Positions 1 to 64,000 of a stretch of DNA of 64,000 bases are shown one piece after another; the first letter of the stretch is position 1; each line of letters opens with the position of its first letter. The notes under the pieces were generated by a model. The model was not told the DNA's origin. It worked only from the letters and a program-made list of their open reading frames with translations, and searched no databases. This DNA comes from Deltaproteobacteria bacterium (GTDB taxonomy: Bacteria > Desulfobacterota > WTBG01 > JAGOGO01). The stretch covers positions 1,017 through 65,016 of the forward strand of contig JAGOGO010000002.1 of assembly GCA_017996625.1 (NCBI GenBank), given 5' to 3'. The position numbers and the translations under genes are program-made.

Positions 1-893
1 TCGGCCCATACCCACACTGTATTCAGATTTGCCAGAAGCATGACATCGCTCGCCGCTTCCACCCGCTCGCCCACCACTGCATGTTTCTCGATGATCGTGC
101 CGTCTGAGGGAGCCCGAATGGTAAGATTCCCCGTCAGGTCGGCGTCGTCAGCGAAACTGGCGTTCGCAATTTCGTGCTCCGAAAGGCCCAGCACCTGAAG
201 CCGTTGTCGAGCCGCCTTGAAAGCTGCCTCAGCTTCGTGAAGGCTGGCTTTCGCCTCCAGCATGTCCTGCTCAGGCGAGATTTTCTGTTCAAAGAGTGCT
301 TTTTCCCGGGCAAAGGTCTTGGCGCGGAGTTCAATCAGGGACTTGTTCTTGAGATACTCAGCCACCGATTCGCCTAACACAGGGCTTTCAATCGTAAAGA
401 GCGGATCGTTCTCTTGTACCTCTGCACCAATATCCACTGCCACGGATCGGATGATCCCTTCGATAGCCGGCGTGATATGAACAGCGGCATTTTCATTGAG
501 CTGCACCTCACCGGTGGTATTGAGAGCGGTGGATATCTTTTGTATTGTCGCCGGGACAACCTTTACCAACCCCTTCTCGGGATCTTTTTCGTCAATGAGA
601 AGAGATGTATCCACCTTGGCGACTCCCACCTCGTAGCGGCACTCCGCACACTGATAGGTCGGCAGCGCATGTTCGCATGACGCCTGGAGAATCTCTTCGA
701 TGGTCAACGCAAGATCATTTCCTTTTTCACCTTCATGCGACTCTTCTTCGTCATAACCATGATTTCCCTTGCTGAGACACTCATGGTGGTGTTTCTCTGA
801 TGCACCCTGCACGAGCGCAGCGATCACGAAGATAATGACCGGGAAGAGGAGCCATGCTTTCCTTTTGAATGAGCGTTCTTTCTTGTTTCTCAT
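1..893 (-). CDS. RND-type efflux membrane fusion protein (CzcB/CusB/HlyD family), truncated by window edge (N-terminus present, C-terminus beyond position 1)
   Basis: Manual translation of minus strand from ATG at 893 (RBS GGAG at 902-905; ATGA overlap with upstream gene stop) gives a stop-free reading to the window edge: MRNKKERSFKRKAWLLFPVIIFVIAAL...EKHHHECLSKGNHGYDEEESHEGEKG...TIRAPSDGTIIEKHAVVGERVEAAS. It has a His-rich N-terminal segment plus a biotin-lipoyl-like MFP motif. It is not in the supplied ORF track because it runs off the window. Confidence 0.65.
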   Translation of the reverse strand, partial: MRNKKERSFKRKAWLLFPVIIFVIAALVQGASEKHHHECLSKGNHGYDEEESHEGEKGNDLALTIEEILQASCEHALPTYQCAECRYEVGVAKVDTSLLIDEKDPEKGLVKVVPATIQKISTALNTTGEVQLNENAAVHITPAIEGIIRSVAVDIGAEVQENDPLFTIESPVLGESVAEYLKNKSLIELRAKTFAREKALFEQKISPEQDMLEAKASLHEAEAAFKAARQRLQVLGLSEHEIANASFADDADLTGNLTIRAPSDGTIIEKHAVVGERVEAASDVMLLANLNTVWVWA

Positions 894-2287
894 AATTGTT
901 TCTCCTTGAGTGACTCTGCGGAGGCAGTTTCAGCCATATCCATGCTCTGGCCGATCAAACGGTCCACGGTGACTTTCTCTTTTTGAAAGCGTGCCACTGT
1001 TTCAACATACTGGCCTTTCACCTCGAACAAGGTGCGTTGAGCGTCTAAAACATCCAGGAAGCCGAATTTACCCTCCTGGTAGCCGAGCTGCGCAGAGCTA
1101 AAGGCTTGCTGCGCTGAAGGCAGGACCTGATCCCGCAAGGCTGAAGCCTCAGCGTGGGAAGCAGCCAGAGCTTGATATGCCTCCACGAGTTCAGCATTCA
1201 GATTGACCTCAACGGCTTTGCGCTCTGCTTGTGCCTTGGCAAGATTCGCCCGAGCTTCTTGAATACCGCCCTGGTTCCGGTCAAACAAAGGAAGCGGGAG
1301 TCCGATTCCCACCACCAGGGCGTGATCATCGCTTTCGGCAAACTGCCGCACCCCTCCGGAGAGGGTAACATCCGGAATGCGGTTAGCCTTTTCCAATTCA
1401 ACTGCAGTCCGGGCCTGCTGGAGTTCTGCATCCCGGCGCGCAATCTCGGGATTCTGGTGAAGAAGGCGTTGGAGGGATTCCAGCGGCGGAATGGCTGCAA
1501 GCGTTTGCAGGTCCCCTCGAGCTTCCTCAAATCCGGGCGATCCGGATCCCCACCAGGAAGCAAGCCGTTGACGGGCGGCGTTCAGATTACGCCGAGCGGT
1601 TTGCTCGGAAATCTGACTAATAGTGAAATTAACCGACGCTTTGGTTTCTTCCAGAGGTGAAACCTTTCCGGCTTGGATGCGTTTTCTTACCGTATCCAGC
1701 ACCTGTTCGGAGAGGCGAAAGGTTTCGCCGGCGAGCCGAACCTGCTCCTGCAAGGCAAGGACCTCTATGAACGCCAGGGTGGTTTCCGTTACTACATCGA
1801 GCCGCTTGGTTTCATAATCCCACGCCGCCACGTCTCGTTCCAGAGCAGCGGTTCTCCCCCGCTGGGAGCGCTTGCCGCCCAGTTCGACAAGTTGGCTTAA
1901 CTGAATGGTTGATTCAGCAGCGTCAAAGCTCTCGGTAGCGCCGCTGCCTCCAAAATTTTCTATCTCCACTCCCAGCTCTGGATTGGGGAAGCGGGAGGTC
2001 TGAAGCATGCGAGCTTCCTTCGCCCGCACCTCCCAGGAATAAGCCTCCAGAGTCTGGTTTTTCACGAGGGCTTGGGAAAGTGCGGTTCGCAATGTGAGTA
2101 CTCCGGTTGGTTCGCTGGCGACAGTTGCCGATAGAGCACACAGGTCGGATGATACCGACACCTGGTACTGAGGGACACTGGGCGCCGAAGCCGCCACAGG
2201 TACAGGTTCCTCTGCGTGAGTGAATAAACCAGGAGCGCATCCCCCTGCTCCCGATACGAATAGCGCAAGAATAATCAACAGTGTCAT
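890..2287 (-). CDS. outer-membrane efflux factor, CzcC/TolC family (heavy-metal RND system OMF)
   Basis: The ORF track gives a 501 aa ORF at 890..2395. The likely start is M37 (ATG 2287, RBS AGGAGG 2289-2295), giving a lipoprotein-type signal MTLLIILALFVSGAGGCA. It has two OEP-type repeat regions with long coiled-coil alpha helices. The stop overlaps the MFP start (ATGA). Confidence 0.8.
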   Translation of the reverse strand: MTLLIILALFVSGAGGCAPGLFTHAEEPVPVAASAPSVPQYQVSVSSDLCALSATVASEPTGVLTLRTALSQALVKNQTLEAYSWEVRAKEARMLQTSRFPNPELGVEIENFGGSGATESFDAAESTIQLSQLVELGGKRSQRGRTAALERDVAAWDYETKRLDVVTETTLAFIEVLALQEQVRLAGETFRLSEQVLDTVRKRIQAGKVSPLEETKASVNFTISQISEQTARRNLNAARQRLASWWGSGSPGFEEARGDLQTLAAIPPLESLQRLLHQNPEIARRDAELQQARTAVELEKANRIPDVTLSGGVRQFAESDDHALVVGIGLPLPLFDRNQGGIQEARANLAKAQAERKAVEVNLNAELVEAYQALAASHAEASALRDQVLPSAQQAFSSAQLGYQEGKFGFLDVLDAQRTLFEVKGQYVETVARFQKEKVTVDRLIGQSMDMAETASAESLKEKQL

Positions 2288-2533
2288 CCTCCTAAGGATT
2301 ACCTGATACATGTCATGTGTCCTATCATGAATGGGAAATCTGTTTCCGGGGATAGTCGTGAACCACAAACCAGTCCACTGTCTCATACCGGTCATTGCGC
2401 AACGCGGGTATAGCTGCCTCTGTACACGCTGGCGAGTTGTAGCTACGCTGGTTCCCGCAGCATGGCTCGGGACAAACGTCCGGGCCGGCGCTGCACTCGG
2501 TGGAGCACGAACAAAGAATAAAGGCTTACGCTC

Positions 2534-2944
2534 TCAGATGAGCAGAATAACGGAACGGATTGAGATGGCCGGAGGGGATAGCCAGGTGTGTTCCGGTTGC
2601 GGTGAGGAATCCGCTTCCGAGGGAGCGATGCTCCTTGCCAGAGATTCCGGAATCGCGTCTCCCGGAATCATCTTCCCGGATAGTTCCCGCTGAAGTGAGG
2701 AGGTACTGACGATGCCGGGACTGATAAGAGGCATATCGGTACACGCATCGCAAGTCACCAGTTCTGATGATGTTGCATCACGACAAGGTTGGCACCGGTA
2801 CCCGTTGGCGGAAAGCTCGACCTGCACCCGGCCATCCTCTTTGAAGCAAAGGATAGTGGGAAGGCTGAGGTTTGCGACTCCCAAGAGGAGAATCACAACC
2901 TGCGGCCACACCAGCTTTCGTATCAGGGTACGCGTTGTTTTCAC
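2534..2944 (-). CDS. hypothetical small Cys-rich exported protein upstream of the efflux operon
   Basis: 136 aa ORF with a hydrophobic N-terminal segment (VVILLLGVANLSL) and several Cys pairs (CQPCRD, CDAC). There is no recognisable family, and an overlapping opposite-strand ORF leaves the coding status uncertain. Confidence 0.25.
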   Translation of the reverse strand: MKTTRTLIRKLVWPQVVILLLGVANLSLPTILCFKEDGRVQVELSANGYRCQPCRDATSSELVTCDACTDMPLISPGIVSTSSLQRELSGKMIPGDAIPESLARSIAPSEADSSPQPEHTWLSPPAISIRSVILLI

Positions 2945-3049
2945 GTTTCAGGTACTATCGGTGTTGTAAGTAAAGAGAAGTAAGTCTATTCGGAATCTCC
3001 CAGGAGCTTCTGTGCGAAGCTCGCTGCGATCATGGTATCTACACACAGC

Positions 3050-3390
3050 GACACAAGTCGTATGCAGATTGTCATTCCGGGCTTGACCCGGAATTCAGTA
3101 TGTGCCTGGATTCCCCCCAAGCGCACAATACTTTAACCGTCATTCCCGCGTAGGCGGGAATCCAGTATTGTGAACAGCGCACCACCACACTGCTAAAACC
3201 CGTTGTGCTGGCGATGAGTGCTCGGTAAAATGTCGTTCCTACCAGAAGCGCCGCTATGCTCTGGATTCCCGCCTTCGCGGGAATGACATCTCAGTGGATT
3301 GCCGCCTGCGCGGGTTGCGCTTCAGCTCTTTATCCACCGAACGAAGTGAGTCCCGCTCCGAGCGGGATTCAGCTCTTTATCCACTGAAGG
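3050..3390. repeat. cluster of MITE/REP-like palindromic repeats (family 1 hairpins plus family 2 module)
   Basis: Family 1 hairpin GTCATTCCCGCGTAGGCGGGAATCCAG at 3129-3155 and its inverse CTGGATTCCCGCCTTCGCGGGAATGAC at 3261-3287. Variant GTCATTCCGGGCTTGACCCGGAATTCAG at 3071-3098. Family 2 module gcgcttCAGCTCTTTATCCACcgaacgaagtgagTCCCGCTCCGAGCGGGAttCAGCTCTTTATCCACtgaagg at 3311-3390, with an internal direct repeat and hairpin. The same units recur at 12.1-12.9 kb, 16.9 kb and 35.9-36.2 kb. Confidence 0.85.
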
Positions 3391-3873
3391 AAGAGAATAA
3401 TGACATTTTGTTCGTTGATGTATGGCGCTCTGTATAAAAGCACTGACACAGAGGAAATGATAAAAAAGTAGACGACACCAATCGCCAAAGTCGGTATTTT
3501 CCTCGTGATTATTGCACTCTAGCATAGTCAAGAGGGATTTGCAAGGAACGGAAGGCTAAGAGCTTAACGTAATTTGTATTTGTGAGAAGTATGGAAAATC
3601 GTCGAGGGGTTCAGAAGGCCAACAGGCATCCCGAGGACACATGACAGTTATTTGCTTGGAGAAAAACAGAAGCGGAGTACAATGGGACCGGAAAGAACCC
3701 CTGCCACCTTCCCGCATCTTCTCCCCTTGACAGCAAAACGTAGTTGTCGTTATGCTTAAATTTTTCAGGCTATCTTCGTTGCTCAGGATCTATCCACGCA
3801 CCAATGGGTCGCCCGGGAGGAGAATGTACAGCGCGGTTTATCCCGGACTGACCCATTTTACTTAAGGGCTTCC

Positions 3874-6800
3874 ATGAACGATCATGCCAAAACGAAACAG
3901 CAGCTTATCGATGAACTGCAGCAGTTACGTCAGCAGGTGGCTGAGCTGAAGGCAGAAGAGCATCAGGAAGCAGTGCTCCGGTCGGACGCAAGAGTTCAGG
4001 CCGCAGCGTCAGCGGACGTTCAGGATTCTCTTAGGCTCAAGTGTGAAGCGCTCTTCGCCCAAGCGATCCGCAGCGCTCAAGCCAATATTTTCTGCCTGGA
4101 TATGGGTACTGGCGAATTCATAGCCTCAGCAGCCACTAAAGCTTTGCACCGCATCCCTGCGGATGCTTTCATTAATCAGGAGGCCGTCATAGCAACGATC
4201 CATCCCGAGGACCGCCCCCGAGTGGAAAAGGCATGGGAAGGCTGTATCGAGCGAGGCGATTGCTGCTTGACGGAATATCGAGTCGTGCAACCTGATGGAA
4301 ACGTGCGATGGATTGCATCACAGGCTCAGGTGTTTCCTGGTCCGCATGGACCGAAGTTCCTGGGAATGTGCCGGGACATCACCGAGCGCAAGCAGGCTGA
4401 AGAGCAGCTGCGTATGAGTGAGAACCGGCACCGGCTGCTGTTTGACGCAATGGCGGAGGGCTTTGTGCTGGCAGAAGCCATCGTGGATGAACACAGGCTG
4501 CCAGTGGACTTCCGGGTGCTTGAAGCTAATCCGGCTGCTGCAGAGTTGACGGGAATTTCGATTCAAGCAGCGATCGGGAAAACTGCCCGAGAGCTCATAC
4601 CCGGTATTGGCAAGGAGTGGATTAAGACCCTCGGAGAGACAGCTCTTAGCGGAGAAGCGACTACTTTCGAGCGCTACGCCCGATCATTGAACAAGTGGTT
4701 TCACGTCCTGGCATATGGCCTTGAAAGGGACACATTCGCCTGCTTCTTTGTCGATATCACCGAGCGCAAACAGATAGAGGATGCGCTGCGAAGCACCCGA
4801 GACACGTTGCAGACAGTGCTGGACACAGCCCCAGCCGGAATACTCGTGGCTGATCAGGACGGGAAGTTCACTCTCGCCAACGCGGTCGCTCTTGAAATAT
4901 TCGGCGGATCGCCGACGGGTAATGTCTACGGACCGCTGGGTAGTTACGAGGTATTCCACAGCGATGGTTCACCCGTGGTACCAGCGGAACTGCCTCTACC
5001 GCGTGCCCTGTACCAAGGCGAAATCACCCGCCAAGCTGAGCTTCTGATCAGGCGAAAGGATGGCAGTGAAGTCGTAGTCTTGGCCGCAGCTACACCCCTG
5101 CACGACTCCGAAGGCCGCATCCGCGGAGCGATTGCCGTGCTCCAAGACATCACCGAGCGCAAACATGCCGAAGAGGCATTGCGGCAGAGCGAGGAGCGGC
5201 TTTTCTTCGTTGTTGAGAACTCCGAGGATACCATCTTTATCCAGGATAAGGACCTGCGTTACCTCTGGGTATCAAAACCAACCTGGCCGTTTACGATGAA
5301 CGAAATCCTGGGCAAGACAGACTTTGACTTTGAAGGTCCCCAGGAGCAATTCCAGCGCATGGTGAAGATCAAACGCACCGTCTTGCATGAAAACAGCCCG
5401 GTCACTACGGAGCTTTCTCTCTCGCTTAAAGGGCGACCGCGCTTCTTTGGGGTAACCTACAAGCCCTGGTGTGACGCTGCGGGTCATGTGATCGGATTGG
5501 CAGGCTATGCCCGTGACATCACTGTGCGCAAGCAGGCCGACGCGGCCTTGCGGCAGAGTGAGGAGCGGTTGAAGCGGGCTGAGGCAATTGCCCATCTGGG
5601 CAGCTGGGAGCTCGATCTTGCGCACGATCACCTTTCGTGGTCCGATGAGGTGTACCGCATCTTCGGTATGCAGCCGCAGGAGTTTGGAGCGACGTATGAG
5701 GCATTTCTCGAAGCAGTGCACCCGGACGATCGCCAGGCAGTCGATGAAGCATACTCCGACTCGCTCCGGGATGGCTGTGACGGCTATGAGATCGAGCACC
5801 GGGTGGTGCGCAAGAAAAGCGGTGAGATACGCTTTGTTCACGAAAAATGCGAGCACGTACGGGATGAATCCGGCCGCATTATCCGCTCCTTCGGTATGGT
5901 GCACGACATCACCGAACGCAAGCAGGCGGAGGAGGCGCTCAGGCAGAGTAAGGAGCGGCTGCGCCTGGCATTGGATGCTGCTCACATGGGTACCTGGGAA
6001 AGGGACATTAGCAACGACAGTGCAATCTGGAATGATGAGGAGTTCCGGATTTTGGGCTATGAGCCGGGGGAAGTAAATTCCTGCTATCAGACCTGGGTCG
6101 CACGTATTCATCCGGAAGACTTGGCAGCGGTAGAAACCCAGATGCGCCGGAGCACAGAATCGTGCTCCGAGTTCACGGCCGAGTACCGGATGCTGTGGCC
6201 GGACGGTACGGTGCATTGGGGCGAGACCCGTGGGCGATTTGAAGTCGATGAGTTCGGCAAAGCCGTGCGCTCCTATGGCGTGTTGATCGATATTACAAAG
6301 CACAAACAGGCTGAGGAGGCGTTGCGGGAGAGCGAACAACGTTTCCGCGCTATTTACGAACTTGCTCCGCTGGGGATAGCTTTGGTTGATTCCCACACCG
6401 GCCGGTTCCTGCAGGTAAATCCCCGCTACGAGCAGATCCTGAGTCGCAGCCAAGCGGAGATTTTAAGTTTGAATTTTCAGGACATCACTCACCCTGATGA
6501 TCTTCCGAAAGACCTGGAAAAGATGCAGCTGCTGGGCCAGGGCAAGATCCGTTTCTTCAGGAGAGAGAAACGCTACCTTCTTCCTGATGGTTCTTATGTC
6601 TGGGTTAATCTCACGGTTGTGCCGATGTGGAAGGAGGGGGAGGTTGCGACGTGCCATATCGCCATGATCGAGGACATCACTGAGCGCAAGCGAGCGGAAG
6701 CAGAACTACGGCAAAGCGAATGGAAGTATCGGACTCTTTTTGAAACAATTGATCAAGGCGTTGTTTACCGCAATGCCGGCGGTGAGATCCTTAGTGCCAA

Positions 6801-7848
6801 TTTTGCCGCTGAACAAATCCTCGGTCTGTCACTTGAGGCAATGCAAAGGCACCTGAGTCCCGATTCTTATTGGAACGCTATCCTGACAGACGGAACAAAA
6901 ATCGTGCAAGACCAGCTTCCGCCCATGATCGCCTTGAAGAGCGGCAGGAAGATCGAGGATGAGATCATAGGCGTTTTCAACCCGAGAGAGCATGGTTACC
7001 GCTGGCTCATCGTTGACAGCATTCCCCAAATCTGGCCGGAGGAGAAGTCTCCTTCTGGCGTTTTTACCATATTCAGGGATATCACTGAGCTGAAAGAGGC
7101 AAAGAGGGAACTGCGTCGGCTGAATGAAACGCTGGAACGCCGGGTCAAGCAACGAACGGCGGAGCTAAAGAGATCACAGCAGCAGTTTCGGCAGCTCTCT
7201 AATGATTTGCTGCAGGCACAGGAAAACGAACGAAAGCGGATAGCCACCGAGATTCACGACAACGCCGGGCAGGTGCTGGCAGCAATCAAGTACCGGGTGG
7301 AATCAGCGTATTTGAAGCTTGAGAAAACCGGTGTTAGCGAAGCGCTGCAGCCGGTCAAAGATCTCATCCCCACCATCCAGGCCTGCATCAATGATATGCG
7401 GCGGCTGCAGATGGAGCTGCGGCCGAGTATACTGGATGATATGGGGGTGGCAACAGCGGTTGAATGGTTCTGCCGCGAGTTTCAGAAGACGTATCCATCC
7501 ATTTCCTTGAAACGAAGGCTGACGGTCAATGAATCCGAACTGTCCGCCTCGCTCAAGCTGGTGATCTTCCGAATCATACAGGAAGCGCTCAATAACGTGG
7601 GCAAGCACAGCGATGCCAGTTTAGTCCGTATCCTGCTCCAACAACGTGAAGAATCGGTAATGGTGAGGATCAAGGATAACGGCCGGGGGTTTGACGTGAA
7701 AGAGGCGCAAGAGATCAAAGCCTTTGGTCAGGGGTTAGGCCTCTCCAGCATGCAAGAGCGAGCGCATTATTCGGGTGGAACGCTGACCATCCAATCAGCT
7801 CCAGGTCAAGGTACGTGTATTGAAGCACGGTGGACGAAAAAAGAGTAG
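3874..7848 (+). CDS. multi-PAS/PAC sensor histidine kinase with HisKA_3 dimerisation domain and HATPase_c (NarX/LiaS-type)
   Basis: 1324 aa. N-terminal coiled coil, then about 7 PAS/PAC units separated by the repeated linker ITERKQAEE(A)LR(Q)SEER. C-terminus carries EIHDNAGQVLAAIKY (H-box of HisKA_3), then N, G1 (IKDNGRGFD) and G2 (GQGLGLSSMQERA) boxes. Confidence 0.85.
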   Translation: MNDHAKTKQQLIDELQQLRQQVAELKAEEHQEAVLRSDARVQAAASADVQDSLRLKCEALFAQAIRSAQANIFCLDMGTGEFIASAATKALHRIPADAFINQEAVIATIHPEDRPRVEKAWEGCIERGDCCLTEYRVVQPDGNVRWIASQAQVFPGPHGPKFLGMCRDITERKQAEEQLRMSENRHRLLFDAMAEGFVLAEAIVDEHRLPVDFRVLEANPAAAELTGISIQAAIGKTARELIPGIGKEWIKTLGETALSGEATTFERYARSLNKWFHVLAYGLERDTFACFFVDITERKQIEDALRSTRDTLQTVLDTAPAGILVADQDGKFTLANAVALEIFGGSPTGNVYGPLGSYEVFHSDGSPVVPAELPLPRALYQGEITRQAELLIRRKDGSEVVVLAAATPLHDSEGRIRGAIAVLQDITERKHAEEALRQSEERLFFVVENSEDTIFIQDKDLRYLWVSKPTWPFTMNEILGKTDFDFEGPQEQFQRMVKIKRTVLHENSPVTTELSLSLKGRPRFFGVTYKPWCDAAGHVIGLAGYARDITVRKQADAALRQSEERLKRAEAIAHLGSWELDLAHDHLSWSDEVYRIFGMQPQEFGATYEAFLEAVHPDDRQAVDEAYSDSLRDGCDGYEIEHRVVRKKSGEIRFVHEKCEHVRDESGRIIRSFGMVHDITERKQAEEALRQSKERLRLALDAAHMGTWERDISNDSAIWNDEEFRILGYEPGEVNSCYQTWVARIHPEDLAAVETQMRRSTESCSEFTAEYRMLWPDGTVHWGETRGRFEVDEFGKAVRSYGVLIDITKHKQAEEALRESEQRFRAIYELAPLGIALVDSHTGRFLQVNPRYEQILSRSQAEILSLNFQDITHPDDLPKDLEKMQLLGQGKIRFFRREKRYLLPDGSYVWVNLTVVPMWKEGEVATCHIAMIEDITERKRAEAELRQSEWKYRTLFETIDQGVVYRNAGGEILSANFAAEQILGLSLEAMQRHLSPDSYWNAILTDGTKIVQDQLPPMIALKSGRKIEDEIIGVFNPREHGYRWLIVDSIPQIWPEEKSPSGVFTIFRDITELKEAKRELRRLNETLERRVKQRTAELKRSQQQFRQLSNDLLQAQENERKRIATEIHDNAGQVLAAIKYRVESAYLKLEKTGVSEALQPVKDLIPTIQACINDMRRLQMELRPSILDDMGVATAVEWFCREFQKTYPSISLKRRLTVNESELSASLKLVIFRIIQEALNNVGKHSDASLVRILLQQREESVMVRIKDNGRGFDVKEAQEIKAFGQGLGLSSMQERAHYSGGTLTIQSAPGQGTCIEARWTKKE

Positions 7849-8342
7849 AAGTAGAACTCAAGGCCACCTGGGCTGAATCACTGGGGTCAGACCAAGATAA
7901 CGGTTTGATTGGTAAAGATATTTATTGAACTGGGGCACGTCTATGCTCCTGGGCATCTTCGTTCTTTTAGAGACCCATTTTTAGCGCAAAAGAGAGGCTC
8001 TGCGCCGATTTGGAGACTGCCTTCTTGCTTTTTTCCGTGCAAGCACACCACCTTAGCATGGTCTGACCCGAACAATTAATAATCGGATGCACAGACACCC
8101 TCACCTCACAGATCATTTCTCCTTTTGCCTAAGACAATGCCACTATTTTATTTGACTTTTTTACTGGGTTCTGCTAATGTCGTTTCGTTCACGGGACAAC
8201 ATACACAACGCGAAATCGATCACTGAATTCCCGGAGCCCTCCGGCCTGCCTTGCCGGAGCTGGCGTTTTTTCCGGTAAGAGAAGACTTGCGAGGCAGAAT
8301 TACCTGTACTCGGGTCATTTTGTTCATGGAAGGAGGGATGGT

Positions 8343-8954
8343 ATGAAACGGAAATTCTGCGCGGCTTTGATTTCACTTTTTGCGGTGATTGCTTATGCTT
8401 CCGGCGCCCAGTGCCTAAGTTTCACCCTGAGTGACTACGACATTGACTACCATGATAGTGACCCCGGCCTGGTGCTCTATACTCAAGACATTCTCGGCGT
8501 GCCGATTTCGTTCGACCTCGAACCCGGTGAATCGCTGACCATAGATCTTTTTGAGGTTGGAACGCTGGAAAATTCTATTAGTTTAGATGACTTCATCTCT
8601 TACCCTCTTTCGGTTAGCTTCGAGTTCTCTCTGCCCGATGTGTCCGGAACAGTAACCGGTTACTCCCACGGCAGAATCCTATGGCAAGACGGCGTCGTTG
8701 ATTGGGATAACGACTTCTCCGATCCGGCAGAGTTTACCTTTGGCGATACCGGCTTGTTCACAATCGGTCTCTCTGATGTTTCTTTTGACACCCCGGGATC
8801 GGCAATTGTTCAAGCTCAGTTAAATTACGTGCGGGCACCTACCTATGATCCAGTCCCCGGACCCGCTACGATGCTCCTCATGGGCTCCGGGTTTATCGGC
8901 TTAGCCGCACTCCGAAAGGGTGCTCACAGGGGCCGGACCAGACTGAGAGATTAA
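8343..8954 (+). CDS. secreted protein with variant PEP-CTERM sorting signal (VPGP..TM..Arg-rich tail)
   Basis: Signal peptide MKRKFCAALISLFAVIAYASGAQC. The C-terminus DPVPGPATMLLMGSGFIGLAALRKGAHRGRTRLRD has a P-x-P motif, a TM helix and a basic tail, typical of exosortase substrates. Confidence 0.45.
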   Translation: MKRKFCAALISLFAVIAYASGAQCLSFTLSDYDIDYHDSDPGLVLYTQDILGVPISFDLEPGESLTIDLFEVGTLENSISLDDFISYPLSVSFEFSLPDVSGTVTGYSHGRILWQDGVVDWDNDFSDPAEFTFGDTGLFTIGLSDVSFDTPGSAIVQAQLNYVRAPTYDPVPGPATMLLMGSGFIGLAALRKGAHRGRTRLRD

Positions 8955-8971
8955 TCTGGCAAAGTTTTCAT

Positions 8972-9565
8972 TTAAAGCTCACTTCTCGTCTCAAAGAATT
9001 CATCCCGGCCGTAGCCGATAATAGTACCGAGAGAAAGACTCCTTGCCACGTCTAAGTCTAATGACTTAAGAAGAAACAGCAGATCATGCGTCACGGCAAT
9101 GCAGTGCTGGTTGGTACGGATGATCCGATCGAGTTCTCCTTTGCCGAGTTGGATTGAAAGCCTTTCATATAAGAACAAAACGAGGTACTGCTGCAATGCT
9201 TGAGGAACAAGGGATTGACAGGCGTGGACCATTTGGTGAAGCAGTGCATTTCCCAGTTCTTTTTCACTTATGACGGAGCCGCTATTAATCTGGATTTCCC
9301 TCTTTTGTAGATCAAAGCGTGCGTGATACCGTTCCCTTGAACCGGGAACATAAAGCAGGAGGTACTCGTCCAGAAGCTCAGTGCCCGCATCGTCCCAGTC
9401 CACATGGAAGTCTTCAGGCGTCTGTGTTTCATACTTAAAGAACCTTTCCCATAGCTCCTTTACCTCGAAACGAAAGTCTTTGAAATAGATGGCTTCGAAC
9501 TGTTCCGCCAGAGAGCGTAACTTCGGCGAGTCTTCCACTTTGATCAATCTTTTTCGCTCATGCAC
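8972..9565 (-). CDS. hypothetical protein (co-directional with upstream response regulator)
   Basis: The ORF track gives 8972..9676, but that start overlaps the response regulator by 55 bp. A GTG at 9565 preceded by AGGAGAAAGGGG gives a 197 aa product (VHERKRLIKVEDSPKL...). No recognised family. Confidence 0.4.
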   Translation of the reverse strand: MHERKRLIKVEDSPKLRSLAEQFEAIYFKDFRFEVKELWERFFKYETQTPEDFHVDWDDAGTELLDEYLLLYVPGSRERYHARFDLQKREIQINSGSVISEKELGNALLHQMVHACQSLVPQALQQYLVLFLYERLSIQLGKGELDRIIRTNQHCIAVTHDLLFLLKSLDLDVARSLSLGTIIGYGRDEFFETRSEL

Positions 9566-9621
9566 TGTACAATTCCCCTTTCTCCTGAAATAACTTCCAC
9601 AGGTAATCGCCAGAAGGACTA

Positions 9622-10041
9622 TCAAAAAAGGCGACCGCTGGGCAAGTTGTCTTCCCGCAGCGGGCCAGGTCTCCACGAGTTCACATCCTTCATCAATCCG
9701 ACAATCTCTTCAATGGACTGGGGGCCTTTGAGCATAAAACTCATTGCTCCAACGTGCGCCGCAGCAATGAGCAATTCGAGTGCGATACAAGGACTGAGCA
9801 TGACAACATGGCTCTTCGGGTTCAGGTGCACGGCCTTATAGGTGAGCTCGAATCCTTCAGCTCCAAGCACGTCAAGATCCATAATTATCCACTGCGGCTG
9901 GTGCTCATGGATAATCTTCTGAGCTTGGATCCTGTCGTACGCCTGCTTGATGTGTATTGTTGGATCGCAAGATAGCAACGCCTCGATTAGGGCTCGCCGA
10001 AATGGCGCATCCGCTTCTATGAGCAGTGTTACGGTATTCAT
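9622..10041 (-). CDS. single-domain response regulator (CheY-like receiver)
   Basis: 139 aa with receiver-domain layout: acidic pocket, phospho-acceptor Asp in IIMDLDV, and conserved K/T region. Confidence 0.7.
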   Translation of the reverse strand: MNTVTLLIEADAPFRRALIEALLSCDPTIHIKQAYDRIQAQKIIHEHQPQWIIMDLDVLGAEGFELTYKAVHLNPKSHVVMLSPCIALELLIAAAHVGAMSFMLKGPQSIEEIVGLMKDVNSWRPGPLREDNLPSGRLF

Positions 10042-10565
10042 GATACTCTGATTAGTGGGAGTTCCTCTTCTGCTGTCATTAGTGTTTTATATGCGGTGGA
10101 CTTGGGTAGGGCTTACTTTTGGTGGGATAACTCTGGATATTACCCATGATATATTTCTCTTTACTTTCAGGTTGCGATTCCAGCTATGGTACGGTTACGG
10201 TATTTCGAGCAAGCGATCCTCGTATTGCTGTGTTCAATTTACAGTAGATCCCATTACAGCAACTTGCATACGTGATGACGAAAGGCAGGGCAGCAGAGGG
10301 TGGTTGGTCTGTATCAAAGGACTCACACGTTGACGTTTTCCAGTTGCAGAAGATAATAGTCGTTGTCTAACAACCGTGTCAAAAACATTCTTTCTCGTGT
10401 AATTATCTTAGGGTATCCCGACCCCGTATCTGCATATACGCGCCTTATGCGGATATGGGAGTAGTAGCTGGGACCTTAAACGGATCAGGATAAATATTGT
10501 TCGCTTTTAATAGAAGATGAAGCAACTCTTAATTTGTGCTATCATGTTGTTACGAGGGTTAAAAA

Positions 10566-10775
10566 ATGGTTAGAGAATTCAGCGTGGTGATTGAAAAAGA
10601 TGAAGACGGGTATTTTGTTGCTTCAGTACCATCTTTGAGAGGATGTCATACGCAGGCAAAATCACTTGATATCCTCATAAAAAGAGTTAAAGAAGCAATC
10701 GAACTCTGTCTTGAAGTTGAAGAACCCGCCCCAACCGAATTCATCGGCGTCCAGCGTGTGGCGGTTAATTCTTGA
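10566..10775 (+). CDS. hicB: HicB-family antitoxin
   Basis: MVREFSVVIEKDEDGYFVASVPSLRGCHTQAKSLDILIKRVKEAIELCLE matches the HicB/UPF0150 N-terminal fold motif (VIEKDEDG.Y.A.VP.L.GC...G.T.EEA). Confidence 0.75.
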   Translation: MVREFSVVIEKDEDGYFVASVPSLRGCHTQAKSLDILIKRVKEAIELCLEVEEPAPTEFIGVQRVAVNS

Positions 10776-10996
10776 GCACCCTTCCAGCTGTTACAGGAAA
10801 TCGTCTCATTAAAGCCCTCAAGAAGTTGGGCTTTGATGTTGTCCGCACAAAGGGCAGCCATCATTTCCTCAAACACCCAGATGGCAGATGTACAATTGTT
10901 CCTTCACACGCAGGTGAGAGTGTTGGCCGGGGGCTTATGGCTCAGATTATGCGTGATTGTGAGATAACAGCAGAAGACCTGAAGAAAATCTTATAA
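10772..10996 (+). CDS. hicA: HicA-family mRNA interferase toxin
   Basis: LIKALKKLGFDVVRTKGSHHFLKHPDGRCTIVPSH matches the HicA (YcfA) motif G.E.iK.L...G....R..GSHH...HP. It overlaps hicB by 4 bp. The antitoxin-first order is the less common arrangement. Confidence 0.7.
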   Translation: MSTLPAVTGNRLIKALKKLGFDVVRTKGSHHFLKHPDGRCTIVPSHAGESVGRGLMAQIMRDCEITAEDLKKIL

Positions 10997-11148
10997 GCGT
11001 AGCATAGTCGAACATAGTCGGGTCATACCAGGGCAAGCGAGGTAGCCCGGATGGAGCGAAGTGGAATCCGGGACAACCAAACAATCATAACTGAAGCCAT
11101 GGTCAATTACCGCCGAGTCCGTAGGTTCTTAGCGCACAGCGCGCCAGT

Positions 11149-11239
11149 ACGGAGAGGGTGGGATTCGAACCCACGTACCCCGGGTTAGGGGGTAAGCCGA
11201 TTTCGAGTCGGCCCCGTTACGACCACTTCGGTACCTCTC
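11149..11239 (-). tRNA. tRNA-Ser (anticodon CGA), 91 nt with long variable arm
   Basis: Reverse complement reads GGAGAGGTACCGAAGTGGTCGTAACGGG GCCGA CTCGAAA TCGGC TTACCCCCTAACCCGGGGTAC GTGGGTTCGAATCCCAC CCTCTCC G. This gives a 7 bp acceptor stem, anticodon loop CU-CGA-AA, T-loop GTTCGAATC and a class II variable arm. Confidence 0.8.
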
Positions 11240-11394
11240 CTGCAGAGCGTTGGAAAATGCCCATCTGCTGCGTTATGCTTATTCCTCGTCACTGCGGCGT
11301 ACTACTCTGTACGCCTCATTCCTCGGATTTGCGCAAGCCTTGCATATGGCCATTTTTGAACACTCTGCCACAAGATGCTATTCTTAGAGAAATA

Positions 11395-11913
11395 CTAAGT
11401 CTCCGACGTTTCGTCGTCTAAGATATAGACCGGCGATTCAATCTTCTGTTCTTCTTTGCAGCCTCTTCGCTCACGAAAGAAGCTTTGCATGATCTCGGCG
11501 CATTCGGATTCCAGCACTCCGGACGTTACGAACAGCCGATGATTCAGCCGCTCATCACCACCGATCCGGTATAGCGACTGCAACGCTCCCCACTTTTCAT
11601 CGTATGCGCCGAAGATCACCTCCGAAATCCGGGCGTGAATCATCGCGCCAGCGCACATGATGCAGGGTTCGACAGTAACGTATATCTGAGCATCGTTCAG
11701 GCGGTAATTTCCAACCGCTTCCGCTGCCTGGCGGAGAGCGAGAATCTCTGCATGCGCGGTCGGATCGTTTCTGGCAATTGTCTCGTTGTGCGCCTTAGCC
11801 AGCAGATTTCCGTCACCATCCACAATCACGGCACCAATCGGCACTTCGCCCATTTCATAGGCTTTCCAGGCTTCCTTCAGAGCTATCCGCATGTAGGTAT
11901 CATGTGAATGCAT
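11395..11913 (-). CDS. tadA: tRNA-specific adenosine deaminase
   Basis: HAEILALRQAA and VTVEPCIMCAGAM are the CDA-fold zinc-binding motifs (H.E, PC..C). Length is about 172 aa from M8 of the 179 aa ORF. Confidence 0.85.
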   Translation of the reverse strand: MHSHDTYMRIALKEAWKAYEMGEVPIGAVIVDGDGNLLAKAHNETIARNDPTAHAEILALRQAAEAVGNYRLNDAQIYVTVEPCIMCAGAMIHARISEVIFGAYDEKWGALQSLYRIGGDERLNHRLFVTSGVLESECAEIMQSFFRERRGCKEEQKIESPVYILDDETSET

Positions 11914-12109
11914 AGGTGCGTGCTGCCGCCTCAATCTGCCTGGTACATACTCATTCGCGACGTTCCGCCGAGAAGTGTAATAATACCTAAATGCATTTTA
12001 AATATCCATAAAAAATCAGCTGCAACCCAAATCCGCCATCTAATACACGGTTGCCTTTGCAAGTCGGTTGGTTAGCTACTTTCCCTGATCACCAAGAAAG
12101 TACGAGATG

Positions 12110-12895
12110 CAAGGCGCCGAGGAGCGATCCCGCGCCACGCGGGCTGCGCTTCAGCTCTTTATCCCCCGCGAAGCGGGACGAAGCGGGACAGATCGTGCTT
12201 TGATGTTGATTCAGAGTGCAATCTTTTCCCTTTTCAAGCATAGCTGATCACAGTACACTAGTTGATAATTCAAGATTGATGGCATCGTAAAAAGCGCCAG
12301 TAAGCCGCGTGGCGGCAACCTATGAGCAACGAAGTGATGCCCACTTCGTTGGAAGTATCCGCTCTCGTCATTTTGTCATCCCCGCGTAGGCGGGGATCCA
12401 GGAGTTCTGCATGGTTATGGACTCCCGCCGGAGTCCATCCCCGCGTAGGCGGGGACGGGAGTGACGGCTTTTGGACTTTTTACGAGTCCATCAAGATTCA
12501 AGGTTCAAAATTCGAAGTACAGTGAAGAGTGAGGAGTGAAAAGTAAGAAGTACTAAGACAATGGCCGATTCGTGCCTATTCGTTCTTACTCCTAACTCCT
12601 CGTATGAAACTTGACGATAGTTCGTCATTCCTCACTTCGCTCGGTGGATAAAGAGCTGATGCGCAACTTGCGCGGGCGGGAATCCAGTATTGTGGACAGT
12701 AGGCACTAGTACTGAAGCCTCGCTTGCTGCCAAAGAGCTCCTTTTCGATTCTCTTGATAATGGAAGCGCTTCACTTCCTGGATTCCCGCCTGCGCGGGAA
12801 TGACAGTAAAGAGTTTCCGCTTCGATCAACCTGGGCCCGAAGGCGCCCAGAGGCTTTCGCTCACTCTTTACTCCTTACTGTTTCACCGTAAACTC
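12110..12895. repeat. ~0.8 kb intergenic region composed almost entirely of MITE/REP-like units (families 1, 2 and 3)
   Basis: Family 1 copies: 12375-12401 (GTCATCCCCGCGTAGGCGGGGATCCAG), 12437-12456, 12678-12700, inverse copy 12778-12804. Family 2: 12125-12190 and inverse 12627-12660 (cacttcgctcggtggataaagagctg). Family 3: 12829-12895 (caacctgggcccgaaggcgcccagaggctttcgctcactctttactccttactg). Also AG-rich gtgaagagtgaggagtgaaaagtaagaagtactaag at 12522-12557. Confidence 0.85.
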
Positions 12896-12912
12896 CTATC
12901 CCATTTGAGTCG

Positions 12913-13740
12913 ATGATCATCAGCGCCAGCCGACGCACCGATATTCCAGCTTTTTATACCTCCTGGTTCATGGAACGAATCCGGGAAGGCTTCGTGATAG
13001 TTAAAAACCCCTTCAATCCTACTCAGCGTAAGCGCGTCAGCCTGCTTCCGCAGGACGTGGATGTGATTGTTTTCTGGACCAGAAATGCTGCTCCGCTGTT
13101 CCCTTATCTCGACGAACTCGATCAGGCCGGGTACCGTTATGTTTTTCTCTATACCATTACCGGATACGGCCCGCCTCTGGAAACACACTGTCCGGCATTG
13201 GAGCGGGTTCTGGAAACCTTTCAGGACCTGAGCCGGCGCATCGGCAGCCGGCGAATAATCTGGCGCTTTGACCCGATCGTTTACCTGGATGGTCAAGGAG
13301 AGGAGCTGCTGATCAGCCGCTTTGATCAGATCGCCCGCTCTCTTTCCGGGTATACTGAACGAGTAATTATCAGTTTTTTGGATTTCTACCGCAAAGTGAC
13401 GAGGCGCCTGCAGATGCTTGCCGATACAACCGGCCTGAAGGTCATCGACGTGAGCGAGAATCCGCTGATTACTCGGCGAATCGGCTGCGCCTTGGCTGGC
13501 CTGGCCGAGAAAAATCATATGTCCATTACCAGTTGTGCGGAAAAGGCAGATCTAAGCGGAAGCGGCATCCTAGCCGGAAGTTGCATCGACGCTCCCTGGC
13601 TCAATGATGTTTTCGGACTCAGCTTGTCTCCCGCAAAGGACAAAACCCAGCGATCCCGCTGTCGCTGTGCCCCCAGTCAGGATATCGGCCGCTACAACAC
13701 CTGTGGCCACGGGTGTGTGTACTGCTACGCAATTCGATGA
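12913..13740 (+). CDS. DUF1848 domain protein
   Basis: N-terminus MIISASRRTDIPAFYTSWFMERIREG and C-terminal Cys cluster (CRCAPS...CGHGCVYCYA), as I recall for the DUF1848 family. Confidence 0.5.
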   Translation: MIISASRRTDIPAFYTSWFMERIREGFVIVKNPFNPTQRKRVSLLPQDVDVIVFWTRNAAPLFPYLDELDQAGYRYVFLYTITGYGPPLETHCPALERVLETFQDLSRRIGSRRIIWRFDPIVYLDGQGEELLISRFDQIARSLSGYTERVIISFLDFYRKVTRRLQMLADTTGLKVIDVSENPLITRRIGCALAGLAEKNHMSITSCAEKADLSGSGILAGSCIDAPWLNDVFGLSLSPAKDKTQRSRCRCAPSQDIGRYNTCGHGCVYCYAIR

Positions 13741-14076
13741 TCCACCCAGGTATTACGAAAAGGTTTCTAGGGGCAGACACGCAGGTCTGCCCCTACGCCG
13801 GTTTCGATCGAGGAACGGGGAGTTCATGTCTTGCCCGGAATCCCCGGGTTTCGCTCTACCCAGGCTTCTATGAGCTCGATCTCAGCCGTCGGCGCAGAGG
13901 ACGCAGGGAGGAGTTTAGCAGATGCTGCCCTGCTATGGTCCAGCCGTGATTTGTGCTTGACTTTAGCGCTCTTTCCTTATACCTATAAGATTCTTTTCGA
14001 AAAAGGCAGCAACCAGCGGACGAGCGTTTTCGGAAGCAATGCAATCTGTTTTTTTGTTTTGAGAGGGCCAGATACT

Positions 14077-15246
14077 ATGATCAGAGTTGATAAAGCACGA
14101 CGAATTAAGGAATTGCCTCCTTACTTGTTCGCCAAACTGGATGCAGTAAAAGAAGAACAGGTTGCGAAGGGTGTCGATGTTATTGACCTGACTATCGGCG
14201 ATCCCGATTTGCCGACTCCTGGCCCGATCATCTCCCACATGAAACAAGCTCTTGATAATCCTGAGCATCATCGCTATCCTTCCTATGTCGGCATGATGGC
14301 TTTGCGTAAGGCTGTTGCCGAGTGGTATTGGAAGCGATTCAGCATCCGTCTCGATCCTCAAAAAGAGGTCATCATCCTCATCGGTTCAAAAGAGGGGATT
14401 GCTCATATTCCTCTTGCTTTTATCGATCCGGGTGATTACGGATTGATTCCTGATCCGGGATACCCGGTTTACCGCACCTCCACGTTATTTGCTGGTGGGC
14501 AGCCTTTTTTTATGCCCTTGACGAGAGCAAATCAGTATCAGCCTGATCTCACCGCGATTCCGGTGTCAGTTGCTGAAAACGCAAAACTCATTTTTTTCAA
14601 TTATCCCAATAACCCGACTGCCGCGACTGCCGAATCGCCTTTTTTTGAGGAAATGGTTCAGTTCTGTGAAAGGCACAACATCATTGCCTGCCATGATGCC
14701 GCATATACGGAGGTGTATTACGATGGTTATAAGCCGAGTAGCTTTTTGGAAGTTCCGGGAGCAAAAGAGGTCGGCATAGAATTCCATTCCTTTTCTAAAA
14801 CATTCAACATGACGGGATGGCGTCTCGGATTTGCGGTAGGGAATGCGGACGTTATTGCCGGACTCGGTCAGATCAAAACCAATATTGACTCCGGTGCGTT
14901 TCAAGCAGTTCAGGAAGCCGGTATTTTTGCTCTTTCCCAGGACCCGTCTGCCTCTGATGATCTGAGAAAAACGTATCAGGAGCGACGGGATATCCTCATA
15001 GCCGGCCTGCGGAAACGAGGACTGACGGTTGACTCTCCCCGAGCAACGTTCTATGTCTGGATGCCGGTTCCCGGCGGATTTACATCTATGGATTTTACCA
15101 CCCTGGTACTCGATAAGACCGGTGTACTCATCACGCCGGGAAATGGCTTCGGTTCAAATGGCGAAGGTTTTGTCCGCTTTTCGCTCACTGCTCCGACCGA
15201 GCGGATCAAAGAGGCGGTGGACCGCCTTGCTTCGATATCCTTTTGA
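14077..15246 (+). CDS. dapL: LL-diaminopimelate aminotransferase (class I/II aminotransferase, DapL-like)
   Basis: Start at ATG 14077 (RBS GAGAGGG). IKELPPYLFAKLDAVKEE, the PLP-lysine motif SFSKTFNMTGWRLGF and overall length of about 390 aa fit DapL. The N-terminal extension in the ORF track has no support. Confidence 0.75.
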   Translation: MIRVDKARRIKELPPYLFAKLDAVKEEQVAKGVDVIDLTIGDPDLPTPGPIISHMKQALDNPEHHRYPSYVGMMALRKAVAEWYWKRFSIRLDPQKEVIILIGSKEGIAHIPLAFIDPGDYGLIPDPGYPVYRTSTLFAGGQPFFMPLTRANQYQPDLTAIPVSVAENAKLIFFNYPNNPTAATAESPFFEEMVQFCERHNIIACHDAAYTEVYYDGYKPSSFLEVPGAKEVGIEFHSFSKTFNMTGWRLGFAVGNADVIAGLGQIKTNIDSGAFQAVQEAGIFALSQDPSASDDLRKTYQERRDILIAGLRKRGLTVDSPRATFYVWMPVPGGFTSMDFTTLVLDKTGVLITPGNGFGSNGEGFVRFSLTAPTERIKEAVDRLASISF

Positions 15247-15737
15247 TGACAGAACTGGTATACATCGGTATAGGATCAAATATTGGAAATCGAATTCAGA
15301 ACTGCCAGCAAGCACTGATCACCCTTGTCGAGTGTACCGGAGGATCACTGAGACGTCGGTCGTCCTGGTACCAGACCCAGCCTTGGGGACGGGAAGATCA
15401 GGAGGATTTTGTCAATGGAGCAGCTGAGATCGAAATGGCGGTTTCACCGCGTCAACTCCTGAAGGCGTGTCAGGAGATCGAACGCCTGATGGGCCGGCGG
15501 GATAGCATCCGCTGGGGTCCGAGGATTATCGATCTGGATATCCTCTTGTACGGAGACTGCATCGTGCGGTCACCGGACCTGGAAATACCTCATCCCCGAC
15601 TCCATCTGCGAAACTTCGTGCTTATTCCTTTAGAGGAGATCGCACCCGATCTGCTGCATCCGGTATTCAAAAAAACGATTCACACCCTGTGCTCTGGTGT
15701 CACGGACAGAAAACAAGTGCTGAAAATTATGGAATGA
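15243..15737 (+). CDS. folK: 2-amino-4-hydroxy-6-hydroxymethyldihydropteridine pyrophosphokinase (HPPK)
   Basis: VYIGIGSNIGNR...SSWYQTQPWGREDQEDFVN...RWGPRIIDLDILLYG...IPHPRLHLRNFVLIPLEEIAPD are the canonical HPPK motifs. The start overlaps the dapL stop. Confidence 0.85.
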   Translation: MMTELVYIGIGSNIGNRIQNCQQALITLVECTGGSLRRRSSWYQTQPWGREDQEDFVNGAAEIEMAVSPRQLLKACQEIERLMGRRDSIRWGPRIIDLDILLYGDCIVRSPDLEIPHPRLHLRNFVLIPLEEIAPDLLHPVFKKTIHTLCSGVTDRKQVLKIME

Positions 15738-15741
15738 TGCC

Positions 15742-15996
15742 ATGTTGATGCGTTTGCTTCTGCTTGCGATCCTAATTTTTATCGTCGTGCGACTTTTGCG
15801 TTCTCTATCGTCCTCTGGCTCCCGTACCTTCCGGCGCTCGGGACCTGATCGGTCCAGCCAGGTAAGCGATATGGTTCAGGACCCGCACTGTGGTGTCTAT
15901 ATTGCACGAAAAGATGCATTTCCCGGCCGTACCAGAAATGGCATAGTATTTTTCTGCAGCGAAGAATGCTACCGGAAATATCTACAGAAAGAGTGA
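15742..15996 (+). CDS. small membrane protein with C-terminal zinc-ribbon/TRASH-like motif
   Basis: N-terminal TM helix LLLLAILIFIVVRLL, then HCGVYIA...FFCSEECYRKY (C-x-x-C...CS-x-x-C). Confidence 0.4.
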   Translation: MLMRLLLLAILIFIVVRLLRSLSSSGSRTFRRSGPDRSSQVSDMVQDPHCGVYIARKDAFPGRTRNGIVFFCSEECYRKYLQKE

Positions 15997-16102
15997 TCGC
16001 GGCCTGGAGCAGTGACATTCGCTCCACATTCCATCGCCGCAATTTCATATATGGTTTTCCCGGAGACAACGATCTGCTCAGTACTAAACTAAGGAGGCAT
16101 TC

Positions 16103-16750
16103 ATGAAATTCTTCATCGACACCGCTGACATTAATGAAATCCGTACCGCGGTCAGTTACGGGCTTATCGACGGCGTCACCACCAATCCCAGCTTAGTCGC
16201 CAAGACCGGCAAGGACCTGAACACAGTGCTGAATGAGATTTGCGCGGTCGTTAATGGCCCCATCAGCGCTGAAGTGGTCAGCACCGATGCCGAAGGCATG
16301 ATCGCAGAAGGAAGAAAGCTGGCAGGGATCAACAACTGTATCGTGATCAAAGTTCCTATGACACTCGAAGGCCTCAAGGCAACCAGAGTTCTCTCGGAGG
16401 AACAAATCGGCGTCAATGTCACGCTGGTTTTTTCTCCAATTCAGGCGCTTATGGCTGCCAAGGCAGGAGCAGCCTACGTCAGTCCTTTCATCGGCCGACT
16501 GGATGATATCGGACAGGCAGGAATGGATCTGGTCGAGCAGACGCTTACAATTTTTGACAATTACAGCATTGATACGGAAATCATCGTGGCCAGCATCCGC
16601 AACCCCGTGCATGTCTTGGAAGCTGCACTCCTCGGAGCGGATATTGCAACCATTCCTTTTTCCGTGATCAATCAGCTGGCCAAGCACCCACTCACTGACA
16701 TCGGCTTGCAGCGTTTCCTGGAAGACTGGAAGAAAGTACCACAGAAATGA
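16103..16750 (+). CDS. tal: transaldolase / fructose-6-phosphate aldolase (short type 3B)
   Basis: [13 protein letters not shown]...GVTTNPSL...[12 protein letters not shown]...VNVTLVFS... with the Schiff-base lysine in IKVP. 215 aa. Confidence 0.85.
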
Positions 16751-16859
16751 CGACAGCTACTGTCTGTCACAGACGGTATAAATGGTAGATTCTGGGCTGC
16801 GAGTTGCGGATACGGAGATGAAACAGGATGGTACGGGTTACGAGTTTCGGGTTGCACGT

Positions 16860-16995
16860 TCGTGTTTCAGTATGAACTCGCAATCCCGCGCAACGCGGGC
16901 TGCACTCTAGCTCTATATCCCCGCCGAAGCTGGCAAGTTACTAACCGTCATTCCCGCGCAGGCGGGAATCCAGCAGGATGTAGGGTGCGCCGTGC
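16860..16995. repeat. MITE/REP cluster (family 2-like module plus family 1 hairpin plus terminal palindrome)
   Basis: caATCCCGCGCAACGCGGGctgcactctagctctatatccccgccgaagc at 16880-16930 is a degenerate copy of 12125-12175. GTCATTCCCGCGCAGGCGGGAATCCAG sits at 16947-16973. GTGCGCCGTGCGCAC palindrome at 16981-16995. Confidence 0.8.
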
Positions 16996-17215
16996 GCACC
17001 ATTCATCACTAGTTCTCATCAATTGGTGCACACAGTGAACCCTACAATTCTTTTCAACCAACGGAAAACGAATGCTAACGGTGAACCCACAACTAGCTAG
17101 CTACCCCGCCATGGGCGTGCCGCAGCGCGTATCAAAGGTAACAATTGAGACCACAACGCGCCACCGTGGAAAACTGATCGCTTCGATGACTCGTGTTCCA
17201 CTTTCACGATTCCCT

Positions 17216-17527
17216 TTACTTGAACAACTTTGCTATGCCGCCAATCAAGCTCCCACTATCTTTTTCCGCGCCGACATGCTCAAGTTCTCCAGGATCCAGC
17301 CAGACTCCCCCGCAGGTCGGGCATTCATCAATTACGATATCCTTGTACCGGATCTCGGTCAGTTCCATACCGCACTTGGGGCAACGCATGTAGTGCAGCT
17401 CTTTGAGGCGTTGTTTGTCTGCCTCATTCATCTTAGCGCGTTCTTGTTCAGCAAGTTTCTTTTTCTTTTCCAGTTCCTGGCGGATGAAGTATTCTTCTTC
17501 TTTTTCTGTCGGTTTTACCGGGCTCAT
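17216..17527 (-). CDS. zinc-ribbon protein (TFIIB-type zf, CPxCG...CxxCGGVWLD)
   Basis: Start ATG 17527 (RBS AGGAG). A lysine/glutamate-rich coiled coil is followed by MRCPKCGMEL...IDECPTCGGVWLDPGEL. Confidence 0.5.
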   Translation of the reverse strand: MSPVKPTEKEEEYFIRQELEKKKKLAEQERAKMNEADKQRLKELHYMRCPKCGMELTEIRYKDIVIDECPTCGGVWLDPGELEHVGAEKDSGSLIGGIAKLFK

Positions 17528-17735
17528 TGCTCTTTGTCTCCTTTCCTCTCTAAGAATGAATATCCACAGCACCTGTTACGTCATTAATCAAGCTAGCCGG
17601 TTACGCCAGCAGATTCCCATGATACTATACAGAAAGCGCCTGAAAACTCAAGCGGAAAGTGAAACTGAAGTCCATTGTTCCATTATTGTCTTTCTCCCTT
17701 GACCAATTTCCCATTCACCATTTCTCCATCCTTTC

Positions 17736-17760
17736 GGTGAACGGTCAACGGACAACGGTG
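17736..17760. repeat. family 4 repeat GGTGAACGGTCAACGGACAACGGTG (also at 36178-36209 and inverted at 35875-35898)
   Basis: Direct sequence identity. The upstream flank ccaatttcccattcaccatttctccatcctttc (17701-17735) resembles 37494-37528. Confidence 0.7.
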
Positions 17761-17765
17761 CATGT

Positions 17766-20249
17766 CTACAGCAGATTGACGGGATCGATATCGATCGACA
17801 TGCTTACTCCTGATCTCCTGGTACGCGGTGCCAGGGATTCAATCACTTTTTTGGTAAAGCGATGCAAAACCTGTCGGTTGCCGCTTTTGAAAAGCATCTG
17901 CCATCGATACTTTCCCTGAAGCTTTTCCCATGGCGCTTCCGCCGGTCCCAGAATTTCCACCGTCCCGGCCACCATCGAATCTTCTTCGAGCAACTTCCGG
18001 CATCCGTTTCCCACCTCGAGAGCATAGGCAGCGGTGAGTTCAGCATCATTTCCCGCCATTCGGACATTTACCATGCGGGCAAATGGCGGATAGTTCAGAT
18101 CAAGCCGTTGCTCCAACTCCTGTTTTACGAATTCATGGTAATCGTGTTTCACCGCCATTTGAATACTAGAGCAAGACGGATTATACGTCTGAATGATCAC
18201 CTGTCCCGGGATCTCACCGCGGCCGGAGCGGCCTGCTACCTGCGTAAACAGATGAAAGCTTCTTTCGTTGGCACGAAAATCGGGGAAGTTGAGTGATGCG
18301 TCCGCGGCCACTATACCAACCAGCGTGACCTTGGGAAGATCGTGCCCGAGGGCAATCATCTGCGTCCCTATGAGCACATCGGTCTCTCCCTGACGAAAGC
18401 GCTTCAGGATTGTAAAAAGCGCATTTCTGCGTGCAACAGTATCCCGATCAAGCCGGGCCACGCGTATTCCGGGAAAGAGCTTATGCATCTCAGTTTCCAG
18501 CCGCTCAGTACCAAAACCCATGACACTCAGCTTGCTGCTCCCGCAATCCGGACATACGGCCGGAAGCTTCTGGCCGTAACCGCAGTAATGGCATCTGAGC
18601 CGGCGCTCCTGCTGATGGTATACCAGAGAGACGGCACAATGAGCACACCGGAAGGTGAAACTGCACTGGCGGCACAGTACGAAGCGGGCAAAGCCCCTGC
18701 GATTGAGAAAAAGCAATGTCTGTTGGCCGGCCTGCAAGCGGGCCCGAATTGCCTCACGCAATGCGGAAGACACCATCGTCCCTGGTGGTTCAGTCCGCAT
18801 GTCGACGACCTCCACCTGAGGAAGCTGTCGATTGTCTACGCGGCTTGAAAGCATAAGGTAGCGGAGTTTTCCGGTTTGAGCATTATAGTATGTCTCGACC
18901 ATCGGAGTCGCTGATCCCAAAACAACAACCGACTGATTCATCGTTCCTCGTACAAGCGCCAAATCCCGGGCATTGTACCTGACCCGGCTATCCTGTTTGT
19001 AGGCAGCATCGTGCTCCTCATCCACCACGATGATTCCGAGATCCTTCACCGGAGCAAAAATTGCGGAGCGCGCTCCGATGACAATGGTTGCTTCGCCGTT
19101 TTTAATGCGCCGCCATTCATCGAATCGCTCTCCCTGAGATAAGCCTGAATGAACCTGAGCGACTCGATTACCGAAACGAGCCATAAAGATACCGATAAGC
19201 TGCGGTGTCAGCGAGATCTCCGGAACCAGAACGATCGCGCTGCGCCCGGTTCGAATAGCTTCACTGATGGCGCGCAGGTACACTTCGGTTTTTCCGCTTC
19301 CAGTAACCCCATGGAGCAGAAAGGCTGCGTACGCGTTCTTGTGAATAGCGGGAATAATTTGCTGCAGCGCTGCTTCCTGATCTGTCGTCAGCTCAAAAGT
19401 CGCACCATGTCCATACGCATCGCCACTAACAGGAACTCGATACATTTCCCGGGCTGAAGTCGTCAGAAATCCCTTTTTCTCAAGCAGCCGGAGAATCGAC
19501 TGCGACTTCCTGCCCCATTGAGCCTGCACATCCCTCTGCGTTGCTACTTCTTTCCGGTAAAGCCATTTCATGATTGTAAATTGACTGGGAGCCCGGCGGC
19601 GGAGCTGCTTCCACTGGCCACAGGAAAGAGTGGAGAGAATTTCGGCATTCAGATGAAACATTTTTTCGCGGCGCACTTGTACGGGCTGGCGGCGCTGAGT
19701 CTGAACGCAGCTGATGAGCGATGTATCCAGCAGCCAGGAGATAAGCGAGTTCAATGAGGCAGTAGAGTGCATTTTCTTCAGGCTTGAAAGCGGAACACAC
19801 CTTTTCCCGGCCAACAAACGAAGCAGATCCAGAGCTTCTGCAGGTGCACGGCCTTCGCGAAAACATGCTTCACCCTGTGGAGTAACACAGACGTGCTTCA
19901 CTGTCGCCAGGTTGATCCCTGCCGGCAATGCCTGTTTGATTACTTCTCCCAGTGGTGAACAATAGTACGAGGATATCCAGAGAAAAAAGGTGAGTTCGGC
20001 AGGTGTGAACAACGGATAGCGGTCGAGCACTTGTTCAATGTACTTCAGATCACCCGCAGCCGAGGCACCGAATACAGCCACCACGTAACCGGTAACCATT
20101 CGCTGGCCCAAGGGAACCAGAACCCTGCTCCCGACAGCCAGACATCCGGATAAGGACTCCGGAATGATGTAATGCAGTGTCTTCGTTAACGGAACCGCAG
20201 GAGCAACTTCAGCAAGGATGATTTCGGATTGATCATGTCCACTGTGCAT
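17766..20249 (-). CDS. priA: primosomal protein N' (replication restart helicase)
   Basis: 827 aa. Walker A LHGVTGSGKTEVYL, DEEHD box (IVVDEEHD), C4 zinc-binding cysteine cluster (CRQCSFTFRCAHCAVSL...CHYCGY...CPDCGS), helicase C-terminal domain. Confidence 0.9.
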   Translation of the reverse strand: MHSGHDQSEIILAEVAPAVPLTKTLHYIIPESLSGCLAVGSRVLVPLGQRMVTGYVVAVFGASAAGDLKYIEQVLDRYPLFTPAELTFFLWISSYYCSPLGEVIKQALPAGINLATVKHVCVTPQGEACFREGRAPAEALDLLRLLAGKRCVPLSSLKKMHSTASLNSLISWLLDTSLISCVQTQRRQPVQVRREKMFHLNAEILSTLSCGQWKQLRRRAPSQFTIMKWLYRKEVATQRDVQAQWGRKSQSILRLLEKKGFLTTSAREMYRVPVSGDAYGHGATFELTTDQEAALQQIIPAIHKNAYAAFLLHGVTGSGKTEVYLRAISEAIRTGRSAIVLVPEISLTPQLIGIFMARFGNRVAQVHSGLSQGERFDEWRRIKNGEATIVIGARSAIFAPVKDLGIIVVDEEHDAAYKQDSRVRYNARDLALVRGTMNQSVVVLGSATPMVETYYNAQTGKLRYLMLSSRVDNRQLPQVEVVDMRTEPPGTMVSSALREAIRARLQAGQQTLLFLNRRGFARFVLCRQCSFTFRCAHCAVSLVYHQQERRLRCHYCGYGQKLPAVCPDCGSSKLSVMGFGTERLETEMHKLFPGIRVARLDRDTVARRNALFTILKRFRQGETDVLIGTQMIALGHDLPKVTLVGIVAADASLNFPDFRANERSFHLFTQVAGRSGRGEIPGQVIIQTYNPSCSSIQMAVKHDYHEFVKQELEQRLDLNYPPFARMVNVRMAGNDAELTAAYALEVGNGCRKLLEEDSMVAGTVEILGPAEAPWEKLQGKYRWQMLFKSGNRQVLHRFTKKVIESLAPRTRRSGVSMSIDIDPVNLL

Positions 20250-20609
20250 AGCCGGGTACGCGGAAAAAGGAAGGTCTTCACGTCGATATCAACAGCGCTC
20301 TGACAAATAAAACCTGCCTTCTGGTAGTTTGTCAATCGAAATCTTTCCGCGGCCTGCATCAGTGGGCAGATAGTACGCCTCATTAGATCCCGGCAGGTGA
20401 TAAGCGTGGAGGATGGGAGCAAAGAGCATGGAACAACGGAGCACGATTTTCTCGTCTACTACCCACATTCACGCTCGGGAAAAAACCTTAAACTCTTTCC
20501 CTGCGCCCTCCGCCCTTCGGCTGGCTCAGGGTAAACTCCCTTTGCGCGAGCTTCAGGGTGGGCAATGAGGGCGTATACTTCTAACTCCTCACTCCTTACT
20601 CCTCACTGT

Positions 20610-22034
20610 TCAGGTGTCTTTTGCCGGCAGCTTGAGGATAAAGGTGGTGCCCATCTCAGGATTATTCTTCACTTCAATCGTGCCCCGATGATGGACAGCG
20701 ATTTTGTGAACGATGGAAAGCCCCAAGCCCGAACCTTCTCGCTTAGTAGTAAAGAATGGGTTAAAAATATTTTCGATGACATCCGGAGCAATCCCCGGAC
20801 CTGTATCGATGACCTCAACGATCGCCTGATGGTCCTCCGCACTATAGGTCGATCGCACCGTGATCATTCCCGTTCCCTTGATCGCCTGCCGCGCATTGGC
20901 AATAAGGTTGATCAGCACCTGTTTGATCTGATGATAGTCACAACAAACCAGCGGGATCGTTAGATCAAGCTCCTGGATAGTAGATATGTTATCTTCTTTC
21001 AGCTCTGAGGACATCGTGAGCAGGCTTTCCTCAACTATTTCATTGAGGTTATGAGCCTGGAAATCGAAGTGCTGTTCCCTTGAAAAAACCAGCAGCTCGG
21101 TAAGGATTTTCTCCAGCCGGTCCACCTCGCACACGATGATTTCCGCAAACTTCTTCTCGGGTCCGAGACTAAAGGAGCGGGATAAGCGGCGGGCAAATCC
21201 TCCGATCGAAACGAGCGGCGTTCTGATCTCGTGGGCGATGCTGGCCATCAACTCTCCCAAGGCAACGAGCTTTTCGTTCTGCAGAAGCTTTTCCTGAGTT
21301 TCCTGGAGCTCTCGATGCGCTTTTTCCAGCGTATGATATAACCGGCTGTTTGCGATCGCCATTCCGGCCTGGCTGGCAAAAATGGTCAAAATTTTCAGGT
21401 CATCATCGTCGATGGGCTTGCGGTTATACATGTTGTCCACCATGATGACACCGATGGCATTACCGCGAGAAACGATGGGGACAGAAGCAAAGGCACCGCC
21501 GCCTACTTTCGAGAAAATGTGTTCCCAAACAAAACTGTCTGCCTGCTCGTCGTCCATTTTAAACCAGCGCTGCTCCAAATACGTACGAGCCAGCACGCCT
21601 CCTTCAGGCAGGAGAGGAATCAAGGTACGCTTGCAGATCCGGTCGAACCGGGATTCCTGGCGTGTCCCTCGCGGCCGGGGCGCTAAAGCCCACTCCAGGA
21701 GACTGAACTGCTTTTGAGAGAAGTCGCTCCAAATACGAAATGCGTCATCAGCAGTGTCCGGCCCAACGCCGACCATGCCTTGAAGCACACTGTTTTTTTC
21801 ATTATCCAGAAAAAGCATGGCGCGGTTAAATCCGAAACCACCGCCCATGGTGACGGCAGCCATAATAACATCCAGAAGGTCTCCCAGCCTGAGCGTGGCC
21901 ATCATGGCCTGGCTGACTTCGTAAAGGTGAGAAAGATTCTGAATAAGCTGATCCTGATCGGGAGTGCGTTTTTCCGGCAAGAGAGCAAAGAGATCTTGTT
22001 CCATCATATGCTCACTACATCGTGTAACTAACAA
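20610..22034 (-). CDS. GAF-domain sensor histidine kinase (HisKA + HATPase_c)
   Basis: N-terminal GAF-like region, H-box IAHEIRTPLVSIGGFARRL, G boxes (DTGPGI, GSGLGLSIVHKI). Confidence 0.8.
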   Translation of the reverse strand: MLVTRCSEHMMEQDLFALLPEKRTPDQDQLIQNLSHLYEVSQAMMATLRLGDLLDVIMAAVTMGGGFGFNRAMLFLDNEKNSVLQGMVGVGPDTADDAFRIWSDFSQKQFSLLEWALAPRPRGTRQESRFDRICKRTLIPLLPEGGVLARTYLEQRWFKMDDEQADSFVWEHIFSKVGGGAFASVPIVSRGNAIGVIMVDNMYNRKPIDDDDLKILTIFASQAGMAIANSRLYHTLEKAHRELQETQEKLLQNEKLVALGELMASIAHEIRTPLVSIGGFARRLSRSFSLGPEKKFAEIIVCEVDRLEKILTELLVFSREQHFDFQAHNLNEIVEESLLTMSSELKEDNISTIQELDLTIPLVCCDYHQIKQVLINLIANARQAIKGTGMITVRSTYSAEDHQAIVEVIDTGPGIAPDVIENIFNPFFTTKREGSGLGLSIVHKIAVHHRGTIEVKNNPEMGTTFILKLPAKDT

Positions 22035-22152
22035 ACTTCTCTTCAGAACAGCGCACCATCATGCGTGCAGGACGCACGTGCCACTCGTCCTAGGCGGGAA
22101 TCGAGAAGGAAAAGAAAGAGGAATGCCAGAGAAGAAGCAGAAGAGAGACAGT

Positions 22153-22521
22153 CTAAACGTAATCTTCGACGATTTTTTCCTTGTTTTCCTGTTCCTCCTT
22201 GCATTCGATGCAAAATGTTGTCACCGGCCGCGCTTCGAGACGTCCTTCCGAAATCTCGCAACCGCATTGCTCGCAGATACCAAAGGTACCATCCTCAATG
22301 CGCTGAAGCGCCTCTTGGATCTTGAGCATCAGCTTGCGCTCACGATCACGAACACGCAGCAAGAAGTTGCGATCTGACTCCAGCGAAGCGCGGTCGACCG
22401 GATCAGGAAACAAGCCCCCCTTTCCGCTCATATCCTTCACAGTGTCTCCCGCCTCGGCACGCAAATCCTCAAGCCATTGGTTCAAAATATTTTTAAAATA
22501 TTCAAGTTTCTCTTCAGTCAT
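22153..22521 (-). CDS. dksA: DksA/TraR-family C4 zinc-finger transcription factor
   Basis: 122 aa with a coiled-coil N-terminus and CEQCGCEISEGRLEARPVTTFCIECK zinc finger. Confidence 0.8.
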   Translation of the reverse strand: MTEEKLEYFKNILNQWLEDLRAEAGDTVKDMSGKGGLFPDPVDRASLESDRNFLLRVRDRERKLMLKIQEALQRIEDGTFGICEQCGCEISEGRLEARPVTTFCIECKEEQENKEKIVEDYV

Positions 22522-22786
22522 CGTATCCGCTGCATCACGTGCAAACCGAAAAGAATAATACTAAGATGGCCTTTATAGCGGACCATTAACCTCCAAAATT
22601 TTAATAATAGCGCATAGGCGCTATGGTTGTAAAGGAAAAAGCAGCTATAACACAATGCCGGAGGCATTTTTCCGGTAGTCGCCGAAACCGAACCCAGTGT
22701 ATGTTACTACATTTTTCTTGCTAAATTCAAATCATATGATAAGTATACAGTCATCGTTTCACCTTTGCCATGGAGGTGATATCCGC

Positions 22787-24316
22787 ATGCTAGCTCGTGT
22801 TCTCAGCGCAACTGTCCTTGGTATCAGTGCTTTCCAGGTTGAAGTGGAAATCGACATTGCTGCCGGCCTGCCTGCTTTTTCTACCGTCGGCCTGCCCGAG
22901 GGGGCAGTCAAGGAAAGCAAAGACCGGGTCAAGGCAGCAATAAAGAATGCAGGGTATGATTATCCCAGCCGCAGAATAACAGTCAACTTGGCTCCTGCAG
23001 ATGTCAAGAAGGAAGGCTCTACCTTTGATCTTCCTATCGCTGTTGGCATCCTGTCCGCCTCCGGCACAATAAAACCATACAAGCTGAAAGACTACTTCAT
23101 TGTTGGAGAACTCTCACTAGACGGTCGCATCAAGCCGGTCAAGGGAACATTGCCGATCGCGCTCGCCGCCCGGCAGGAATGCATCAAAGGCCTGATCCTG
23201 CCTCAGGACAATGCAGCTGAAGCGGCGGTGGTGAATACTATCGAAGCAATCGGCGTGCGTGATCTCGGACAGGTAGTGGACTTTTTGAACAACTCACTGA
23301 ACATTGAGCCAACGACAGTGGATATTGAGTCGATCTTTGCTCAACGCCAAGAATATGACGAGGATCTCAATGAAGTAAAAGGGCAGGAACATGTAAAACG
23401 CGCTCTGGAGATTGCTGCTGCCGGCGGACATAACATCATCATGATCGGCCCCCCTGGTTCAGGCAAAACCATGCTTGCACGTCGCCTTCCAACCATACTG
23501 CCTCCGATGACTCTGGAAGAGTCTTTGGAAACCACCAAGGTGCACAGCGTCCTCGGTCTTCTCGGATCAAATCGTTTTCTGGTAACTACCCGCCCTTTTC
23601 GCTCCCCTCATCATACGGTCTCTGATGCCGGACTCATCGGCGGTGGTTCTATTCCCAAGCCGGGTGAGGTCAGTCTTTCCCATAATGGAGTTCTCTTCCT
23701 TGACGAAGTCCCGGAGTTTCGCAAAAATGTTCTGGAGGTAATGCGGCAGCCTATGGAGGACGGCACGGTCACTATTTCCCGTGCGGTTGCATCTCTCAGT
23801 TTCCCTGCCCGCTTTATGCTCGTGGCCGCTATGAACCCGTGTCCATGCGGGTTCTTCGGCGACCTTCATCGCAACTGCACTTGCACCATTCAGCAAATTC
23901 AGCGTTACAAGTCCCGTGTTTCCGGCCCCCTTCTGGATCGCATTGATCTGCATATCGAGGTTCCCGCGGTACGATACAAGGATTTGTCCCAGGAATCCCC
24001 TGGAGAATCCTCAGCGCTGATACGCAAGCGAGTGATGAAGGCCCGCGCTATTCAATCCCAGCGTTTCGCCAAGAGCACCATTCATTGTAACGCCCAAATG
24101 ACCGCCCGGCATATACGAAAGCAGTGCGCCATTGGTGAAGACTCTCGAATCTTGCTGGAGGCGGCGATCGATAAGCTCGGCCTAAGCGCCCGCGCCTATA
24201 CCCGGATCCTCAAGGTAGCTCGCACCATCGCTGATCTTGCTGAAGAGGAAAACATTCGCTCAGCGCATGTTGGGGAAGCGATCCAGTACCGCAGCATGGA
24301 CAGGAATGTGGACTAA
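22787..24316 (+). CDS. YifB/ComM-family Mg-chelatase-like AAA+ ATPase
   Basis: Start ATG 22787 (RBS GGAGGTG). Lon-like N-terminal domain, Walker [19 protein letters not shown], Walker [12 protein letters not shown]-terminal Mg_chelatase_C region. Confidence 0.85.
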
Positions 24317-24508
24317 CGGCGAGTTCAAGCACTTCCACTCCGGCGAGCAAAGTCGACGCGAAAAGAATACTGTACCGGCAGATGCAAAATACGCTCTTAC
24401 CCCACTATCCCTTGTGGCACTTCCCGGTAAAGTCATAGCAGAAGCACTGATACCCTGATTTTTTTCTGCCGTGATCGAGCAGATCCACCCACCACTAAGG
24501 AGTTGTGA

Positions 24509-25504
24509 ATGACGAGGATAGCCATTGCTGGCGCCGGAATTACCGGTGCATACCTGTATCGGCGGCTCACCGAAAAGAACTGCTTCGACGGCATCGATAT
24601 TTTTGATATTCCTTCAAAGACTCAATGCGGCATTGCACCATGCGCCTGGGGCGCTTCGACCGGATTCCAGCAGTTCCTCGTATCAGGTGGTCTTGACCCG
24701 GAGCTCTATATTCAGAACCGGGTTGATTCAATCCTGATTGACGAAGTACCTACCGTAGTCAACCTGATGATCATCAATAAGCCAAATGTGATCAAGGACC
24801 TGCTCGGCGGTATAGTACCAAACCGTACAGCTCTGGATCCTGCTCAATATGATCGAATCATTGATGCCACCGGTGTAGCTCGAGCCTTGCTCCCTCCCTG
24901 CAAGGATGATGTTCGCATTCCGTGTATTCAATACCTGGTCGAAAGCAGCCAGCCGCTGCCAACCCGCATATCCTTTGGTGGAATCGGATATGCATGGATT
25001 TTCCCGATCGGTGCCAATCAGTATCACATCGGCTGCGGCAACCTCAAAGAAGATCCCGGACAGAAGCTCAAGTCGCTGAAGTGGATCTCTGCTGACACCG
25101 TAACTCGGGTGCTTTGCCGATGCTCGGGAGAAGTGCGGCTTGCTGCTCCTCATAACTCCCTGCCTCTGGTGAGTTCCTCAGCCGGCAAGGAGATCTGGGG
25201 CGTGGGTGAAGCGATTGGCTGCGTTTCTCCCCTTGCTGGAGATGGTATCATTCCCGGGCTCAAGAGCGTAGAGATACTTCTCCGTCACTGGAATGATGCA
25301 GAAGCATACACCACTGCTATCCTGGCGGAGTTTTCCTGGATGAAGCGGGAACGCATAGTGATCGATAAGATGATCGCCAGGAAGAAGCTCGGGCTCGGCG
25401 ATGCTTGGATACTGAAAAAAAATTCCACAAGGGTAGGAATGCGCATGGGTATTCGACAAGCGTTCAGTATTCTCGAAAATATGCCTGAAGGCAAGATCGT
25501 ATGA
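24509..25504 (+). CDS. FAD/NAD(P)-binding oxidoreductase (geranylgeranyl-reductase-like family)
   Basis: N-terminal Rossmann motif IAIAGAGITGAY..RRL. About 330 aa and no second dinucleotide motif. Family assignment is by overall pattern only. Confidence 0.45.
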   Translation: MTRIAIAGAGITGAYLYRRLTEKNCFDGIDIFDIPSKTQCGIAPCAWGASTGFQQFLVSGGLDPELYIQNRVDSILIDEVPTVVNLMIINKPNVIKDLLGGIVPNRTALDPAQYDRIIDATGVARALLPPCKDDVRIPCIQYLVESSQPLPTRISFGGIGYAWIFPIGANQYHIGCGNLKEDPGQKLKSLKWISADTVTRVLCRCSGEVRLAAPHNSLPLVSSSAGKEIWGVGEAIGCVSPLAGDGIIPGLKSVEILLRHWNDAEAYTTAILAEFSWMKRERIVIDKMIARKKLGLGDAWILKKNSTRVGMRMGIRQAFSILENMPEGKIV

Positions 25505-26208
25505 ATTCGGAAACAGGTATGGGGCTCGTTTATCATTTTTTTGCAGGTACTGGTTCCACCTACGACCAGACGGTCAAGCGCTGGACCCTGGGTCTCGATG
25601 GATGGTGGAAGAGCGCCATCATTCGCCGGATTCCTCTTCAGCCGGTGAGGATTCTGGATCAGGCCTGCGGTACCGGCATTCTGAGCTTTAGAATGGCTCA
25701 GCGTTACCCACGATGCCGGATCATAGGAGTTGACCTGCAGGAAGAATACTTGCTCTGTGCCCGAAAAAAACAAAAAATGCTTCGTCTGGATACTGTGGAT
25801 TTTGTGCTCGGACGAGCCGAAGAGATCTGCTTGCGGCTGGATTTTGACTGCATAACATCTTCTTATCTGGCGAAATATGCCGATCTTCCAGCACTGGTTA
25901 AAAATGCGCGAAATATGCTTAAGCAGAACGGAGTCCTCATCATGCATGATTTCACGTACCCCTCCAATGTCTGGAGCGCACAGGCACTGGAATGTTATTT
26001 CAAACTGATGCAGTCACTGGGAAAACGCTGGCACTACCCAGAATGGCACACCATCTTTCGAGAATTACCTGATCTTATCCGCTCTACCCGATGGGTCGGT
26101 GAGCTGCTCGCCGCACTTCAGGCTCATGCCTTTGAGGACATCGCGGTGACTCCTCTCACCTTCGGCGCCTCCACGATTGTCACTGCACGAAACGTGAAGC
26201 CCCTGTAA
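25501..26208 (+). CDS. class I SAM-dependent methyltransferase (UbiE/COQ5-like)
   Basis: Motif I ILDQACGTGILS, motif post-I IIGVDLQEE. It overlaps the upstream oxidoreductase by 4 bp, so the two are probably co-transcribed. Confidence 0.6.
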   Translation: MNSETGMGLVYHFFAGTGSTYDQTVKRWTLGLDGWWKSAIIRRIPLQPVRILDQACGTGILSFRMAQRYPRCRIIGVDLQEEYLLCARKKQKMLRLDTVDFVLGRAEEICLRLDFDCITSSYLAKYADLPALVKNARNMLKQNGVLIMHDFTYPSNVWSAQALECYFKLMQSLGKRWHYPEWHTIFRELPDLIRSTRWVGELLAALQAHAFEDIAVTPLTFGASTIVTARNVKPL

Positions 26209-26369
26209 GCTCTCTGGCGTGGCGATGAGTAAATCAGTCTATCGCAGAGTGGTCAAAAAGGTGCAGATGCAAGGCGCACGCAGTTCCGAGGAATGAGGCG
26301 TACAATTTAGTACGCCGCAATGACGAAGAACGAGTGCAACACAGCAGATGCGCCTTTTTCACCGCTCTG

Positions 26370-27128
26370 CTACGTGCGCAGACGCCAGATGAGAAGCCCT
26401 ACACCCAGAGAAATAACGCCGAAGCTGAGACACTTCAGGATAATCTCGTAAGTTCGAATCAGACTTTTTTCCTGCGGTTCAGAACAGTTCCGCCGCCGTT
26501 TGAGTTGCTTATACGGTCGCGAGGTCTTGATTTCAGCCAGACTCAGAATGCCCATGGACACAGCCAGCATGAGCATCTCCAGACTTATCCGGTTTGTCTG
26601 CATCATAAAGCCCATTACTACCGGCAGCGATCCCCAGGAAAACGCAAACCATCCGTCCTTGTGAAACTTTCCAGAAAACCATTCCAGATTATAGGCAAAC
26701 ACAAAAAAGCCTTCCAGCACCGCAACAACCCAGAGGCGGGGAACAAACAAGACCATGTAGTAGATCAGAATGCAATAGGCAGATACAAGAGCACTGATGG
26801 CGAGCGTCCATAGTTGGCCCTTGGAAAACACTTCGCCCCAGGGCTTACTGATTTTACTTCCCAATGCATCCAGGGAGTGAGCAGCAATGCCCAGACCCAG
26901 GATATAGACGATCACTACAGCAACAATCCGGTCCCAAAAAACATGAGGGGCCAACACCGAGCCGATTATGGAAAAGGAGAGTACCATCCCGGTATAGGGC
27001 AAAAACAGCATTCCTACGCCGCACCGGAATCGCACCGAACCAAAAGAAGGAACAAACCATTCGGCCAACCGATCATCAGTTCCGCAAGCACCATTCAGGA
27101 GATTCTCTGTACTGTCTTGTCTCCACAT
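26370..27128 (-). CDS. polytopic integral membrane protein, family unknown
   Basis: 252 aa with about 7 predicted hydrophobic helices. Convergent with the methyltransferase. Confidence 0.4.
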   Translation of the reverse strand: MWRQDSTENLLNGACGTDDRLAEWFVPSFGSVRFRCGVGMLFLPYTGMVLSFSIIGSVLAPHVFWDRIVAVVIVYILGLGIAAHSLDALGSKISKPWGEVFSKGQLWTLAISALVSAYCILIYYMVLFVPRLWVVAVLEGFFVFAYNLEWFSGKFHKDGWFAFSWGSLPVVMGFMMQTNRISLEMLMLAVSMGILSLAEIKTSRPYKQLKRRRNCSEPQEKSLIRTYEIILKCLSFGVISLGVGLLIWRLRT

Positions 27129-27247
27129 GCCGACAATCCTCCCCTTCGCAGAACAGTGAAGACTGTGCAGCTTCGAAGCTTCTGCAGGCTACATATGTAT
27201 CCCTTCACCTGAATGCTTTCGCATCAGTTGACAATACTCAGCGCAGC

Positions 27248-27592
27248 TCATTTCACGGACTCGGTCGGATATCCCTCTTCAATCCACTCATCCCAGCCAC
27301 CCTGCAGAGCAAACACCCTTTCGAATCCTTGTTCGATCAGCTTCTGTGCCGTACCGGCACTGGTGTTTTCATTGGGTCAGGCGCAGTAGAGAACCAGGGT
27401 TTTCTGTCTGGGATAGGTATCCATCCAAGTCCGCACATCATCAGGATTCTCCAGATGCGCGCCCGTGATCCTGGATTCATCCTTGTGACGCCGTACATCA
27501 ATCACTATGGTGTCAGCATCACCGAGGTGACTGCGGAGATCATTCTTATTCATTCGCGGCACCATCATTATCCCTCCTGTATTCCGATACAA
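27248..27592 (-). CDS. single-domain rhodanese-like sulfurtransferase with an in-frame TGA two codons after the active-site Cys (candidate selenoprotein, or a pseudogene)
   Basis: The ORF track stops at 27377 (…KTLVLYCA-TGA). Continuing in the same frame gives PNENTSAGTAQKLIEQGFERVFALQGGWDEWIEEGYPTESVK-TGA (stop 27248-27250). This is a complete rhodanese C-terminal half (..A..L...GF..V..L.GG...W). On the mRNA, a 6 bp hairpin GUGCCG-GUA-CGGCAC begins 16 nt 3' of the UGA. Confidence 0.5.
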
Positions 27593-27703
27593 TGAAATCT
27601 ATCTTGCTCGATTGCAGATTTCATTGTAACCGTGCCGATGGAGAAATGAATACGGCTGAACACGCATTTTCATCAGACACATACAGTAGAAGGAAGCGAT
27701 ACC

Positions 27704-28096
27704 TCACCGATGATTATTCTCCAGCTCACGGCCAAGATGATGCAGAAGAAGCGTAATGTTTTTCTTGTTGGCCTTCCATCCAACATCGAACAGATCTCCA
27801 AGCAGCGGGACACTGCCAAGTCCAAGATCAAGGAGCACGTTGCCGAGCATGCGCATCAACATCGCTTTGCTCACACCTGACCGGTGAGCCTTGGCAATAA
27901 TGTACACGGAAACTGCAGCGGTAAGACCATCACCGATGCCGGGGATAAGTCCTATCAGGCTATCCAATCCGAATCGCCATCTGGTACCCGGTATTTTGAA
28001 CCGGTCATCAAGAAGGTCAGCGAGGTAGCGAAGGTGGTGAAGCGAGGAGGGATCTGGCGGCGCGCCATGAAGCAGTTGTTTGTATTTCAGTACCAT
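27704..28096 (-). CDS. DUF4112 membrane protein
   Basis: FKIPGTRWRFGLDSLIGLIPGIGDGL matches the DUF4112 signature as I recall it. Confidence 0.55.
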   Translation of the reverse strand: MVLKYKQLLHGAPPDPSSLHHLRYLADLLDDRFKIPGTRWRFGLDSLIGLIPGIGDGLTAAVSVYIIAKAHRSGVSKAMLMRMLGNVLLDLGLGSVPLLGDLFDVGWKANKKNITLLLHHLGRELENNHR

Positions 28097-28150
28097 TCCG
28101 CTGTACCTGTCGGCCGGAAATTGATCGTGTATACTGTCATGCAGCCATGT

Positions 28151-28309
28151 TTACCGCTTGAAGATTATCCAGACCGCATGGATAATACCAGGAATGTACC
28201 CCAGCAACGTCAAGATGACGTTCAGCCAAAACTGAGCGCCGAATCCCACCTGCAAAAAAACGCCTAAGGGCGGAAAGACTATTGCGAGGATAAGACGGAC
28301 TAGGTCCAT
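28151..28309 (-). CDS. Pmp3/YqaE (UPF0057) stress-induced proteolipid, 52 aa
   Basis: Manually translated; it is absent from the ORF track because it is under 60 aa. Sequence: MDLVRLILAIVFPPLGVFLQVGFGAQFWLNVILTLLGYIPGIIHAVWIIFKR. This is a near-perfect match to the family consensus. Confidence 0.75.
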   Translation of the reverse strand: MDLVRLILAIVFPPLGVFLQVGFGAQFWLNVILTLLGYIPGIIHAVWIIFKR

Positions 28310-28573
28310 GATGCCTGCTCCCGATTTGATTCAGTGTGGTGATTCTCAAGCACCCTGCTACTGCGCTCGCGATTGTATAAAAAGAATATTTTATTATATA
28401 CATGCACCCATCAGAGCAGAATACGCTCTTTCACGTATTTCCTGAAAAGATGCACCGTATTCAGAAAGGCCAAACGAGCCAGGCAGCAATTGACAGATAC
28501 AAGCGCTTGACAATCCTTGTTGACTGAAGAAAAGGACACCACATAAGGATACTGACGGGAACAATTCCTGAGG

Positions 28574-29617
28574 TTACCGTGTTTCAAAGCGATTGGCAGC
28601 TTCCCTCGGGTGGGGAATATGGCCCCAGCGCACCAGGAATCCTCGGACATCGACATGCACAAAAGGCCCATGGCCTTCTGTCTTCCGGTATTGAGCAAGC
28701 CCACCAGTAAGAACCCGGTCCCAGGAAGTATCGCAAAAGGCATGGATAATTCCTGCAATGACAGCAGTGTCGCGACAGTCGACTCTGCCATCGTTGTTTA
28801 TATCATCCATCATGCCATCTTCAGGCGCCTCATCGATGCATATGTCCGCAGCACCGCCCCAGAGATGATAGCTGTACTTTGCGTTGCCTATTGTTTCGTT
28901 ATACCAAGGCGTCCGGTATCCACTGAGAATCGTGAAGGTGCGACACCGATATCCGGCTTCATTCAGGTGCGACAAAATCTTTTCCAGCTTGATCAGCAGT
29001 CGTCCCTGCAAAACAAGGTACTTGGGATATCCTCCTTCCTGCTTGCACACAAACTGACTCAGGGTAAAATGAGGGGACACGAATATCCCGGCATTGTCTT
29101 CGGTGACCTCGATAAAACCCGCGGGCCTTTCATAGATGCCAGGTCCATCCTTCGGCATTTTGGGATAGACACCAATACGGCACCCATTGAGGAACTTATT
29201 CTGCACCTCATCCGAAGGAACCATGACGAATACATTGAGTGTTATCTCATGAACTGAACAGCTCGCACCTGCTTTGAGAAAATACGTTCCCTTCTGTCGA
29301 GGGGCAGTGAACTTCCAGCGGGAAGGCAAGTACTGGACCAGTTCACCTGCCGGTGCGATGATCGTCCCCGGACAAGGGACACCTTCCTGCAATGTTTCCA
29401 GTTCTATCGTTCCGCCAGGCAGCACCGAGATGCTCATAATACGATAGGAGATAAACTCATCGTTGGCCTTGAGAACGAAGTCCACTGTTTCTGCCGACCA
29501 CGGGACTCTCGGATCAGCCAAAGCAGTAGGTAATAACAACGCGTATCCCACAAGCCACGTGCCTATGACGAGGCAGATGCTGCTGCACCGCTTCAGTATT
29601 AGAGTAATCATGAACAC
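28574..29617 (-). CDS. secreted peptidase M15 family protein (DUF882 / MepK-YcbK-like murein endopeptidase)
   Basis: Signal peptide. The motif SGYRTPWYNETIGNAKYSYHLWGGAADI follows the M15 zinc-ligand pattern (SxH..G.A.D). Located next to an L,D-transpeptidase, as ycbK-ycbB is in E. coli. Confidence 0.6.
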   Translation of the reverse strand: MFMITLILKRCSSICLVIGTWLVGYALLLPTALADPRVPWSAETVDFVLKANDEFISYRIMSISVLPGGTIELETLQEGVPCPGTIIAPAGELVQYLPSRWKFTAPRQKGTYFLKAGASCSVHEITLNVFVMVPSDEVQNKFLNGCRIGVYPKMPKDGPGIYERPAGFIEVTEDNAGIFVSPHFTLSQFVCKQEGGYPKYLVLQGRLLIKLEKILSHLNEAGYRCRTFTILSGYRTPWYNETIGNAKYSYHLWGGAADICIDEAPEDGMMDDINNDGRVDCRDTAVIAGIIHAFCDTSWDRVLTGGLAQYRKTEGHGPFVHVDVRGFLVRWGHIPHPREAANRFETR

Positions 29618-30012
29618 CCCCCTTGTCGCACAATCCGCCCCCGTTTCCCTAGCAAGCTACGGCAGGAGCCGCCTGCAAACAGGGAACTGGAAGTTCAAGG
29701 TGGAACAGCAGGAGTACAGAGTAGGGAGTACTCAGACGATGGGTGCCTCGAGCCTATTCATCACCACTTCTCGTATGAAACTCGCATGCAGAATATCTGC
29801 TGGGTGAGCAGGAGATGCACCCTGCAGCTTCCTGAAGCGCTCTTGAGTCGTGAACTCCCCCGAACCCCTCTTTGGAAAAGAGGTAAGAAATGGAAGTCGA
29901 ATGTCACCAATGACTATGGGAGCCTCTCGTCAATAGCCTTCCCCCTCGTGAGCAAAGAGGGGGCAAGGGGGAGTTCGCTCTTACAATCAATGCGCTTTGT
30001 TTCTTTCCTCGA

Positions 30013-30120
30013 TCAACCTGGGACCGAAGGAGCCCAGAGGCTTGCGCTTACTCCTAACTTTTCACTTTTTACTTCTTACTATTCCACCGTGAACCTTGAA
30101 CCTGTAACCTTGAACAGCTG
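30013..30120. repeat. family 3 repeat (caacctgggaccgaaggagcccagagg... followed by ACTCCTAACT/TTACT-rich tail)
   Basis: gatcaacctgggaccgaaggagcccagaggcttgcgcttactcctaac... aligns with 12829-12890 (two substitutions in the hairpin region). The tail carries the tandem motif aaccttgaacctgtaaccttgaac. Confidence 0.75.
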
Positions 30121-30140
30121 AAGGCCTTTTCACCACCCGT

Positions 30141-31928
30141 TTAAAAGGCCTTGGGGGGCGATGAAGACAAGGCAAGCCGCAAGGACTCATCGCGGCCGTA
30201 AATGTCATTACGAAAATGAACTATCCCTTCACGTTCAGCCCATGCAGTCCAGTACAGAAGATGAACCGGCATGTCCTCCGGCAGGTCCACGATCCGCTCA
30301 ACATTTTTGTCCAGTGCTTCAACAAGCGCCTCTCGAGTCCACCGGGGGTCTTTCTGCAAGAGATACTCCGCCAATGCGAGCGGCTTTTCGATCCGAATAC
30401 ATCCGGAACTGAAAGCACGGCTGGACCTGTAAAAGAGATCTCTTGCCGGAGTATCATGCAGATATACGTTGTGCTGATTTGGGAACATGAACTTCATCCG
30501 CCCGAGAGCATTGAGGGGGCCAGGCTCCTGACGAAAACGGTACGCGAATCCCTCCGAGGTTACATCACACCAGTGAATTTCTCTTGGATCGAGCTCAATA
30601 GTTTCCTCTCCCCAACCAAGAAATACCTGAAAGTGCTGCTCCTGAAGATACCCCGGGTACTCACATTCCATAGGAACAATATCTTCCATGGCAACTATCT
30701 TGGGCACATGCCAGTATGGACAGAGTACCATATAGGTTATACGATCGCTGAATACCGGCGTCGGCCGGAAATTACGGCCGACGACCACGCGCATGGTCAT
30801 CACCGCCTCGCCCCCGTCGACCACCTGCAAATCGAAGTCGGCAATGTTGATAAGTATATAACGGTTCCCCAGATACTGAGGCAACCAGCGCCAGCGTTCG
30901 AGATTCAGAATCACCTGACGAATCCTTGACTCCACCGGAACATTGAGCGCCTCCAGGGTAGCCGGTCCGATTATACCGTCAACATCCAGCCCATGACGAT
31001 ACTGAAATGTTCGTACTGCCTCTTCCAGAATTTCGTCAAAAAAATCTTCTTGTTCATTCGTCTTACGGATGTCTCCGGAAACGATGAGACGATTACGCAA
31101 CGCTACGATCCGATCGCTGCATTCATTCTTGTGCAGCGTCGGTCCATCAGGCACCTGCGGCCAGCCGCCTTCCTGCGCGATGTGCCTGTACTGCTCAAGC
31201 GTCTTCCTAAGATACTGATATCCCGGATGGACAGGGAGGAGTGATTGCAGCGCTTGTTGTACGGTTCCGGTTTCGAGGGCCGTTTGCAGATGAGCAGGCA
31301 GATCCTTCTCGCGACGATGCACTTGCCACTCGGGATCAATGGTTTCCGGATTGACTCTGCCTGCGAGCAGGTGAGAGGCATAGGTCAGAAAAGCATCAGT
31401 GAGCAAAAGATCGAGTTCCACCATCATCTGCGGGTGAACAAGGTTGCCTGAAGACTGCACGTTTTCAACGTTTTTTCTCAGCTCCTGAATCTTGGCAAGA
31501 TGGTAGTCAGTCGGCTCGAGCCCCTCCTGAAAGGCAGCTTCAATCTCGGCAACAAGCGCCGGCACTGCCGTCGACAAGCCATGTGCGGTGCTCCATGCCG
31601 GCTGATAGGATCTTCGTTCATAAAAGAGCGGCAGCACTTCAGAAGAAAAGATACATTCAGTACCAACACAGATTTTCGGGGGCTTGCCCGCCGGCTCGAT
31701 CTGCCTGCGAAGAAGCTGAGCGGCGGTATCTTCAGCGTCTACAGTTGCTGGCACTTGGAGCATCACAGCACTGCAGACGAGAACGATAATAAGGAATAGT
31801 ATGGTGTATCCAGTCCCCCTCTGGGGGGACTGCTGTGATAGCAGCACTCTTCGAACCACTCTCTTCCCTCGCACTGAATCATGACCTGGAGCTGTGCGGC
31901 CTGCCGAATTCTGCTGATCATTCCGCAA
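30141..31928 (-). CDS. murein L,D-transpeptidase, YcbB/LdtD family (PG-binding domain plus YkuD catalytic domain)
   Basis: Peptidoglycan-binding repeat AVRTFQYRHGLDVDGIIGPATLEALN. YkuD active site HDTPARDLFYRSSRAFSSGCIRIE (His...Cys). Confidence 0.75.
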   Translation of the reverse strand: MRNDQQNSAGRTAPGHDSVRGKRVVRRVLLSQQSPQRGTGYTILFLIIVLVCSAVMLQVPATVDAEDTAAQLLRRQIEPAGKPPKICVGTECIFSSEVLPLFYERRSYQPAWSTAHGLSTAVPALVAEIEAAFQEGLEPTDYHLAKIQELRKNVENVQSSGNLVHPQMMVELDLLLTDAFLTYASHLLAGRVNPETIDPEWQVHRREKDLPAHLQTALETGTVQQALQSLLPVHPGYQYLRKTLEQYRHIAQEGGWPQVPDGPTLHKNECSDRIVALRNRLIVSGDIRKTNEQEDFFDEILEEAVRTFQYRHGLDVDGIIGPATLEALNVPVESRIRQVILNLERWRWLPQYLGNRYILINIADFDLQVVDGGEAVMTMRVVVGRNFRPTPVFSDRITYMVLCPYWHVPKIVAMEDIVPMECEYPGYLQEQHFQVFLGWGEETIELDPREIHWCDVTSEGFAYRFRQEPGPLNALGRMKFMFPNQHNVYLHDTPARDLFYRSSRAFSSGCIRIEKPLALAEYLLQKDPRWTREALVEALDKNVERIVDLPEDMPVHLLYWTAWAEREGIVHFRNDIYGRDESLRLALSSSPPKAF

Positions 31929-32577
31929 ACCACTTGTTCCCCTATCACATTCAATCGAACCATGGTTACTACATACTTAGCAGTGAATGGAACCACCTCA
32001 GTCTGCTTCACGTCCATGAATTCCGAAACAAACCGGCAAGGGGCAGGTACGCCTCTCCTTTACGGTTGTAACCGCGCTACCGGGGTCTAAGACAAAAACA
32101 TGCATCAGTAAGTTCTTGTCGGCAGTTTTTCCACCTAAGGCACCGGGCGGTCAGGCCGTGTTGACATTCGGCGACCATGAAAACGTAGCACGAATGAGAA
32201 GAAAAAGAAAAGCAAAAAGGAGAAGACAACCATTACAACCCATCGATAAAGAACACTAATTTTTATTTTCTCATTTTTTATAAATTATTTGTTAACGAGC
32301 CGGGCCACTCAGGATACCATCCGGCGTTGCTCATTATCCTCTAAGGTCTTCGGAAAGCATCCATAAAGAGGAAGCACTGTTCAAAGGTGCGACATTCAGG
32401 TTTTGAGACACCGATTGATCATCTGTTTTTTTGAGACAATATACCGCCGATTAACCGGGTCTAAGAACATCTTCAATCGTTGACAACTCTGCCAAGAGAC
32501 TTATTTTTTCACGCGGAGCACAAGAATCAGCGATCGTGTAAGAGAGGTAAAGGCACCAGCGTAAAGGATCATGAAAA

Positions 32578-32838
32578 ATGGGAAGGAAGAAAGCGATAAA
32601 GTCGAATGTTCTCGTTTGGTTGAGCATAGCGTGGGCAGCACTGATCATGATCGCAACGTTTCTCCCCGGTGATACGTTCCGATTTTCGAAAGCGATAACG
32701 TATCTTGTCTTGTCGTTGCCGCCTCTGATCGGTCTTGTCCTGATACTCTTTTCCCGGTCCTGCCCGCGCTGTGGACGATGGATGTCGTATTTCTGGAGAA
32801 AACGGCGCTGTGCGGTTTGCGGAACCGAGATTGGATAA
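32578..32838 (+). CDS. small membrane protein with C-terminal CxxC...CxxC zinc ribbon
   Basis: Two TM helices followed by CPRCGRW...CAVCG. Weak. Confidence 0.3.
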   Translation: MGRKKAIKSNVLVWLSIAWAALIMIATFLPGDTFRFSKAITYLVLSLPPLIGLVLILFSRSCPRCGRWMSYFWRKRRCAVCGTEIG

Positions 32839-32847
32839 GTGGATTGA

Positions 32848-35829
32848 TTAGAGCGTCTTTTCGCTTTCCGGCTTCAGTGACGTTATCTTTTTCACCCGTA
32901 TCGATATCGCCCCGAAAAGGTCTTCCACCACTCCGGTAAGCACCAGCGGCCGGGTGAAGCTGATCATCTGACAATACCTCTTGTAGGCTGCGGGGAAAAG
33001 CGTTGCTTCAAACGTAGCAGTCATATCTTCGAAGCTTACAAATTCCATCGGCTCACCGCTTTTCACAAAAACGCTTTTCGCCGCGACAGCCATACCTGCT
33101 ACCACAACGTTCTTTCCTACCTGCTCATGAAGTCTACATGCCGGAACGGGAGCGGGTTTGATCCGATCGATCTGATTACGGAAAAGCTGCAATGGATGAA
33201 AAGAAACCGGAAAGCCGAGTGCTTCAACCTCCTGTCGCTGTTTCACCTCTTCCGGAAGATCCCCGGTGGGAAACTCGGCCAGGTGTGCTTCCGAAAGCGC
33301 TCTGTGATCCTGGCCACTATGAGCGCGAATATACCAGGCCATTCCGATCCGGCCCAGTTTGCTGCTGAGCGAATCAAGGGCGCCGGCTTTGAGCAACAGC
33401 AGCGCATCCGGCTGCGTCGGCCGTACGCGCATCATAAAGTCGACAAAGCTCGTAAACTGCTGCTTCGCACGCTCTTCGAGGATACCTTCCCGGCAGAGCC
33501 ACGAAAGCCCTTTAATGGCAGACAATCCCACACGCAGCAGAGTTCCGCTGCCCGTATATCCATTATCACTTACAGCAACATCCGGAGAGAGTATCGTAAT
33601 TCCCATCCGGACAGCCTCGGAAATATACGCCCGAGGCGCATAAAAGCCTCCACCATTGCTCAGCACTGCGGCGATAAATTCACTTGGAAACCGGCTTTTC
33701 AGATACGCTGCCTTGAAGCTTACCAGAGCATAGCTGGCTGAATGAGGTTTGCAGAATGAATAACCGGAGAAGGAGCTAATCATTTCCCAAAGCGCATCAA
33801 TGACGGACCGTGAAACTCCTCGGCCAGAGGCTCCTCGATAGAACCGTTCTTTCTGATCCGAAACACGATTCCTGATTCGTCCCGTAACGATCCTGCGAAA
33901 CATATCCGCCTCTGCTTCGCTGAAGCCTGCAATCATCATCGCGATCCGGGCAATATCCTCCTGGTACACCATCACGCCAAATGTTTCCGCAAGAATCTCT
34001 TCTATAGCGGGATGAAGCGGCTTCCAGGCGCCCCCCTTAAGACGGCGCACATATTCGAGAATAAACCGGTTGGCAGCCGGCCGGATGATTGAGGAAAGTG
34101 CAATCAGGTGGTGGTAATCGCCCTGGTCTGCCATGCGTAAGAGCCGTCGCATGGCCGGAGACTCAACATAGAACACACCCATGGTTTGGCCGCTGCGAAT
34201 CAACTCCTGGGTTGCATGGTCATGCAACGGGTTGAACTGATCGTAGGAGATACTGATACCGTACTGGTTCTTGATCGCCTCCAGCGTATCCCGGATCACA
34301 GCCAACGTGCGGTTACCGAGCAGGTCCATTTTTACTAATCCGCGATCCTCAGCACCATCCTTGTCCCATTGAATCAAAGGAACACGCTTTGCCGAAACCT
34401 GTACCGGAACGTGACGTGCAAGTGCATCAGGCGTAACGACAATGCCGCCGCAGTGTGTTCCCAGGTGTCGGGGAACACCCTCCAGACGGCTAGCCCAGGC
34501 AAAAATTGAAGGCCACGGCTCGGGAAGCTCAAAGCCGGCAAACAGCGGATGTTCCTGTACCCGATGGACAATTTCGGTAGCCGGTGCATAGCTTGAAAGC
34601 CGGCGCGTTACTTTTCTGATCTCGTGGTCCGGCATCCCGAAGACTTTTGCTACTTCGCATACCGCTGCCCGGGAGCGAAAGCCGGTCACGGTGGCTACCG
34701 CAGCCACATGCTCTTCACCGAAACGTCTGCGCACATACGTAACCACCTGGTCGCGTTCATCCCACGGAAAGTCTACATCGATATCCGGAAGATCACTTCG
34801 ACCCTCGTTGAGGAAGCGGGAAAAGAGCAGATTGTGCTCGATCGGGTCTACATGAGTGATGCCCAGGCAGTAGCTCACCAGTGATGCGGCTGCCGACCCC
34901 CGACCACAGGTAATGGGAAACCTGCTGACGATATCAGCGACAATGAGAAAGTATCCGGCAAAGCCCTTAGCGCAGATCAGGTCAAGCTCCTGGTTCAGAC
35001 GGTCGATAGCCTTCTGACATGGACTTCCGTAGCGTTTTTTGAGGCCTTCGTGACAGTGCACACGTAACGCATCAGCGCTGCATATGCTTCCTTCCCATTC
35101 AGGAAATACTTCACCATCCGTCTCCCACGCTTGCTGAAGAGTCTCGGCGATCCGCACCGTGTTCTCAAGTGCTTCCGGAGCATAGGGAAAATGACGGCTC
35201 ATAGCCTCCGGGTCCTTGAGCCAGGCGTGAGGCAGTGCACATTCATCCGGAGAAATAAGATCGAGGGTGGTATTACGATTGATTGCCCGCAGCATCCGGT
35301 GCAGTTCCCGATCACCAGCATCGAGAAAATATACGGCACCCGTAGCAATTGCCGGAATGCCTAATCGTCGGGCTGCCTTGAACGTTGCCAGGCTGCCCGC
35401 GTCCGGCACCAGTTCGACAAACATGTCTTCGGCATCCTGCAAAGCACTAAGCAGCGACAGATCCGGTGAAAGCAGAACGCAGTTCGAAAATCCCTGTTTG
35501 AGTTCATCAAGGAGTGAAAAAGAACCGGTGTGATGATGCAGCTTCGTCAACAGGCGACACATACATTGATAGCCTTGGGCGTTTTTTGCCAGAAGGACCG
35601 CCCGGCTATCAGAAGTGCATACATGCGCTCCTACCAACGGCATGAGGTCATACTGCTTTGCCGCAGAAAGAAATTCCGGCAGACCGTATAATCCGTTGGT
35701 ATCAGTGAGCGCCAGCGCCTCATAGCCTAACTCCTTCGCCCGGCGGCAGAGAGCGTCCGGTGACGCGGTCCCGGCCATGAACGTGTAATAGGAGTGGACA
35801 TGGAGATGAATAAACCGTTGACCGTGCAT
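32848..35829 (-). CDS. dnaE2: error-prone DNA polymerase III alpha-type subunit (DnaE2/ImuC)
   Basis: 993 aa, shorter than replicative DnaE. PHP domain start FIHLHVHSYYTFMAG, then Pol3 alpha core and OB fold. Sits downstream of imuB and lexA. Confidence 0.8.
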   Translation of the reverse strand: MHGQRFIHLHVHSYYTFMAGTASPDALCRRAKELGYEALALTDTNGLYGLPEFLSAAKQYDLMPLVGAHVCTSDSRAVLLAKNAQGYQCMCRLLTKLHHHTGSFSLLDELKQGFSNCVLLSPDLSLLSALQDAEDMFVELVPDAGSLATFKAARRLGIPAIATGAVYFLDAGDRELHRMLRAINRNTTLDLISPDECALPHAWLKDPEAMSRHFPYAPEALENTVRIAETLQQAWETDGEVFPEWEGSICSADALRVHCHEGLKKRYGSPCQKAIDRLNQELDLICAKGFAGYFLIVADIVSRFPITCGRGSAAASLVSYCLGITHVDPIEHNLLFSRFLNEGRSDLPDIDVDFPWDERDQVVTYVRRRFGEEHVAAVATVTGFRSRAAVCEVAKVFGMPDHEIRKVTRRLSSYAPATEIVHRVQEHPLFAGFELPEPWPSIFAWASRLEGVPRHLGTHCGGIVVTPDALARHVPVQVSAKRVPLIQWDKDGAEDRGLVKMDLLGNRTLAVIRDTLEAIKNQYGISISYDQFNPLHDHATQELIRSGQTMGVFYVESPAMRRLLRMADQGDYHHLIALSSIIRPAANRFILEYVRRLKGGAWKPLHPAIEEILAETFGVMVYQEDIARIAMMIAGFSEAEADMFRRIVTGRIRNRVSDQKERFYRGASGRGVSRSVIDALWEMISSFSGYSFCKPHSASYALVSFKAAYLKSRFPSEFIAAVLSNGGGFYAPRAYISEAVRMGITILSPDVAVSDNGYTGSGTLLRVGLSAIKGLSWLCREGILEERAKQQFTSFVDFMMRVRPTQPDALLLLKAGALDSLSSKLGRIGMAWYIRAHSGQDHRALSEAHLAEFPTGDLPEEVKQRQEVEALGFPVSFHPLQLFRNQIDRIKPAPVPACRLHEQVGKNVVVAGMAVAAKSVFVKSGEPMEFVSFEDMTATFEATLFPAAYKRYCQMISFTRPLVLTGVVEDLFGAISIRVKKITSLKPESEKTL

Positions 35830-35874
35830 ATACTGCGCGTTTACTGTTATCCGTTTACGTGCTGCGCGTTAAAA

Positions 35875-36209
35875 GTTGACCGTTGACCGTTCACCGACTT
35901 AGGCGCAGTGCTGATGCTTTGGCCAAAAGGCGGTATACGTGATAGTCCGTCATGCCCGCGCAGGCGGGCATCCAGGATATACAGATACTTCTATGAGTAC
36001 CTCGCGTTCCTTGAAACAAGAAAGATGATCTTTTACAACTTCATTGCAAATTCTAAATGTGGTGAAGTCGCAAGAGCCCTATTCCTGAAAAGATTTAGCT
36101 TTCGTGCGCTGCTGAAAGCACTGGATGCCCGCCTTCGCGGGCATGACATGCTGGCTCTTGCTGATAGCACCCTTGTCGGTGAACGGTGAACGGACAACGG
36201 TGAACGCAG
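35875..36209. repeat. MITE-like element inserted between imuB and dnaE2: inverted pair of family 1 hairpins (35949-35975 and 36121-36147) flanked by family 4 GGTGAACGG repeats (35875-35898, 36178-36209)
   Basis: GTCATGCCCGCGCAGGCGGGCATCCAG and CTGGATGCCCGCCTTCGCGGGCATGAC are inverted copies. Relative to 3129-3155 the stem carries compensatory T>G and A>C changes that preserve pairing. The internal 93 aa ORF at 35908..36189 is probably not coding. Confidence 0.8.
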
Positions 36210-36214
36210 AACCA

Positions 36215-37381
36215 TTAGCTAATCGTTCTGCCAAACGCCAGCGCTTTCGTCCCGAATCGTTCCCGTATCTGATCCACAGCCGCCATCAGGGCACGGGCTT
36301 TCGCGTGTCCGATATTCTGAGGGAAAAGGGTAAGCTGTGGAAACGGCATCACGAGGCCGGATACGGACACTATTAGCTCCTTGATCCGTACCCGGCGCTT
36401 TCTGATCCGCTCCAGGAGCAGTGCTGCTTTGAAAAAAAGCTGCCAGTCCAGATCATCGTCCTGCTCGCCGAGAACAGATGCTCCACCTGCCTGCATGCCA
36501 TCAAGATAGGCGAGTTTCAGAGTCAATCGTGTCGAAAGCCGATTTCGCTTTCTCAACTCGCGTCCAATCTTTTCACACAAGATGAACAGTTCGGCCTGAA
36601 GCTCATGCCGCCGGTTCTCCCCTTCCGGGAGGGAAGCGGCAGCGGTGATGGATATGGTTTTCTCCGGAGGCACAACCGCCTCGCGATCTTCCCCGCGAGC
36701 AATGCGAGCCAGGGCTTCTCCTTCAGCACCGAACACCCGGCTCAAGAGCAGCGGCGGAATTTCCGCCAGACGACCGATAGTGCACACTCCCAGTTCAGTA
36801 CACAGCAGATCGCAAGTGTCATCTCCCAGCCGGGGGATGGCGTTCAGATGCAAAGGAAAAAGAAACCGCTGCTCCTCTCCCGGCAGCACTGAGCATACAT
36901 CCCGGGGCCGGGAGAGGCTGCCTGCCACACTGCTCACCAGTTTGTTAGCCGCAAGGCCGATCTGCGGCAGCAGGCCGGCAGCAGTCATCACCTCATTACG
37001 TACTTTCACAGCCGCATCTGCACCTGCACCCCATAAAAGCCGCGTCCCGGTGAGATCGAGGAAAAAGGTTCCCCACCCAGAGGGTTCCACCAGAGGCGTA
37101 AACCGCTCCAGGAGCGAAAGCACGACTGACTGCCCGGTACGGTAAAGCGGAATATCCGGCGGCACCAGGAGCAGAGACCGGCATGATTTCCGCGCCTGAG
37201 CAGTGGACATGCCGGTATGGACGCCTTCACGGTGCGCCTCTCTGGAAATCTCCAAGACCTTTCCCTGGGCACTCTGCTCGGCTACAACCACCGGCCGTCC
37301 TCGCAGAGCAGTATCCCGATCTGCCATCAGGCTGATACAGAAATGAGGTATGTGGAAATTGACGATCGACCGATCTGTCAT
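36215..37381 (-). CDS. imuB: ImuB-like Y-family polymerase paralogue
   Basis: 388 aa with Y-family palm/finger-like N-terminus (LLLVPPDIPLYRTGQ...FFLDLTGT). Position between lexA and dnaE2 is the canonical mutagenesis-cassette context. Confidence 0.7.
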   Translation of the reverse strand: MTDRSIVNFHIPHFCISLMADRDTALRGRPVVVAEQSAQGKVLEISREAHREGVHTGMSTAQARKSCRSLLLVPPDIPLYRTGQSVVLSLLERFTPLVEPSGWGTFFLDLTGTRLLWGAGADAAVKVRNEVMTAAGLLPQIGLAANKLVSSVAGSLSRPRDVCSVLPGEEQRFLFPLHLNAIPRLGDDTCDLLCTELGVCTIGRLAEIPPLLLSRVFGAEGEALARIARGEDREAVVPPEKTISITAAASLPEGENRRHELQAELFILCEKIGRELRKRNRLSTRLTLKLAYLDGMQAGGASVLGEQDDDLDWQLFFKAALLLERIRKRRVRIKELIVSVSGLVMPFPQLTLFPQNIGHAKARALMAAVDQIRERFGTKALAFGRTIS

Positions 37382-37523
37382 ACACGAACTATTCGATTTG
37401 GGAAAATGCTGGAATGGGAAAATGGTTAAAGGTCTACAGGCAAGGACACCGTAGGAGATCTTCCATTATTCCAATTCCCTAATTCCCCAATCAACCAATT
37501 TTCCATTTTCTCATCCTTTCGTT

Positions 37524-38126
37524 TCACGGCGTGTATTTCCTATAGAGCCCTACCACCACTCCCACAATGCTCACCCGTTCGGCATCCACTACGAGCGGTA
37601 CGAAGTGTTCATTGGCCGGCCGGAGCGTAACGGTTGCGTCATTCCGGAAGAAGCGTTTTACAGTTGCTTCCCCGTCTACAAGTGCTACTACGGTCTGGCC
37701 GGTTTCCGCATAATCCTGCTTGCGCACGATGAGCACATCGTCCTCACGAATCCCTTCATCAATCATCGACTGCCCTTCTACCGTGAGGGCAAACGTTTCC
37801 TTTCCGGTCAGAAGCCATTCCGGAACATCTATCTCGTCAGCCACTTCCACTGGCTCGATCGGCTTTCCGGCAGCTACACGACCAAAAAGGGGAATGCGTA
37901 CTGCATTGGATTTGAGAGGAATAAGCTCTAAGGCCCGCTTCCGGTTTCCCCAGGGACTCTGCAGACACCCTTTCCGTTCGAGCTGCTTCAGCTGTTTTGC
38001 TACTGCATTGAGTGACTGCACGCCGAGAGCTTCCCGGATTTCTTCGTAGGAAGGCGGCCTTCCGTTCTTATCTATAAAAATCTTAATAAACTGGTAGGTT
38101 TCTTTCTGCTTTGCGGTAAGATACAT
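37524..38126 (-). CDS. lexA: LexA repressor (S24 peptidase)
   Basis: wHTH N-terminus, Ala-Gly cleavage site in RVAAGKPIEP, catalytic Ser (GQSMID) and Lys (TVKRF). Confidence 0.9.
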   Translation of the reverse strand: MYLTAKQKETYQFIKIFIDKNGRPPSYEEIREALGVQSLNAVAKQLKQLERKGCLQSPWGNRKRALELIPLKSNAVRIPLFGRVAAGKPIEPVEVADEIDVPEWLLTGKETFALTVEGQSMIDEGIREDDVLIVRKQDYAETGQTVVALVDGEATVKRFFRNDATVTLRPANEHFVPLVVDAERVSIVGVVVGLYRKYTP

Positions 38127-38149
38127 GGACGGCTCCTTTTGGTTTCAGA

Positions 38150-38185
38150 ATAGGTGAAAGTAAGGTGAAAGTAAAGCGGAAACAT
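38150..38185. promoter_or_regulatory. tandem direct repeat TTACTTTCACC x2 in the lexA upstream region (candidate operator, speculative)
   Basis: In lexA orientation: gctTTACTTTCACCTTACTTTCACCtattctgaaaccaaaaGGAGccgtccATG. This gives TTCAC-N6-TTCAC spacing 20-45 nt upstream of the start. Confidence 0.2.
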
Positions 38186-38227
38186 TCCCATTTTGAAAAT
38201 TTTTTCGTGTTACATTAAAATAGTGGC

Positions 38228-38458
38228 ATGAAAAACGTAATTATTACATTAGACGAGCAGGTTGCCTTGCGGGCCCGGATCAAAGCTGTAGAAAGAAACG
38301 TAAGCCTTTCGAGACTGGTTGGAGAACTATTGCATAAAAAAATGCTCGAGGAAGAGCAGTACCAGACTTTAATGCAATACTACCTGTCCCAGCCGCTTCA
38401 GCCTTTGAAAGCACCAGGGACATCATATCCCGACCGCGACGAACTCTATGACCGTTAG
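38228..38458 (+). CDS. ribbon-helix-helix antitoxin (VapB-like)
   Basis: MKNVIITLDEQVALRARIKAVERNVSLSRLVGELL is a beta-strand followed by two helices typical of RHH antitoxins. The stop overlaps the downstream PIN remnant. Confidence 0.5.
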   Translation: MKNVIITLDEQVALRARIKAVERNVSLSRLVGELLHKKMLEEEQYQTLMQYYLSQPLQPLKAPGTSYPDRDELYDR

Positions 38459-38540
38459 AATTTTCGTCGATACGAATATTCTGGTATACGCGCGGGACAC
38501 ATCCGAACCGGACGAGCTGAAGCAGGCGCAGGATAAAAAG
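38446..38540 (+). pseudogene. truncated VapC/PIN-domain toxin remnant (31 aa)
   Basis: MTVRIFVDTNILVYARDTSEPDE... is the conserved PIN N-terminal strand with catalytic Asp, then stops after 31 codons. Confidence 0.4.
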
Positions 38541-38598
38541 CACGATTGAGGATTGACAAAAGCATCCAGAAAATCTATAAACTACCGTACAAATAATA

Positions 38599-38684
38599 CG
38601 CCGGAGTGGTGAAACTGGTAGACGCAGGGGACTCAAAATCCCCCGGCCCTTGCGGCCATGTCGGTTCGATTCCGACCTCCGGCA
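38599..38684 (+). tRNA. tRNA-Leu (anticodon CAA), 86 nt, class II
   Basis: GCCGGAG TG GTGAAACTGGTAGACGC AGGGGA CUCAAAA UCCCC + long variable arm GGCCCTTGCGGCCATGTC + GGTTCGATTCCGACC TCCGGC A. The left boundary of the downstream defence island abuts its 3' end. Confidence 0.8.
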
Positions 38685-38985
38685 TAACAAAATCAATAGG
38701 TTATCACTGAGCGTGATAGCCTTTTTTTGTGGCTACTCCTCATTGTTAGCCGATTGGTTAGCCAAGTTTCCAAAAATAGTCGAGGGTCGGACCACGATAC
38801 GCACTTGCGATACAAGAAGAATCGCTCTAAAACAGGGCTATTTTGAGCCTTAGACCTGTGTTTTTGACCTTGGAAATGTCATTTTAAGATGGACGACTCT
38901 GCCTCACGAGCGTGGACTAGGACGTGGAAGGGAGGTGGGGCGAAGAGCATAGCTTGATCCGATCCCAGAATTATTCCCCCACTGA

Positions 38986-40011
38986 TCATCGGGAATCCTT
39001 AGCTTTCAGCAGGTGCTCACCACGCAAAGTCAGCAGGTATTTCTGATTGCGGCTGCGAGGTGTGTCAGGATGAATCATTTCGATCAAGCCTGCTTCAAGG
39101 GCAGGATGCAGGTAGTTCTTGCGGAACGAGTGCCTATGCGCCAGCCTCAGTTCTGCCATAATATCCGCAGCGCTTCGCTGCGATTTTCGCAAGGAGTTAA
39201 GCAGACGAATTACTTGGTCGCTTACTTGGTCGCTTACTTGGTCGCTCTCGAGGTCCGCTTCTTCAATTGCTTGTCGAATGGCACTGAGCATGAATTCAAC
39301 AAAGGCAGTGGAATCTGCCTCGCTATCGGCACGGCGCAGCACGGTGTAGTAATCCTGCTGACGATCGCGGATGATGCTCTCCACCTGAAGAATGGAAAAG
39401 ACCTGCTGCCAGCGACTGAGGATCAAGGTCTGCCAAAGCCGTCCGAGTCGGCCATTTCCATCTTCGAACGGGTGAATGAACTCGAATTCATAGTGAAATA
39501 CGCAACTCGCAATGAGAGGGTGCTCCTCCGTGCGTTTAAGCCACAATAGCAGATCATCGACCAACACGGTCACCCGATCGGCAGGAGGAGCGACATGTAC
39601 AATCCTCCTGCCGCGGTGAATAGCGACGCCGCCGGAACGAAACCGTCCGGCTTCGTCGGTCAATCCGGCCATCAACAGACCATGGGCAGCAAGCAGATCC
39701 CTGCGAGAGTGCGGTGACCAGCTCGACAGTTGCTCGTAGGCGGAAAAGGCATTGCGAACCTCCTGAATTTCACGGGGGAGTCCCAATACCCGTTTGCCTT
39801 CAACGATCGCAGTAACCTGCTCCAGACTGAGAGTATTGCCTTCGATCGCCAGCGAGGCCTGAATGGTTTTTATGCGGTTACCGCGCCTTAGAAGCGGGAC
39901 AGCCGCGCTGCCTGAGCACGAGCGAAGCTTGCCCAATGCCTCGCCGATCTGCTCGACGAGATGAAGAATTGCGGAGGTAATGTGATACGGAGGTATGTAT
40001 CGGTCAGTCAT
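38986..40011 (-). CDS. Fic/DOC-family protein (AMPylase-type, HPFx[DE]GNGR motif)
   Basis: HPFEDGNGRLGRLWQTLIL. Start ATG 40011 (M30 of the ORF-track ORF). Tandem SDQVSDQVSDQV near the C-terminus is encoded by the direct repeat gcttacttggtc x3 at 39212-39247. Confidence 0.8.
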   Translation of the reverse strand: MTDRYIPPYHITSAILHLVEQIGEALGKLRSCSGSAAVPLLRRGNRIKTIQASLAIEGNTLSLEQVTAIVEGKRVLGLPREIQEVRNAFSAYEQLSSWSPHSRRDLLAAHGLLMAGLTDEAGRFRSGGVAIHRGRRIVHVAPPADRVTVLVDDLLLWLKRTEEHPLIASCVFHYEFEFIHPFEDGNGRLGRLWQTLILSRWQQVFSILQVESIIRDRQQDYYTVLRRADSEADSTAFVEFMLSAIRQAIEEADLESDQVSDQVSDQVIRLLNSLRKSQRSAADIMAELRLAHRHSFRKNYLHPALEAGLIEMIHPDTPRSRNQKYLLTLRGEHLLKAKDSR

Positions 40012-40233
40012 TGATTGGTCTCCGAACTCTGAAAAATGCCCAGGTTCTCTGAACCTCTTCAAAATCCAGGTGGCGTCCTGACCTTGAGCTGTTGCCACAA
40101 CATCGGCAGCATCACCATCTCAGTGAACGTTTCGCAGAAGGTAGCAACGGTTAGATGCTGTTATATTCCGTGCGTCGTTCATAGCAATCTTAGCCTATCT
40201 TCATCACATAAAATATAACATTTCGGCGATACG

Positions 40234-40527
40234 TCAAAGAATTTCAGGAGACGCCTCGGTCAAAGCACGTAGTCTGCTGGTGAACATTTTCCCGTCCTCG
40301 GTTCGAAGTTTGACTTTCTCCACCTGATCGTCTTCCATCCAGTCGTTGATGACCTTGAGCTGCTCGCGCAGCACCGGCAACATCGCCATCTCAGTGAACG
40401 TTTCGTGGCTGGCCAGGTCGAGAAAATCTTCTGGGGGTGAAGACAGAACCCCTCCCGGAACCATATATTCTCGAAAGTGTTTTAGCATCAAACGCTTGAG
40501 AGATAGCAGACGTGCCTCCTGATTCAC
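40234..40527 (-). CDS. hypothetical protein
   Basis: 97 aa with no family recognised. A degenerate duplicate of its internal segment (…ETFTEMAMLP…) lies at 40094-40145. Confidence 0.3.
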   Translation of the reverse strand: MNQEARLLSLKRLMLKHFREYMVPGGVLSSPPEDFLDLASHETFTEMAMLPVLREQLKVINDWMEDDQVEKVKLRTEDGKMFTSRLRALTEASPEIL

Positions 40528-40729
40528 GAATCATATCTAATTTTCGTGAATCGATAAAGCCTTATTCCTGCACCGAATTGCCTCAAATACAGTGTTACCC
40601 AAAAGGGGATGGGGGAGAGATCGTTGCCTCATAATAGATGTTACCGCCTCGGCCTCTTACCGGAGGGGACACATCATGGGCCTACGATCAAAAAGGAGGA
40701 CTCTCCTGGGGTCGAGCCCAATCTGTCAT

Positions 40730-40935
40730 CGGGCAGTTAAAACCGGCCACCGAGGGGTGAATCATAAGCGGCCATTTCGCCCGCCGGCTCTCTCCGTATG
40801 CTGAATTGTGATGCTGGGCTATACTGGGCAACGACACACCGTCGGTTCTTGAATGTCGCATCACGATAGACATTCTGGTGGTGAACCTTCTGTGTCCCAG
40901 AAGTTAAGTATTGTGTCCCCAGAATTCTCCCAGGT
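40730..40935. repeat. IS21-like terminal-repeat fragment family, copy 1 (about 200 bp)
   Basis: Shares gcagttaaaa..gcggccatttcgcc...gggcaacgacacaccgtcggttcttgaatgtcgcatcacgatagacattctggtggtgaaccttcTGTGTCCCagaagttaagtatTGTGTCCCCagaattctccc with 43001-43180 and 49315-49530. The tandem TGTGTCCC motifs resemble IS21-type multiple terminal repeats. Confidence 0.6.
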
Positions 40936-40936
40936 T

Positions 40937-41827
40937 TTATCTCTGCGTGGCATTGTCCGCCGCCAAGGGAAACAATTCCTGCAAGGCCGACACGAATTCA
41001 TCGAGCTGCAACTCGGGGCGATAGTAAGCACTTTCCCTTAATCGGACCATGCCCAGGCGGTTTGGGGTAGAAAAGTACTCGAAGACCAAATCACCCGCCT
41101 CTGATACATAAGGCTGGGAACGATACTGATCTCTCAGCACAAGGGAATGCCGCCATTCTTCTTCTGATGTCGTCGCGAGAATCGAGTAGAGGTCCAGAGC
41201 ATGATAGCGCCCGAATTCGCTCGTAGAATCGTTGAGCCGATCTCTGAAAGCAAAAAGCTTCATCATCAGATAAGTGTATGGATGGGGGATGAAAACCTCA
41301 GCGTTAAAAAGATTGCCTGAAGTAAGTTTCCCCCTGAGAAACACAGGCAAGAGGCCATCCTCTAGAGTAGGTGCCTCGTCAACCGGGTGAGCATGAATGC
41401 CAACGGACGGACTGGGACGTACCCGGCGCGCATCCACTTTTGCCCGTGTGGCTCGAAACCTGGTTTGCGGACCAGTGAGTATGTCTATCTTGATGCTGCC
41501 CGCGATGTCTCCCCGCGGACCGGGTTTGACGAACTGGTATTTTTCCGCACCGGGAACAACCCTGTAGCCTAACCTGTCAATGGCCTCGGCCAATGGTTTC
41601 AGTCTTGCCGATTCTATGAGCACTTCCGCTCGAAGGAAAAGGTCAATGTCGTTCGTTGACCGAGCTTCTGGCCATTCCTCCAGCAGCGTACGAATACCCA
41701 GCCGTTTCACATGCTCCATCTTAAGGTAGATACCGAAGCCTCCACCAATGATGAGTTTGATGTCTGAGCCTTCTATCTCATACAGCAAATCCAGCAGTGA
41801 TGTTTGAAGGTCGGGAATGGTAATCAT
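40937..41827 (-). CDS. nucleotidyltransferase-fold protein, AbiEii/DUF1814-like (type IV TA toxin family)
   Basis: LIIGGGFGIYLKMEH...RSTNDIDLFL matches the AbiEii GG.A...[R].[ST].DIDF minimal NTase motif. 296 aa. 4 bp overlap with the upstream partner. Confidence 0.5.
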   Translation of the reverse strand: MITIPDLQTSLLDLLYEIEGSDIKLIIGGGFGIYLKMEHVKRLGIRTLLEEWPEARSTNDIDLFLRAEVLIESARLKPLAEAIDRLGYRVVPGAEKYQFVKPGPRGDIAGSIKIDILTGPQTRFRATRAKVDARRVRPSPSVGIHAHPVDEAPTLEDGLLPVFLRGKLTSGNLFNAEVFIPHPYTYLMMKLFAFRDRLNDSTSEFGRYHALDLYSILATTSEEEWRHSLVLRDQYRSQPYVSEAGDLVFEYFSTPNRLGMVRLRESAYYRPELQLDEFVSALQELFPLAADNATQR

Positions 41828-42915
41828 CGATGAACTTGATTGAGGTTATTTATTATGTATGATCTCAGCTGCTCGGCGGTCTCTTGGTCGCGCTTGTCAC
41901 CGGCCTTCAGCTCGAGGTATACCTGTATTGGGGATGCCCACCAGAAATTCCCCTCATACCGGCTATCAAAGAAAACCGTTTCATCCTCGGTTTCCACAAG
42001 TTCGAGGTTCGGGAAACGATCGGACTGGCTTCCTGGTACCCTCTCTATCAGCACATCAAGCCGAGGGCAATAAACAGACAAGAGAGGCCCGCGTTCCATG
42101 ACAGCATACCGTTTCACCGATGATGTCCCAGTAGCCACCATAGGTAAATCCAAGGATTGCGACGCTTCACGTAACAATTCCGTAATCGGTCCCGTTTCCT
42201 CGGAAACCTTGAGACGAACCCGTGTCCTGATGTTGGGAGAAGCGTAGCTTTCACTCAGCTTTTGCAGAAGCTTGTCTGGTTGCAGAAGCCGAATGGCGCC
42301 TTCACGGGTAATGATCAAGTCCTCTTGCAGCGTTTTCAATACCTTCGAAACTGTGGAGATGCTCATCGGGGTTTTATCCCAGCGCTCCGCCAGCAGGTTC
42401 CTTCGGTTTATCTCCAGCCAGACATCTTGAACGGTGTCATAGAGGGAGCGGGCAAGAAAGACCCTTCCTACCATGGAACTGTTTCTGCGATAGATATTCT
42501 TGATCGGAGCAGAAGAAGTGAAGCGATTCTTCCCGCCGCTGCGGAAGACGGAAAACTTGCCCGGTGAAATCACGACACCATTCCCACAGAGATCGATCCC
42601 GCTGATGCCATCCTTCTCAAGCTCCAGCAATTGCTGGTCGTTGAGAAAAGGCACAAACAGCATCAGGTTGTATCCTTTAGGCAGTTTCACCGCCTTCAGC
42701 CGGTTTATTCCATCCTGAAACGACTTGGGAGTCGAAAGCGCTTTGCACTCGACCACGAATCGTGCTTTATCTTTACCCCACGATGCCTCAACAAGCGCAT
42801 CGAAGCGGCTGTTTACCCCTTTGTCTAGCTCACTCTGCAAAAGACGAAAGGAGAGCGGGGGTAGCGATACTTCGCCTTTCTGCAGCTGCTTGATCATTTC
42901 TTTTTCCGTAGGCAT
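41824..42915 (-). CDS. putative AbiEi-like partner protein (antitoxin/regulator) of the NTase
   Basis: Position and translational coupling only. The 363 aa sequence has no motif I recognise, and is larger than a typical AbiEi. Confidence 0.3.
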   Translation of the reverse strand: MPTEKEMIKQLQKGEVSLPPLSFRLLQSELDKGVNSRFDALVEASWGKDKARFVVECKALSTPKSFQDGINRLKAVKLPKGYNLMLFVPFLNDQQLLELEKDGISGIDLCGNGVVISPGKFSVFRSGGKNRFTSSAPIKNIYRRNSSMVGRVFLARSLYDTVQDVWLEINRRNLLAERWDKTPMSISTVSKVLKTLQEDLIITREGAIRLLQPDKLLQKLSESYASPNIRTRVRLKVSEETGPITELLREASQSLDLPMVATGTSSVKRYAVMERGPLLSVYCPRLDVLIERVPGSQSDRFPNLELVETEDETVFFDSRYEGNFWWASPIQVYLELKAGDKRDQETAEQLRSYIINNLNQVHR

Positions 42916-43000
42916 TTTCCTAATCTCCTATTTTTTCCTATTCAAGAAAATAGCCTCAATTAGGAAAATATGCAAGCATCATTTTTAGGTTTCCCCCAAT

Positions 43001-43180
43001 GGTGTCATCGGGCAGTTAAAAGCGGCCATTTCGCCCACCGGCTCTCTCCGCGTGCTGAAGTGTGGTACTGGGCTATACTGGGCAACGACACACCGTCGGT
43101 TCTTGAATGTCGCATCACGATAGACATTCTGGTGGTGAACCTTCTGTGTCCCAGAAGTTAAGTATTGTGTCCCCGGCATT
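43001..43180. repeat. IS21-like terminal-repeat fragment family, copy 2
   Basis: See copy 1. It lacks the 24 bp insertion present in copy 1. Confidence 0.6.
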
Positions 43181-43347
43181 TCGGACATCAGCCTGCAGTC
43201 GTTTTTAAATTCTTTCTGTGACGGGTTTGACGGGTTTATGATGGGTTTGGCGTTGTGTTTTTGGCAAAAAGGCTTCTGCCGATTGAGGTGCGCTGTCGGT
43301 CGATTATCGGTCGATTTCGTGAGCTGGTCAACTACCGTCATGCTCGT

Positions 43348-43560
43348 AAGGCAACAAACAGAGTCAGCCCCTGAAAAGGGACATGCTCTGCATGGTCGGC
43401 CCACCTTCTCTTCGTGGCGACGATCGGTCATCACTATCCATCAATACACAGCTCTGCAGCCTTTAGCTATCCTTCGTTCTCGTTTTTCGTCTTCTGCTTC
43501 GTGAATACAGCTTAGCACCTACGATGTGCTATGTCGGGACTGACCCTACTGCCGTTCCCC
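43348..43560. repeat. ~200 bp repeat (aacaaacagagtcagccc...cactatccatcaatacacagct...cagcacctac..atgt..gccgttcc), copy A
   Basis: Near-identical blocks at 47795-48000. Both lie immediately downstream of an IS21-like fragment in the same orientation, bracketing the McrBC cassette. Confidence 0.75.
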
Positions 43561-43863
43561 AGTTACAACGAGTTGTTTGATGATTGACTTTGCGAATAGG
43601 ATACGCCGTCAGCTCTTACTGCTGTCGCCTTGAGGTTTACGATTAACAAATTCTGCTTTACGATTACTTAACGATTCGCCCAGCATTTTCACGCGGTATC
43701 GAGTGGAGCGACCAGCCCCAACCCTATCACCAAAAGCATTATTTGCCTGTCCCTATGATCCCTAATAAGCAACCAAGAAAGCGATTGATCATCTTTTTCG
43801 AAGCCTATAGTTCTTAATAAGACCTGACGCTTTAAGCCGCAGCAACGAGCCACTTGTACCAAT

Positions 43864-45090
43864 TTATTGCTGCAAGTGACTTACTCCTAATGTCTGAAGT
43901 AAATTCCCCATGAACATCTGGCCGGCAGCCTCGAGGTCTCCAGATAGTGCGAAGGCCATGGTTCTCACTCTAATTTTTTCACCAACCTTTTCATTCATCG
44001 AGGCATCTAGAGGAACCGGATAAATCAGTATTGCTTCCTCACAGTTCTTCATCTCTGCATAGGTCACAACTTGTGTCACATCATGCGCCTCCGGTTTGTG
44101 CTTCGCCTTGTATTTGGTATCGAGGACACAGAGGGCCTTGTCAGTATGAGCATCATACAAAACGAGATCGATCTGAAACGAAAGGTCGTTGTTCTCGCCA
44201 ACCGTAACGGTCTCCTGCTTTCCTAATCTGATGCTCGCGGGCAGATGAGTTCTTAGCCACTCCGCGACAAAGAGTTCATACAGCCTTGCCATATCCACCA
44301 CAAATGGGAGCATTGTCTTATCGCCCGAATGATGTGTCGGACCGCTATGCTCCAGAAAAAAGCGGCAGAGGGCATGCAACGGTCGATAATCTTCATTGAG
44401 CCGGTTATATAACCGTTTGATACAATTCCTAGGGGAAACCGCGTTCAATGATGCAAAGCCGCGAAGTGCATGGAAGGCGCGACGAACTGTCGGCAGCACT
44501 CGCTCAGTGCAGATTCCGCTGCGAGCGATAAGCGCCATAGTCCAGCAGAGGATCTGATTTTCTTCGATGTCAGCAGTATGCTCCTGATAATGACAGTGCA
44601 CCTTAACGTCCCAGGGACTCTTAATACATTGAGGAACATCCACTCTGCCCCTGATAAAAGGGAGTTGATCGTTCTCATTCAAGTATGTTCGATACAAGCC
44701 CTTGCGGCTCCTGTCGAGTATCCGCTGGGCTAAGATATTGGCTAAGCGTTCATAAAACTCCTGGATAGAACTGCAGCCGGTAAGACCTTCGAGGATCTGA
44801 AAACTATTCAGCTGGTAGGCGTACTCGAGCATACGAAAAATGTTGCTCAGTTCTACCTTTGGTTTGAGACTAATACCTAAATCTGGGGTGCAAGGCAAAT
44901 ACCCGACCCATCCCTGAGAACTAAGGAGCCACTGGTTTTCAGTCTTTGGGCTGGGGAAATCGACAGAAACCTTGTCCTTATATTTCTTCCAGATAAGCTC
45001 TCCCTCTTCAGGGGATAGTGCGTTAGAGGGAAACATCTGAGAGACATACTCAGTTAATGAGATAACTCTGCGTCCGCTCTCTTCATTCAC
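43864..45090 (-). CDS. mcrC: McrC subunit of McrBC modification-dependent restriction endonuclease
   Basis: PD-(D/E)xK core VLDTKYK. 408 aa. 4 bp overlap with mcrB upstream. Confidence 0.8.
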   Translation of the reverse strand: MNEESGRRVISLTEYVSQMFPSNALSPEEGELIWKKYKDKVSVDFPSPKTENQWLLSSQGWVGYLPCTPDLGISLKPKVELSNIFRMLEYAYQLNSFQILEGLTGCSSIQEFYERLANILAQRILDRSRKGLYRTYLNENDQLPFIRGRVDVPQCIKSPWDVKVHCHYQEHTADIEENQILCWTMALIARSGICTERVLPTVRRAFHALRGFASLNAVSPRNCIKRLYNRLNEDYRPLHALCRFFLEHSGPTHHSGDKTMLPFVVDMARLYELFVAEWLRTHLPASIRLGKQETVTVGENNDLSFQIDLVLYDAHTDKALCVLDTKYKAKHKPEAHDVTQVVTYAEMKNCEEAILIYPVPLDASMNEKVGEKIRVRTMAFALSGDLEAAGQMFMGNLLQTLGVSHLQQ

Positions 45091-47039
45091 GGGATGATCT
45101 CTTTCCCAATTTTGTTCCAGCTGAATTCCTCTACTCGTTGATGCTGATCAAAAAAGTATTCTTCCAGATAGGGCTCTATTTCCATTCGCCAGATGTCCTC
45201 AAGATGATCTGAAAGCTTTTCCCGGAGAAAGAACGAAATACCGACTTCATAGTGTGGATCGCCAATCTGGTTGTTGAGCTTTTTTAAAACAGCAATAAGC
45301 CCTTCAGGATCAAAACCGTTCTTCTCATGAAAAACACGCAAGACATCATAATTTGGCTGGAGAGCAAGGAAAGCAAACCTGCGGCGAAGGGCGTGATCAA
45401 CTAATGCAATTGACCGGTCAGCGGTATTCATGGTACCGATGATTCGAACATTCTCTGGGATGCGCAGCGAGCCGCCGCTGGCAAGGGGAACCTCTTTATT
45501 GCGATACTCGAGAAGATACATCAGCTCGCCAAAGACTCGTGCCAGATTGGCCCGATTTATTTCATCAATGATCAGAACGCAACGGCCCGTACATTCTGCC
45601 GCCTTCCGGCAGAATTCAAGAAACCTGCCGGGTACCACCGGATAATCGAGCTGCCCGCCGGCATTGGCCTTGGGACGGATTCCCTGCATGAAATCCTCGT
45701 AAGCATAGGCGGGATGAAACTGCACCAGGTCACTGAAGCCATCACCACCGCTGATGAGGTGTCTCGCCAAGTGCTCGGCAATAAATGTTTTGCCGGTGCC
45801 CGGGGGCCCATAGAGAATGGCTTGCCCTTTGCGCTCGATGGCGCGGACCCAGCGCTGTAATGCGTCTTGCGGAAACCCCGTCTTAGCGGCACATTCAGAT
45901 AAAGAATACTTATCAGGTGGTATCTCAGCAGGTGGAAGAAGCGCTTCGAGCCGCTCAAACTCCCCTTTTGTGAGAGGGGTAATGGTCTTCATGAACTTAG
46001 CCTGGAGTTCTGTGGGAATGGGGACGCCGGTATCTGAAATCCGGTAATAGTCTACGGCAACAGTATGCTTGTAGTCTTTCAGTTCGGGCCGGAACCGGTA
46101 TCCGCTCTTCACTATCCCTGCAGCAAGAAGAATCTTTTTCCCCTTGTTGGTAACCAAGTGGTCTCCAGGTTTAAGGTTGATAAAGTTGAAAAGCTGCCGT
46201 GCTGCAATTTTCCGCTGTCCTTCCTTGAGATTCGGGCGTCTAGTACGATACATCTCGATAAGTTCAGCATGTGATTTTCCCGTTAGGTCGAAGGCAAGAG
46301 GGGCGAACCCTACTGCTGCAATCGAGTCTCTCTTGAAATCTCCCCACTCACGTCCCCCTTTACTTGCACCGATCTGCCAGTAAGACCCTTGTGAAGTCTT
46401 AATCAAGGACTCTATGAGATCAACACCTTCCTGCACTTCCGTCCCGTAATGCATCAGATGGTTCAGCTGGTAGAAATCCTGGCTAGGGTCGAGTTGCTTG
46501 AGATGAAGGAAGGCGTCAGATATCAGTCGGTATTTCTGCGCAGTGGAGAGTTTTTGGGTTTTCACATTGATGCCGACCTTCTGGAGAAAGTTCTCGGTCT
46601 TGTTGTTCCAGTTGGGCAGCACATCTGGATATCGAGCCTGAAGAATGGGCGCCCAGAATGACCTGGCGAAGATGGGAATCTTGAATTTCCCCTCGAGGAT
46701 CTTTTCTGCTTTTTCAAAGGGATCATCAGGGGAGTCGATGAGGTATTCAAGATTTCTTTTCACTTTGCTAAGCTGACCAGATATCCTTGGCATGCCAAGC
46801 CGAATATATGCCGGCCCCTCCAGCTTCCTGGAGTACTCGAAAACTTTATCACTCAGATCCTTTTTCGATACTTCGGAAAGGTACTTCTTACTGAGCAGCG
46901 TTGTGCGCAGATCTTCGGCAAGTTGCCGGTGCCGCTCGGCATACTCAGTCCCTTCCTTCGTATCCTGCGCACACCAGGAGGAATAGGAAGCGAGAAGCGT
47001 CTTGAGGTCCTCATCGGAAAGAATAAAAGTACTGCTCAT
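45087..47039 (-). CDS. mcrB: McrB-family AAA+ GTPase subunit with long N-terminal DNA-recognition region
   Basis: Walker A ILYGPPGTGKTF and McrB-specific box RCVLIIDEINRANLARVFGELMYLLEYR. 650 aa. Confidence 0.85.
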   Translation of the reverse strand: MSSTFILSDEDLKTLLASYSSWCAQDTKEGTEYAERHRQLAEDLRTTLLSKKYLSEVSKKDLSDKVFEYSRKLEGPAYIRLGMPRISGQLSKVKRNLEYLIDSPDDPFEKAEKILEGKFKIPIFARSFWAPILQARYPDVLPNWNNKTENFLQKVGINVKTQKLSTAQKYRLISDAFLHLKQLDPSQDFYQLNHLMHYGTEVQEGVDLIESLIKTSQGSYWQIGASKGGREWGDFKRDSIAAVGFAPLAFDLTGKSHAELIEMYRTRRPNLKEGQRKIAARQLFNFINLKPGDHLVTNKGKKILLAAGIVKSGYRFRPELKDYKHTVAVDYYRISDTGVPIPTELQAKFMKTITPLTKGEFERLEALLPPAEIPPDKYSLSECAAKTGFPQDALQRWVRAIERKGQAILYGPPGTGKTFIAEHLARHLISGGDGFSDLVQFHPAYAYEDFMQGIRPKANAGGQLDYPVVPGRFLEFCRKAAECTGRCVLIIDEINRANLARVFGELMYLLEYRNKEVPLASGGSLRIPENVRIIGTMNTADRSIALVDHALRRRFAFLALQPNYDVLRVFHEKNGFDPEGLIAVLKKLNNQIGDPHYEVGISFFLREKLSDHLEDIWRMEIEPYLEEYFFDQHQRVEEFSWNKIGKEIIP

Positions 47040-47101
47040 AAGGGACTCCTTTTCAATACGTCATGCACAGTGTCATTGGTTTTCAGCACCAGTTCCCATG
47101 A

Positions 47102-47521
47102 TCACCGAAAATCCCTTCCCTCAATCAGGGTACAGACTGCTTCCAGGAATTGATTGAATGCGGGGGTAGGTTCCGGCTTTCCGGAAGGGCCACCTTTGCT
47201 GTTCGGGTAATTATTGTATCCTCGGCACGTGATTGATCTTCCGCTAATAGCAATATCGACTAACCAGTGAGTACCGTCACAGATTCCTGGATTTTGATAC
47301 TCCAGCTGCCAGTCCCAGATACCTATCTTATCAAGTCTAGTCCAGAAGCTCATCCATTTCTCCTCGTCAATGGAGAGTACCTCCTGTTGAGGTTCTGCCG
47401 ACGCGTGCTGAGTTGCCTCATACTGCAGGTTGTCGCCGTGAAGCTTCAAGGAATAAAAAGGTCCCGGATAGCCACCGATAGCAACAATAAACCGGTGCGG
47501 CAAGAAGCGTGTGTGGTGCAT
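47102..47521 (-). CDS. hypothetical 139 aa protein immediately upstream of mcrB
   Basis: ORF only, 62 bp from the mcrB start. No family recognised. Confidence 0.3.
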   Translation of the reverse strand: MHHTRFLPHRFIVAIGGYPGPFYSLKLHGDNLQYEATQHASAEPQQEVLSIDEEKWMSFWTRLDKIGIWDWQLEYQNPGICDGTHWLVDIAISGRSITCRGYNNYPNSKGGPSGKPEPTPAFNQFLEAVCTLIEGRDFR

Positions 47522-47794
47522 TTCAATATCTCTTCGTTTCCATCTTTACGTGAAGAGGAATTGGGGTGGTTCATCCCATTGCTGCATTAAGTATGGTGTC
47601 CTCAGAATTTCCGTATCACAAGAATTTTCCCCACTACTCTTAGAGCTTCGTTTTTGGCAGCAAAACAGGGCTTCTAAAGCGATGTTTGAGCCTCTTATTC
47701 AGCAAAGCTAATGTAATTTCAATTCCTTATCCAGGTCCGACCCGGGAACCGACGCGTCTCAAGTCCGGGCCTGACCCCGGACAGTTTTCCGAGG

Positions 47795-48000
47795 CAATAA
47801 ACAGAGTCAGCCCAGGACATGGGACATCTCTGCATGAACGGATCAGCTTCTCTGAGTGATGCCAGTCGTTCTTCACTATCCATCAATACACAGCTGTGTA
47901 GCCTTTAGCTATTCTTCGTTCTCGCTTTTGCCCTCTGTTTCGTGGAGGTAGTCAGCACCTACAATGTCCCCTGTCCGTGCCTGGGCCCGTTGCCGTTCCT
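47795..48000. repeat. ~200 bp repeat, copy B (preceded at 47588-47615 by an IS21-like tail fragment cattaagtatggtgtcctcagaatttcc)
   Basis: Aligns with 43348-43560 across the whole length with scattered substitutions. Confidence 0.75.
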
Positions 48001-48131
48001 CATTTTTGCGAATTTGTACGCTTTCAAAAAAAATATTTTACTTAATAAGAGCAGAGTATTCACCTGCGAAAGGATATTTATTTTTTAGGGGGCTAAGAAA
48101 TAAATCAAGAGTAGTCTACTCAACAGCGCTA

Positions 48132-49049
48132 TCAATGTTGGCCCTCCAATAACTCGTACGCGAGAAGCACATTTTCCAGTGCCTTTTTCTGTGTCCTTGT
48201 GAGCTTTACATCCTTGTAATATTGATTTCCGTTGAGTCTTACCGTAGTTTCTTTGGAGCATGCGATAGATCTGATCATGTCGAGATCGGAAGAATCCAAT
48301 TCGATCATGCACCACTCCCACACCTCCGTGTAATTGTCTCGTTCGAAGCCTGCATACTTCTTGAATTTGTTGCCATCGACTTTTATGTCAAAAGATTCAA
48401 TAAAGAGCCACTCATCTCCATAGTACTGCACAACAAGATATAGATTGGTGAGTCGCATATCATCAGTTCTACCGAAACAAACATAAAAGCCGTTTTGAGA
48501 TCTGCTGGTTGGTGAAGTTTGGTCACAGTATAAAGTCATCTCCTCCATATCGTCTCTTTTCTTGCGCAGCTTTTTCAAAGTGTCCGTTACCCTCTTTTCC
48601 TTTTCTCTCTTGTAATAGTTAAACTTCTCTTCATAAAGCTTCTCTTCTGGATTCACTTCCATGAGCTGGGAATAGAGCATTATATTACGATCAAGATCGG
48701 TCGAAGGGACGGTCTTCACTTCCTCAAACAATCTTTTCTCTTTTTCTTCCTTCGTTTCTGCTTGCTTCGCTTCGCTTTGAGTTATAGTCTGCTTCTCTTT
48801 TGTCTGTTTGTCTGAACATTCCCGAATGAGATTTGAAAAAAACCCTATACCTGCAATAACAACGAATACGGTAAGGCAACCATGACTCGACTTCGTCGAT
48901 TTCTTCTTTTCCTTCGCATAAGGTGGCTCCTTATAGGATAGTTCCTTGCCCTGCAACATTGCACCGCAATGTTTACACTTGATAGCCTCTTGCTTTATTT
49001 CTTCTGCACAATAAGGACACTTTTTTGTTGCAGACATCCTCGCCTCCAA
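48132..49049 (-). CDS. zinc-ribbon plus single-TM protein with unknown C-terminal domain (low-GC, likely horizontally acquired)
   Basis: CPYCAEEI...CKHCGAML, then TM helix LTVFVVIAGIGFF, a K/E-rich linker and a 170 aa C-terminal domain. Noticeably A+T-rich relative to its flanks. Confidence 0.4.
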   Translation of the reverse strand: MEARMSATKKCPYCAEEIKQEAIKCKHCGAMLQGKELSYKEPPYAKEKKKSTKSSHGCLTVFVVIAGIGFFSNLIRECSDKQTKEKQTITQSEAKQAETKEEKEKRLFEEVKTVPSTDLDRNIMLYSQLMEVNPEEKLYEEKFNYYKREKEKRVTDTLKKLRKKRDDMEEMTLYCDQTSPTSRSQNGFYVCFGRTDDMRLTNLYLVVQYYGDEWLFIESFDIKVDGNKFKKYAGFERDNYTEVWEWCMIELDSSDLDMIRSIACSKETTVRLNGNQYYKDVKLTRTQKKALENVLLAYELLEGQH

Positions 49050-49079
49050 CCGATAGTGGATATCTAACGAAAGCTAACT

Positions 49080-49530
49080 TTGTTAGCAGCAGTTAAAAGC
49101 GGCCGCTGAAGGGAGAATCAAAACTGGCCATTTTCGAGGATAATACCTTGTGAGAGTATAGCCACTGGTAAGGAGATGGCTGTGTGAGTAACTACTTGAA
49201 AATGGCCAAGCAGAACCTGATTCTTGCTCTCAAAACCTTAGGCTGGTCCATGCGACATATCCAATGGGAGATCGGTGTGCGCCGCGAGGCCATCTCAGAA
49301 TACGTGCGCTGCTCGGATGCAAAAGCGGCCATTTCGCCCACCGGCCCTCTGCGCATGCTGAATTGTGATACTGGTCTGTACTGAACAACGACACACCGTC
49401 GGTTCTTGAATGTCGCATCACGATAGACGCTCTGGTGGTGAACCTTCTGTGTCCCAGAAGTTAAGTATTGTGTCTCCGGACTTTCGGATTATTACATTAA
49501 GTATGGTGTCCCCAGAATTCTCCTTGCCGT
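49080..49530. mobile_element. IS21-like remnant: about 35 aa IstA-type N-terminal HTH fragment (49184-49384 ORF) followed by terminal-repeat copy 3 with three TGTGTCCC-type direct repeats
   Basis: ORF MSNYLKMAKQNLILALKTLGWSMRHIQWEIGVRREAISEYVR resembles the IS21 IstA HTH (…IK…G.S.R.IA.ELG.SRNTV.KY). Bases 49315-49530 align with copies 1 and 2. No intact transposase follows. Confidence 0.4.
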
Positions 49531-49576
49531 TAGAAACTAAGAATCAAGATATGAACCCGATTGTTGCACCACTACT

Positions 49577-52500
49577 TTATAGGTAATCCTGCCACGTCAC
49601 AATCGACGATTGTGGATCAAGAAAGAAATCAGTATCCTTGAATAGGAAGTAAGGCCAATCCTTTGAAATACTTGACTCAGCTAGTCTATATCCTGCTTGG
49701 TCGTACCAGTCAATGTGATGTTTCTCCTTTACGGGGAGAATGCGCAGTTTCGGTCCCGTGTACGTTGAGAAATCATCGACAAGTGTAACGGGAATTTTCC
49801 GTTGAGTCGGATAGCGTTCGTCTTCTATCGTAGCTCTAGCATCCTTTCTTTCGAATATCCATTTATCAACTAATCTGGGTTCCAGAACAGCATCGCTGAT
49901 TTCGCCGACGTTGTTCCAATACTCCTTGGCTATAACTGCAGCATCTGGGCGCGTGTAGGCTTCTTTCCTTGTCAGGAGATGTGTAGCAATAGGATCAAGC
50001 ATACCCCAGCTTATCATATCCTTATACCATAACACCGACCACGGCAATTCGCATCGCCGCCAGCGTTCCAGAAAATCTCCATCGCCGCCATCATGCTCAA
50101 GAATAGACCCAATGGCTGATCCAAGAGCCCAATTCAATCCATAGATAAAATACTTAGATGCAAAGTCATACCAACGAGAAACACTCTTGCCTGATGGAAT
50201 GCGATCGGATCTATAAGGTGCCATCCACCAGGTCAACACATCTTGCCAAGCCACAGTGGACTTCCCGCTTGTTAGATCACGAACTCCAAAGGCTTCAATC
50301 TGGCTAATCGCCTCAACTAAGGAGGTGATATTGTTGATCCGCTCGGAATCGTTCCAAGTGACGAAGTCCACTGCCTTCGTCATGATGGTCTTGATATTAG
50401 AGAGCTTGGAGATCAGCACCTTTCCATCTCTCGGCGCCAAACCTGTATGATATAAAGCGCGGCGATATTGTTTTTCAGGATAAATGAACTCTGTTATTGC
50501 TTTTCCTCGCTGCAGAAATATCTTTTCTGCAATTGAGTCACTGAAACCCATTTTACAATGAAATGCTAGTGTGTTATGCCACAGCGACCGAAGTGAATCC
50601 TCCATATTTGCTTCGGGATTCAAGCCTTCAAGTTCGACAATACTAGTGAGCAATTGCTGATCAAGCGTATCTAAAGATCTTAAGAGATTCCCTTCCTCGC
50701 CTTGCGCCGAAGAAAATGCAGTCCGTTCAAGCCAAGCGATAAACTGATTGATATCCTTGCTCCCGGATAGGCGCGACCAGAGATTCTCAATCCGAATTGT
50801 CAAAGCATACAACGGAGAGTTTAGTCTTTTGACGTTTTTGACTTGCCGCTCGGTCATGGCGCGGATGATCTTCTCATATGCCTCTTGAGAAATCTTCTGA
50901 GCTTCTCCAAGGGCATTTGTGGAAAGTAGTACAAGTGTTTTACCCTCTGTAGAAACTCCTGGCCTTCCAGCCCGCCCCGCTACGTTAATTATCTCCCTTG
51001 AGGTCACAGGTTGTCTTGAATTCACAGGCTGTCGAAAGCGTAAGAGTGATGGTATCAGAATTGTCTCAAAAGGAAGATTCACGCCTTCAGACAGAGTTGA
51101 GGTTGCAATTACGATATTGATTACATGCTCTTCAATAAGTTCGATGAGAAGGCGAGACATCACCGGCGGCATCTTGCCATGATGAAGGACTATACCCTTC
51201 TGAAGGAGACGGTGTTCACGGGAAATCGGACCGAAGTAATCAGCGCATGAAGCCAAACAGCGAGATAAAAGGGCTTGATCCCTGCTGCGCTTTGGCTGCC
51301 CGAAGAAATCTGGATATTGGATGTCTGCCCAATCATCTGTGAGTAACCTTATGAATGTTTCAGCATATTGTTCAGGGTGCTCGGTTACTGATATAAGAAC
51401 CGAGTGTCTTTTCCCGTCCAAAGGTCGAGCGAAGTGCATGGCCGCCCATAATAGATGTGCCCGCATGCGCTTCTCAACACTATCATCTTTCTTAAAAGCC
51501 CTTATTACCGGCGGATGCGGGGGAAAAGGGTTAGCAACGTAGGGGGCACTTTCCTCCTCATTAACTAATAGACGTTGTCCATCGAGCACATCATATCGAA
51601 TAGTGGTCACTCCATTGTCACTACACCACAGTTGGCCAAAAAGTTGACGAGTACTTCTATAATCTGGGGCAATAGCGCGAGATTCATTCTTTCCTGTCAT
51701 CCAAGCTGACAGAACATCCCGGATATCTGTTGCTACAGCAGACAACGCTACGAATGTGGTATGTGGAGAACATAAGGTTTTCAGCCGAGAGACAAGGCCC
51801 TCCAACCGTAGAGAGCGGCTTTGAGCTGTGGCCAGAGCTTCGTAATCCCCTGTGAATGCAACTGAATGGGCCTCATCAATAATAACGCATGATAGCTTTT
51901 TCAGCATTGTTTGACCTAACAAGCGAAGAAGAGCATCTGCTTTTTCATGCGTCGAAATTAATACGATAGGTTGTTCTGCAATATTGGTTAGGTCCGATGG
52001 GCCAAAATCATTGCCACCATAAAGTGACGTAACTACGACGCTCGTTGCTCTGATGTTGCGCAAAGAGCGTGCAATGTTCGATTCAACCTCACTCGAAAGT
52101 GCTTTTGAGGGAGTGAGATAGAGAATCAATGGGGCGTCATTCTTGATGTGTCGATCTTCATGTCCAAACAAATGACGTAGTATCACCAATTCCGCGACAC
52201 GCGTCTTACCTGAGCCAGTAGGTGTGCAAAGAGCAAAAGAACCTTCTGATGCAATGCCAGCAATACCAGCTTGCTGAGATGGCCAAGTTAGTATCTTTCT
52301 TTCCAGAAATGCGACTCTCGCATAACGGTTTAATGCCTGACGACCGTCATCGGATACCTTTTCTGTGAGAGGTAAGAGCGATGTCCAAAGAGCCTCGTTC
52401 TTAAACTCTCGTGCGATTGCAGCGAAAATAACAGAAAGCAACCAAGAGAACCTATCACTATCGTAACGTAATGCGCTGGCGACCTTCTCAAGAGTCTTTA

Positions 52501-53152
52501 TAGCCGAGTCGATCCGCACCTCATCTCCCCACCTCATCCATGCTGTAAGTACTCCGATCGCGCGTAATAGCTGATTGAGAATCACAATACCTGTCTGATG
52601 TTTTGTTGAATCGCCTTTACCACCATGTCGCCAAAAGTCTAGCAAAAGTCGTTGTGCTCGAAAAAAATCCGCACGAAGAAGAGCTGTAAGAATCTGTGAT
52701 GTCTTATCCGGTAGAGTATGTTCAGACAATATTCCTAAAGCTCTCGCGGGGTACCCAGCTAATTGGTAAATGGATGCAGCAAGGAGTACCACTGGAATTG
52801 GGAAATCGACAGGTGAACTTGTCGCCGCCCACTCAAATATCTCTGCAGCGCGGCGCAGGTACCTACGGCTATCGGACATATCTGGAGCAGCCATTCCAGC
52901 AATCAAAAGCTTTTCACCCTCGGTTAAACGAACAATGAGTTCATCATTTGTCCATGAAGGCAGTCCCTTCGCACCAGCGCGGAGCCTTGTATGTTGGGCA
53001 TAGAGGCGTGCAATACCCCGACTGAGCGATGGTCCGGCCACGCGCTCTGCAAAGTCGTGAATCAAGTCCAAGCTGCCTTCAGCCATATATTTCATTTGGA
53101 GCCATCCATCCTCTCGTAGAGTGAAGAGATGAGGATATGAACGCCAGGGCAA
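49577..53152 (-). CDS. large SF2 DExH helicase, HamB-like (Hachiman-type helicase partner of DUF1837)
   Basis: Motif I CTPTGSGKT, II VIIDEAHS, VI VAGRAGRPG. 1191 aa with long N- and C-terminal extensions. The start overlaps the upstream DUF1837-like gene by 61 bp. The helicase call is secure; the Hachiman assignment is inferred from gene pairing. Confidence 0.5.
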   Translation of the reverse strand: MPWRSYPHLFTLREDGWLQMKYMAEGSLDLIHDFAERVAGPSLSRGIARLYAQHTRLRAGAKGLPSWTNDELIVRLTEGEKLLIAGMAAPDMSDSRRYLRRAAEIFEWAATSSPVDFPIPVVLLAASIYQLAGYPARALGILSEHTLPDKTSQILTALLRADFFRAQRLLLDFWRHGGKGDSTKHQTGIVILNQLLRAIGVLTAWMRWGDEVRIDSAIKTLEKVASALRYDSDRFSWLLSVIFAAIAREFKNEALWTSLLPLTEKVSDDGRQALNRYARVAFLERKILTWPSQQAGIAGIASEGSFALCTPTGSGKTRVAELVILRHLFGHEDRHIKNDAPLILYLTPSKALSSEVESNIARSLRNIRATSVVVTSLYGGNDFGPSDLTNIAEQPIVLISTHEKADALLRLLGQTMLKKLSCVIIDEAHSVAFTGDYEALATAQSRSLRLEGLVSRLKTLCSPHTTFVALSAVATDIRDVLSAWMTGKNESRAIAPDYRSTRQLFGQLWCSDNGVTTIRYDVLDGQRLLVNEEESAPYVANPFPPHPPVIRAFKKDDSVEKRMRAHLLWAAMHFARPLDGKRHSVLISVTEHPEQYAETFIRLLTDDWADIQYPDFFGQPKRSRDQALLSRCLASCADYFGPISREHRLLQKGIVLHHGKMPPVMSRLLIELIEEHVINIVIATSTLSEGVNLPFETILIPSLLRFRQPVNSRQPVTSREIINVAGRAGRPGVSTEGKTLVLLSTNALGEAQKISQEAYEKIIRAMTERQVKNVKRLNSPLYALTIRIENLWSRLSGSKDINQFIAWLERTAFSSAQGEEGNLLRSLDTLDQQLLTSIVELEGLNPEANMEDSLRSLWHNTLAFHCKMGFSDSIAEKIFLQRGKAITEFIYPEKQYRRALYHTGLAPRDGKVLISKLSNIKTIMTKAVDFVTWNDSERINNITSLVEAISQIEAFGVRDLTSGKSTVAWQDVLTWWMAPYRSDRIPSGKSVSRWYDFASKYFIYGLNWALGSAIGSILEHDGGDGDFLERWRRCELPWSVLWYKDMISWGMLDPIATHLLTRKEAYTRPDAAVIAKEYWNNVGEISDAVLEPRLVDKWIFERKDARATIEDERYPTQRKIPVTLVDDFSTYTGPKLRILPVKEKHHIDWYDQAGYRLAESSISKDWPYFLFKDTDFFLDPQSSIVTWQDYL

Positions 53153-54012
53153 TGGAATTCGACTGATGTTAGTTCACGCATCCCAGTATATCGTTCGTGG
53201 GGAGAGTCTGTTGGAATCCATGTCTTCCTAAGCTTGGGGCAATCACCACAAACATACACACTCAAGTCGCAACGAACGGAAAGCTTCCTCGATGCATATT
53301 GCCACCAATATTTCTGCAATGCGGAGATCCAAGTTCGGCTGTACTTGTCATCACGATAATCCTTCAACGCATCGATCAGTCGGAGCAAGTCAATTGGTCG
53401 AGTCACGGCCTGACTGAGTTTCTCATGATTATCGGATATCAGTTGAGACGAATGATCTCTGGTACACTTCGCTTCGCATGCCAGCCAAGCTATGATATCC
53501 CCATCCTTATTTAGCGCAAAAGCTAGGCCGTCATCGCCTGTCCGCCCTATTACTTGCCTCGACCACTCATCAGTTTGTTTCATGTATTCGAGCTGCTGGA
53601 AAGCAATTACATGAGTGCGAAAAAGGTAGACCGGAACTTTCCATTCGTATTCACCATCTCCTGCATAGTATTCGGCGACAATTCCGGCGATAATCTCGCC
53701 AAAGAAAGCTTGAAGAGCGATATTGCCCAGCTTGTGTGGATATCCAAAGGCCGGGTCGATTTCAGTATCATAATGGAGAGGATGTAGTGAGTTTTCAAGT
53801 GGTGCCCGCAAAGATTGGCGAGCACCATCATGGGCGTGGTCAATATATGTGAAAAGTTCATCTAGTTCGGGTTGAGTAACGGTCCGTTTAGCGCGAATAA
53901 GCAGATGGCAATAGCGAGGGGATTTTTTGTTATGAGTCTTCTCTACCGTTAGCCAAGAATTTAGCAGTCTCAGTCGCGGATGTTCAGCAGAAACTATTGG
54001 GTCGGATTGCAT
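53092..54012 (-). CDS. HamA-like (DUF1837-like) PD-(D/E)xK nuclease-fold protein
   Basis: LNKDGDIIAWLACEAKCT gives a D...EAK nuclease motif. 306 aa, translationally coupled to the helicase. Confidence 0.4.
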   Translation of the reverse strand: MQSDPIVSAEHPRLRLLNSWLTVEKTHNKKSPRYCHLLIRAKRTVTQPELDELFTYIDHAHDGARQSLRAPLENSLHPLHYDTEIDPAFGYPHKLGNIALQAFFGEIIAGIVAEYYAGDGEYEWKVPVYLFRTHVIAFQQLEYMKQTDEWSRQVIGRTGDDGLAFALNKDGDIIAWLACEAKCTRDHSSQLISDNHEKLSQAVTRPIDLLRLIDALKDYRDDKYSRTWISALQKYWWQYASRKLSVRCDLSVYVCGDCPKLRKTWIPTDSPHERYTGMRELTSVEFHCPGVHILISSLYERMDGSK

Positions 54013-54490
54013 ATAACTATGCCCCGTATCTAAATGAGCATTTCTCGAACTTATGTCATATCTTGGGGAGGGGTGGGGATGTTATTCACTGGATTAACTA
54101 ACGACCATGCGACTCAGATTAGGGGCAATCGCTGCGGCCGATATCCCACGCTGTAGTATGGTTTCCGCTACCCCCATCCCCTGCTTCACAAGCTTCTGAG
54201 TACACTACCCTCGAAAACACAGTTTGTGTACCCAGTGAACAACGTCCCCGGCTAGTTCCCTATCATTAAGCAGGAATTGCTCTCGAACCGCAGTGGAAAT
54301 TATTCGGGATGAATGCGGTATGTGCAAAATCATACGCTCCTGTCAGCCTGCGGTATACTGCTGTTGGCCGCATATGATAAGAATTTACGGAACAGGTAAG
54401 CAAGCTAATACAAGTCATCCGATATCTTGTGTGATCACGTTTAACGCCCTCTCATTCAATGTCCCTATTTTCACTCGATTGCTCGGTAAT

Positions 54491-54832
54491 CTATGGTTCC
54501 TTCAGAGACAAGACTTCTATCTCACCTGATAGGGTATCAAAAAGGAAATGATCAACCTTGTCGAGTTCTCCCGGTATTAACATCGGCGCCCTTTTCAACA
54601 TTGCCACCCACGAGGAGTCTGCTACTTTGAAGGTGTTTCCAAGTCTCTTGAGTCTAAAGTATTTTTTAAATCGAAACGCTACACAATGCTTAAACAAAAC
54701 CAGCCACTTTTTGTTTTTACTGATGTCCTCAAGGCATATAGAAAGATGATTGTCGGATTTTAAAATAATCTCGTGGCTGGCAAGATTATCGATACGAGAC
54801 AAAGGCGTCTTCCACACTTCTATTGAATCCAT
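54491..54832 (-). CDS. hypothetical 113 aa protein downstream of retron RT
   Basis: ORF only, 175 bp from the RT stop. Confidence 0.25.
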   Translation of the reverse strand: MDSIEVWKTPLSRIDNLASHEIILKSDNHLSICLEDISKNKKWLVLFKHCVAFRFKKYFRLKRLGNTFKVADSSWVAMLKRAPMLIPGELDKVDHFLFDTLSGEIEVLSLKEP

Positions 54833-55007
54833 ACCGATTTTTTATTTCTGAGACTGTTAGATCATGATGATACAGCAGTCTTCTGCCTCGCTGAATTTAC
54901 AGAGTCTTACTCGGTGAAGTATAGACCCTGCTTAGGGTCATTCTGAGCTGGCAGGAAAAATATACTATGCGTGCTGTAGCTCGCCCTAGACCACCTCTTG
55001 TGCGTTC

Positions 55008-55934
55008 CTAGATGTTGCTCAATACTCGTTTGCCGTATTTTTGTTCCATCCGTTCGACAAAATTCGGTTCGATAGAGCGGGCAAATGCAAGCATGCCGCG
55101 GAGTGAACTTTTTTCCTGGGGAGTGAGATGTCCCGTTATAAGATGATGTATCTGCGCTCTAATACGGCGCTTCTTTTCTCGGCCAAGTGACACACGGCCT
55201 GCATTAGAGAGAACTAATCCGGTTACCATCCGACGATGAGCTTTTGACCCGAAAATTGTTTTCTTCTGATTAATTTGCAGCTTAGGAAATGGCAGTTGTT
55301 GTATCACTTGAAGAACCCTATTGAGAACTTCTGATCTAGCTGCCTTCTCCATCATGGAAAAAGTCATATCATCGGCATACCTGGTATATGTGATACTACG
55401 TTGGCAACAATAGCTTTCAATTTCACTATCAAACCTATGCATGATGGCGTTGGACAAATAAGGAGAGGATGGAGCACCGACTGAAAGCTGAAGGTTGTGA
55501 ATTCGTTTAGGATACCAAAAAAGAATCCTTACAAGCAACTGTAGATCGAGCTCATCGAGGTCCAGGTTGTTGAGTTCTCTTATGTACTGAATAAAATCAT
55601 CTCCCTTGATTGAAGGAAAGAAATCCACGAAATCAAGCTTCAGCAAATAAGGCTTGGCGACATGAAGTTCAGAGTTGTTTAATATATTCTTTGCCTTTAT
55701 ATAGGCAGTTGCGGACGGATGAATTGGCAATCGTGGAAATAAATTCTCAATAACCCAGTACTGGAGCCTTTTAACCTCCTTAGCTGGTTGGGCTATGGTG
55801 CGCATACCAGTTCCAGATCGCTTTGGTACCTCATAGACCTTATAGCGATAAGGTGCACTTCTAATTAAGTATTCCAAACGTTCCTTTGGCAGAAGTAAAT
55901 CTTTAGACAATTTGGCTAAGAGTGAGACTACCAT
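55008..55934 (-). CDS. retron-type reverse transcriptase
   Basis: All retron RT signatures are present: PKRSGTGMRTIAQPAKEVKRLQYWV, LKLDFVDFFPSI, SVGAPSSPYLSNAIM, YTRYADDMTFS, VTGLVL. 308 aa. Confidence 0.85.
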   Translation of the reverse strand: MVVSLLAKLSKDLLLPKERLEYLIRSAPYRYKVYEVPKRSGTGMRTIAQPAKEVKRLQYWVIENLFPRLPIHPSATAYIKAKNILNNSELHVAKPYLLKLDFVDFFPSIKGDDFIQYIRELNNLDLDELDLQLLVRILFWYPKRIHNLQLSVGAPSSPYLSNAIMHRFDSEIESYCCQRSITYTRYADDMTFSMMEKAARSEVLNRVLQVIQQLPFPKLQINQKKTIFGSKAHRRMVTGLVLSNAGRVSLGREKKRRIRAQIHHLITGHLTPQEKSSLRGMLAFARSIEPNFVERMEQKYGKRVLSNI

Positions 55935-55947
55935 AAAAAAGTCCGAT

Positions 55948-56916
55948 CTAACTCGTTTGCCTAAAATGTGAAATCAATGCCTTGTATTTTTGCTTATTGT
56001 GGTGGATGTAATGATCATTAAACATTATTGTCCAACGATCCCGATCCATGCCACGAACGTTTGCCGTCTGTCTATAGGCAATCGCGAGCCGAGGTTCGTG
56101 CGCGCAAGTGCGGTAATAGACATTGTGGCCGTATTGCTTTTTTTCAATCAGCTTCAAGGATTTCAGTAAACTCAAATATTTGCTTAGTTGATATCGTTCA
56201 TACCGTATATCCAGCCATTCGAGAAATTTGTTTAATTCATCTAAAGATGCGAGCTGCACAGTCTCCAGCAGATCGAGCATTAGTAGCATGACATGCCCTA
56301 ACTTATCTCTGCTGAACGATTCGGACTTTGGCAATTCCAAAAGAATTTTCATTACTGTCTCTGCGAGGTCTTCCACATCAAAGAAATCATCCTGCGTGAC
56401 CGACTCGTCATTATTATCCTTGTTCCTCCAAGTATATACTGTAACTGGGCTATCTTTGCCGTTCTTTTCTGCAATCTTCATAATATGCAGGATGGGTCCT
56501 CGCCAAATAAAAGATTTCTTTTCCCAATGATCTTTGTGCATGACTACCAGAAGTCTTTCCCGAATAGTATCCAGTACTGCAAACGAACCGAGCTCAGCAA
56601 TTGAGCCAGGGCTCTCCGAGAAAATTATTGTCAAAGCAGATAGCTCAGCCAAGTCTCTTTCAAAGTCAAGAAGGTCGGTGTATTCTGAGTGGTAAAAATA
56701 GTCGAAAACATCCTCTGCTAATACAATGTCCTGGCGATACATGTATTTGCTCTGACAGATATATTTGCAAAAGGCATCGCGACAAGAGTGCGGGGCTTTG
56801 TGGGAGTCTGTGATTTCACCACCACACAGGAAAACGAAGGAAGGCAACTTGACGACACGGCTCTTCGTCAAGTCAATTGATGATATCCATTCTCTGTATA
56901 TTGGATCTATTTCCAA
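55948..56916 (-). CDS. retron accessory/effector protein with N-terminal nucleoside 2-deoxyribosyltransferase-like (NDT) fold
   Basis: VFLCGGEI... and ESPGSIAELGSFAVL resemble the NDT family D.G[TS].FE.G.A catalytic-Glu motif. 322 aa with a TTG start. It lies 14 bp upstream of the RT, the Sen2-like arrangement msr/msd - effector - RT. Confidence 0.45.
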   Translation of the reverse strand: MEIDPIYREWISSIDLTKSRVVKLPSFVFLCGGEITDSHKAPHSCRDAFCKYICQSKYMYRQDIVLAEDVFDYFYHSEYTDLLDFERDLAELSALTIIFSESPGSIAELGSFAVLDTIRERLLVVMHKDHWEKKSFIWRGPILHIMKIAEKNGKDSPVTVYTWRNKDNNDESVTQDDFFDVEDLAETVMKILLELPKSESFSRDKLGHVMLLMLDLLETVQLASLDELNKFLEWLDIRYERYQLSKYLSLLKSLKLIEKKQYGHNVYYRTCAHEPRLAIAYRQTANVRGMDRDRWTIMFNDHYIHHNKQKYKALISHFRQTS

Positions 56917-56920
56917 TAGA

Positions 56921-57085
56921 ATGCTCTTTACTTAGAGGCAGGCATGGTGGCCTTCCTCGGCTTACCGACGGTGAGCCGAGGAAGGCCACCATGCCGGTAA
57001 GTGTTATCAATCCGTAAAAGTCCAGCGGAACGCCGGACAAAGCCTAAAAACTGCTTATCCTCTAAAGAGCAAGTTCTATCCTTGC
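56921..57085 (-). ncRNA. candidate retron msr-msd non-coding RNA
   Basis: Read on the minus strand. A TTGACA -35-like hexamer sits at about 57100. It is followed by a1 GCUCUUUAGAGG (57070-57059). The msr hairpin is GUCCGGCG-UUC-CGCUGGAC. A perfect 22 bp stem GGCAUGGUGGCCUUCCUCGGCU / AGCCGAGGAAGGCCACCAUGCC with an 11 nt loop (56943-56997) is the proposed msd. An imperfect a2 CCUCUAA(GUA)AAGAGC (56938-56923) abuts the effector start. Confidence 0.4.
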
Positions 57086-57197
57086 AAGATTTCAGATGCT
57101 TGTCAATGGCAAACTTAATATTCAGTGTTTGATTTATTATATTCCCGCAACAAATATCCATGAGGTAGGATGTTTCTTGCTAAGCATAAAACCCTTC

Positions 57198-59972
57198 TTA
57201 TTTAACCGGTACCCTCCCGCTCAAACCCAAATCTCCGAGTATGAGCTTGAGGTCTGACTCGAAGCTCTGTGCCTGGTTCTTCTCAACCGTTACGGAAAAA
57301 CAGATACTGATCTTCAAGTCCGATCCGCTGCGCAGCTTCGGGAGAATCTTTGTCCCCAGTCGATTCCAGACTTCAGGCGGAATCTCACCGGAAATCTGGA
57401 ATGTGCGGGTTCCTGCACCAGGTATAACCTCCGGCTCGGTTCCTTCTCCTGACTGAGTGCCGATCACATCTATAACTTCTGGTCGAGGTTCCGGACGCTG
57501 GGTGGGCTCAGGTTCATGAGCCGGCCCTGAGCTTGACTTTAACGCCTTGGCCTTCGATTTCAGAAGAAGAAATACTCCCTGATCGAAAATGATTTCTTCT
57601 GACGGGACTGCCTCCTGAAACCAGACCCGATCATAGGAGCCGTCTGTCTTCTGACCTGAGGCGAATCCAAAGTCCCCCTTATCCACCCAAGCAGCTATTC
57701 TGCTGCGCAGGACAGTGTCTGGATCAAGGAGGCGCGTCAGTGATCCATTAAGGAAGCTTTGCCGGAGACTGGTCAGAGGCCAGGCACCGGAGTCTCTCAA
57801 GGCAGGGGGCCAATTGCGTTCAACATAGCTGGCTCCTACTGATTCATTCAGCAAAGCCTGCGACTTGAGCGCAGTGATAACCCGGCCGCACAGAGTCTCT
57901 CCACTGCTGGAGTGCCCAGCTCCGAGGTCAATAGTCTTTAATCCGTTCGGCTCCTTGCTGTCAGCAATGACTACAAAGCGATAGCCTCCCCATACTTCGT
58001 CGTGGGCTGCTTCTTCGCCTTCAGTCGCCTTTGTCCGCACCTCCAATCTATCTTCAGGACTGAATTCTCCTCCCAGTGTCTTCTCTCTGATTTCCTTATC
58101 TACTCGTTTCCAGGCCAACCATAGTTCAATCTTGTCACGCAAATCGCGGCCGGGCTTTTTCACACACCACACAAGCGAGCCCGGATAGAGCCTGGGTGAC
58201 TTTCCCCTTTGCTTGGTCCATTCGGCAATTTGATCAACAAGGCTCCCCTTACCCGTCCATTCGCATGCAGGGTCAAGCACCACAAGCGTCAGCTTGGGTG
58301 TATCTTGAATCTCGGTGCCGTCGGATGGAAACTGGACAAGGGGAATGGTTGCTCCACGCTCAAACTCTTTTTGAACAACAGCGCGCATGGCCGGTTTGAC
58401 ATCGTTCTCATCATCCAGGGACGCGCGTCGGTCGTTCACAACCTTTTTCATCGTCGGCTGGTAGCCGATTCTGAATCCGTCGGAACCGATGCGTCGAATG
58501 AAATATGATTTGTCTTCGAGAGCGAAAGCGGCATTGTCCACCGACGTGGTATCGATCTCCGGCTCACCAAGGGCAAAGCGCAATTCGGGCAGGTGCGCCA
58601 CTTTATCCACCTGGCCACCGGAAGACTCAAAGAGAATCGCAGTGGCTACCCGTCGATGAATATCGCGCAATGCCGCTTTTGAGTCAGCATCGAGGGCGCG
58701 GGCATGAGAATGATCGCCGGCAATATCAGCATCAATAGCGGCCTCAAGGCGTGATTCCCCAAGTTGGCCGAGAACAACACTGCGGAATTCCGCCACCTCC
58801 AAAGGAGCCGATCCAAGAGTGATAAGCGCCTCGTTGCGCGCGTCATAGAAATTAGTGCGGCTAGCCCAGGAAATCCACTGGGCAAGCATGGCAAGGGTTC
58901 CACGCGTCTGCTGGTACTGCGGCAATGCCTGCCATTTTCTCTGGAAAACCGACAGGGTCGCGGGGTGAAATGGATAACACGTCTCAAATCGCTGCTGCAA
59001 ATATTCTTTGGCTTTTGCTTCCGTGGCTGCGGTGTCAACGGCCATCCATTCAGGCGGAAGCTGGGCACGGCGTTGGAAGCACCATTCGGCGTAAGTCTTC
59101 GCCACAGTCTTGCGAACTCGGTCTTTCCCTATGTCCTCAAACAACCGCCGGCGAATCACTTCGCTTATTTCAGTTTCGTCGTTTGCGATGAGATCCTTGG
59201 CCACACGTCGAACCACCTTTGTAATCTTATTCTGCCATGCCATGTCCCAGTCGGTCATTTCCACCTGGCTTCGCGGCAAACTTATGACTGCTGCTCCGTG
59301 AGTAGTACCCGTAGTTGCAACCGTCAAGTTCTGAATAAAGGAATGGAACTGATCAGCCATATCTCTATGCCGATTCAAGAAGTTCAGTACTTCATCGAAG
59401 AGAATGAGCACCGGGGCTTCAGCAGCCTTAAAAATCCGATCAAGCGCTTCGGTACCTGGGGGCGTATTCCTTGCCGATGTTCCGAGCTCCCTGACTCCCT
59501 TATCACCCGCAAGCTGCCGAGCAATATCAATCCACGGTGTCTCGCGACCTTCTTGCGGATCCCAAGCATTGCCGACAAATGCAGCGACTTTCGCATGCGG
59601 CACTGCGCTTATTGTTGCCTCATATACAAGATCAGCGACACCAGTATACTCGGCTGCCTTTTCACCGCTACTCATCAAATGGTAAAGAGCTGCAAGTGTG
59701 TGCGTCTTGCCGCCACCGAACTGAGTAATAAGGGTCATGACGGGTGCCGTATTCGCTGTCTCGCCCGAAAGCCGACGCATCACCATGCCGGTGTGCTCTC
59801 TGAGTGCCCGAGTGAAGCAGGTACGAGCAAAGAATTGCTTCGGATCGCGATAATCTTCCGGAGCAGTTTTGGCAATCACCTGTTCCAGATGAATGGCAAA
59901 CTCGTCCGGGTTGAACGAACGCCCTTGTCTGACTTCTTTACGAGGGGTAGTGCTTTTGTACCACGGGTCCAT
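57198..59972 (-). CDS. DUF499-family P-loop ATPase (COG1483-like), 924 aa
   Basis: Walker A TQFGGGKTHTLAALYHL, Walker B PVLILFDEVLN. The large size and the pairing with a DUF1156 methyltransferase match the DUF499 context. The DUF499 assignment itself is from memory of the family. Confidence 0.55.
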   Translation of the reverse strand: MDPWYKSTTPRKEVRQGRSFNPDEFAIHLEQVIAKTAPEDYRDPKQFFARTCFTRALREHTGMVMRRLSGETANTAPVMTLITQFGGGKTHTLAALYHLMSSGEKAAEYTGVADLVYEATISAVPHAKVAAFVGNAWDPQEGRETPWIDIARQLAGDKGVRELGTSARNTPPGTEALDRIFKAAEAPVLILFDEVLNFLNRHRDMADQFHSFIQNLTVATTGTTHGAAVISLPRSQVEMTDWDMAWQNKITKVVRRVAKDLIANDETEISEVIRRRLFEDIGKDRVRKTVAKTYAEWCFQRRAQLPPEWMAVDTAATEAKAKEYLQQRFETCYPFHPATLSVFQRKWQALPQYQQTRGTLAMLAQWISWASRTNFYDARNEALITLGSAPLEVAEFRSVVLGQLGESRLEAAIDADIAGDHSHARALDADSKAALRDIHRRVATAILFESSGGQVDKVAHLPELRFALGEPEIDTTSVDNAAFALEDKSYFIRRIGSDGFRIGYQPTMKKVVNDRRASLDDENDVKPAMRAVVQKEFERGATIPLVQFPSDGTEIQDTPKLTLVVLDPACEWTGKGSLVDQIAEWTKQRGKSPRLYPGSLVWCVKKPGRDLRDKIELWLAWKRVDKEIREKTLGGEFSPEDRLEVRTKATEGEEAAHDEVWGGYRFVVIADSKEPNGLKTIDLGAGHSSSGETLCGRVITALKSQALLNESVGASYVERNWPPALRDSGAWPLTSLRQSFLNGSLTRLLDPDTVLRSRIAAWVDKGDFGFASGQKTDGSYDRVWFQEAVPSEEIIFDQGVFLLLKSKAKALKSSSGPAHEPEPTQRPEPRPEVIDVIGTQSGEGTEPEVIPGAGTRTFQISGEIPPEVWNRLGTKILPKLRSGSDLKISICFSVTVEKNQAQSFESDLKLILGDLGLSGRVPVK

Positions 59973-60082
59973 ACGCTTATCTCCTTAAAGCGGACGATAC
60001 CAGGAGCGCTTTCTCATCGCCAAAACATTCGGTCCCAAATCACAAAAATCACAAAAAGGGTGTTCTCTTGTGATTTTTGTGA

Positions 60083-61252
60083 CTATTTTAATTCTCGCCG
60101 CTTGATATACTCTGCGAATAAAGGATCGGCGATGCGATACTGACCGCGTCCGATTCGCTCAACTAATCCTTTTTCCGTAAGCCGCTTAAGCACTTCCGCA
60201 GCGTTCTTTACCTTTGCGCTGCGCTTCTCAAGGGTTCGCGGGCTCAGAACGGCATCATTTGTAGCCAGCACTTTGAGCGCTGTCATTTCTTGAACACTGG
60301 CACGCCCCACCATCCCTTCAAATTGCGCATCAGCCAACGCCAGAAGTGTATGGTAAAGTGCGGTTTCCCAATTTTCCATGGAAACCCTGCCTTTGACTTG
60401 CTGATCAAAAAGGGCTTCGCAGAGTGCCTGTACTTCGAAAACATGCCCACGAGTGATATCGAAAATATTTTCTTTCACACCTTTCTCAAAAACGACTCCC
60501 GATTCTCGCAGGGAATCATCGATAAGCCTGAAGGTCTCGGTCTTCGCAAAAGAGCCCAAAGGCCTGCGAGGCATAAACAATCGCCCGAGAGGATGATCCC
60601 GTACCAGATACGGTTTCCATGCTTGCTCGATTGAACTAATGACCATGAGGATTTTTGTTTGTCCAAGAATACGCTCATCAGTAAGCACATTCCTCAAGAG
60701 GGTAAGCTGCTGTCCCTCTGTCGAGAGATTGTGGACATCGTCAATCAATATGACCAATGAGCGCGCTCCATGCCTTTCGGCGTGTTCATGCAGCCGCATC
60801 AAGCCATCGCGCAGTACTAACTGCGGGTCTTGATTCGCAGAGGCATTTCGCCACTGCAACTGAAATCCAAAGCCGAGCACACTCGCACCTGCACCTTCAA
60901 CACGCTTTGCAAAAGGCTCCTTCTTCTCTGGCAGAATAGGCAAATCAGACGCCGTCATATCGAGCACATGGCGAGCGAAATCCGTGAGGCCTTCCTGAGC
61001 GGCAAATGCCCGGGTACTGAAAAGGAGAGCCCACGCTCCCTCGGTTCGAGCGACCAACTTCATCTGCCGGAGAAGAACCGTCTTTCCGATGCCCCATGTC
61101 CCCGTGATAACGTAGTGTTGAAATCTGCCATGGAAAGCGTTGCTCAACCGTTGTTTGAAGAACGCTACTTCCTCATCCCGGCCAATGAAAACTTTTGGGT
61201 CCATGCCGGATCTTGCTGTAAACGGATTGACAAGCATCTTCTCTCCTCTCAT
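60083..61252 (-). CDS. AAA ATPase of the archaeal-ATPase (PF01637-like) type with C-terminal wHTH
   Basis: Walker A VITGTWGIGKTVLLRQ, Walker B LVILIDDVHNL. The C-terminus LTEKGLVERIGRGQYRIADPLF is a wHTH. Confidence 0.55.
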   Translation of the reverse strand: MRGEKMLVNPFTARSGMDPKVFIGRDEEVAFFKQRLSNAFHGRFQHYVITGTWGIGKTVLLRQMKLVARTEGAWALLFSTRAFAAQEGLTDFARHVLDMTASDLPILPEKKEPFAKRVEGAGASVLGFGFQLQWRNASANQDPQLVLRDGLMRLHEHAERHGARSLVILIDDVHNLSTEGQQLTLLRNVLTDERILGQTKILMVISSIEQAWKPYLVRDHPLGRLFMPRRPLGSFAKTETFRLIDDSLRESGVVFEKGVKENIFDITRGHVFEVQALCEALFDQQVKGRVSMENWETALYHTLLALADAQFEGMVGRASVQEMTALKVLATNDAVLSPRTLEKRSAKVKNAAEVLKRLTEKGLVERIGRGQYRIADPLFAEYIKRRELK

Positions 61253-61258
61253 GCTACC

Positions 61259-63999
61259 TCACCTAGGCACAGCCAGCAGCATTGCATCGAGCAATCGTTT
61301 CTCCTCACTCCCCTTCGGATAGAGCGCCGAGAGGGCATTAGCCAAACGGAGAAAATCCGGGCTGCGCTCCTGCTCGGCCTTAACCAGCGCCCGTAAGGCA
61401 TTGGTCTGTCCGCCAGACTGCAGCAGCATCGCAGCATGCACGCGATCAAGCGTGGTAATATTTCGCTGGTTCTGAAAATCGGCAGCAGCCGGGTCCAAGA
61501 CAACTCCTTTCCGCTGCCCTCGAACGCGAAGCTTCGGTGCCTGCTCTTTCTCCAATTCAGGAAAGAGAACACGCTGCAGGTTTTTCATAGGCTGCTTCTC
61601 GATGATATCAGCAGAGGCTCTAGCGCCTTCTTCGCCAAAAAGTTGCTTGCTGCGGTCGGCAATGCCCAAGAGCCTGATCACGCCCTTCTCAGTCTTGATT
61701 ATGCGGTTCTCCCACTTGGGAAGATCAATCCCGAGCGGCTGCGCAAAGCGGCGGACTACATCGAAGACGAGACTATATCCTTTAGCCTTCCCTTTCGGAG
61801 TAGGTTCTTCATCATCCTCGTCAAGCTCTTCTTCCTCTTCAACATCTTGGCTTTTACCTTTGCTCTTTTCATTTTTGTCTTCAGCATTGGTGGCCTGCAA
61901 CGTCCATAGGAATAAGGCTGTTAAACGCGCATCCTCTTCCAATACACCTGCCATACCATTTCGGGCACGAGCTTCCTCAGTGCCGAGAATCTGTTCCAGT
62001 GCCGTGCGGCCCACTACCTCCCAGACCTTCTCCAGGTACTCAGCAAGCTTGACCTCGCGACCTTCGGCAGTCTCCACCTTTGAGTACCGGCTGAAGATTT
62101 CGAGAGCCGGTCCGATACAGGCGAACACCAGATCCGCCCCTCGAATCCCTTCGCCCTGCAAGCACTCCATCCAGTCCCCTACCCGATTTGGAAGTTCACG
62201 AAGCACCTCCGACCAATCGCCCACGGATGCGTCCTCTGGACGTGGACGACAGACGAGGTGGACACTGGTGGCGAGGGCAGCTGTGTCGCGTGCCAGTAGT
62301 CGAGCTCCCCTCTCTGTTGCAATGGGCCAGGAACCTGTGATTGCCCAACCGCCGCGGACGATGCCTGAAAGAAGTGCTTCCCATCCTTCGGTTGTCTTGT
62401 GCGCAAACACTACAGAGGCAATCCCATCCTCCTTCAGTACTCGCCGTCCTTCTGAGAAAGCCTGAGCCATGGCGTCTTCGTAGTACTGTCTGTCTTTGAC
62501 ACGCCCCGTGGGGTCACGATCCTTTTGAGATTGGATGACCTCGGCAGCTTTGGGAGTGAGGGGGTTGGATGCCTCATAAGGGTCTCGCAGTAGCGGGTCT
62601 CTCGCCATCATCCGTTTCAGCCACACGAAGAAGAAATCGGAGAGGTCAGAATAAGGGATTGCGTCATAGTACGGCGGATCAGTGAACCAAACTGTAGCCG
62701 AGTCATTTGGCAACGGATGATTTGTGGCGTCTGCCAGCTGCGTTTGTCCCATCTTGGGTATCCCACTTGCGATCTGCGAAACAGCTCCCACCAGTTCGTC
62801 AATTGCGTTTCCCACCCCCCCGCGAACTCAGATAGCGGATAGAACTCCGGAAAATCCCATGACATAGGCAGCGCATGTCTGCCGAACGCCCCAGCGACTG
62901 TCTGACTGCCTTTGTGCCAAAAGGCGAAAGCATTGCAATGTCGGATGGTTTTGCCAAGCACGAGAGACGGAAGTCCGCTTTTCCCCACTATTACTCCAAG
63001 CAGTGTGTGTACCAACGCCTGTCGAAGTGAAAATAGGTCTCCAAATACCCGTGCCCCATAGCGTGTGACCGCGGAAAGACCACGAGCATTTGCAGAAGGG
63101 CGCTGTGGATCAATGGGTTCATCTGGCAATGGGCATGGGCCTTTCTTGCCCGCCTTTTCCCATTGGTGAACAAGAAGATTCATCCGCTGATGTGCCTTCC
63201 ACACCGCTTGATAGTCTTGTGTTGTGGGTTGACGGTACTTTCGCTCGCGGCTATTATTGCACATCGTAACAACCGCTAGCAGTCTCGCCCCACCAATACG
63301 GTTGCCATTTGTATCAAAAATCACGTCTGGCCGGCCACCTTGCTCGGTGATTTGCTCACGAACGCGTTCTGATGAAAGGACAGCACCACAGGCAGGGCAC
63401 GTCGCCCTGCCATCCTTTATCGTTCTTTGCGCGATCTCTTGATGTTGGCCGCGTGCTGACGCCGCTATCTCGAACTCTATCTCGGGTCTTTTGCCATGCT
63501 TACGAATGACCGTGTGTCGAAGGCCACACTGCCAGCCACTGCTTTGGCAGAAGAGAAATGACCGCGCAAGCGGGATTTCCGCTCCGCAGTTGGGGGACTC
63601 GCATTTGACCGTTCTCGCCCAAAGGTAGGCTATCGGCGCGGCCCCGTCAGGGTCCTTGGGATAAAACTCAGCGAGTTCCTTCTCAGCCTGTTTCTTGATC
63701 TCACCGCCGACCCGGCGCAGTTCCTCGGCAAGCTCTGGTCCATGGCGTGGAATATCTTCCAGCAGGACTTTGAGAATGAGGCAGGCTACTGGATTGAGAT
63801 CGCTGGCAAATGCTTCACAGCCCAGTCTCAGAGCTTCCAGTGGGATCGATCCACCACCTGCAAAAGGGTCAACAACGAGCGGCGGTTCCTCACCATGCGC
63901 AGCCTTTACTAGCGTTCGTCCTGCTTCGGCATACATTGGGTTGCATGACAAATCCCAGTTTGCGAAGTCGCCTATAAACTCAAGCAATGCTTTCCTCAA
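61259..63999 (-). pseudogene. DUF1156-type Zn-ribbon DNA methyltransferase (COG1743-like) split by a -1 frameshift at a G7 homopolymer. N-part 62617..63999 (motif I, runs off window), C-part 61259..62815 (DPPY)
   Basis: N-part has VVDPFAGGGSIPLEA (FxGxG SAM motif) and CxxC pairs (CESPNCG, CPACG). C-part has WFTDPPYYD (motif IV). The two ORFs overlap by 199 bp in different frames. The frame change maps exactly to GGGGGGG at 62815-62821 (minus strand). One additional G would give the continuous product ...YPLSEFAGGVGNAIDELV.... Confidence 0.6.
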
Positions 64000-64000
64000 G

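What the first reader, a model, noticed from the sequence alone, without database searches (positions are those of the whole stretch)
57198..63999. Three-gene module: DUF1156 Zn-ribbon methyltransferase - PF01637-type ATPase with wHTH - DUF499 P-loop ATPase
Co-directional genes with gaps of 6 bp and 110 bp. DUF1156 (FxGxG ... DPPY plus CxxC Zn ribbons) paired with a large DUF499 ATPase is a combination I recall from computational defence-island surveys (COG1743 with COG1483) as a predicted but, as far as I know, poorly characterised restriction-modification-like system. The intercalated 389 aa PF01637-like ATPase with wHTH is an extra component that I do not recall from the minimal two-gene pair. 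I cannot name the system with confidence.
Basis: partly seen in the sequence, partly recalled or inferred. Interest (0 to 1): 0.75.

Follow-up and report, generated by a model that had tools for sequence, protein, structure and literature searches.

The report
Incomplete Hma defence locus, embedded ATPase
This is the methylase and ATPase half of an already described anti-phage system (Hma, also called a BREX-related system). Its helicase-nuclease gene is missing, its methylase is switched off by a slippery run of G's, and an extra, separable DNA-binding ATPase gene sits between the two core genes.

Summary
Three co-directional minus-strand genes lie at the stated coordinates, with gaps of 6 and 110 bp.

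**Core genes.** They match PADLOC HmaC/DUF499 (E 2e-93) and HmaB/DUF1156 methylase (E 5e-41 and 6e-36). This is the known Hma system, also called a Type-1 DUF499-centred BREX-related system.

**What is missing or broken.**
- No HmaA (Snf2 helicase-nuclease) is present. Identical metagenome contigs show a 5'-truncated HerA-like gene, an IS200 transposase gene and a catalase gene upstream instead.
- The methylase frameshift sits in a G-tract. The window has G7, five otherwise identical contigs have G8 (intact, 1004 aa) and one has G9. This looks like phase variation, as in the G-tract of Streptomyces pglX.

**The 389-aa gene.**
- It encodes an active-site-intact Orc1/Cdc6-like AAA+ ATPase with a winged helix.
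- It is a separable gene rather than a canonical Hma subunit. Homologues occur in the same hmaB-hmaC slot, including decayed remnants, but also alone.
- Every copy carries a conserved box palindrome (TCACA-N4-TCACA...TGTGA-N4-TGTGA), usually starting at the stop codon.
- Its nearest larger relatives carry an N-terminal response-regulator receiver domain.

I read it as a DNA-binding ATP switch embedded in Hma. Overall this is a known system, with modest novelty in the embedded module and the G-tract.

The parts
57198..59972 (-). hmaC: 924-aa DUF499 AAA+ ATPase (Walker A FGGGKTH at residues 85-91). It has no N-terminal HEPN domain.
   Evidence: PADLOC HmaC 2.3e-93 over residues 1-834. Pfam DUF499 6.4e-15. 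NCBIfam DUF499_antiphage 5.6e-31, below its curated cut-off. 64-67% identical to the DUF499 proteins of the complete Hma loci L053 and L014.
60040..60082 (-). Conserved 43-nt palindromic box array that starts at the first base after the ATPase stop codon: TCACAAAAATCACAA-N13-TTGTGATTTTTGTGA. It lies 67 nt upstream of the hmaC ATG.
   Evidence: It is the only occurrence of TCACANNAATCACA in the 64-kb window (2 arms; 0.28 expected). The same array sits at stop+1 in 14 of the 17 homologous loci aligned, with a fixed 29-nt arm-to-arm offset. Predicted RNA hairpin -22.2 kcal/mol, z -5.5. No covariation beyond sequence conservation.
60083..61252 (-). Embedded gene: 389-aa AAA_16 / Orc1-Cdc6-like AAA+ ATPase with lid and C-terminal winged helix. 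Walker A and Walker B are intact. The alternative start is at 61237.
   Evidence: Pfam AAA_16 1.6e-13. PF01637 and BrxC_BrxD score below threshold. AF2 model pLDDT 74; Foldseek PDB top matches are 2qen, 1w5s, 2v1u, 1fnn and 2fna. Family alignment A1 has invariant G51, G54, G56, K57, T58 and D171, D172. No PADLOC system model matches it.
61259..62821 (-). hmaB, 3' part: residues 485-1004 of the 1004-aa DUF1156 N6-adenine methylase, including catalytic motif IV (TDPPYYD). It is out of frame with the 5' part in this window.
   Evidence: PADLOC HmaB 4.6e-41. tblastn is 100% identical to the intact L001 protein over residues 485-1004.
62815..62821 (-). G7 homopolymer (C7 on the + strand), the site of the -1 frameshift. 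It is the only G/C run of 7 or more in the window.
   Evidence: G7 in the window, G8 in L001-L005 (intact ORF), G9 in L056. In each case the tract is the sole indel, and almost the sole difference, over 4.3-13.9 kb.
62815..63999 (-). hmaB, 5' part: residues 92-486, with the AdoMet motif DPFAGGGS and the Zn-ribbon target-recognition insert. Residues 1-91, including the Pfam DUF1156 domain, lie beyond the window end. After the G-tract the frame runs 66 out-of-frame codons to a stop at 62617.
   Evidence: PADLOC HmaB 6.4e-36 and DUF1156_MTase 6.9e-20. tblastn is 100% identical to L001 residues 92-486. The 551-aa frameshift product exists as NCBI MBP7321439.1 on a 67,169-bp contig.

Best explanation
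**What it is.**
- The region is the hmaB-hmaC part of an Hma system. Hma is also called a Type-1 DUF499-centred BREX-related system and is an R-M-like anti-phage system.
- In the published model, the DUF1156 N6-adenine methylase HmaB marks host DNA. The DUF499 Orc/Cdc6-like ATPase HmaC acts as the sensing and scaffolding ATPase. The Snf2 helicase with a PD-(D/E)xK (NOV_C) nickase, HmaA, restricts unmarked DNA.

**State of this locus.**
- This lineage, named by NCBI as a Thermodesulfobacteriota or Deltaproteobacteria MAG, has an incomplete locus.
- hmaA and the first ~147 codons of a HerA-like gene that sits between hmaA and hmaB in a related locus (L053) are gone. An IS200-type transposase gene and a catalase gene lie there instead.
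- hmaB carries a G8 tract that occurs as G7 (this window, OFF), G8 (ON) and G9 (OFF) in otherwise identical sequences.
- I infer that the Hma part cannot restrict by itself here, and that its methylase is phase-variable or being lost.

**The 389-aa gene.**
- It is a separable module made of an ATPase gene and its own cis element. It recurs in the hmaB-hmaC slot of one Hma clade and also survives alone.
- I infer that it is a sequence-specific, ATP-switched DNA-binding protein. Its winged helix would recognise the TCACA/TGTGA box array that always follows its gene.
- In the embedded position that array lies just upstream of hmaC, so the protein may gate hmaC expression or nucleate on DNA there.

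**Shown versus inferred.**
- Shown: family memberships, absence of hmaA within reach, tract polymorphism, fold, and linkage of gene and palindrome.
- Inferred: DNA binding, any regulatory or defence role, and true phase switching.
For: **Family identity.**. Literature for the model: PMC8565338, PMC11232893, PMC12839542.

**Missing hmaA.**
- No Snf2 hit in the 64-kb window.
- Identical contigs L001 and L002 show, upstream of hmaB, a DUF87 gene, IS200 Y1_Tnp and catalase.
- HerA homology starts at residue 148 of the 733-aa L053 homologue, 30 nt after the tnpA stop. Other homologues are about 735 aa.
- The complete relatives L053 (HmaA-HerA-HmaB-HmaC) and L014 (HmaA-492aa-HmaB-ATPase-HmaC) both have SNF2+NOV_C helicases.

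**G-tract.**
- G7, G8 and G9 alleles are seen across 7 sequences (the window plus 6 contigs). A further 1004-aa NCBI record implies an eighth with the in-frame length.
- The tract is the only indel in 4.3-13.9 kb.
- It is the longest G/C run in the window.
- Precedent: the pglX G8 tract contracts to 7 or expands in S. coelicolor Pgl.

**ATPase as a separable module.**
- Same slot in the window lineage, L014/15/28 and the decayed loci L010/11 and L055. A short HmaB tail is kept in L024.
- Beside a DUF499 gene in L019 and L008.
- Alone in L007, L012, L016, L017, L025, L033 and others.
- Embedded and solitary copies interleave in an NJ tree.
- Walker motifs are invariant in all 29 family members.

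**Cis element.**
- Box sequence changes with protein clade: TCACA in most loci, TAACA in L007/L019/L008, TGACA in the receiver-fused relative L054.
- In L054 the box arrays flank the gene and are distinct from GC-rich terminators.
- About 25 of the top 150 relatives are about 530 aa. All 8 of these that were scanned are REC-AAA_16-wHTH fusions, which is a signal-transduction, DNA-binding architecture.
Against: - hmaA could be encoded elsewhere in the genome. Only 3.9 kb beyond the window end could be read.
- G-tract length differences can arise in assembly, and no reads were available.
- The tract is not conserved in the homologous methylases of L014, L053 and L008.
- No experiment links the ATPase to the palindrome. 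A 15-bp hairpin followed by T's directly after a stop codon is also what an intrinsic terminator looks like.
- An operator at the 3' end of its own gene is unusual.
- The ATPase has no recognisable effector domain. It is absent from PADLOC models, so a defence role is unproven.
- The recurrent hmaB-ATPase-hmaC order, the 6-21-nt spacing and the congruent divergence of the three genes also fit a genuine accessory subunit. ATPase, MTase and DUF499 are 68%, 68% and 78% identical to L010, and 51%, 59% and 67% identical to L014.
Confidence: 0.72

Rival explanations
1. The 389-aa ATPase is an integral fourth component of a distinct Hma subtype. It would be a partner of HmaC, analogous to the BrxB/BrxF inactive STAND of BREX and Type-3 BR systems or to the active STAND NTPase of BRC systems. 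The solitary copies would be leftovers of decayed Hma loci.
For: - The slot and orientation are identical in lineages whose proteins are only 51% identical: the window, L014, L010 and L055.
- The decayed loci L010, L024 and L055 show how solitary copies can arise.
- 7 of about 17 dereplicated contexts touch DUF499 or HmaB sequence.
- STAND partners are described for BREX, BR-3 and BRC systems.
- There is a weak Pfam BrxC_BrxD hit (0.0017).
Against: - Solitary copies among housekeeping genes keep all catalytic residues and their own palindrome (L007, L012, L017), so they function without Hma.
- The close Hma relative L053 lacks the ATPase, with a 17-nt hmaB-hmaC gap.
- There are no PADLOC BrxB or BrxF hits.
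- Walker motifs are intact, unlike an inactive STAND.
- Receiver-domain-fused relatives point to regulators.
Confidence: 0.2
2. The ATPase is an autonomous single-gene anti-phage system that happens to be embedded in Hma, in the sense of 'guilt by embedding'. It would act directly on phage DNA rather than as a regulator.
For: - 62.7% of Hma loci contain embedded genes. Many embedded cassettes tested were active defences, and 96.7% are co-oriented with the host system.
- Other copies lie in defence islands: L008 beside GmrSD and Hma, L016 near a PLD-Snf2 helicase with an Eco57I-type methylase, L033 beside a Type ISP-like methylase.
- The window itself is a defence island with a retron II-A and Hachiman.
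Against: - There is no effector domain.
- It matches no PADLOC HEC or PDC model.
- Several copies sit among housekeeping genes.
- It has a conserved self-linked cis site and receiver-fused relatives.
Confidence: 0.25
3. The palindrome is just the intrinsic transcription terminator of the ATPase gene and has no protein-binding role.
For: - It starts at stop+1, has a 15-bp stem and is followed by 3-5 T's.
- Its predicted stability is well above shuffles (z -5.5).
Against: - The primary sequence of the TCACA and ATCACA boxes is invariant across proteins only 44-76% identical.
- The inter-box stem positions are unpaired in 5-7 of 15 distinct sequences, and covariation does not exceed shuffles (87/500).
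- Box identity shifts with protein clade.
- In L054 the array is separate from a canonical GC-rich terminator and also occurs upstream of the gene. L008 carries 2.7 tandem 118-bp repeats, each with a box set.
Confidence: 0.2
4. The methylase frameshift is a sequencing or assembly artefact, or a one-off inactivating mutation. It is not a phase-variable switch, and the gene is effectively intact or simply dead.
For: - Homopolymers are error-prone.
- The tract is not conserved in homologues.
- Loss of hmaA would make hmaB dispensable, so decay is expected. L010 and L055 show decay of related loci.
Against: - Three different lengths (G7, G8, G9) occur in independent assemblies. The tract is the only indel over up to 13.9 kb, and other A/T runs of 7 are unaffected.
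- Two contigs from what appears to be one ENA series (adjacent accessions) differ, G8 in L003 and G9 in L056.
- The G8-to-G7 contraction of pglX is an established switch in a related methylase.
Confidence: 0.3

Closest known systems
Hma system (PADLOC; HmaA helicase, HmaB methylase, HmaC ATPase), also called Type-1 DUF499-centred BREX-Related (BR) system
   Same: HmaB (DUF1156 N6-methylase with a Zn-ribbon target-recognition insert) and HmaC (DUF499 AAA+ ATPase) are present, co-oriented and in the canonical order. Close relatives L014 and L053 carry the full set with an SNF2+NOV_C helicase. There is no DUF3780 and no PglZ, so it is Type-1-like.
   Different: There is no HmaA, the only component with demonstrated antiviral activity. 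The methylase reading frame is broken in this genome. An extra ATPase gene lies between hmaB and hmaC.
Hma-embedded gene cassettes (HEC and PDC candidates; Payne et al. 2024 preprint)
   Same: A co-oriented gene is nested between hma genes, and the same gene family also occurs outside Hma.
   Different: This family matches none of the PADLOC v2.0.0 HEC or PDC models. It has no effector domain. It carries a conserved cis palindrome, and it recurs at one fixed slot in several diverged Hma loci.
Archaeal Orc1/Cdc6 initiators and PF01637 'archaeal ATPases' (PAB2304 2qen, SSO1545 2fna)
   Same: About 390 aa, with an AAA+ base, a lid and a C-terminal winged helix (Foldseek E 1e-9, TM about 0.5-0.6). 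Inverted repeat boxes lie next to the gene, as origin-recognition boxes lie next to orc1/cdc6.
   Different: 13-17% identity. The hosts are bacterial. The Pfam PF01637 score is below threshold. There is no evidence for replication, and the spacer between arms is only 13 nt.
REC-AAA_16-wHTH response-regulator-like proteins (nearest longer relatives found here)
   Same: They share a homologous ATPase-wHTH module (E 1e-91 to 1e-30). The one example examined (L054) has similar box arrays with TGACA boxes.
   Different: The window protein lacks the receiver domain. These relatives are themselves uncharacterised.
pglX G-tract phase variation in the Streptomyces coelicolor Pgl (type 2 BREX) system
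   Same: A G8 tract inside a BREX-family N6-adenine methylase gene is in frame at 8 and out of frame at 7 or 9.
   Different: Switching is shown here only as differences between assemblies, not as measured rates. The tract is at a non-homologous position and is not conserved among Hma methylases.

Membership tests
Hma / Type-1 BR system | DUF499 AAA+ ATPase (HmaC) | tested here: met
   PADLOC HmaC 2.3e-93 over residues 1-834 of 924. Pfam PF04465 54.5 bits, above the 23-bit cut-off.
Hma / Type-1 BR system | DUF1156 N6-adenine methylase (HmaB), by homology | tested here: met
   PADLOC HmaB 4.6e-41 and 6.4e-36 for the two halves. PF06634 81.8 bits on the identical intact gene in L001.
Hma / Type-1 BR system | HmaB encoded as one intact ORF | tested here: not met
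   The G7 tract at 62815-62821 gives a -1 frameshift in the window. The gene is intact (G8) in L001-L005 and has a +1 shift (G9) in L056.
Hma / Type-1 BR system | Snf2 helicase with C-terminal PD-(D/E)xK/NOV_C nuclease (HmaA) in the locus | tested here: not met
   No tblastn or HMM hit in the window. On identical contigs, the 3.9 kb upstream of the window end holds a truncated HerA-like gene, IS200 tnpA and catalase. An unlinked copy cannot be excluded.
Type-2 BR system | Stand-alone DUF3780 gene in the core locus | tested here: not met
   Pfam scans of all locus ORFs gave no DUF3780 hit. The intercalated gene is AAA_16.
Type-3 BR system / BREX | PglZ plus an inactive STAND (eroded Walker motifs) | tested here: not met
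   No PglZ hit. The 389-aa protein has invariant Walker A and Walker B motifs and no BrxB or BrxF model hit.
MADS | mad1-8 gene set | tested here: not met
   Only marginal hits: mad2 2.6e-4 and mad8 9e-3.
Orc1/Cdc6-like / PF01637 ATPase (for the 389-aa protein) | AAA+ base, lid and C-terminal winged-helix fold | tested here: met
   AF2 model pLDDT 74. Foldseek matches 2qen, 1w5s, 2v1u, 1fnn and 2fna at E 1.5e-9 to 8e-9 over the full length.
Orc1/Cdc6-like / PF01637 ATPase (for the 389-aa protein) | Pfam PF01637 score above the gathering threshold | tested here: not met
   21.6 bits against a 33.2-bit cut-off. AAA_16 (PF13191) does pass, at 51.9 against 32.6 bits.
Phase-variable methylase (phasevarion-type switch) | Simple-sequence tract in the ORF with length polymorphism among otherwise identical sequences | tested here: met
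   G7, G8 and G9 are seen across 7 sequences (the window plus 6 contigs). The tract is the only indel.
Phase-variable methylase (phasevarion-type switch) | Reversible switching within a population, with a methylome change | not testable with these tools
   This needs read-level data and methylation calls.
Intrinsic terminator (for the palindrome) | Stem maintained by compensatory changes, with free primary sequence | tested here: not met
   Covariation does not exceed shuffles (87/500). The boxes are invariant and the inter-box pairs are often broken.

The most novel reading that the evidence does not exclude
The 389-aa Orc/Cdc6-like ATPase and its TCACA box array form a previously undescribed, self-contained 'ATPase plus cognate DNA site' module.
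- The module repeatedly lodges between hmaB and hmaC.
- There it would act as an ATP-dependent, sequence-anchored switch for a BREX-related system. It could control hmaC expression, or load onto DNA next to it as an active counterpart of the BrxB/iSTAND sensors.
- The host methylase would be independently toggled by a G8 tract, a second case of the pglX-type phase switch, here in the Hma branch.
Probability: 0.35. Interest if true: 0.55.

Novelty: new member of a known kind. Interest (0 to 1): 0.38.

Why it matters
The core of the finding is a catalogued defence system, so it does not change the picture of prokaryotic immunity. Three points could still be useful.

1. It is a natural example of an Hma locus that has lost its only proven effector while keeping hmaB and hmaC. 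This bears on whether those two genes have a function of their own.
2. The G7/G8/G9 alleles suggest that Hma methylases can be phase-variable like pglX. That would affect how methylomes and phage sensitivity are interpreted in uncultured populations.
3. The embedded ATPase comes with an easily testable prediction, binding to a defined 43-bp site. If it regulates or cooperates with HmaC, it would give a handle on how DUF499 systems are controlled, which nobody has addressed experimentally.

Tried and rejected
- **Ordinary Type II or III R-M.** Rejected. The best models are HmaB and HmaC, and generic MTase_II models score far lower.
- **MADS, BREX types 1-6, Type-2 and Type-3 BR.** Rejected for lack of DUF3780, PglZ, inactive STAND or mad genes.
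- **The 389-aa ATPase as a recent paralogue of the HmaC AAA+ domain.** No BLASTP similarity.
- **HerA-like gene of this lineage versus the 492-aa gene in the same slot of L014.** They are unrelated, so that slot is variable.
- **Known RNA family over the locus or the palindrome.** Rfam gave only a sub-threshold miRNA-model hairpin hit at 56940-56995.
- **Promoter and terminator consensus scans.** At chance level.
- **Phage origin of the ATPase or palindrome.** No relative and no palindrome in IMG/VR. One weak PHROG hit of unknown function.
- **Sequence search of PDB with the family profile.** Nothing meaningful.
- **Integron attC, dif/Xer or CRP-site readings of the palindrome.** Considered by eye and dropped because the consensus and spacing do not fit.
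- **Conserved partner gene next to solitary ATPase copies.** None found.
- **AFDB50 fold search.** Not available on the machine.
- **nSTAND literature search.** Gave nothing specific.


Full report
**1. Observation**

All genes in 57198-63999 lie on the minus strand.
- 57198-59972 encodes 924 aa.
- 60083-61252 encodes 389 aa.
- The methylase is split into two overlapping ORFs, 61259-62815 and 62617-63999. The second runs off the window end.
- The gaps are 6 nt and 110 nt, as stated. Most homologues of the 389-aa protein start at the equivalent of Met-6, which would make the first gap 21 nt.

**2. Family assignment**

- The 924-aa protein matches PADLOC HmaC over its whole length (2.3e-93). It also passes Pfam DUF499.
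- The two methylase pieces match PADLOC HmaB (4.6e-41 and 6.4e-36).
- The Pfam DUF1156 domain itself lies in the 91 residues beyond the window. It was confirmed on identical contigs (3.9e-23).
- NCBIfam has 'anti-phage-associated' DUF499 and DUF1156 models. Both proteins hit them, but below the equivalog cut-offs.

**3. What the literature says**

- Hma (helicase, methylase, ATPase) was defined by PADLOC in 2021 (PMC8565338).
- HmaA is a Snf2 helicase with a NOV_C PD-(D/E)xK nickase. It alone protects E. coli against T4. In that study, phage T4 grown in an HmaB-overexpressing host infected no differently from wild-type T4 (PMC11232893).
- A 2026 NAR paper re-describes the family as DUF499-centred BREX-related systems (PMC12839542).
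  - Type 1: ATPase, methylase and helicase-nuclease.
  - Type 2: adds DUF3780.
  - Type 3: adds PglZ and an inactive STAND.
- A 2024 preprint shows that 62.7% of Hma loci carry embedded genes, many of them independent defence systems.

**4. What lies beyond the window**

- Exact look-up of the 389-aa protein returned six metagenome contigs that are 99.95-100% identical to the window over 4.3-13.9 kb.
- In L001 and L002 the methylase is one 1004-aa ORF.
- Upstream of it lie a DUF87/HerA-like gene, an IS200-type Y1 transposase gene and a catalase gene on the other strand.
- Homologues of the HerA-like protein are about 735 aa.
- In L001 the homology starts at residue 148 of the L053 homologue, 30 nt after the tnpA stop. 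The HerA-like gene is therefore 5'-truncated.
- No Snf2 helicase is found in the window or in the 3.9 kb beyond it.
- Two related loci are complete.
  - L053 is HmaA(SNF2+NOV_C)-HerA(733 aa)-HmaB-HmaC with overlapping stop and start codons.
  - L014 is HmaA-(unrelated 492-aa gene)-HmaB-ATPase-HmaC.
- The window lineage therefore looks like a Type-1 locus that has lost hmaA and the 5' end of an embedded HerA-like gene at an IS200 junction.
- NCBI names for identical proteins place it in a Thermodesulfobacteriota or Deltaproteobacteria MAG.

**5. The frameshift**

- It lies in a homopolymer: G7 in the window and G8 in L001-L005.
- An exact-sequence look-up showed two things. The 551-aa frameshift product is an NCBI protein on a 67,169-bp contig. 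A differently split methylase exists on an ENA contig.
- That contig, L056, has G9 and is otherwise identical to L001 over 6,428 bp.
- Three tract lengths therefore occur in otherwise identical DNA, and only G8 is in frame.
- The tract is the only G/C run of 7 or more in the window. It is not conserved in other Hma methylases.
- This is the behaviour of a slipped-strand switch. The pglX methylase gene of the Streptomyces Pgl/BREX system has a G8 tract that contracts to 7 or expands to turn the system off (PMC4365076).
- Without reads I cannot exclude assembly error. I put about 0.7 on real polymorphism.
- Loss of hmaA may have removed the need for the methylase.

**6. The 389-aa protein**

*Sequence and fold*
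- It passes Pfam AAA_16 and hits PF01637, nSTAND5 and BrxC_BrxD below threshold. Its C-terminus resembles AbiEi-type winged helices.
- An AlphaFold2 model built on a 29-sequence alignment has pLDDT 74. It matches the PF01637-type archaeal ATPases PAB2304 and SSO1545 and archaeal Orc1/Cdc6 over the full length.
- Walker A and Walker B are invariant in the family.
- It is not a recent paralogue of HmaC, and no PADLOC system model covers it.

*Family size and relatives*
- The close family is small, with about 37 sequences at 50-100% identity, all from metagenomes or MAGs.
- A profile search of 1.84 billion representatives finds 91 clusters at E ≤ 1e-30.
- About 25 of the best 150 are about 530-aa proteins. 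All eight of these that I scanned carry an N-terminal response-regulator receiver domain.

**7. Contexts of the ATPase family**

- Between hmaB and hmaC: the window lineage and L014/15/28 (51% identity).
- Between an HmaB C-terminal fragment and an HmaC N-terminal fragment, amid housekeeping genes: L010/11 (68% identity).
- Reduced to 65 codons fused to a deleted HmaC, in a decayed locus: L055.
- With about 15 codons of HmaB tail upstream: L024.
- Divergent from, or close to, another DUF499 gene: L019 and L008.
- With no Hma sequence nearby: L007, L012, L016, L017, L025, L026, L029, L031, L032 and L033. Some of these lie in defence-island-like settings beside Eco57I or Type ISP-like methylases. 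Others lie among housekeeping genes.

Embedded and solitary copies interleave in a neighbour-joining tree. No conserved partner gene accompanies the solitary copies. The gene is therefore separable from Hma and kept under selection without it. It is nevertheless associated with DUF499 loci far more often than chance would suggest.

**8. A conserved cis element**

- Directly after the stop codon lies TCACAAAAATCACAA-N13-TTGTGATTTTTGTGA, at window 60082-60040 on the gene strand.
- The 14-nt pattern occurs nowhere else in the window.
- It occurs at stop+1 in 14 of the 17 homologous loci aligned, with a constant 29-nt arm offset. L029 and L031 carry it 6-9 nt after the stop. L014 and L007 carry it 125 and 232 nt downstream.
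- It folds well as RNA (z -5.5).
- The pair-count test shows no covariation beyond shuffles. The pentamer boxes are invariant. The inter-box 'stem' positions are mismatched in a third to a half of the sequences.
- The clade L007/L019/L008 uses TAACA boxes. L008 has 2.7 tandem 118-bp repeats, each with a box set.
- The receiver-fused relative L054 has TGACA box sets both upstream and downstream of its gene. Each is distinct from an adjacent GC-rich terminator.
- Boxes spaced one helical turn apart, arranged in inverted pairs and co-varying with protein clade, are what a cognate site for the winged helix would look like. A plain terminator is the main alternative.
- In the embedded loci the array lies 35-70 nt upstream of the hmaC start.
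- Neither the protein family nor the palindrome is found in IMG/VR.

**9. Mechanism**

- Established by homology and literature: HmaB would methylate host DNA, HmaC would be the Orc-like ATPase sensor or scaffold, and HmaA would be the restricting helicase-nickase.
- Inferred here: without HmaA the locus cannot restrict, and with G7 it cannot methylate. In this genome the Hma part is therefore probably inactive or switched off.
- Also inferred: the embedded ATPase with its site is the best-preserved unit. It is most likely an ATP-switched, site-specific DNA-binding protein.
- Unresolved: whether it controls hmaC, cooperates with HmaC like the STAND partners of BREX, or is a defence gene in its own right.

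**10. Verdict**

The system is already known and is incomplete here.
- The modest novelty lies in the recurrent ATPase-plus-palindrome module and in the G7/G8/G9 tract in an Hma methylase.

Noticed in passing
window 55008-56916 (minus strand), plus 56917-57197: This is a type II-A retron: an NDT-like effector (55948-56916, PADLOC NDT_II-A 7.9e-73) and a reverse transcriptase (55008-55934, RT_II-A 7e-120), directly downstream of hmaC. The 280-nt stretch upstream of the NDT gene probably holds the msr-msd RNA. Only a sub-threshold hairpin hit was found there (56940-56995).
   Followed up: partly
window 49577-54012 (minus strand): This is a Hachiman-like pair. The 1191-aa protein matches HamB helicase models (4.2e-68). 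The upstream 306-aa gene (53092-54012), in the HamA position, matches no Pfam, PADLOC or PHROG model.
   Followed up: partly
window 43864-47039 (minus strand): A 650-aa AAA+ protein (GPPGTGKT motif; weak PADLOC REase_II, PDC-S02 and IetA hits) lies next to a 408-aa ORF that it overlaps by 4 nt. This may be a McrBC-like pair and extends the defence island.
   Followed up: no
L001 1531-3627 (just beyond the window end): An IS200-type Y1 transposase gene abuts a 5'-truncated HerA-like (DUF87) gene, with a catalase gene beyond. The full-length HerA-like family (about 735 aa; 2374 hits at E ≤ 1e-10) occurs in two settings. It is embedded between hmaA and hmaB in a tight operon in L053, and it stands alone near AbiGi in L051.
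   Followed up: partly
L010 857-2969 and L055 171-3784: These are two independently decayed Hma loci of the same clade. L010 keeps an intact ATPase gene and palindrome between short HmaB and HmaC fragments, amid housekeeping genes. L055 has deletions in all three genes, and an ATPase remnant is fused to HmaC. Hma of this clade appears to be lost repeatedly.
   Followed up: yes
L008 11277-11593: There are 2.7 tandem copies of a 118-bp unit, 97% matching, downstream of an ATPase homologue. Each unit carries a TGACA/TAACA box set, which is iteron-like.
   Followed up: partly
L014 5495-6973: A 492-aa gene occupies the hmaA-hmaB slot of a complete Hma locus. It has only a marginal PIN-domain hit and no PADLOC model. 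It is unrelated to the HerA-like gene in the same slot elsewhere.
   Followed up: no
window 48132-49049 and 54491-54832 (minus strand): A 305-aa protein with an N-terminal zinc ribbon and a predicted membrane segment, and a 113-aa ORF, both lie inside the island. Neither has any family match.
   Followed up: no

What the first reader, a model, noticed from the sequence alone, without database searches (positions are those of the whole stretch)
62805..62835. Methyltransferase frame broken exactly at a G7/C7 homopolymer (possible phase-variation switch)
The N-terminal ORF (motif I) and the C-terminal ORF (DPPY) overlap by 199 bp. The N frame through the overlap encodes W/R-rich nonsense while the C frame encodes conserved sequence. 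The frames converge at GGGGGGG (minus strand, 62815-62821). One extra G yields the continuous ...EFAGGVGNAIDELV.... Homopolymer slippage in methyltransferase genes is the classic phasevarion mechanism. It could equally be a sequencing error or a fixed inactivating mutation. If fixed, it leaves a DUF499 ATPase without its modification partner.
Basis: seen in the sequence. Interest (0 to 1): 0.65.

Follow-up and report, generated by a model that had tools for sequence, protein, structure and literature searches.

The report
Slippery poly-G switch in defence methyltransferase
A DNA methyltransferase gene of an anti-phage system is broken in this genome by the loss of one G from a run of eight, and other public assemblies of the same strain carry 8 G (intact) or 9 G (broken), so this is most likely a natural on/off slippage site of an already familiar kind.

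Summary
The minus strand has G7 at 62815-62821. It splits a DUF1156/HmaB-type N6-adenine DNA methyltransferase into an N-terminal fragment (motif I and zinc-finger region) and a C-terminal fragment (DPPY). Adding one G restores the frame.

One carries G9, which is also out of frame. Only the window carries G7; it matches NCBI MBP7321439.1 from a 'Deltaproteobacteria bacterium' MAG.

Across about 184 kb of window-versus-contig alignment, this tract is the only indel site. It is the only G/C run of 7 or more in 64 kb. It is absent at the homologous site in 82 relatives, one of which encodes the same A-G-G-V peptide without a run.

Best reading: a hypermutable homopolymer, ON at G8 and OFF at G7 or G9, by slipped-strand mispairing, as in BREX/Pgl pglX and Type III mod genes. 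Read-level heterogeneity and reversibility are untested, and tract-specific assembly error is not excluded.

The locus also lacks the HmaA helicase-nuclease that relatives have.

This is a new member of a known kind, of moderate interest.

The parts
62815..62821 (-). Poly-G tract, G7 in this window. G8 is the in-frame allele and G9 also occurs. In the G8 allele it is read as GCG GGG GGG GTG, encoding Ala-Gly-Gly-Val.
62617..64000 (-). N-terminal fragment of the DUF1156/HmaB-type methyltransferase. The gene start lies about 270 nt beyond the window end. It contains motif I (DPFAGGGS, 63847-63870) and Cys-rich zinc-finger-like elements (63577-63603 and 63379-63399). After the tract it reads 65 out-of-frame codons and stops at 62617-62619. 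It equals NCBI MBP7321439.1 (P0122, 551 aa).
61259..62815 (-). C-terminal part of the methyltransferase in the frame of the intact protein. It carries the catalytic TDPPYY motif (62666-62683) and the conserved C-terminal region.
60083..61252 (-). AAA_16 ATPase of 389 aa with a weak C-terminal match to AbiEi-type HTH models. It sits in the variable 'cargo' slot between the methyltransferase and DUF499 genes.
57198..59972 (-). DUF499 / HmaC AAA+ ATPase, 924 aa, intact.
   Evidence: (HmaC E=2.3e-93)

Best explanation
The tract is a hypermutable poly-G run inside the coding sequence of a DUF1156 (HmaB-type, BREX-related) N6-adenine DNA methyltransferase.

The modal length is G8, which is in frame and gives a 1004-aa enzyme. 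Slipped-strand mispairing during replication adds or removes one G. G7 (this window) and G9 (another assembly) shift the frame between the SAM-binding/target-recognition half and the DPPY catalytic half, so neither allele can make an active enzyme. The window therefore carries a natural OFF variant of an ON/OFF switch.

Shown: the tract, the frame consequences, three length alleles in otherwise identical DNA, and that the tract is specific to this lineage.

Inferred: that the changes arise by replication slippage, that they are reversible and frequent, and that OFF removes methylation and probably also system activity, as for PglX in BREX.
For: Alleles. Eleven assemblies of one strain cover the tract.
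- G8 occurs in nine: JGI 3300010356, 3300010346, 3300010353 (inferred, not read directly), 3300009690, 3300009685 and 3300025861; ENA ERZ27257442 and ERZ27257434; and NCBI GCA_035342615.1.
- G9 occurs in ENA ERZ27257465.
- G7 occurs only in the window.
- The database fragments P0122 (551 aa) and P0124 (491 aa) equal the N-terminal fragments predicted for G7 and G9.

Specificity. About 184 kb of window-versus-contig alignment over 25 contigs shows no other indel. This span includes an A8 run at 48026-48033 and several A7/T7 runs. Only 5 SNP sites were seen.

Composition.
- It is the only G/C run of 7 or more in 64 kb, and G/C runs are depleted overall.
- GGG is the rarest Gly codon, and 0 of 54 other Gly-Gly pairs are GGGGGG.
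- The chance of encoding A-G-G-V as G8 from codon usage is about 0.006.

Lineage specificity.
- None of 80 genome relatives has a run at the homologous site, and only one G/C run of 7 or more occurs in 246 kb of their methyltransferase genes.
- L109 encodes the same A-G-G-V peptide as GCC GGA GGG GTC.
- The tract sits in the most variable, indel-tolerant segment of the protein alignment.

The G8 protein retains all columns that are invariant across the 37-homologue alignment.

Precedent: a homopolymeric tract in BREX brxX/pglX has been proposed to drive phase variation (PMC6326788). Phasevarions of Type I/III methyltransferases work by slipped-strand mispairing (PMC12707154).
Against: - All the evidence comes from assembled consensus sequences. 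No reads were available, so within-population heterogeneity and reversibility are not shown.
- How independent the assemblies are is unknown. Some ENA, Logan, TPA and NCBI records may be re-assemblies of the same JGI runs.
- One assembly (L010) has a C-to-A change 10 nt upstream of the tract, at window 62831. This could mean that the neighbourhood is prone to sequencing error.
- Only one such tract is visible in 64 kb, so there is no sign of a genome-wide contingency-locus strategy.
- The locus lacks HmaA, so the system may be decaying and the OFF alleles may simply be neutral.
Confidence: 0.65

Rival explanations
1. Sequencing or assembly artefact. The organism always has G8, and the G7 (window) and G9 (ERZ27257465) calls are homopolymer miscalls in low-coverage or badly polished consensus.
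For: - G7 and G9 are each seen in only one assembly.
- Several contigs of this strain are low coverage, for example cov about 3 in the SPAdes contig names.
- An isolated substitution lies 10 nt from the tract in L010.
- Homopolymers are the classic site of indel miscalls.
Against: - The window has no other indel against 25 contigs over about 184 kb, including A8 and A7/T7 runs. It is therefore not a generally homopolymer-error-prone assembly.
- Two independent miscalls in opposite directions at the same site would be needed.
- The window contig is long (67 kb), which suggests adequate coverage.
- From general knowledge, short-read consensus errors at 8-mers are rare.
Confidence: 0.2
2. Ordinary inactivating mutation in a decaying system. 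Having lost the HmaA helicase-nuclease, the remaining methyltransferase is under relaxed selection. The G7 lineage is a dead-end pseudogene rather than one state of an adaptive switch.
For: - No HmaA lies in the locus. The order is catalase, IS200-type TnpA, HerA-like DUF87, then the methyltransferase.
- Relatives at 58-71% identity have the canonical HmaA-cargo-HmaB-cargo-HmaC order.
- HmaA alone was the active defence component in the only experimental study (PMC11232893).
Against: - Nine of 11 assemblies keep the intact G8 allele with every family-invariant residue.
- No other disabling mutation is seen in the methyltransferase, AAA_16 or DUF499 genes.
- Two different frameshift alleles at the same tract and nowhere else indicate a site-specific high mutation rate. 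That is what defines a contingency tract, whatever the selection acting on it.
Confidence: 0.12
3. Programmed recoding. The G7 gene is expressed as a full-length protein by ribosomal frameshifting or transcriptional slippage on the G run.
For: Homopolymer runs can support transcriptional slippage (general knowledge). Nothing specific was found here.
Against: - The in-frame G8 allele is the majority form, so no recoding is needed.
- No relative has a run or a frameshift at this site.
- From general knowledge, efficient transcriptional slippage usually needs A/T runs of 9 or more.
Confidence: 0.02

Closest known systems
Homopolymer (poly-G) phase variation of the BREX/Pgl methyltransferase pglX (brxX)
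   Same: - A G-run lies inside the coding sequence of the N6-adenine methyltransferase of a BREX-type defence system, and length changes switch the system on and off (PMC6326788).
- DUF1156 methyltransferases are described as close homologues of the Type-3 BREX methyltransferase (PMC12839542).
   Different: - The gene here is a DUF1156/HmaB-type methyltransferase of a DUF499-centred BREX-related system, not PglX.
- There is no PglZ, BrxA, BrxB or BrxL.
- Switching here is inferred from differences between assemblies, not from phenotype.
Phasevarions: SSR-controlled mod/hsdM genes of Type III and Type I R-M systems (Haemophilus, Neisseria, Helicobacter, Campylobacter)
   Same: Slipped-strand mispairing in an intragenic repeat toggles a DNA methyltransferase between in-frame and out-of-frame states (PMC12707154).
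   Different: - Those occur in host-adapted pathogens, often with tetra- or pentanucleotide repeats and many contingency loci per genome.
- Here it is a single G8 tract in an uncultured Thermodesulfobacteriota population.
- No regulon effect is known.
Hma system (HmaA-HmaB-HmaC), also called the Type-1 DUF499-centred BREX-related (BR) system
   Same: - The methyltransferase matches PADLOC HmaB (E=1.6e-80) and the ATPase matches HmaC (E=2.3e-93).
- The methyltransferase-to-DUF499 gene order, with a cargo gene in between, is shared with 70 or more relatives.
   Different: - No HmaA SNF2 helicase-nuclease is present.
- In its place are a HerA-like DUF87 ATPase and an IS200-type transposase next to a catalase gene.
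- No phase variation has been reported for this family in the papers searched.

Membership tests
SSR-mediated phase-variable (contingency) gene | Homopolymeric or short tandem repeat tract of slippage-prone length (7 or more) inside the ORF or promoter | tested here: met
   G7 in the window, G8 or G9 elsewhere, inside the coding sequence
SSR-mediated phase-variable (contingency) gene | Changes in tract length move the gene between in-frame (ON) and out-of-frame (OFF) states | tested here: met
   G8 gives an intact 1004-aa protein. G7 gives a 551-aa fragment and G9 a 491-aa fragment.
SSR-mediated phase-variable (contingency) gene | Tract-length polymorphism among otherwise identical genomes | tested here: met
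   Three lengths occur in 11 assemblies. It is the only indel site in about 184 kb of comparisons. The evidence is at consensus level only.
SSR-mediated phase-variable (contingency) gene | High-frequency, reversible switching within a clonal population | not testable with these tools
   Needs read pile-ups, amplicon sequencing or culture. No reads are available here.
Hma / Type-1 DUF499-centred BREX-related system | DUF1156-type N6-adenine methyltransferase (HmaB) | tested here: met
   PADLOC HmaB E=1.6e-80. Pfam DUF1156 E=3.9e-23 on the full-length P0121. The FxGxG and DPPY motifs are present.
Hma / Type-1 DUF499-centred BREX-related system | DUF499 AAA+ ATPase (HmaC) in the same operon | tested here: met
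   57198-59972. PADLOC HmaC E=2.3e-93 and Pfam DUF499 E=6.4e-15.
Hma / Type-1 DUF499-centred BREX-related system | SNF2 helicase-nuclease (HmaA) adjacent to the methyltransferase | tested here: not met
   Upstream of the methyltransferase, in the longer contigs of the same strain, are a HerA-like DUF87 gene, an IS200 Y1 transposase and a catalase gene. Relatives do have HmaA. The only helicase nearby is the HamB of a separate Hachiman system.
Phasevarion (phase-variable regulon) | The methyltransferase ON/OFF state changes genome methylation and the expression of multiple genes | not testable with these tools
   Needs methylome and transcriptome data from G8 and G7/G9 populations.

The most novel reading that the evidence does not exclude
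This would be the first natural-population example of a phase-variable DUF1156/Hma (BREX-related) methyltransferase. It occurs in an uncultured anaerobic Thermodesulfobacteriota. The locus has lost the helicase-nuclease effector but keeps the methyltransferase, the DUF499 ATPase, a HerA-like ATPase and an AAA_16 ATPase. On this reading the switch toggles either a helicase-independent form of BR defence or a genome-wide epigenetic state (a phasevarion) in an environmental, non-pathogenic bacterium.
Probability: 0.15. Interest if true: 0.6.

Novelty: new member of a known kind. Interest (0 to 1): 0.42.

Why it matters
Homopolymer switches in defence methyltransferases let a population hedge between phage resistance and its costs: autoimmunity, barriers to DNA uptake, or global methylation effects. 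They are well documented in pathogens and in BREX/Pgl, but not, in the papers searched, for the widespread DUF499/DUF1156 (Hma, BREX-related) systems or for uncultured anaerobes. Here the ON and two OFF alleles can be read directly from public metagenome assemblies. Those same data sets could therefore measure switching in situ.

On the practical side, the split gene in the NCBI MAG (MBP7321439.1 and MBP7321438.1) should be read as one methyltransferase with a variable tract, not as two genes.

Tried and rejected
- Megablast of the methyltransferase region against E. coli genomes and plasmids gave no match.
- Exact-pattern scans for the tract with a flexible G count in genome contigs and metagenome contigs gave no match. 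The pattern itself works on the window and on fetched loci, so those collections simply do not hold this strain.
- Exact-protein look-ups of the 450-aa C-terminal fragment and of the 305-aa ORF at 48132-49049 found nothing on record, because the start-codon choice differs.
- A generally homopolymer-error-prone (long-read-like) assembly is rejected. There are no other indels in about 184 kb, including A8, A7 and T7 runs.
- Programmed frameshifting is rejected, because the in-frame G8 allele is the majority and relatives have no run there.
- An ancestral tract conserved across the family is rejected. It is absent in 82 relatives.
- I considered the helicase at 49577-53152 as the missing HmaA. 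It is rejected because it matches Hachiman HamB, with a retron lying between it and the Hma genes.
- An Rfam gathering scan of 38000-64000 found only a tRNA.
- A further cluster look-up for G5, G6, G10 and G11 alleles was not run. The 90%-identity cluster has only five members, and all five are accounted for.

Full report
**Observation**

The minus strand reads ...GAGTTCGC GGGGGGG TGGGAAAC..., with the seven G at 62815-62821.

Upstream of the tract the frame is open to the window edge at 64000. After the tract it continues for 65 W/R-rich codons to a stop at 62617-62619. The conserved C-terminal frame (61259-62815, 518 aa) begins in the tract. The two frames overlap by 199 bp.

Adding one G, or deleting two, gives one uninterrupted 913-aa frame reading ...EFAGGVGNAIDELV....

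**What the gene is**

- The repaired protein matches PADLOC HmaB (E=1.6e-80) and DUF1156_MTase. The full-length form has the Pfam DUF1156 N-terminal domain.
- Motif I (DPFAGGGS) and two Cys clusters lie before the tract. TDPPYY lies after it. The frameshift therefore separates the SAM-binding/recognition half from the catalytic half.
- Downstream on the same strand are an AAA_16 ATPase (60083-61252) and a DUF499/HmaC ATPase (57198-59972; HmaC E=2.3e-93).
- These systems are described as Hma, or as DUF499-centred BREX-related systems. Their methyltransferase is a close homologue of the Type-3 BREX methyltransferase (PMC12839542; PMC11232893).

**The key result: three tract lengths in the same strain**

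Exact-sequence and neighbour look-ups then recovered many contigs of the same strain from JGI, ENA, Logan and NCBI.

Eleven assemblies cover the tract.
- Nine carry G8 and the intact 1004-aa protein (P0121 = HNR13179.1, from a Thermodesulfobacteriota MAG). For JGI 3300010353 this is inferred from the contig records, because the sequence itself was not shown.
- ENA ERZ27257465 carries G9.
- Only the window carries G7.

The database fragments P0122 (MBP7321439.1, 551 aa, 'Deltaproteobacteria bacterium') and P0124 (491 aa) are exactly the N-terminal products predicted for G7 and G9. The window therefore matches the NCBI MAG annotated with MBP7321436 to MBP7321439.

**Controls**

- Across 25 distinct contigs and about 184 kb of alignment to the window there is no indel other than at this tract. 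That span includes an A8 run (48026-48033) and several A7/T7 runs. Substitutions occur at only five sites. The window is therefore not a generally error-prone assembly, and the tract is uniquely unstable.
- It is the only G/C run of 7 or more in 64 kb. A first-order Markov model expects about 5. Runs of 6 or more number 8 against about 21 expected.
- GGG is the rarest Gly codon (16%). None of 54 other Gly-Gly pairs is GGGGGG. The codon-usage chance of writing A-G-G-V as G8 is about 0.006.

**Relatives**

- In 80 relatives from genome contigs (40-65% identity), the homologous site never carries a run. Only one G/C run of 7 or more occurs in 246 kb of their methyltransferase genes.
- Of the two close relatives whose DNA was fetched, the 66%-identity one (L109) encodes the same A-G-G-V as GCC GGA GGG GTC. 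The 71%-identity one (L110) has A-G-S-L.
- The tract sits in the most variable, gap-rich segment of the family alignment. Such a place should tolerate Gly insertions.
- The G8 protein keeps every family-invariant residue.

**Interpretation**

The most economical reading is slipped-strand mispairing at a lineage-specific poly-G tract. G8 is the ON state. G7 (this window) and G9 are OFF states.

This is the same mechanism as the homopolymeric tract proposed for BREX brxX/pglX (PMC6326788). It also matches the SSR-controlled Type I/III methyltransferases known as phasevarions (PMC12707154).

[quoted passage not shown] That step is inference.

**Limits**

- All the evidence is from consensus assemblies. 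The independence of the assemblies is unknown. No reads were available.
- One assembly (L010) has a C-to-A change at 62831, 10 nt from the tract. This could hint at locally raised sequencing error.
- I therefore give the artefact reading about 0.2.

A second caveat concerns the system itself. In this strain the methyltransferase is preceded by a HerA-like DUF87 gene, an IS200-type transposase and a catalase gene. Relatives instead have the canonical HmaA(SNF2+NOV_C)-cargo-HmaB-cargo-HmaC order. The nearby helicase at 49577-53152 is the HamB of a separate Hachiman system. The Hma membership test thus fails on the helicase. The remnant could be under relaxed selection, so that OFF alleles may be neutral rather than adaptive. 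I give this about 0.12.

Programmed recoding is very unlikely, because G8 is the majority allele and no relative has a run or a frameshift at the site.

**Novelty and verdict**

Homopolymer switching of defence methyltransferases is a known kind. I found no report of it for DUF1156/Hma (BREX-related) methyltransferases in the papers searched.

This is a new member of a known kind and of moderate interest. Its main value is that the ON and OFF alleles are already visible in public metagenomes, so the question can be settled from existing reads.

Noticed in passing
window 55008-56916 (-): A type II-A retron lies immediately downstream of the DUF499 gene. It comprises an NDT-like effector (55948-56916; PADLOC NDT_II-A E=7.9e-73; Pfam STM3845 in the contig tables) and a reverse transcriptase (55008-55934; RT_II-A E=7e-120). 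The msr/msd RNA was not located. Rfam gathering found nothing there.
   Followed up: partly
window 49577-54012 (-): A Hachiman-like pair. The helicase at 49577-53152 (1191 aa) matches PADLOC HamB (E=4.2e-68). The overlapping upstream 306-aa ORF (53092-54012) has no hit and is presumably HamA. A 113-aa ORF of unknown function lies at 54491-54832.
   Followed up: partly
window 43864-47039 (-): A McrBC-type pair: an AAA_5 McrB-like protein of 650 aa (45087-47039) and McrC of 408 aa (43864-45090). Two other assemblies (L103, L105) share three SNPs in McrC, at 44427, 44439 and 44455. This points to a second haplotype of the strain.
   Followed up: partly
window 40763-40920, 43018-43185, 49320-49488 (+): A non-coding repeat of about 160 nt is present three times in the same orientation, at 92-96% identity, between defence gene cassettes. 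Its predicted fold is no more stable than shuffled sequence (z = 0.63). There is no Rfam match. It could be a MITE- or REP-like element, or a cassette boundary.
   Followed up: partly
window 38600-38684 (+) and 32848-38126 (-): tRNA-Leu(CAA) lies at the inner edge of the defence island. Next to it is a LexA / Y-family polymerase (IMS) / DnaE2-like cassette, named from the Pfam labels in the contig tables. The island appears to run from this tRNA to a catalase gene beyond the window end.
   Followed up: no
L007 1-3627 (upstream of window end 64000): In longer contigs of the same strain the methyltransferase is preceded by three genes: a HerA-like DUF87 ATPase of at least 496 aa; an IS200-type Y1 transposase; and a catalase gene on the opposite strand. 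There is no HmaA helicase-nuclease. Relatives carry HmaA plus variable cargo genes in the inter-gene slots: Fic, OLD-like, PIN, RT UG21, PDC-M24B and a GajB-like helicase.
   Followed up: partly
window 62831 (L010 position about 3295): JGI 3300009685 (L010, protein P0123) has a single C-to-A change (Ser to Tyr) 10 nt upstream of the poly-G tract. It is one of only five SNP sites in about 184 kb of comparisons. It is either a real variant or a sequence-context error next to the homopolymer.
   Followed up: partly
window 61569-62066 and about 64255 (L001/L002 starts): Many independent short contigs of this strain break at the same places inside the methyltransferase gene: 61569-61575, 61655, 61917 and 62066. 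These lie in or near the region encoding the acidic E/D-rich stretch of the protein. Two contigs also start within 1 nt of each other, 17-18 nt into the methyltransferase ORF. This suggests repeats or strain heterogeneity there.
   Followed up: no
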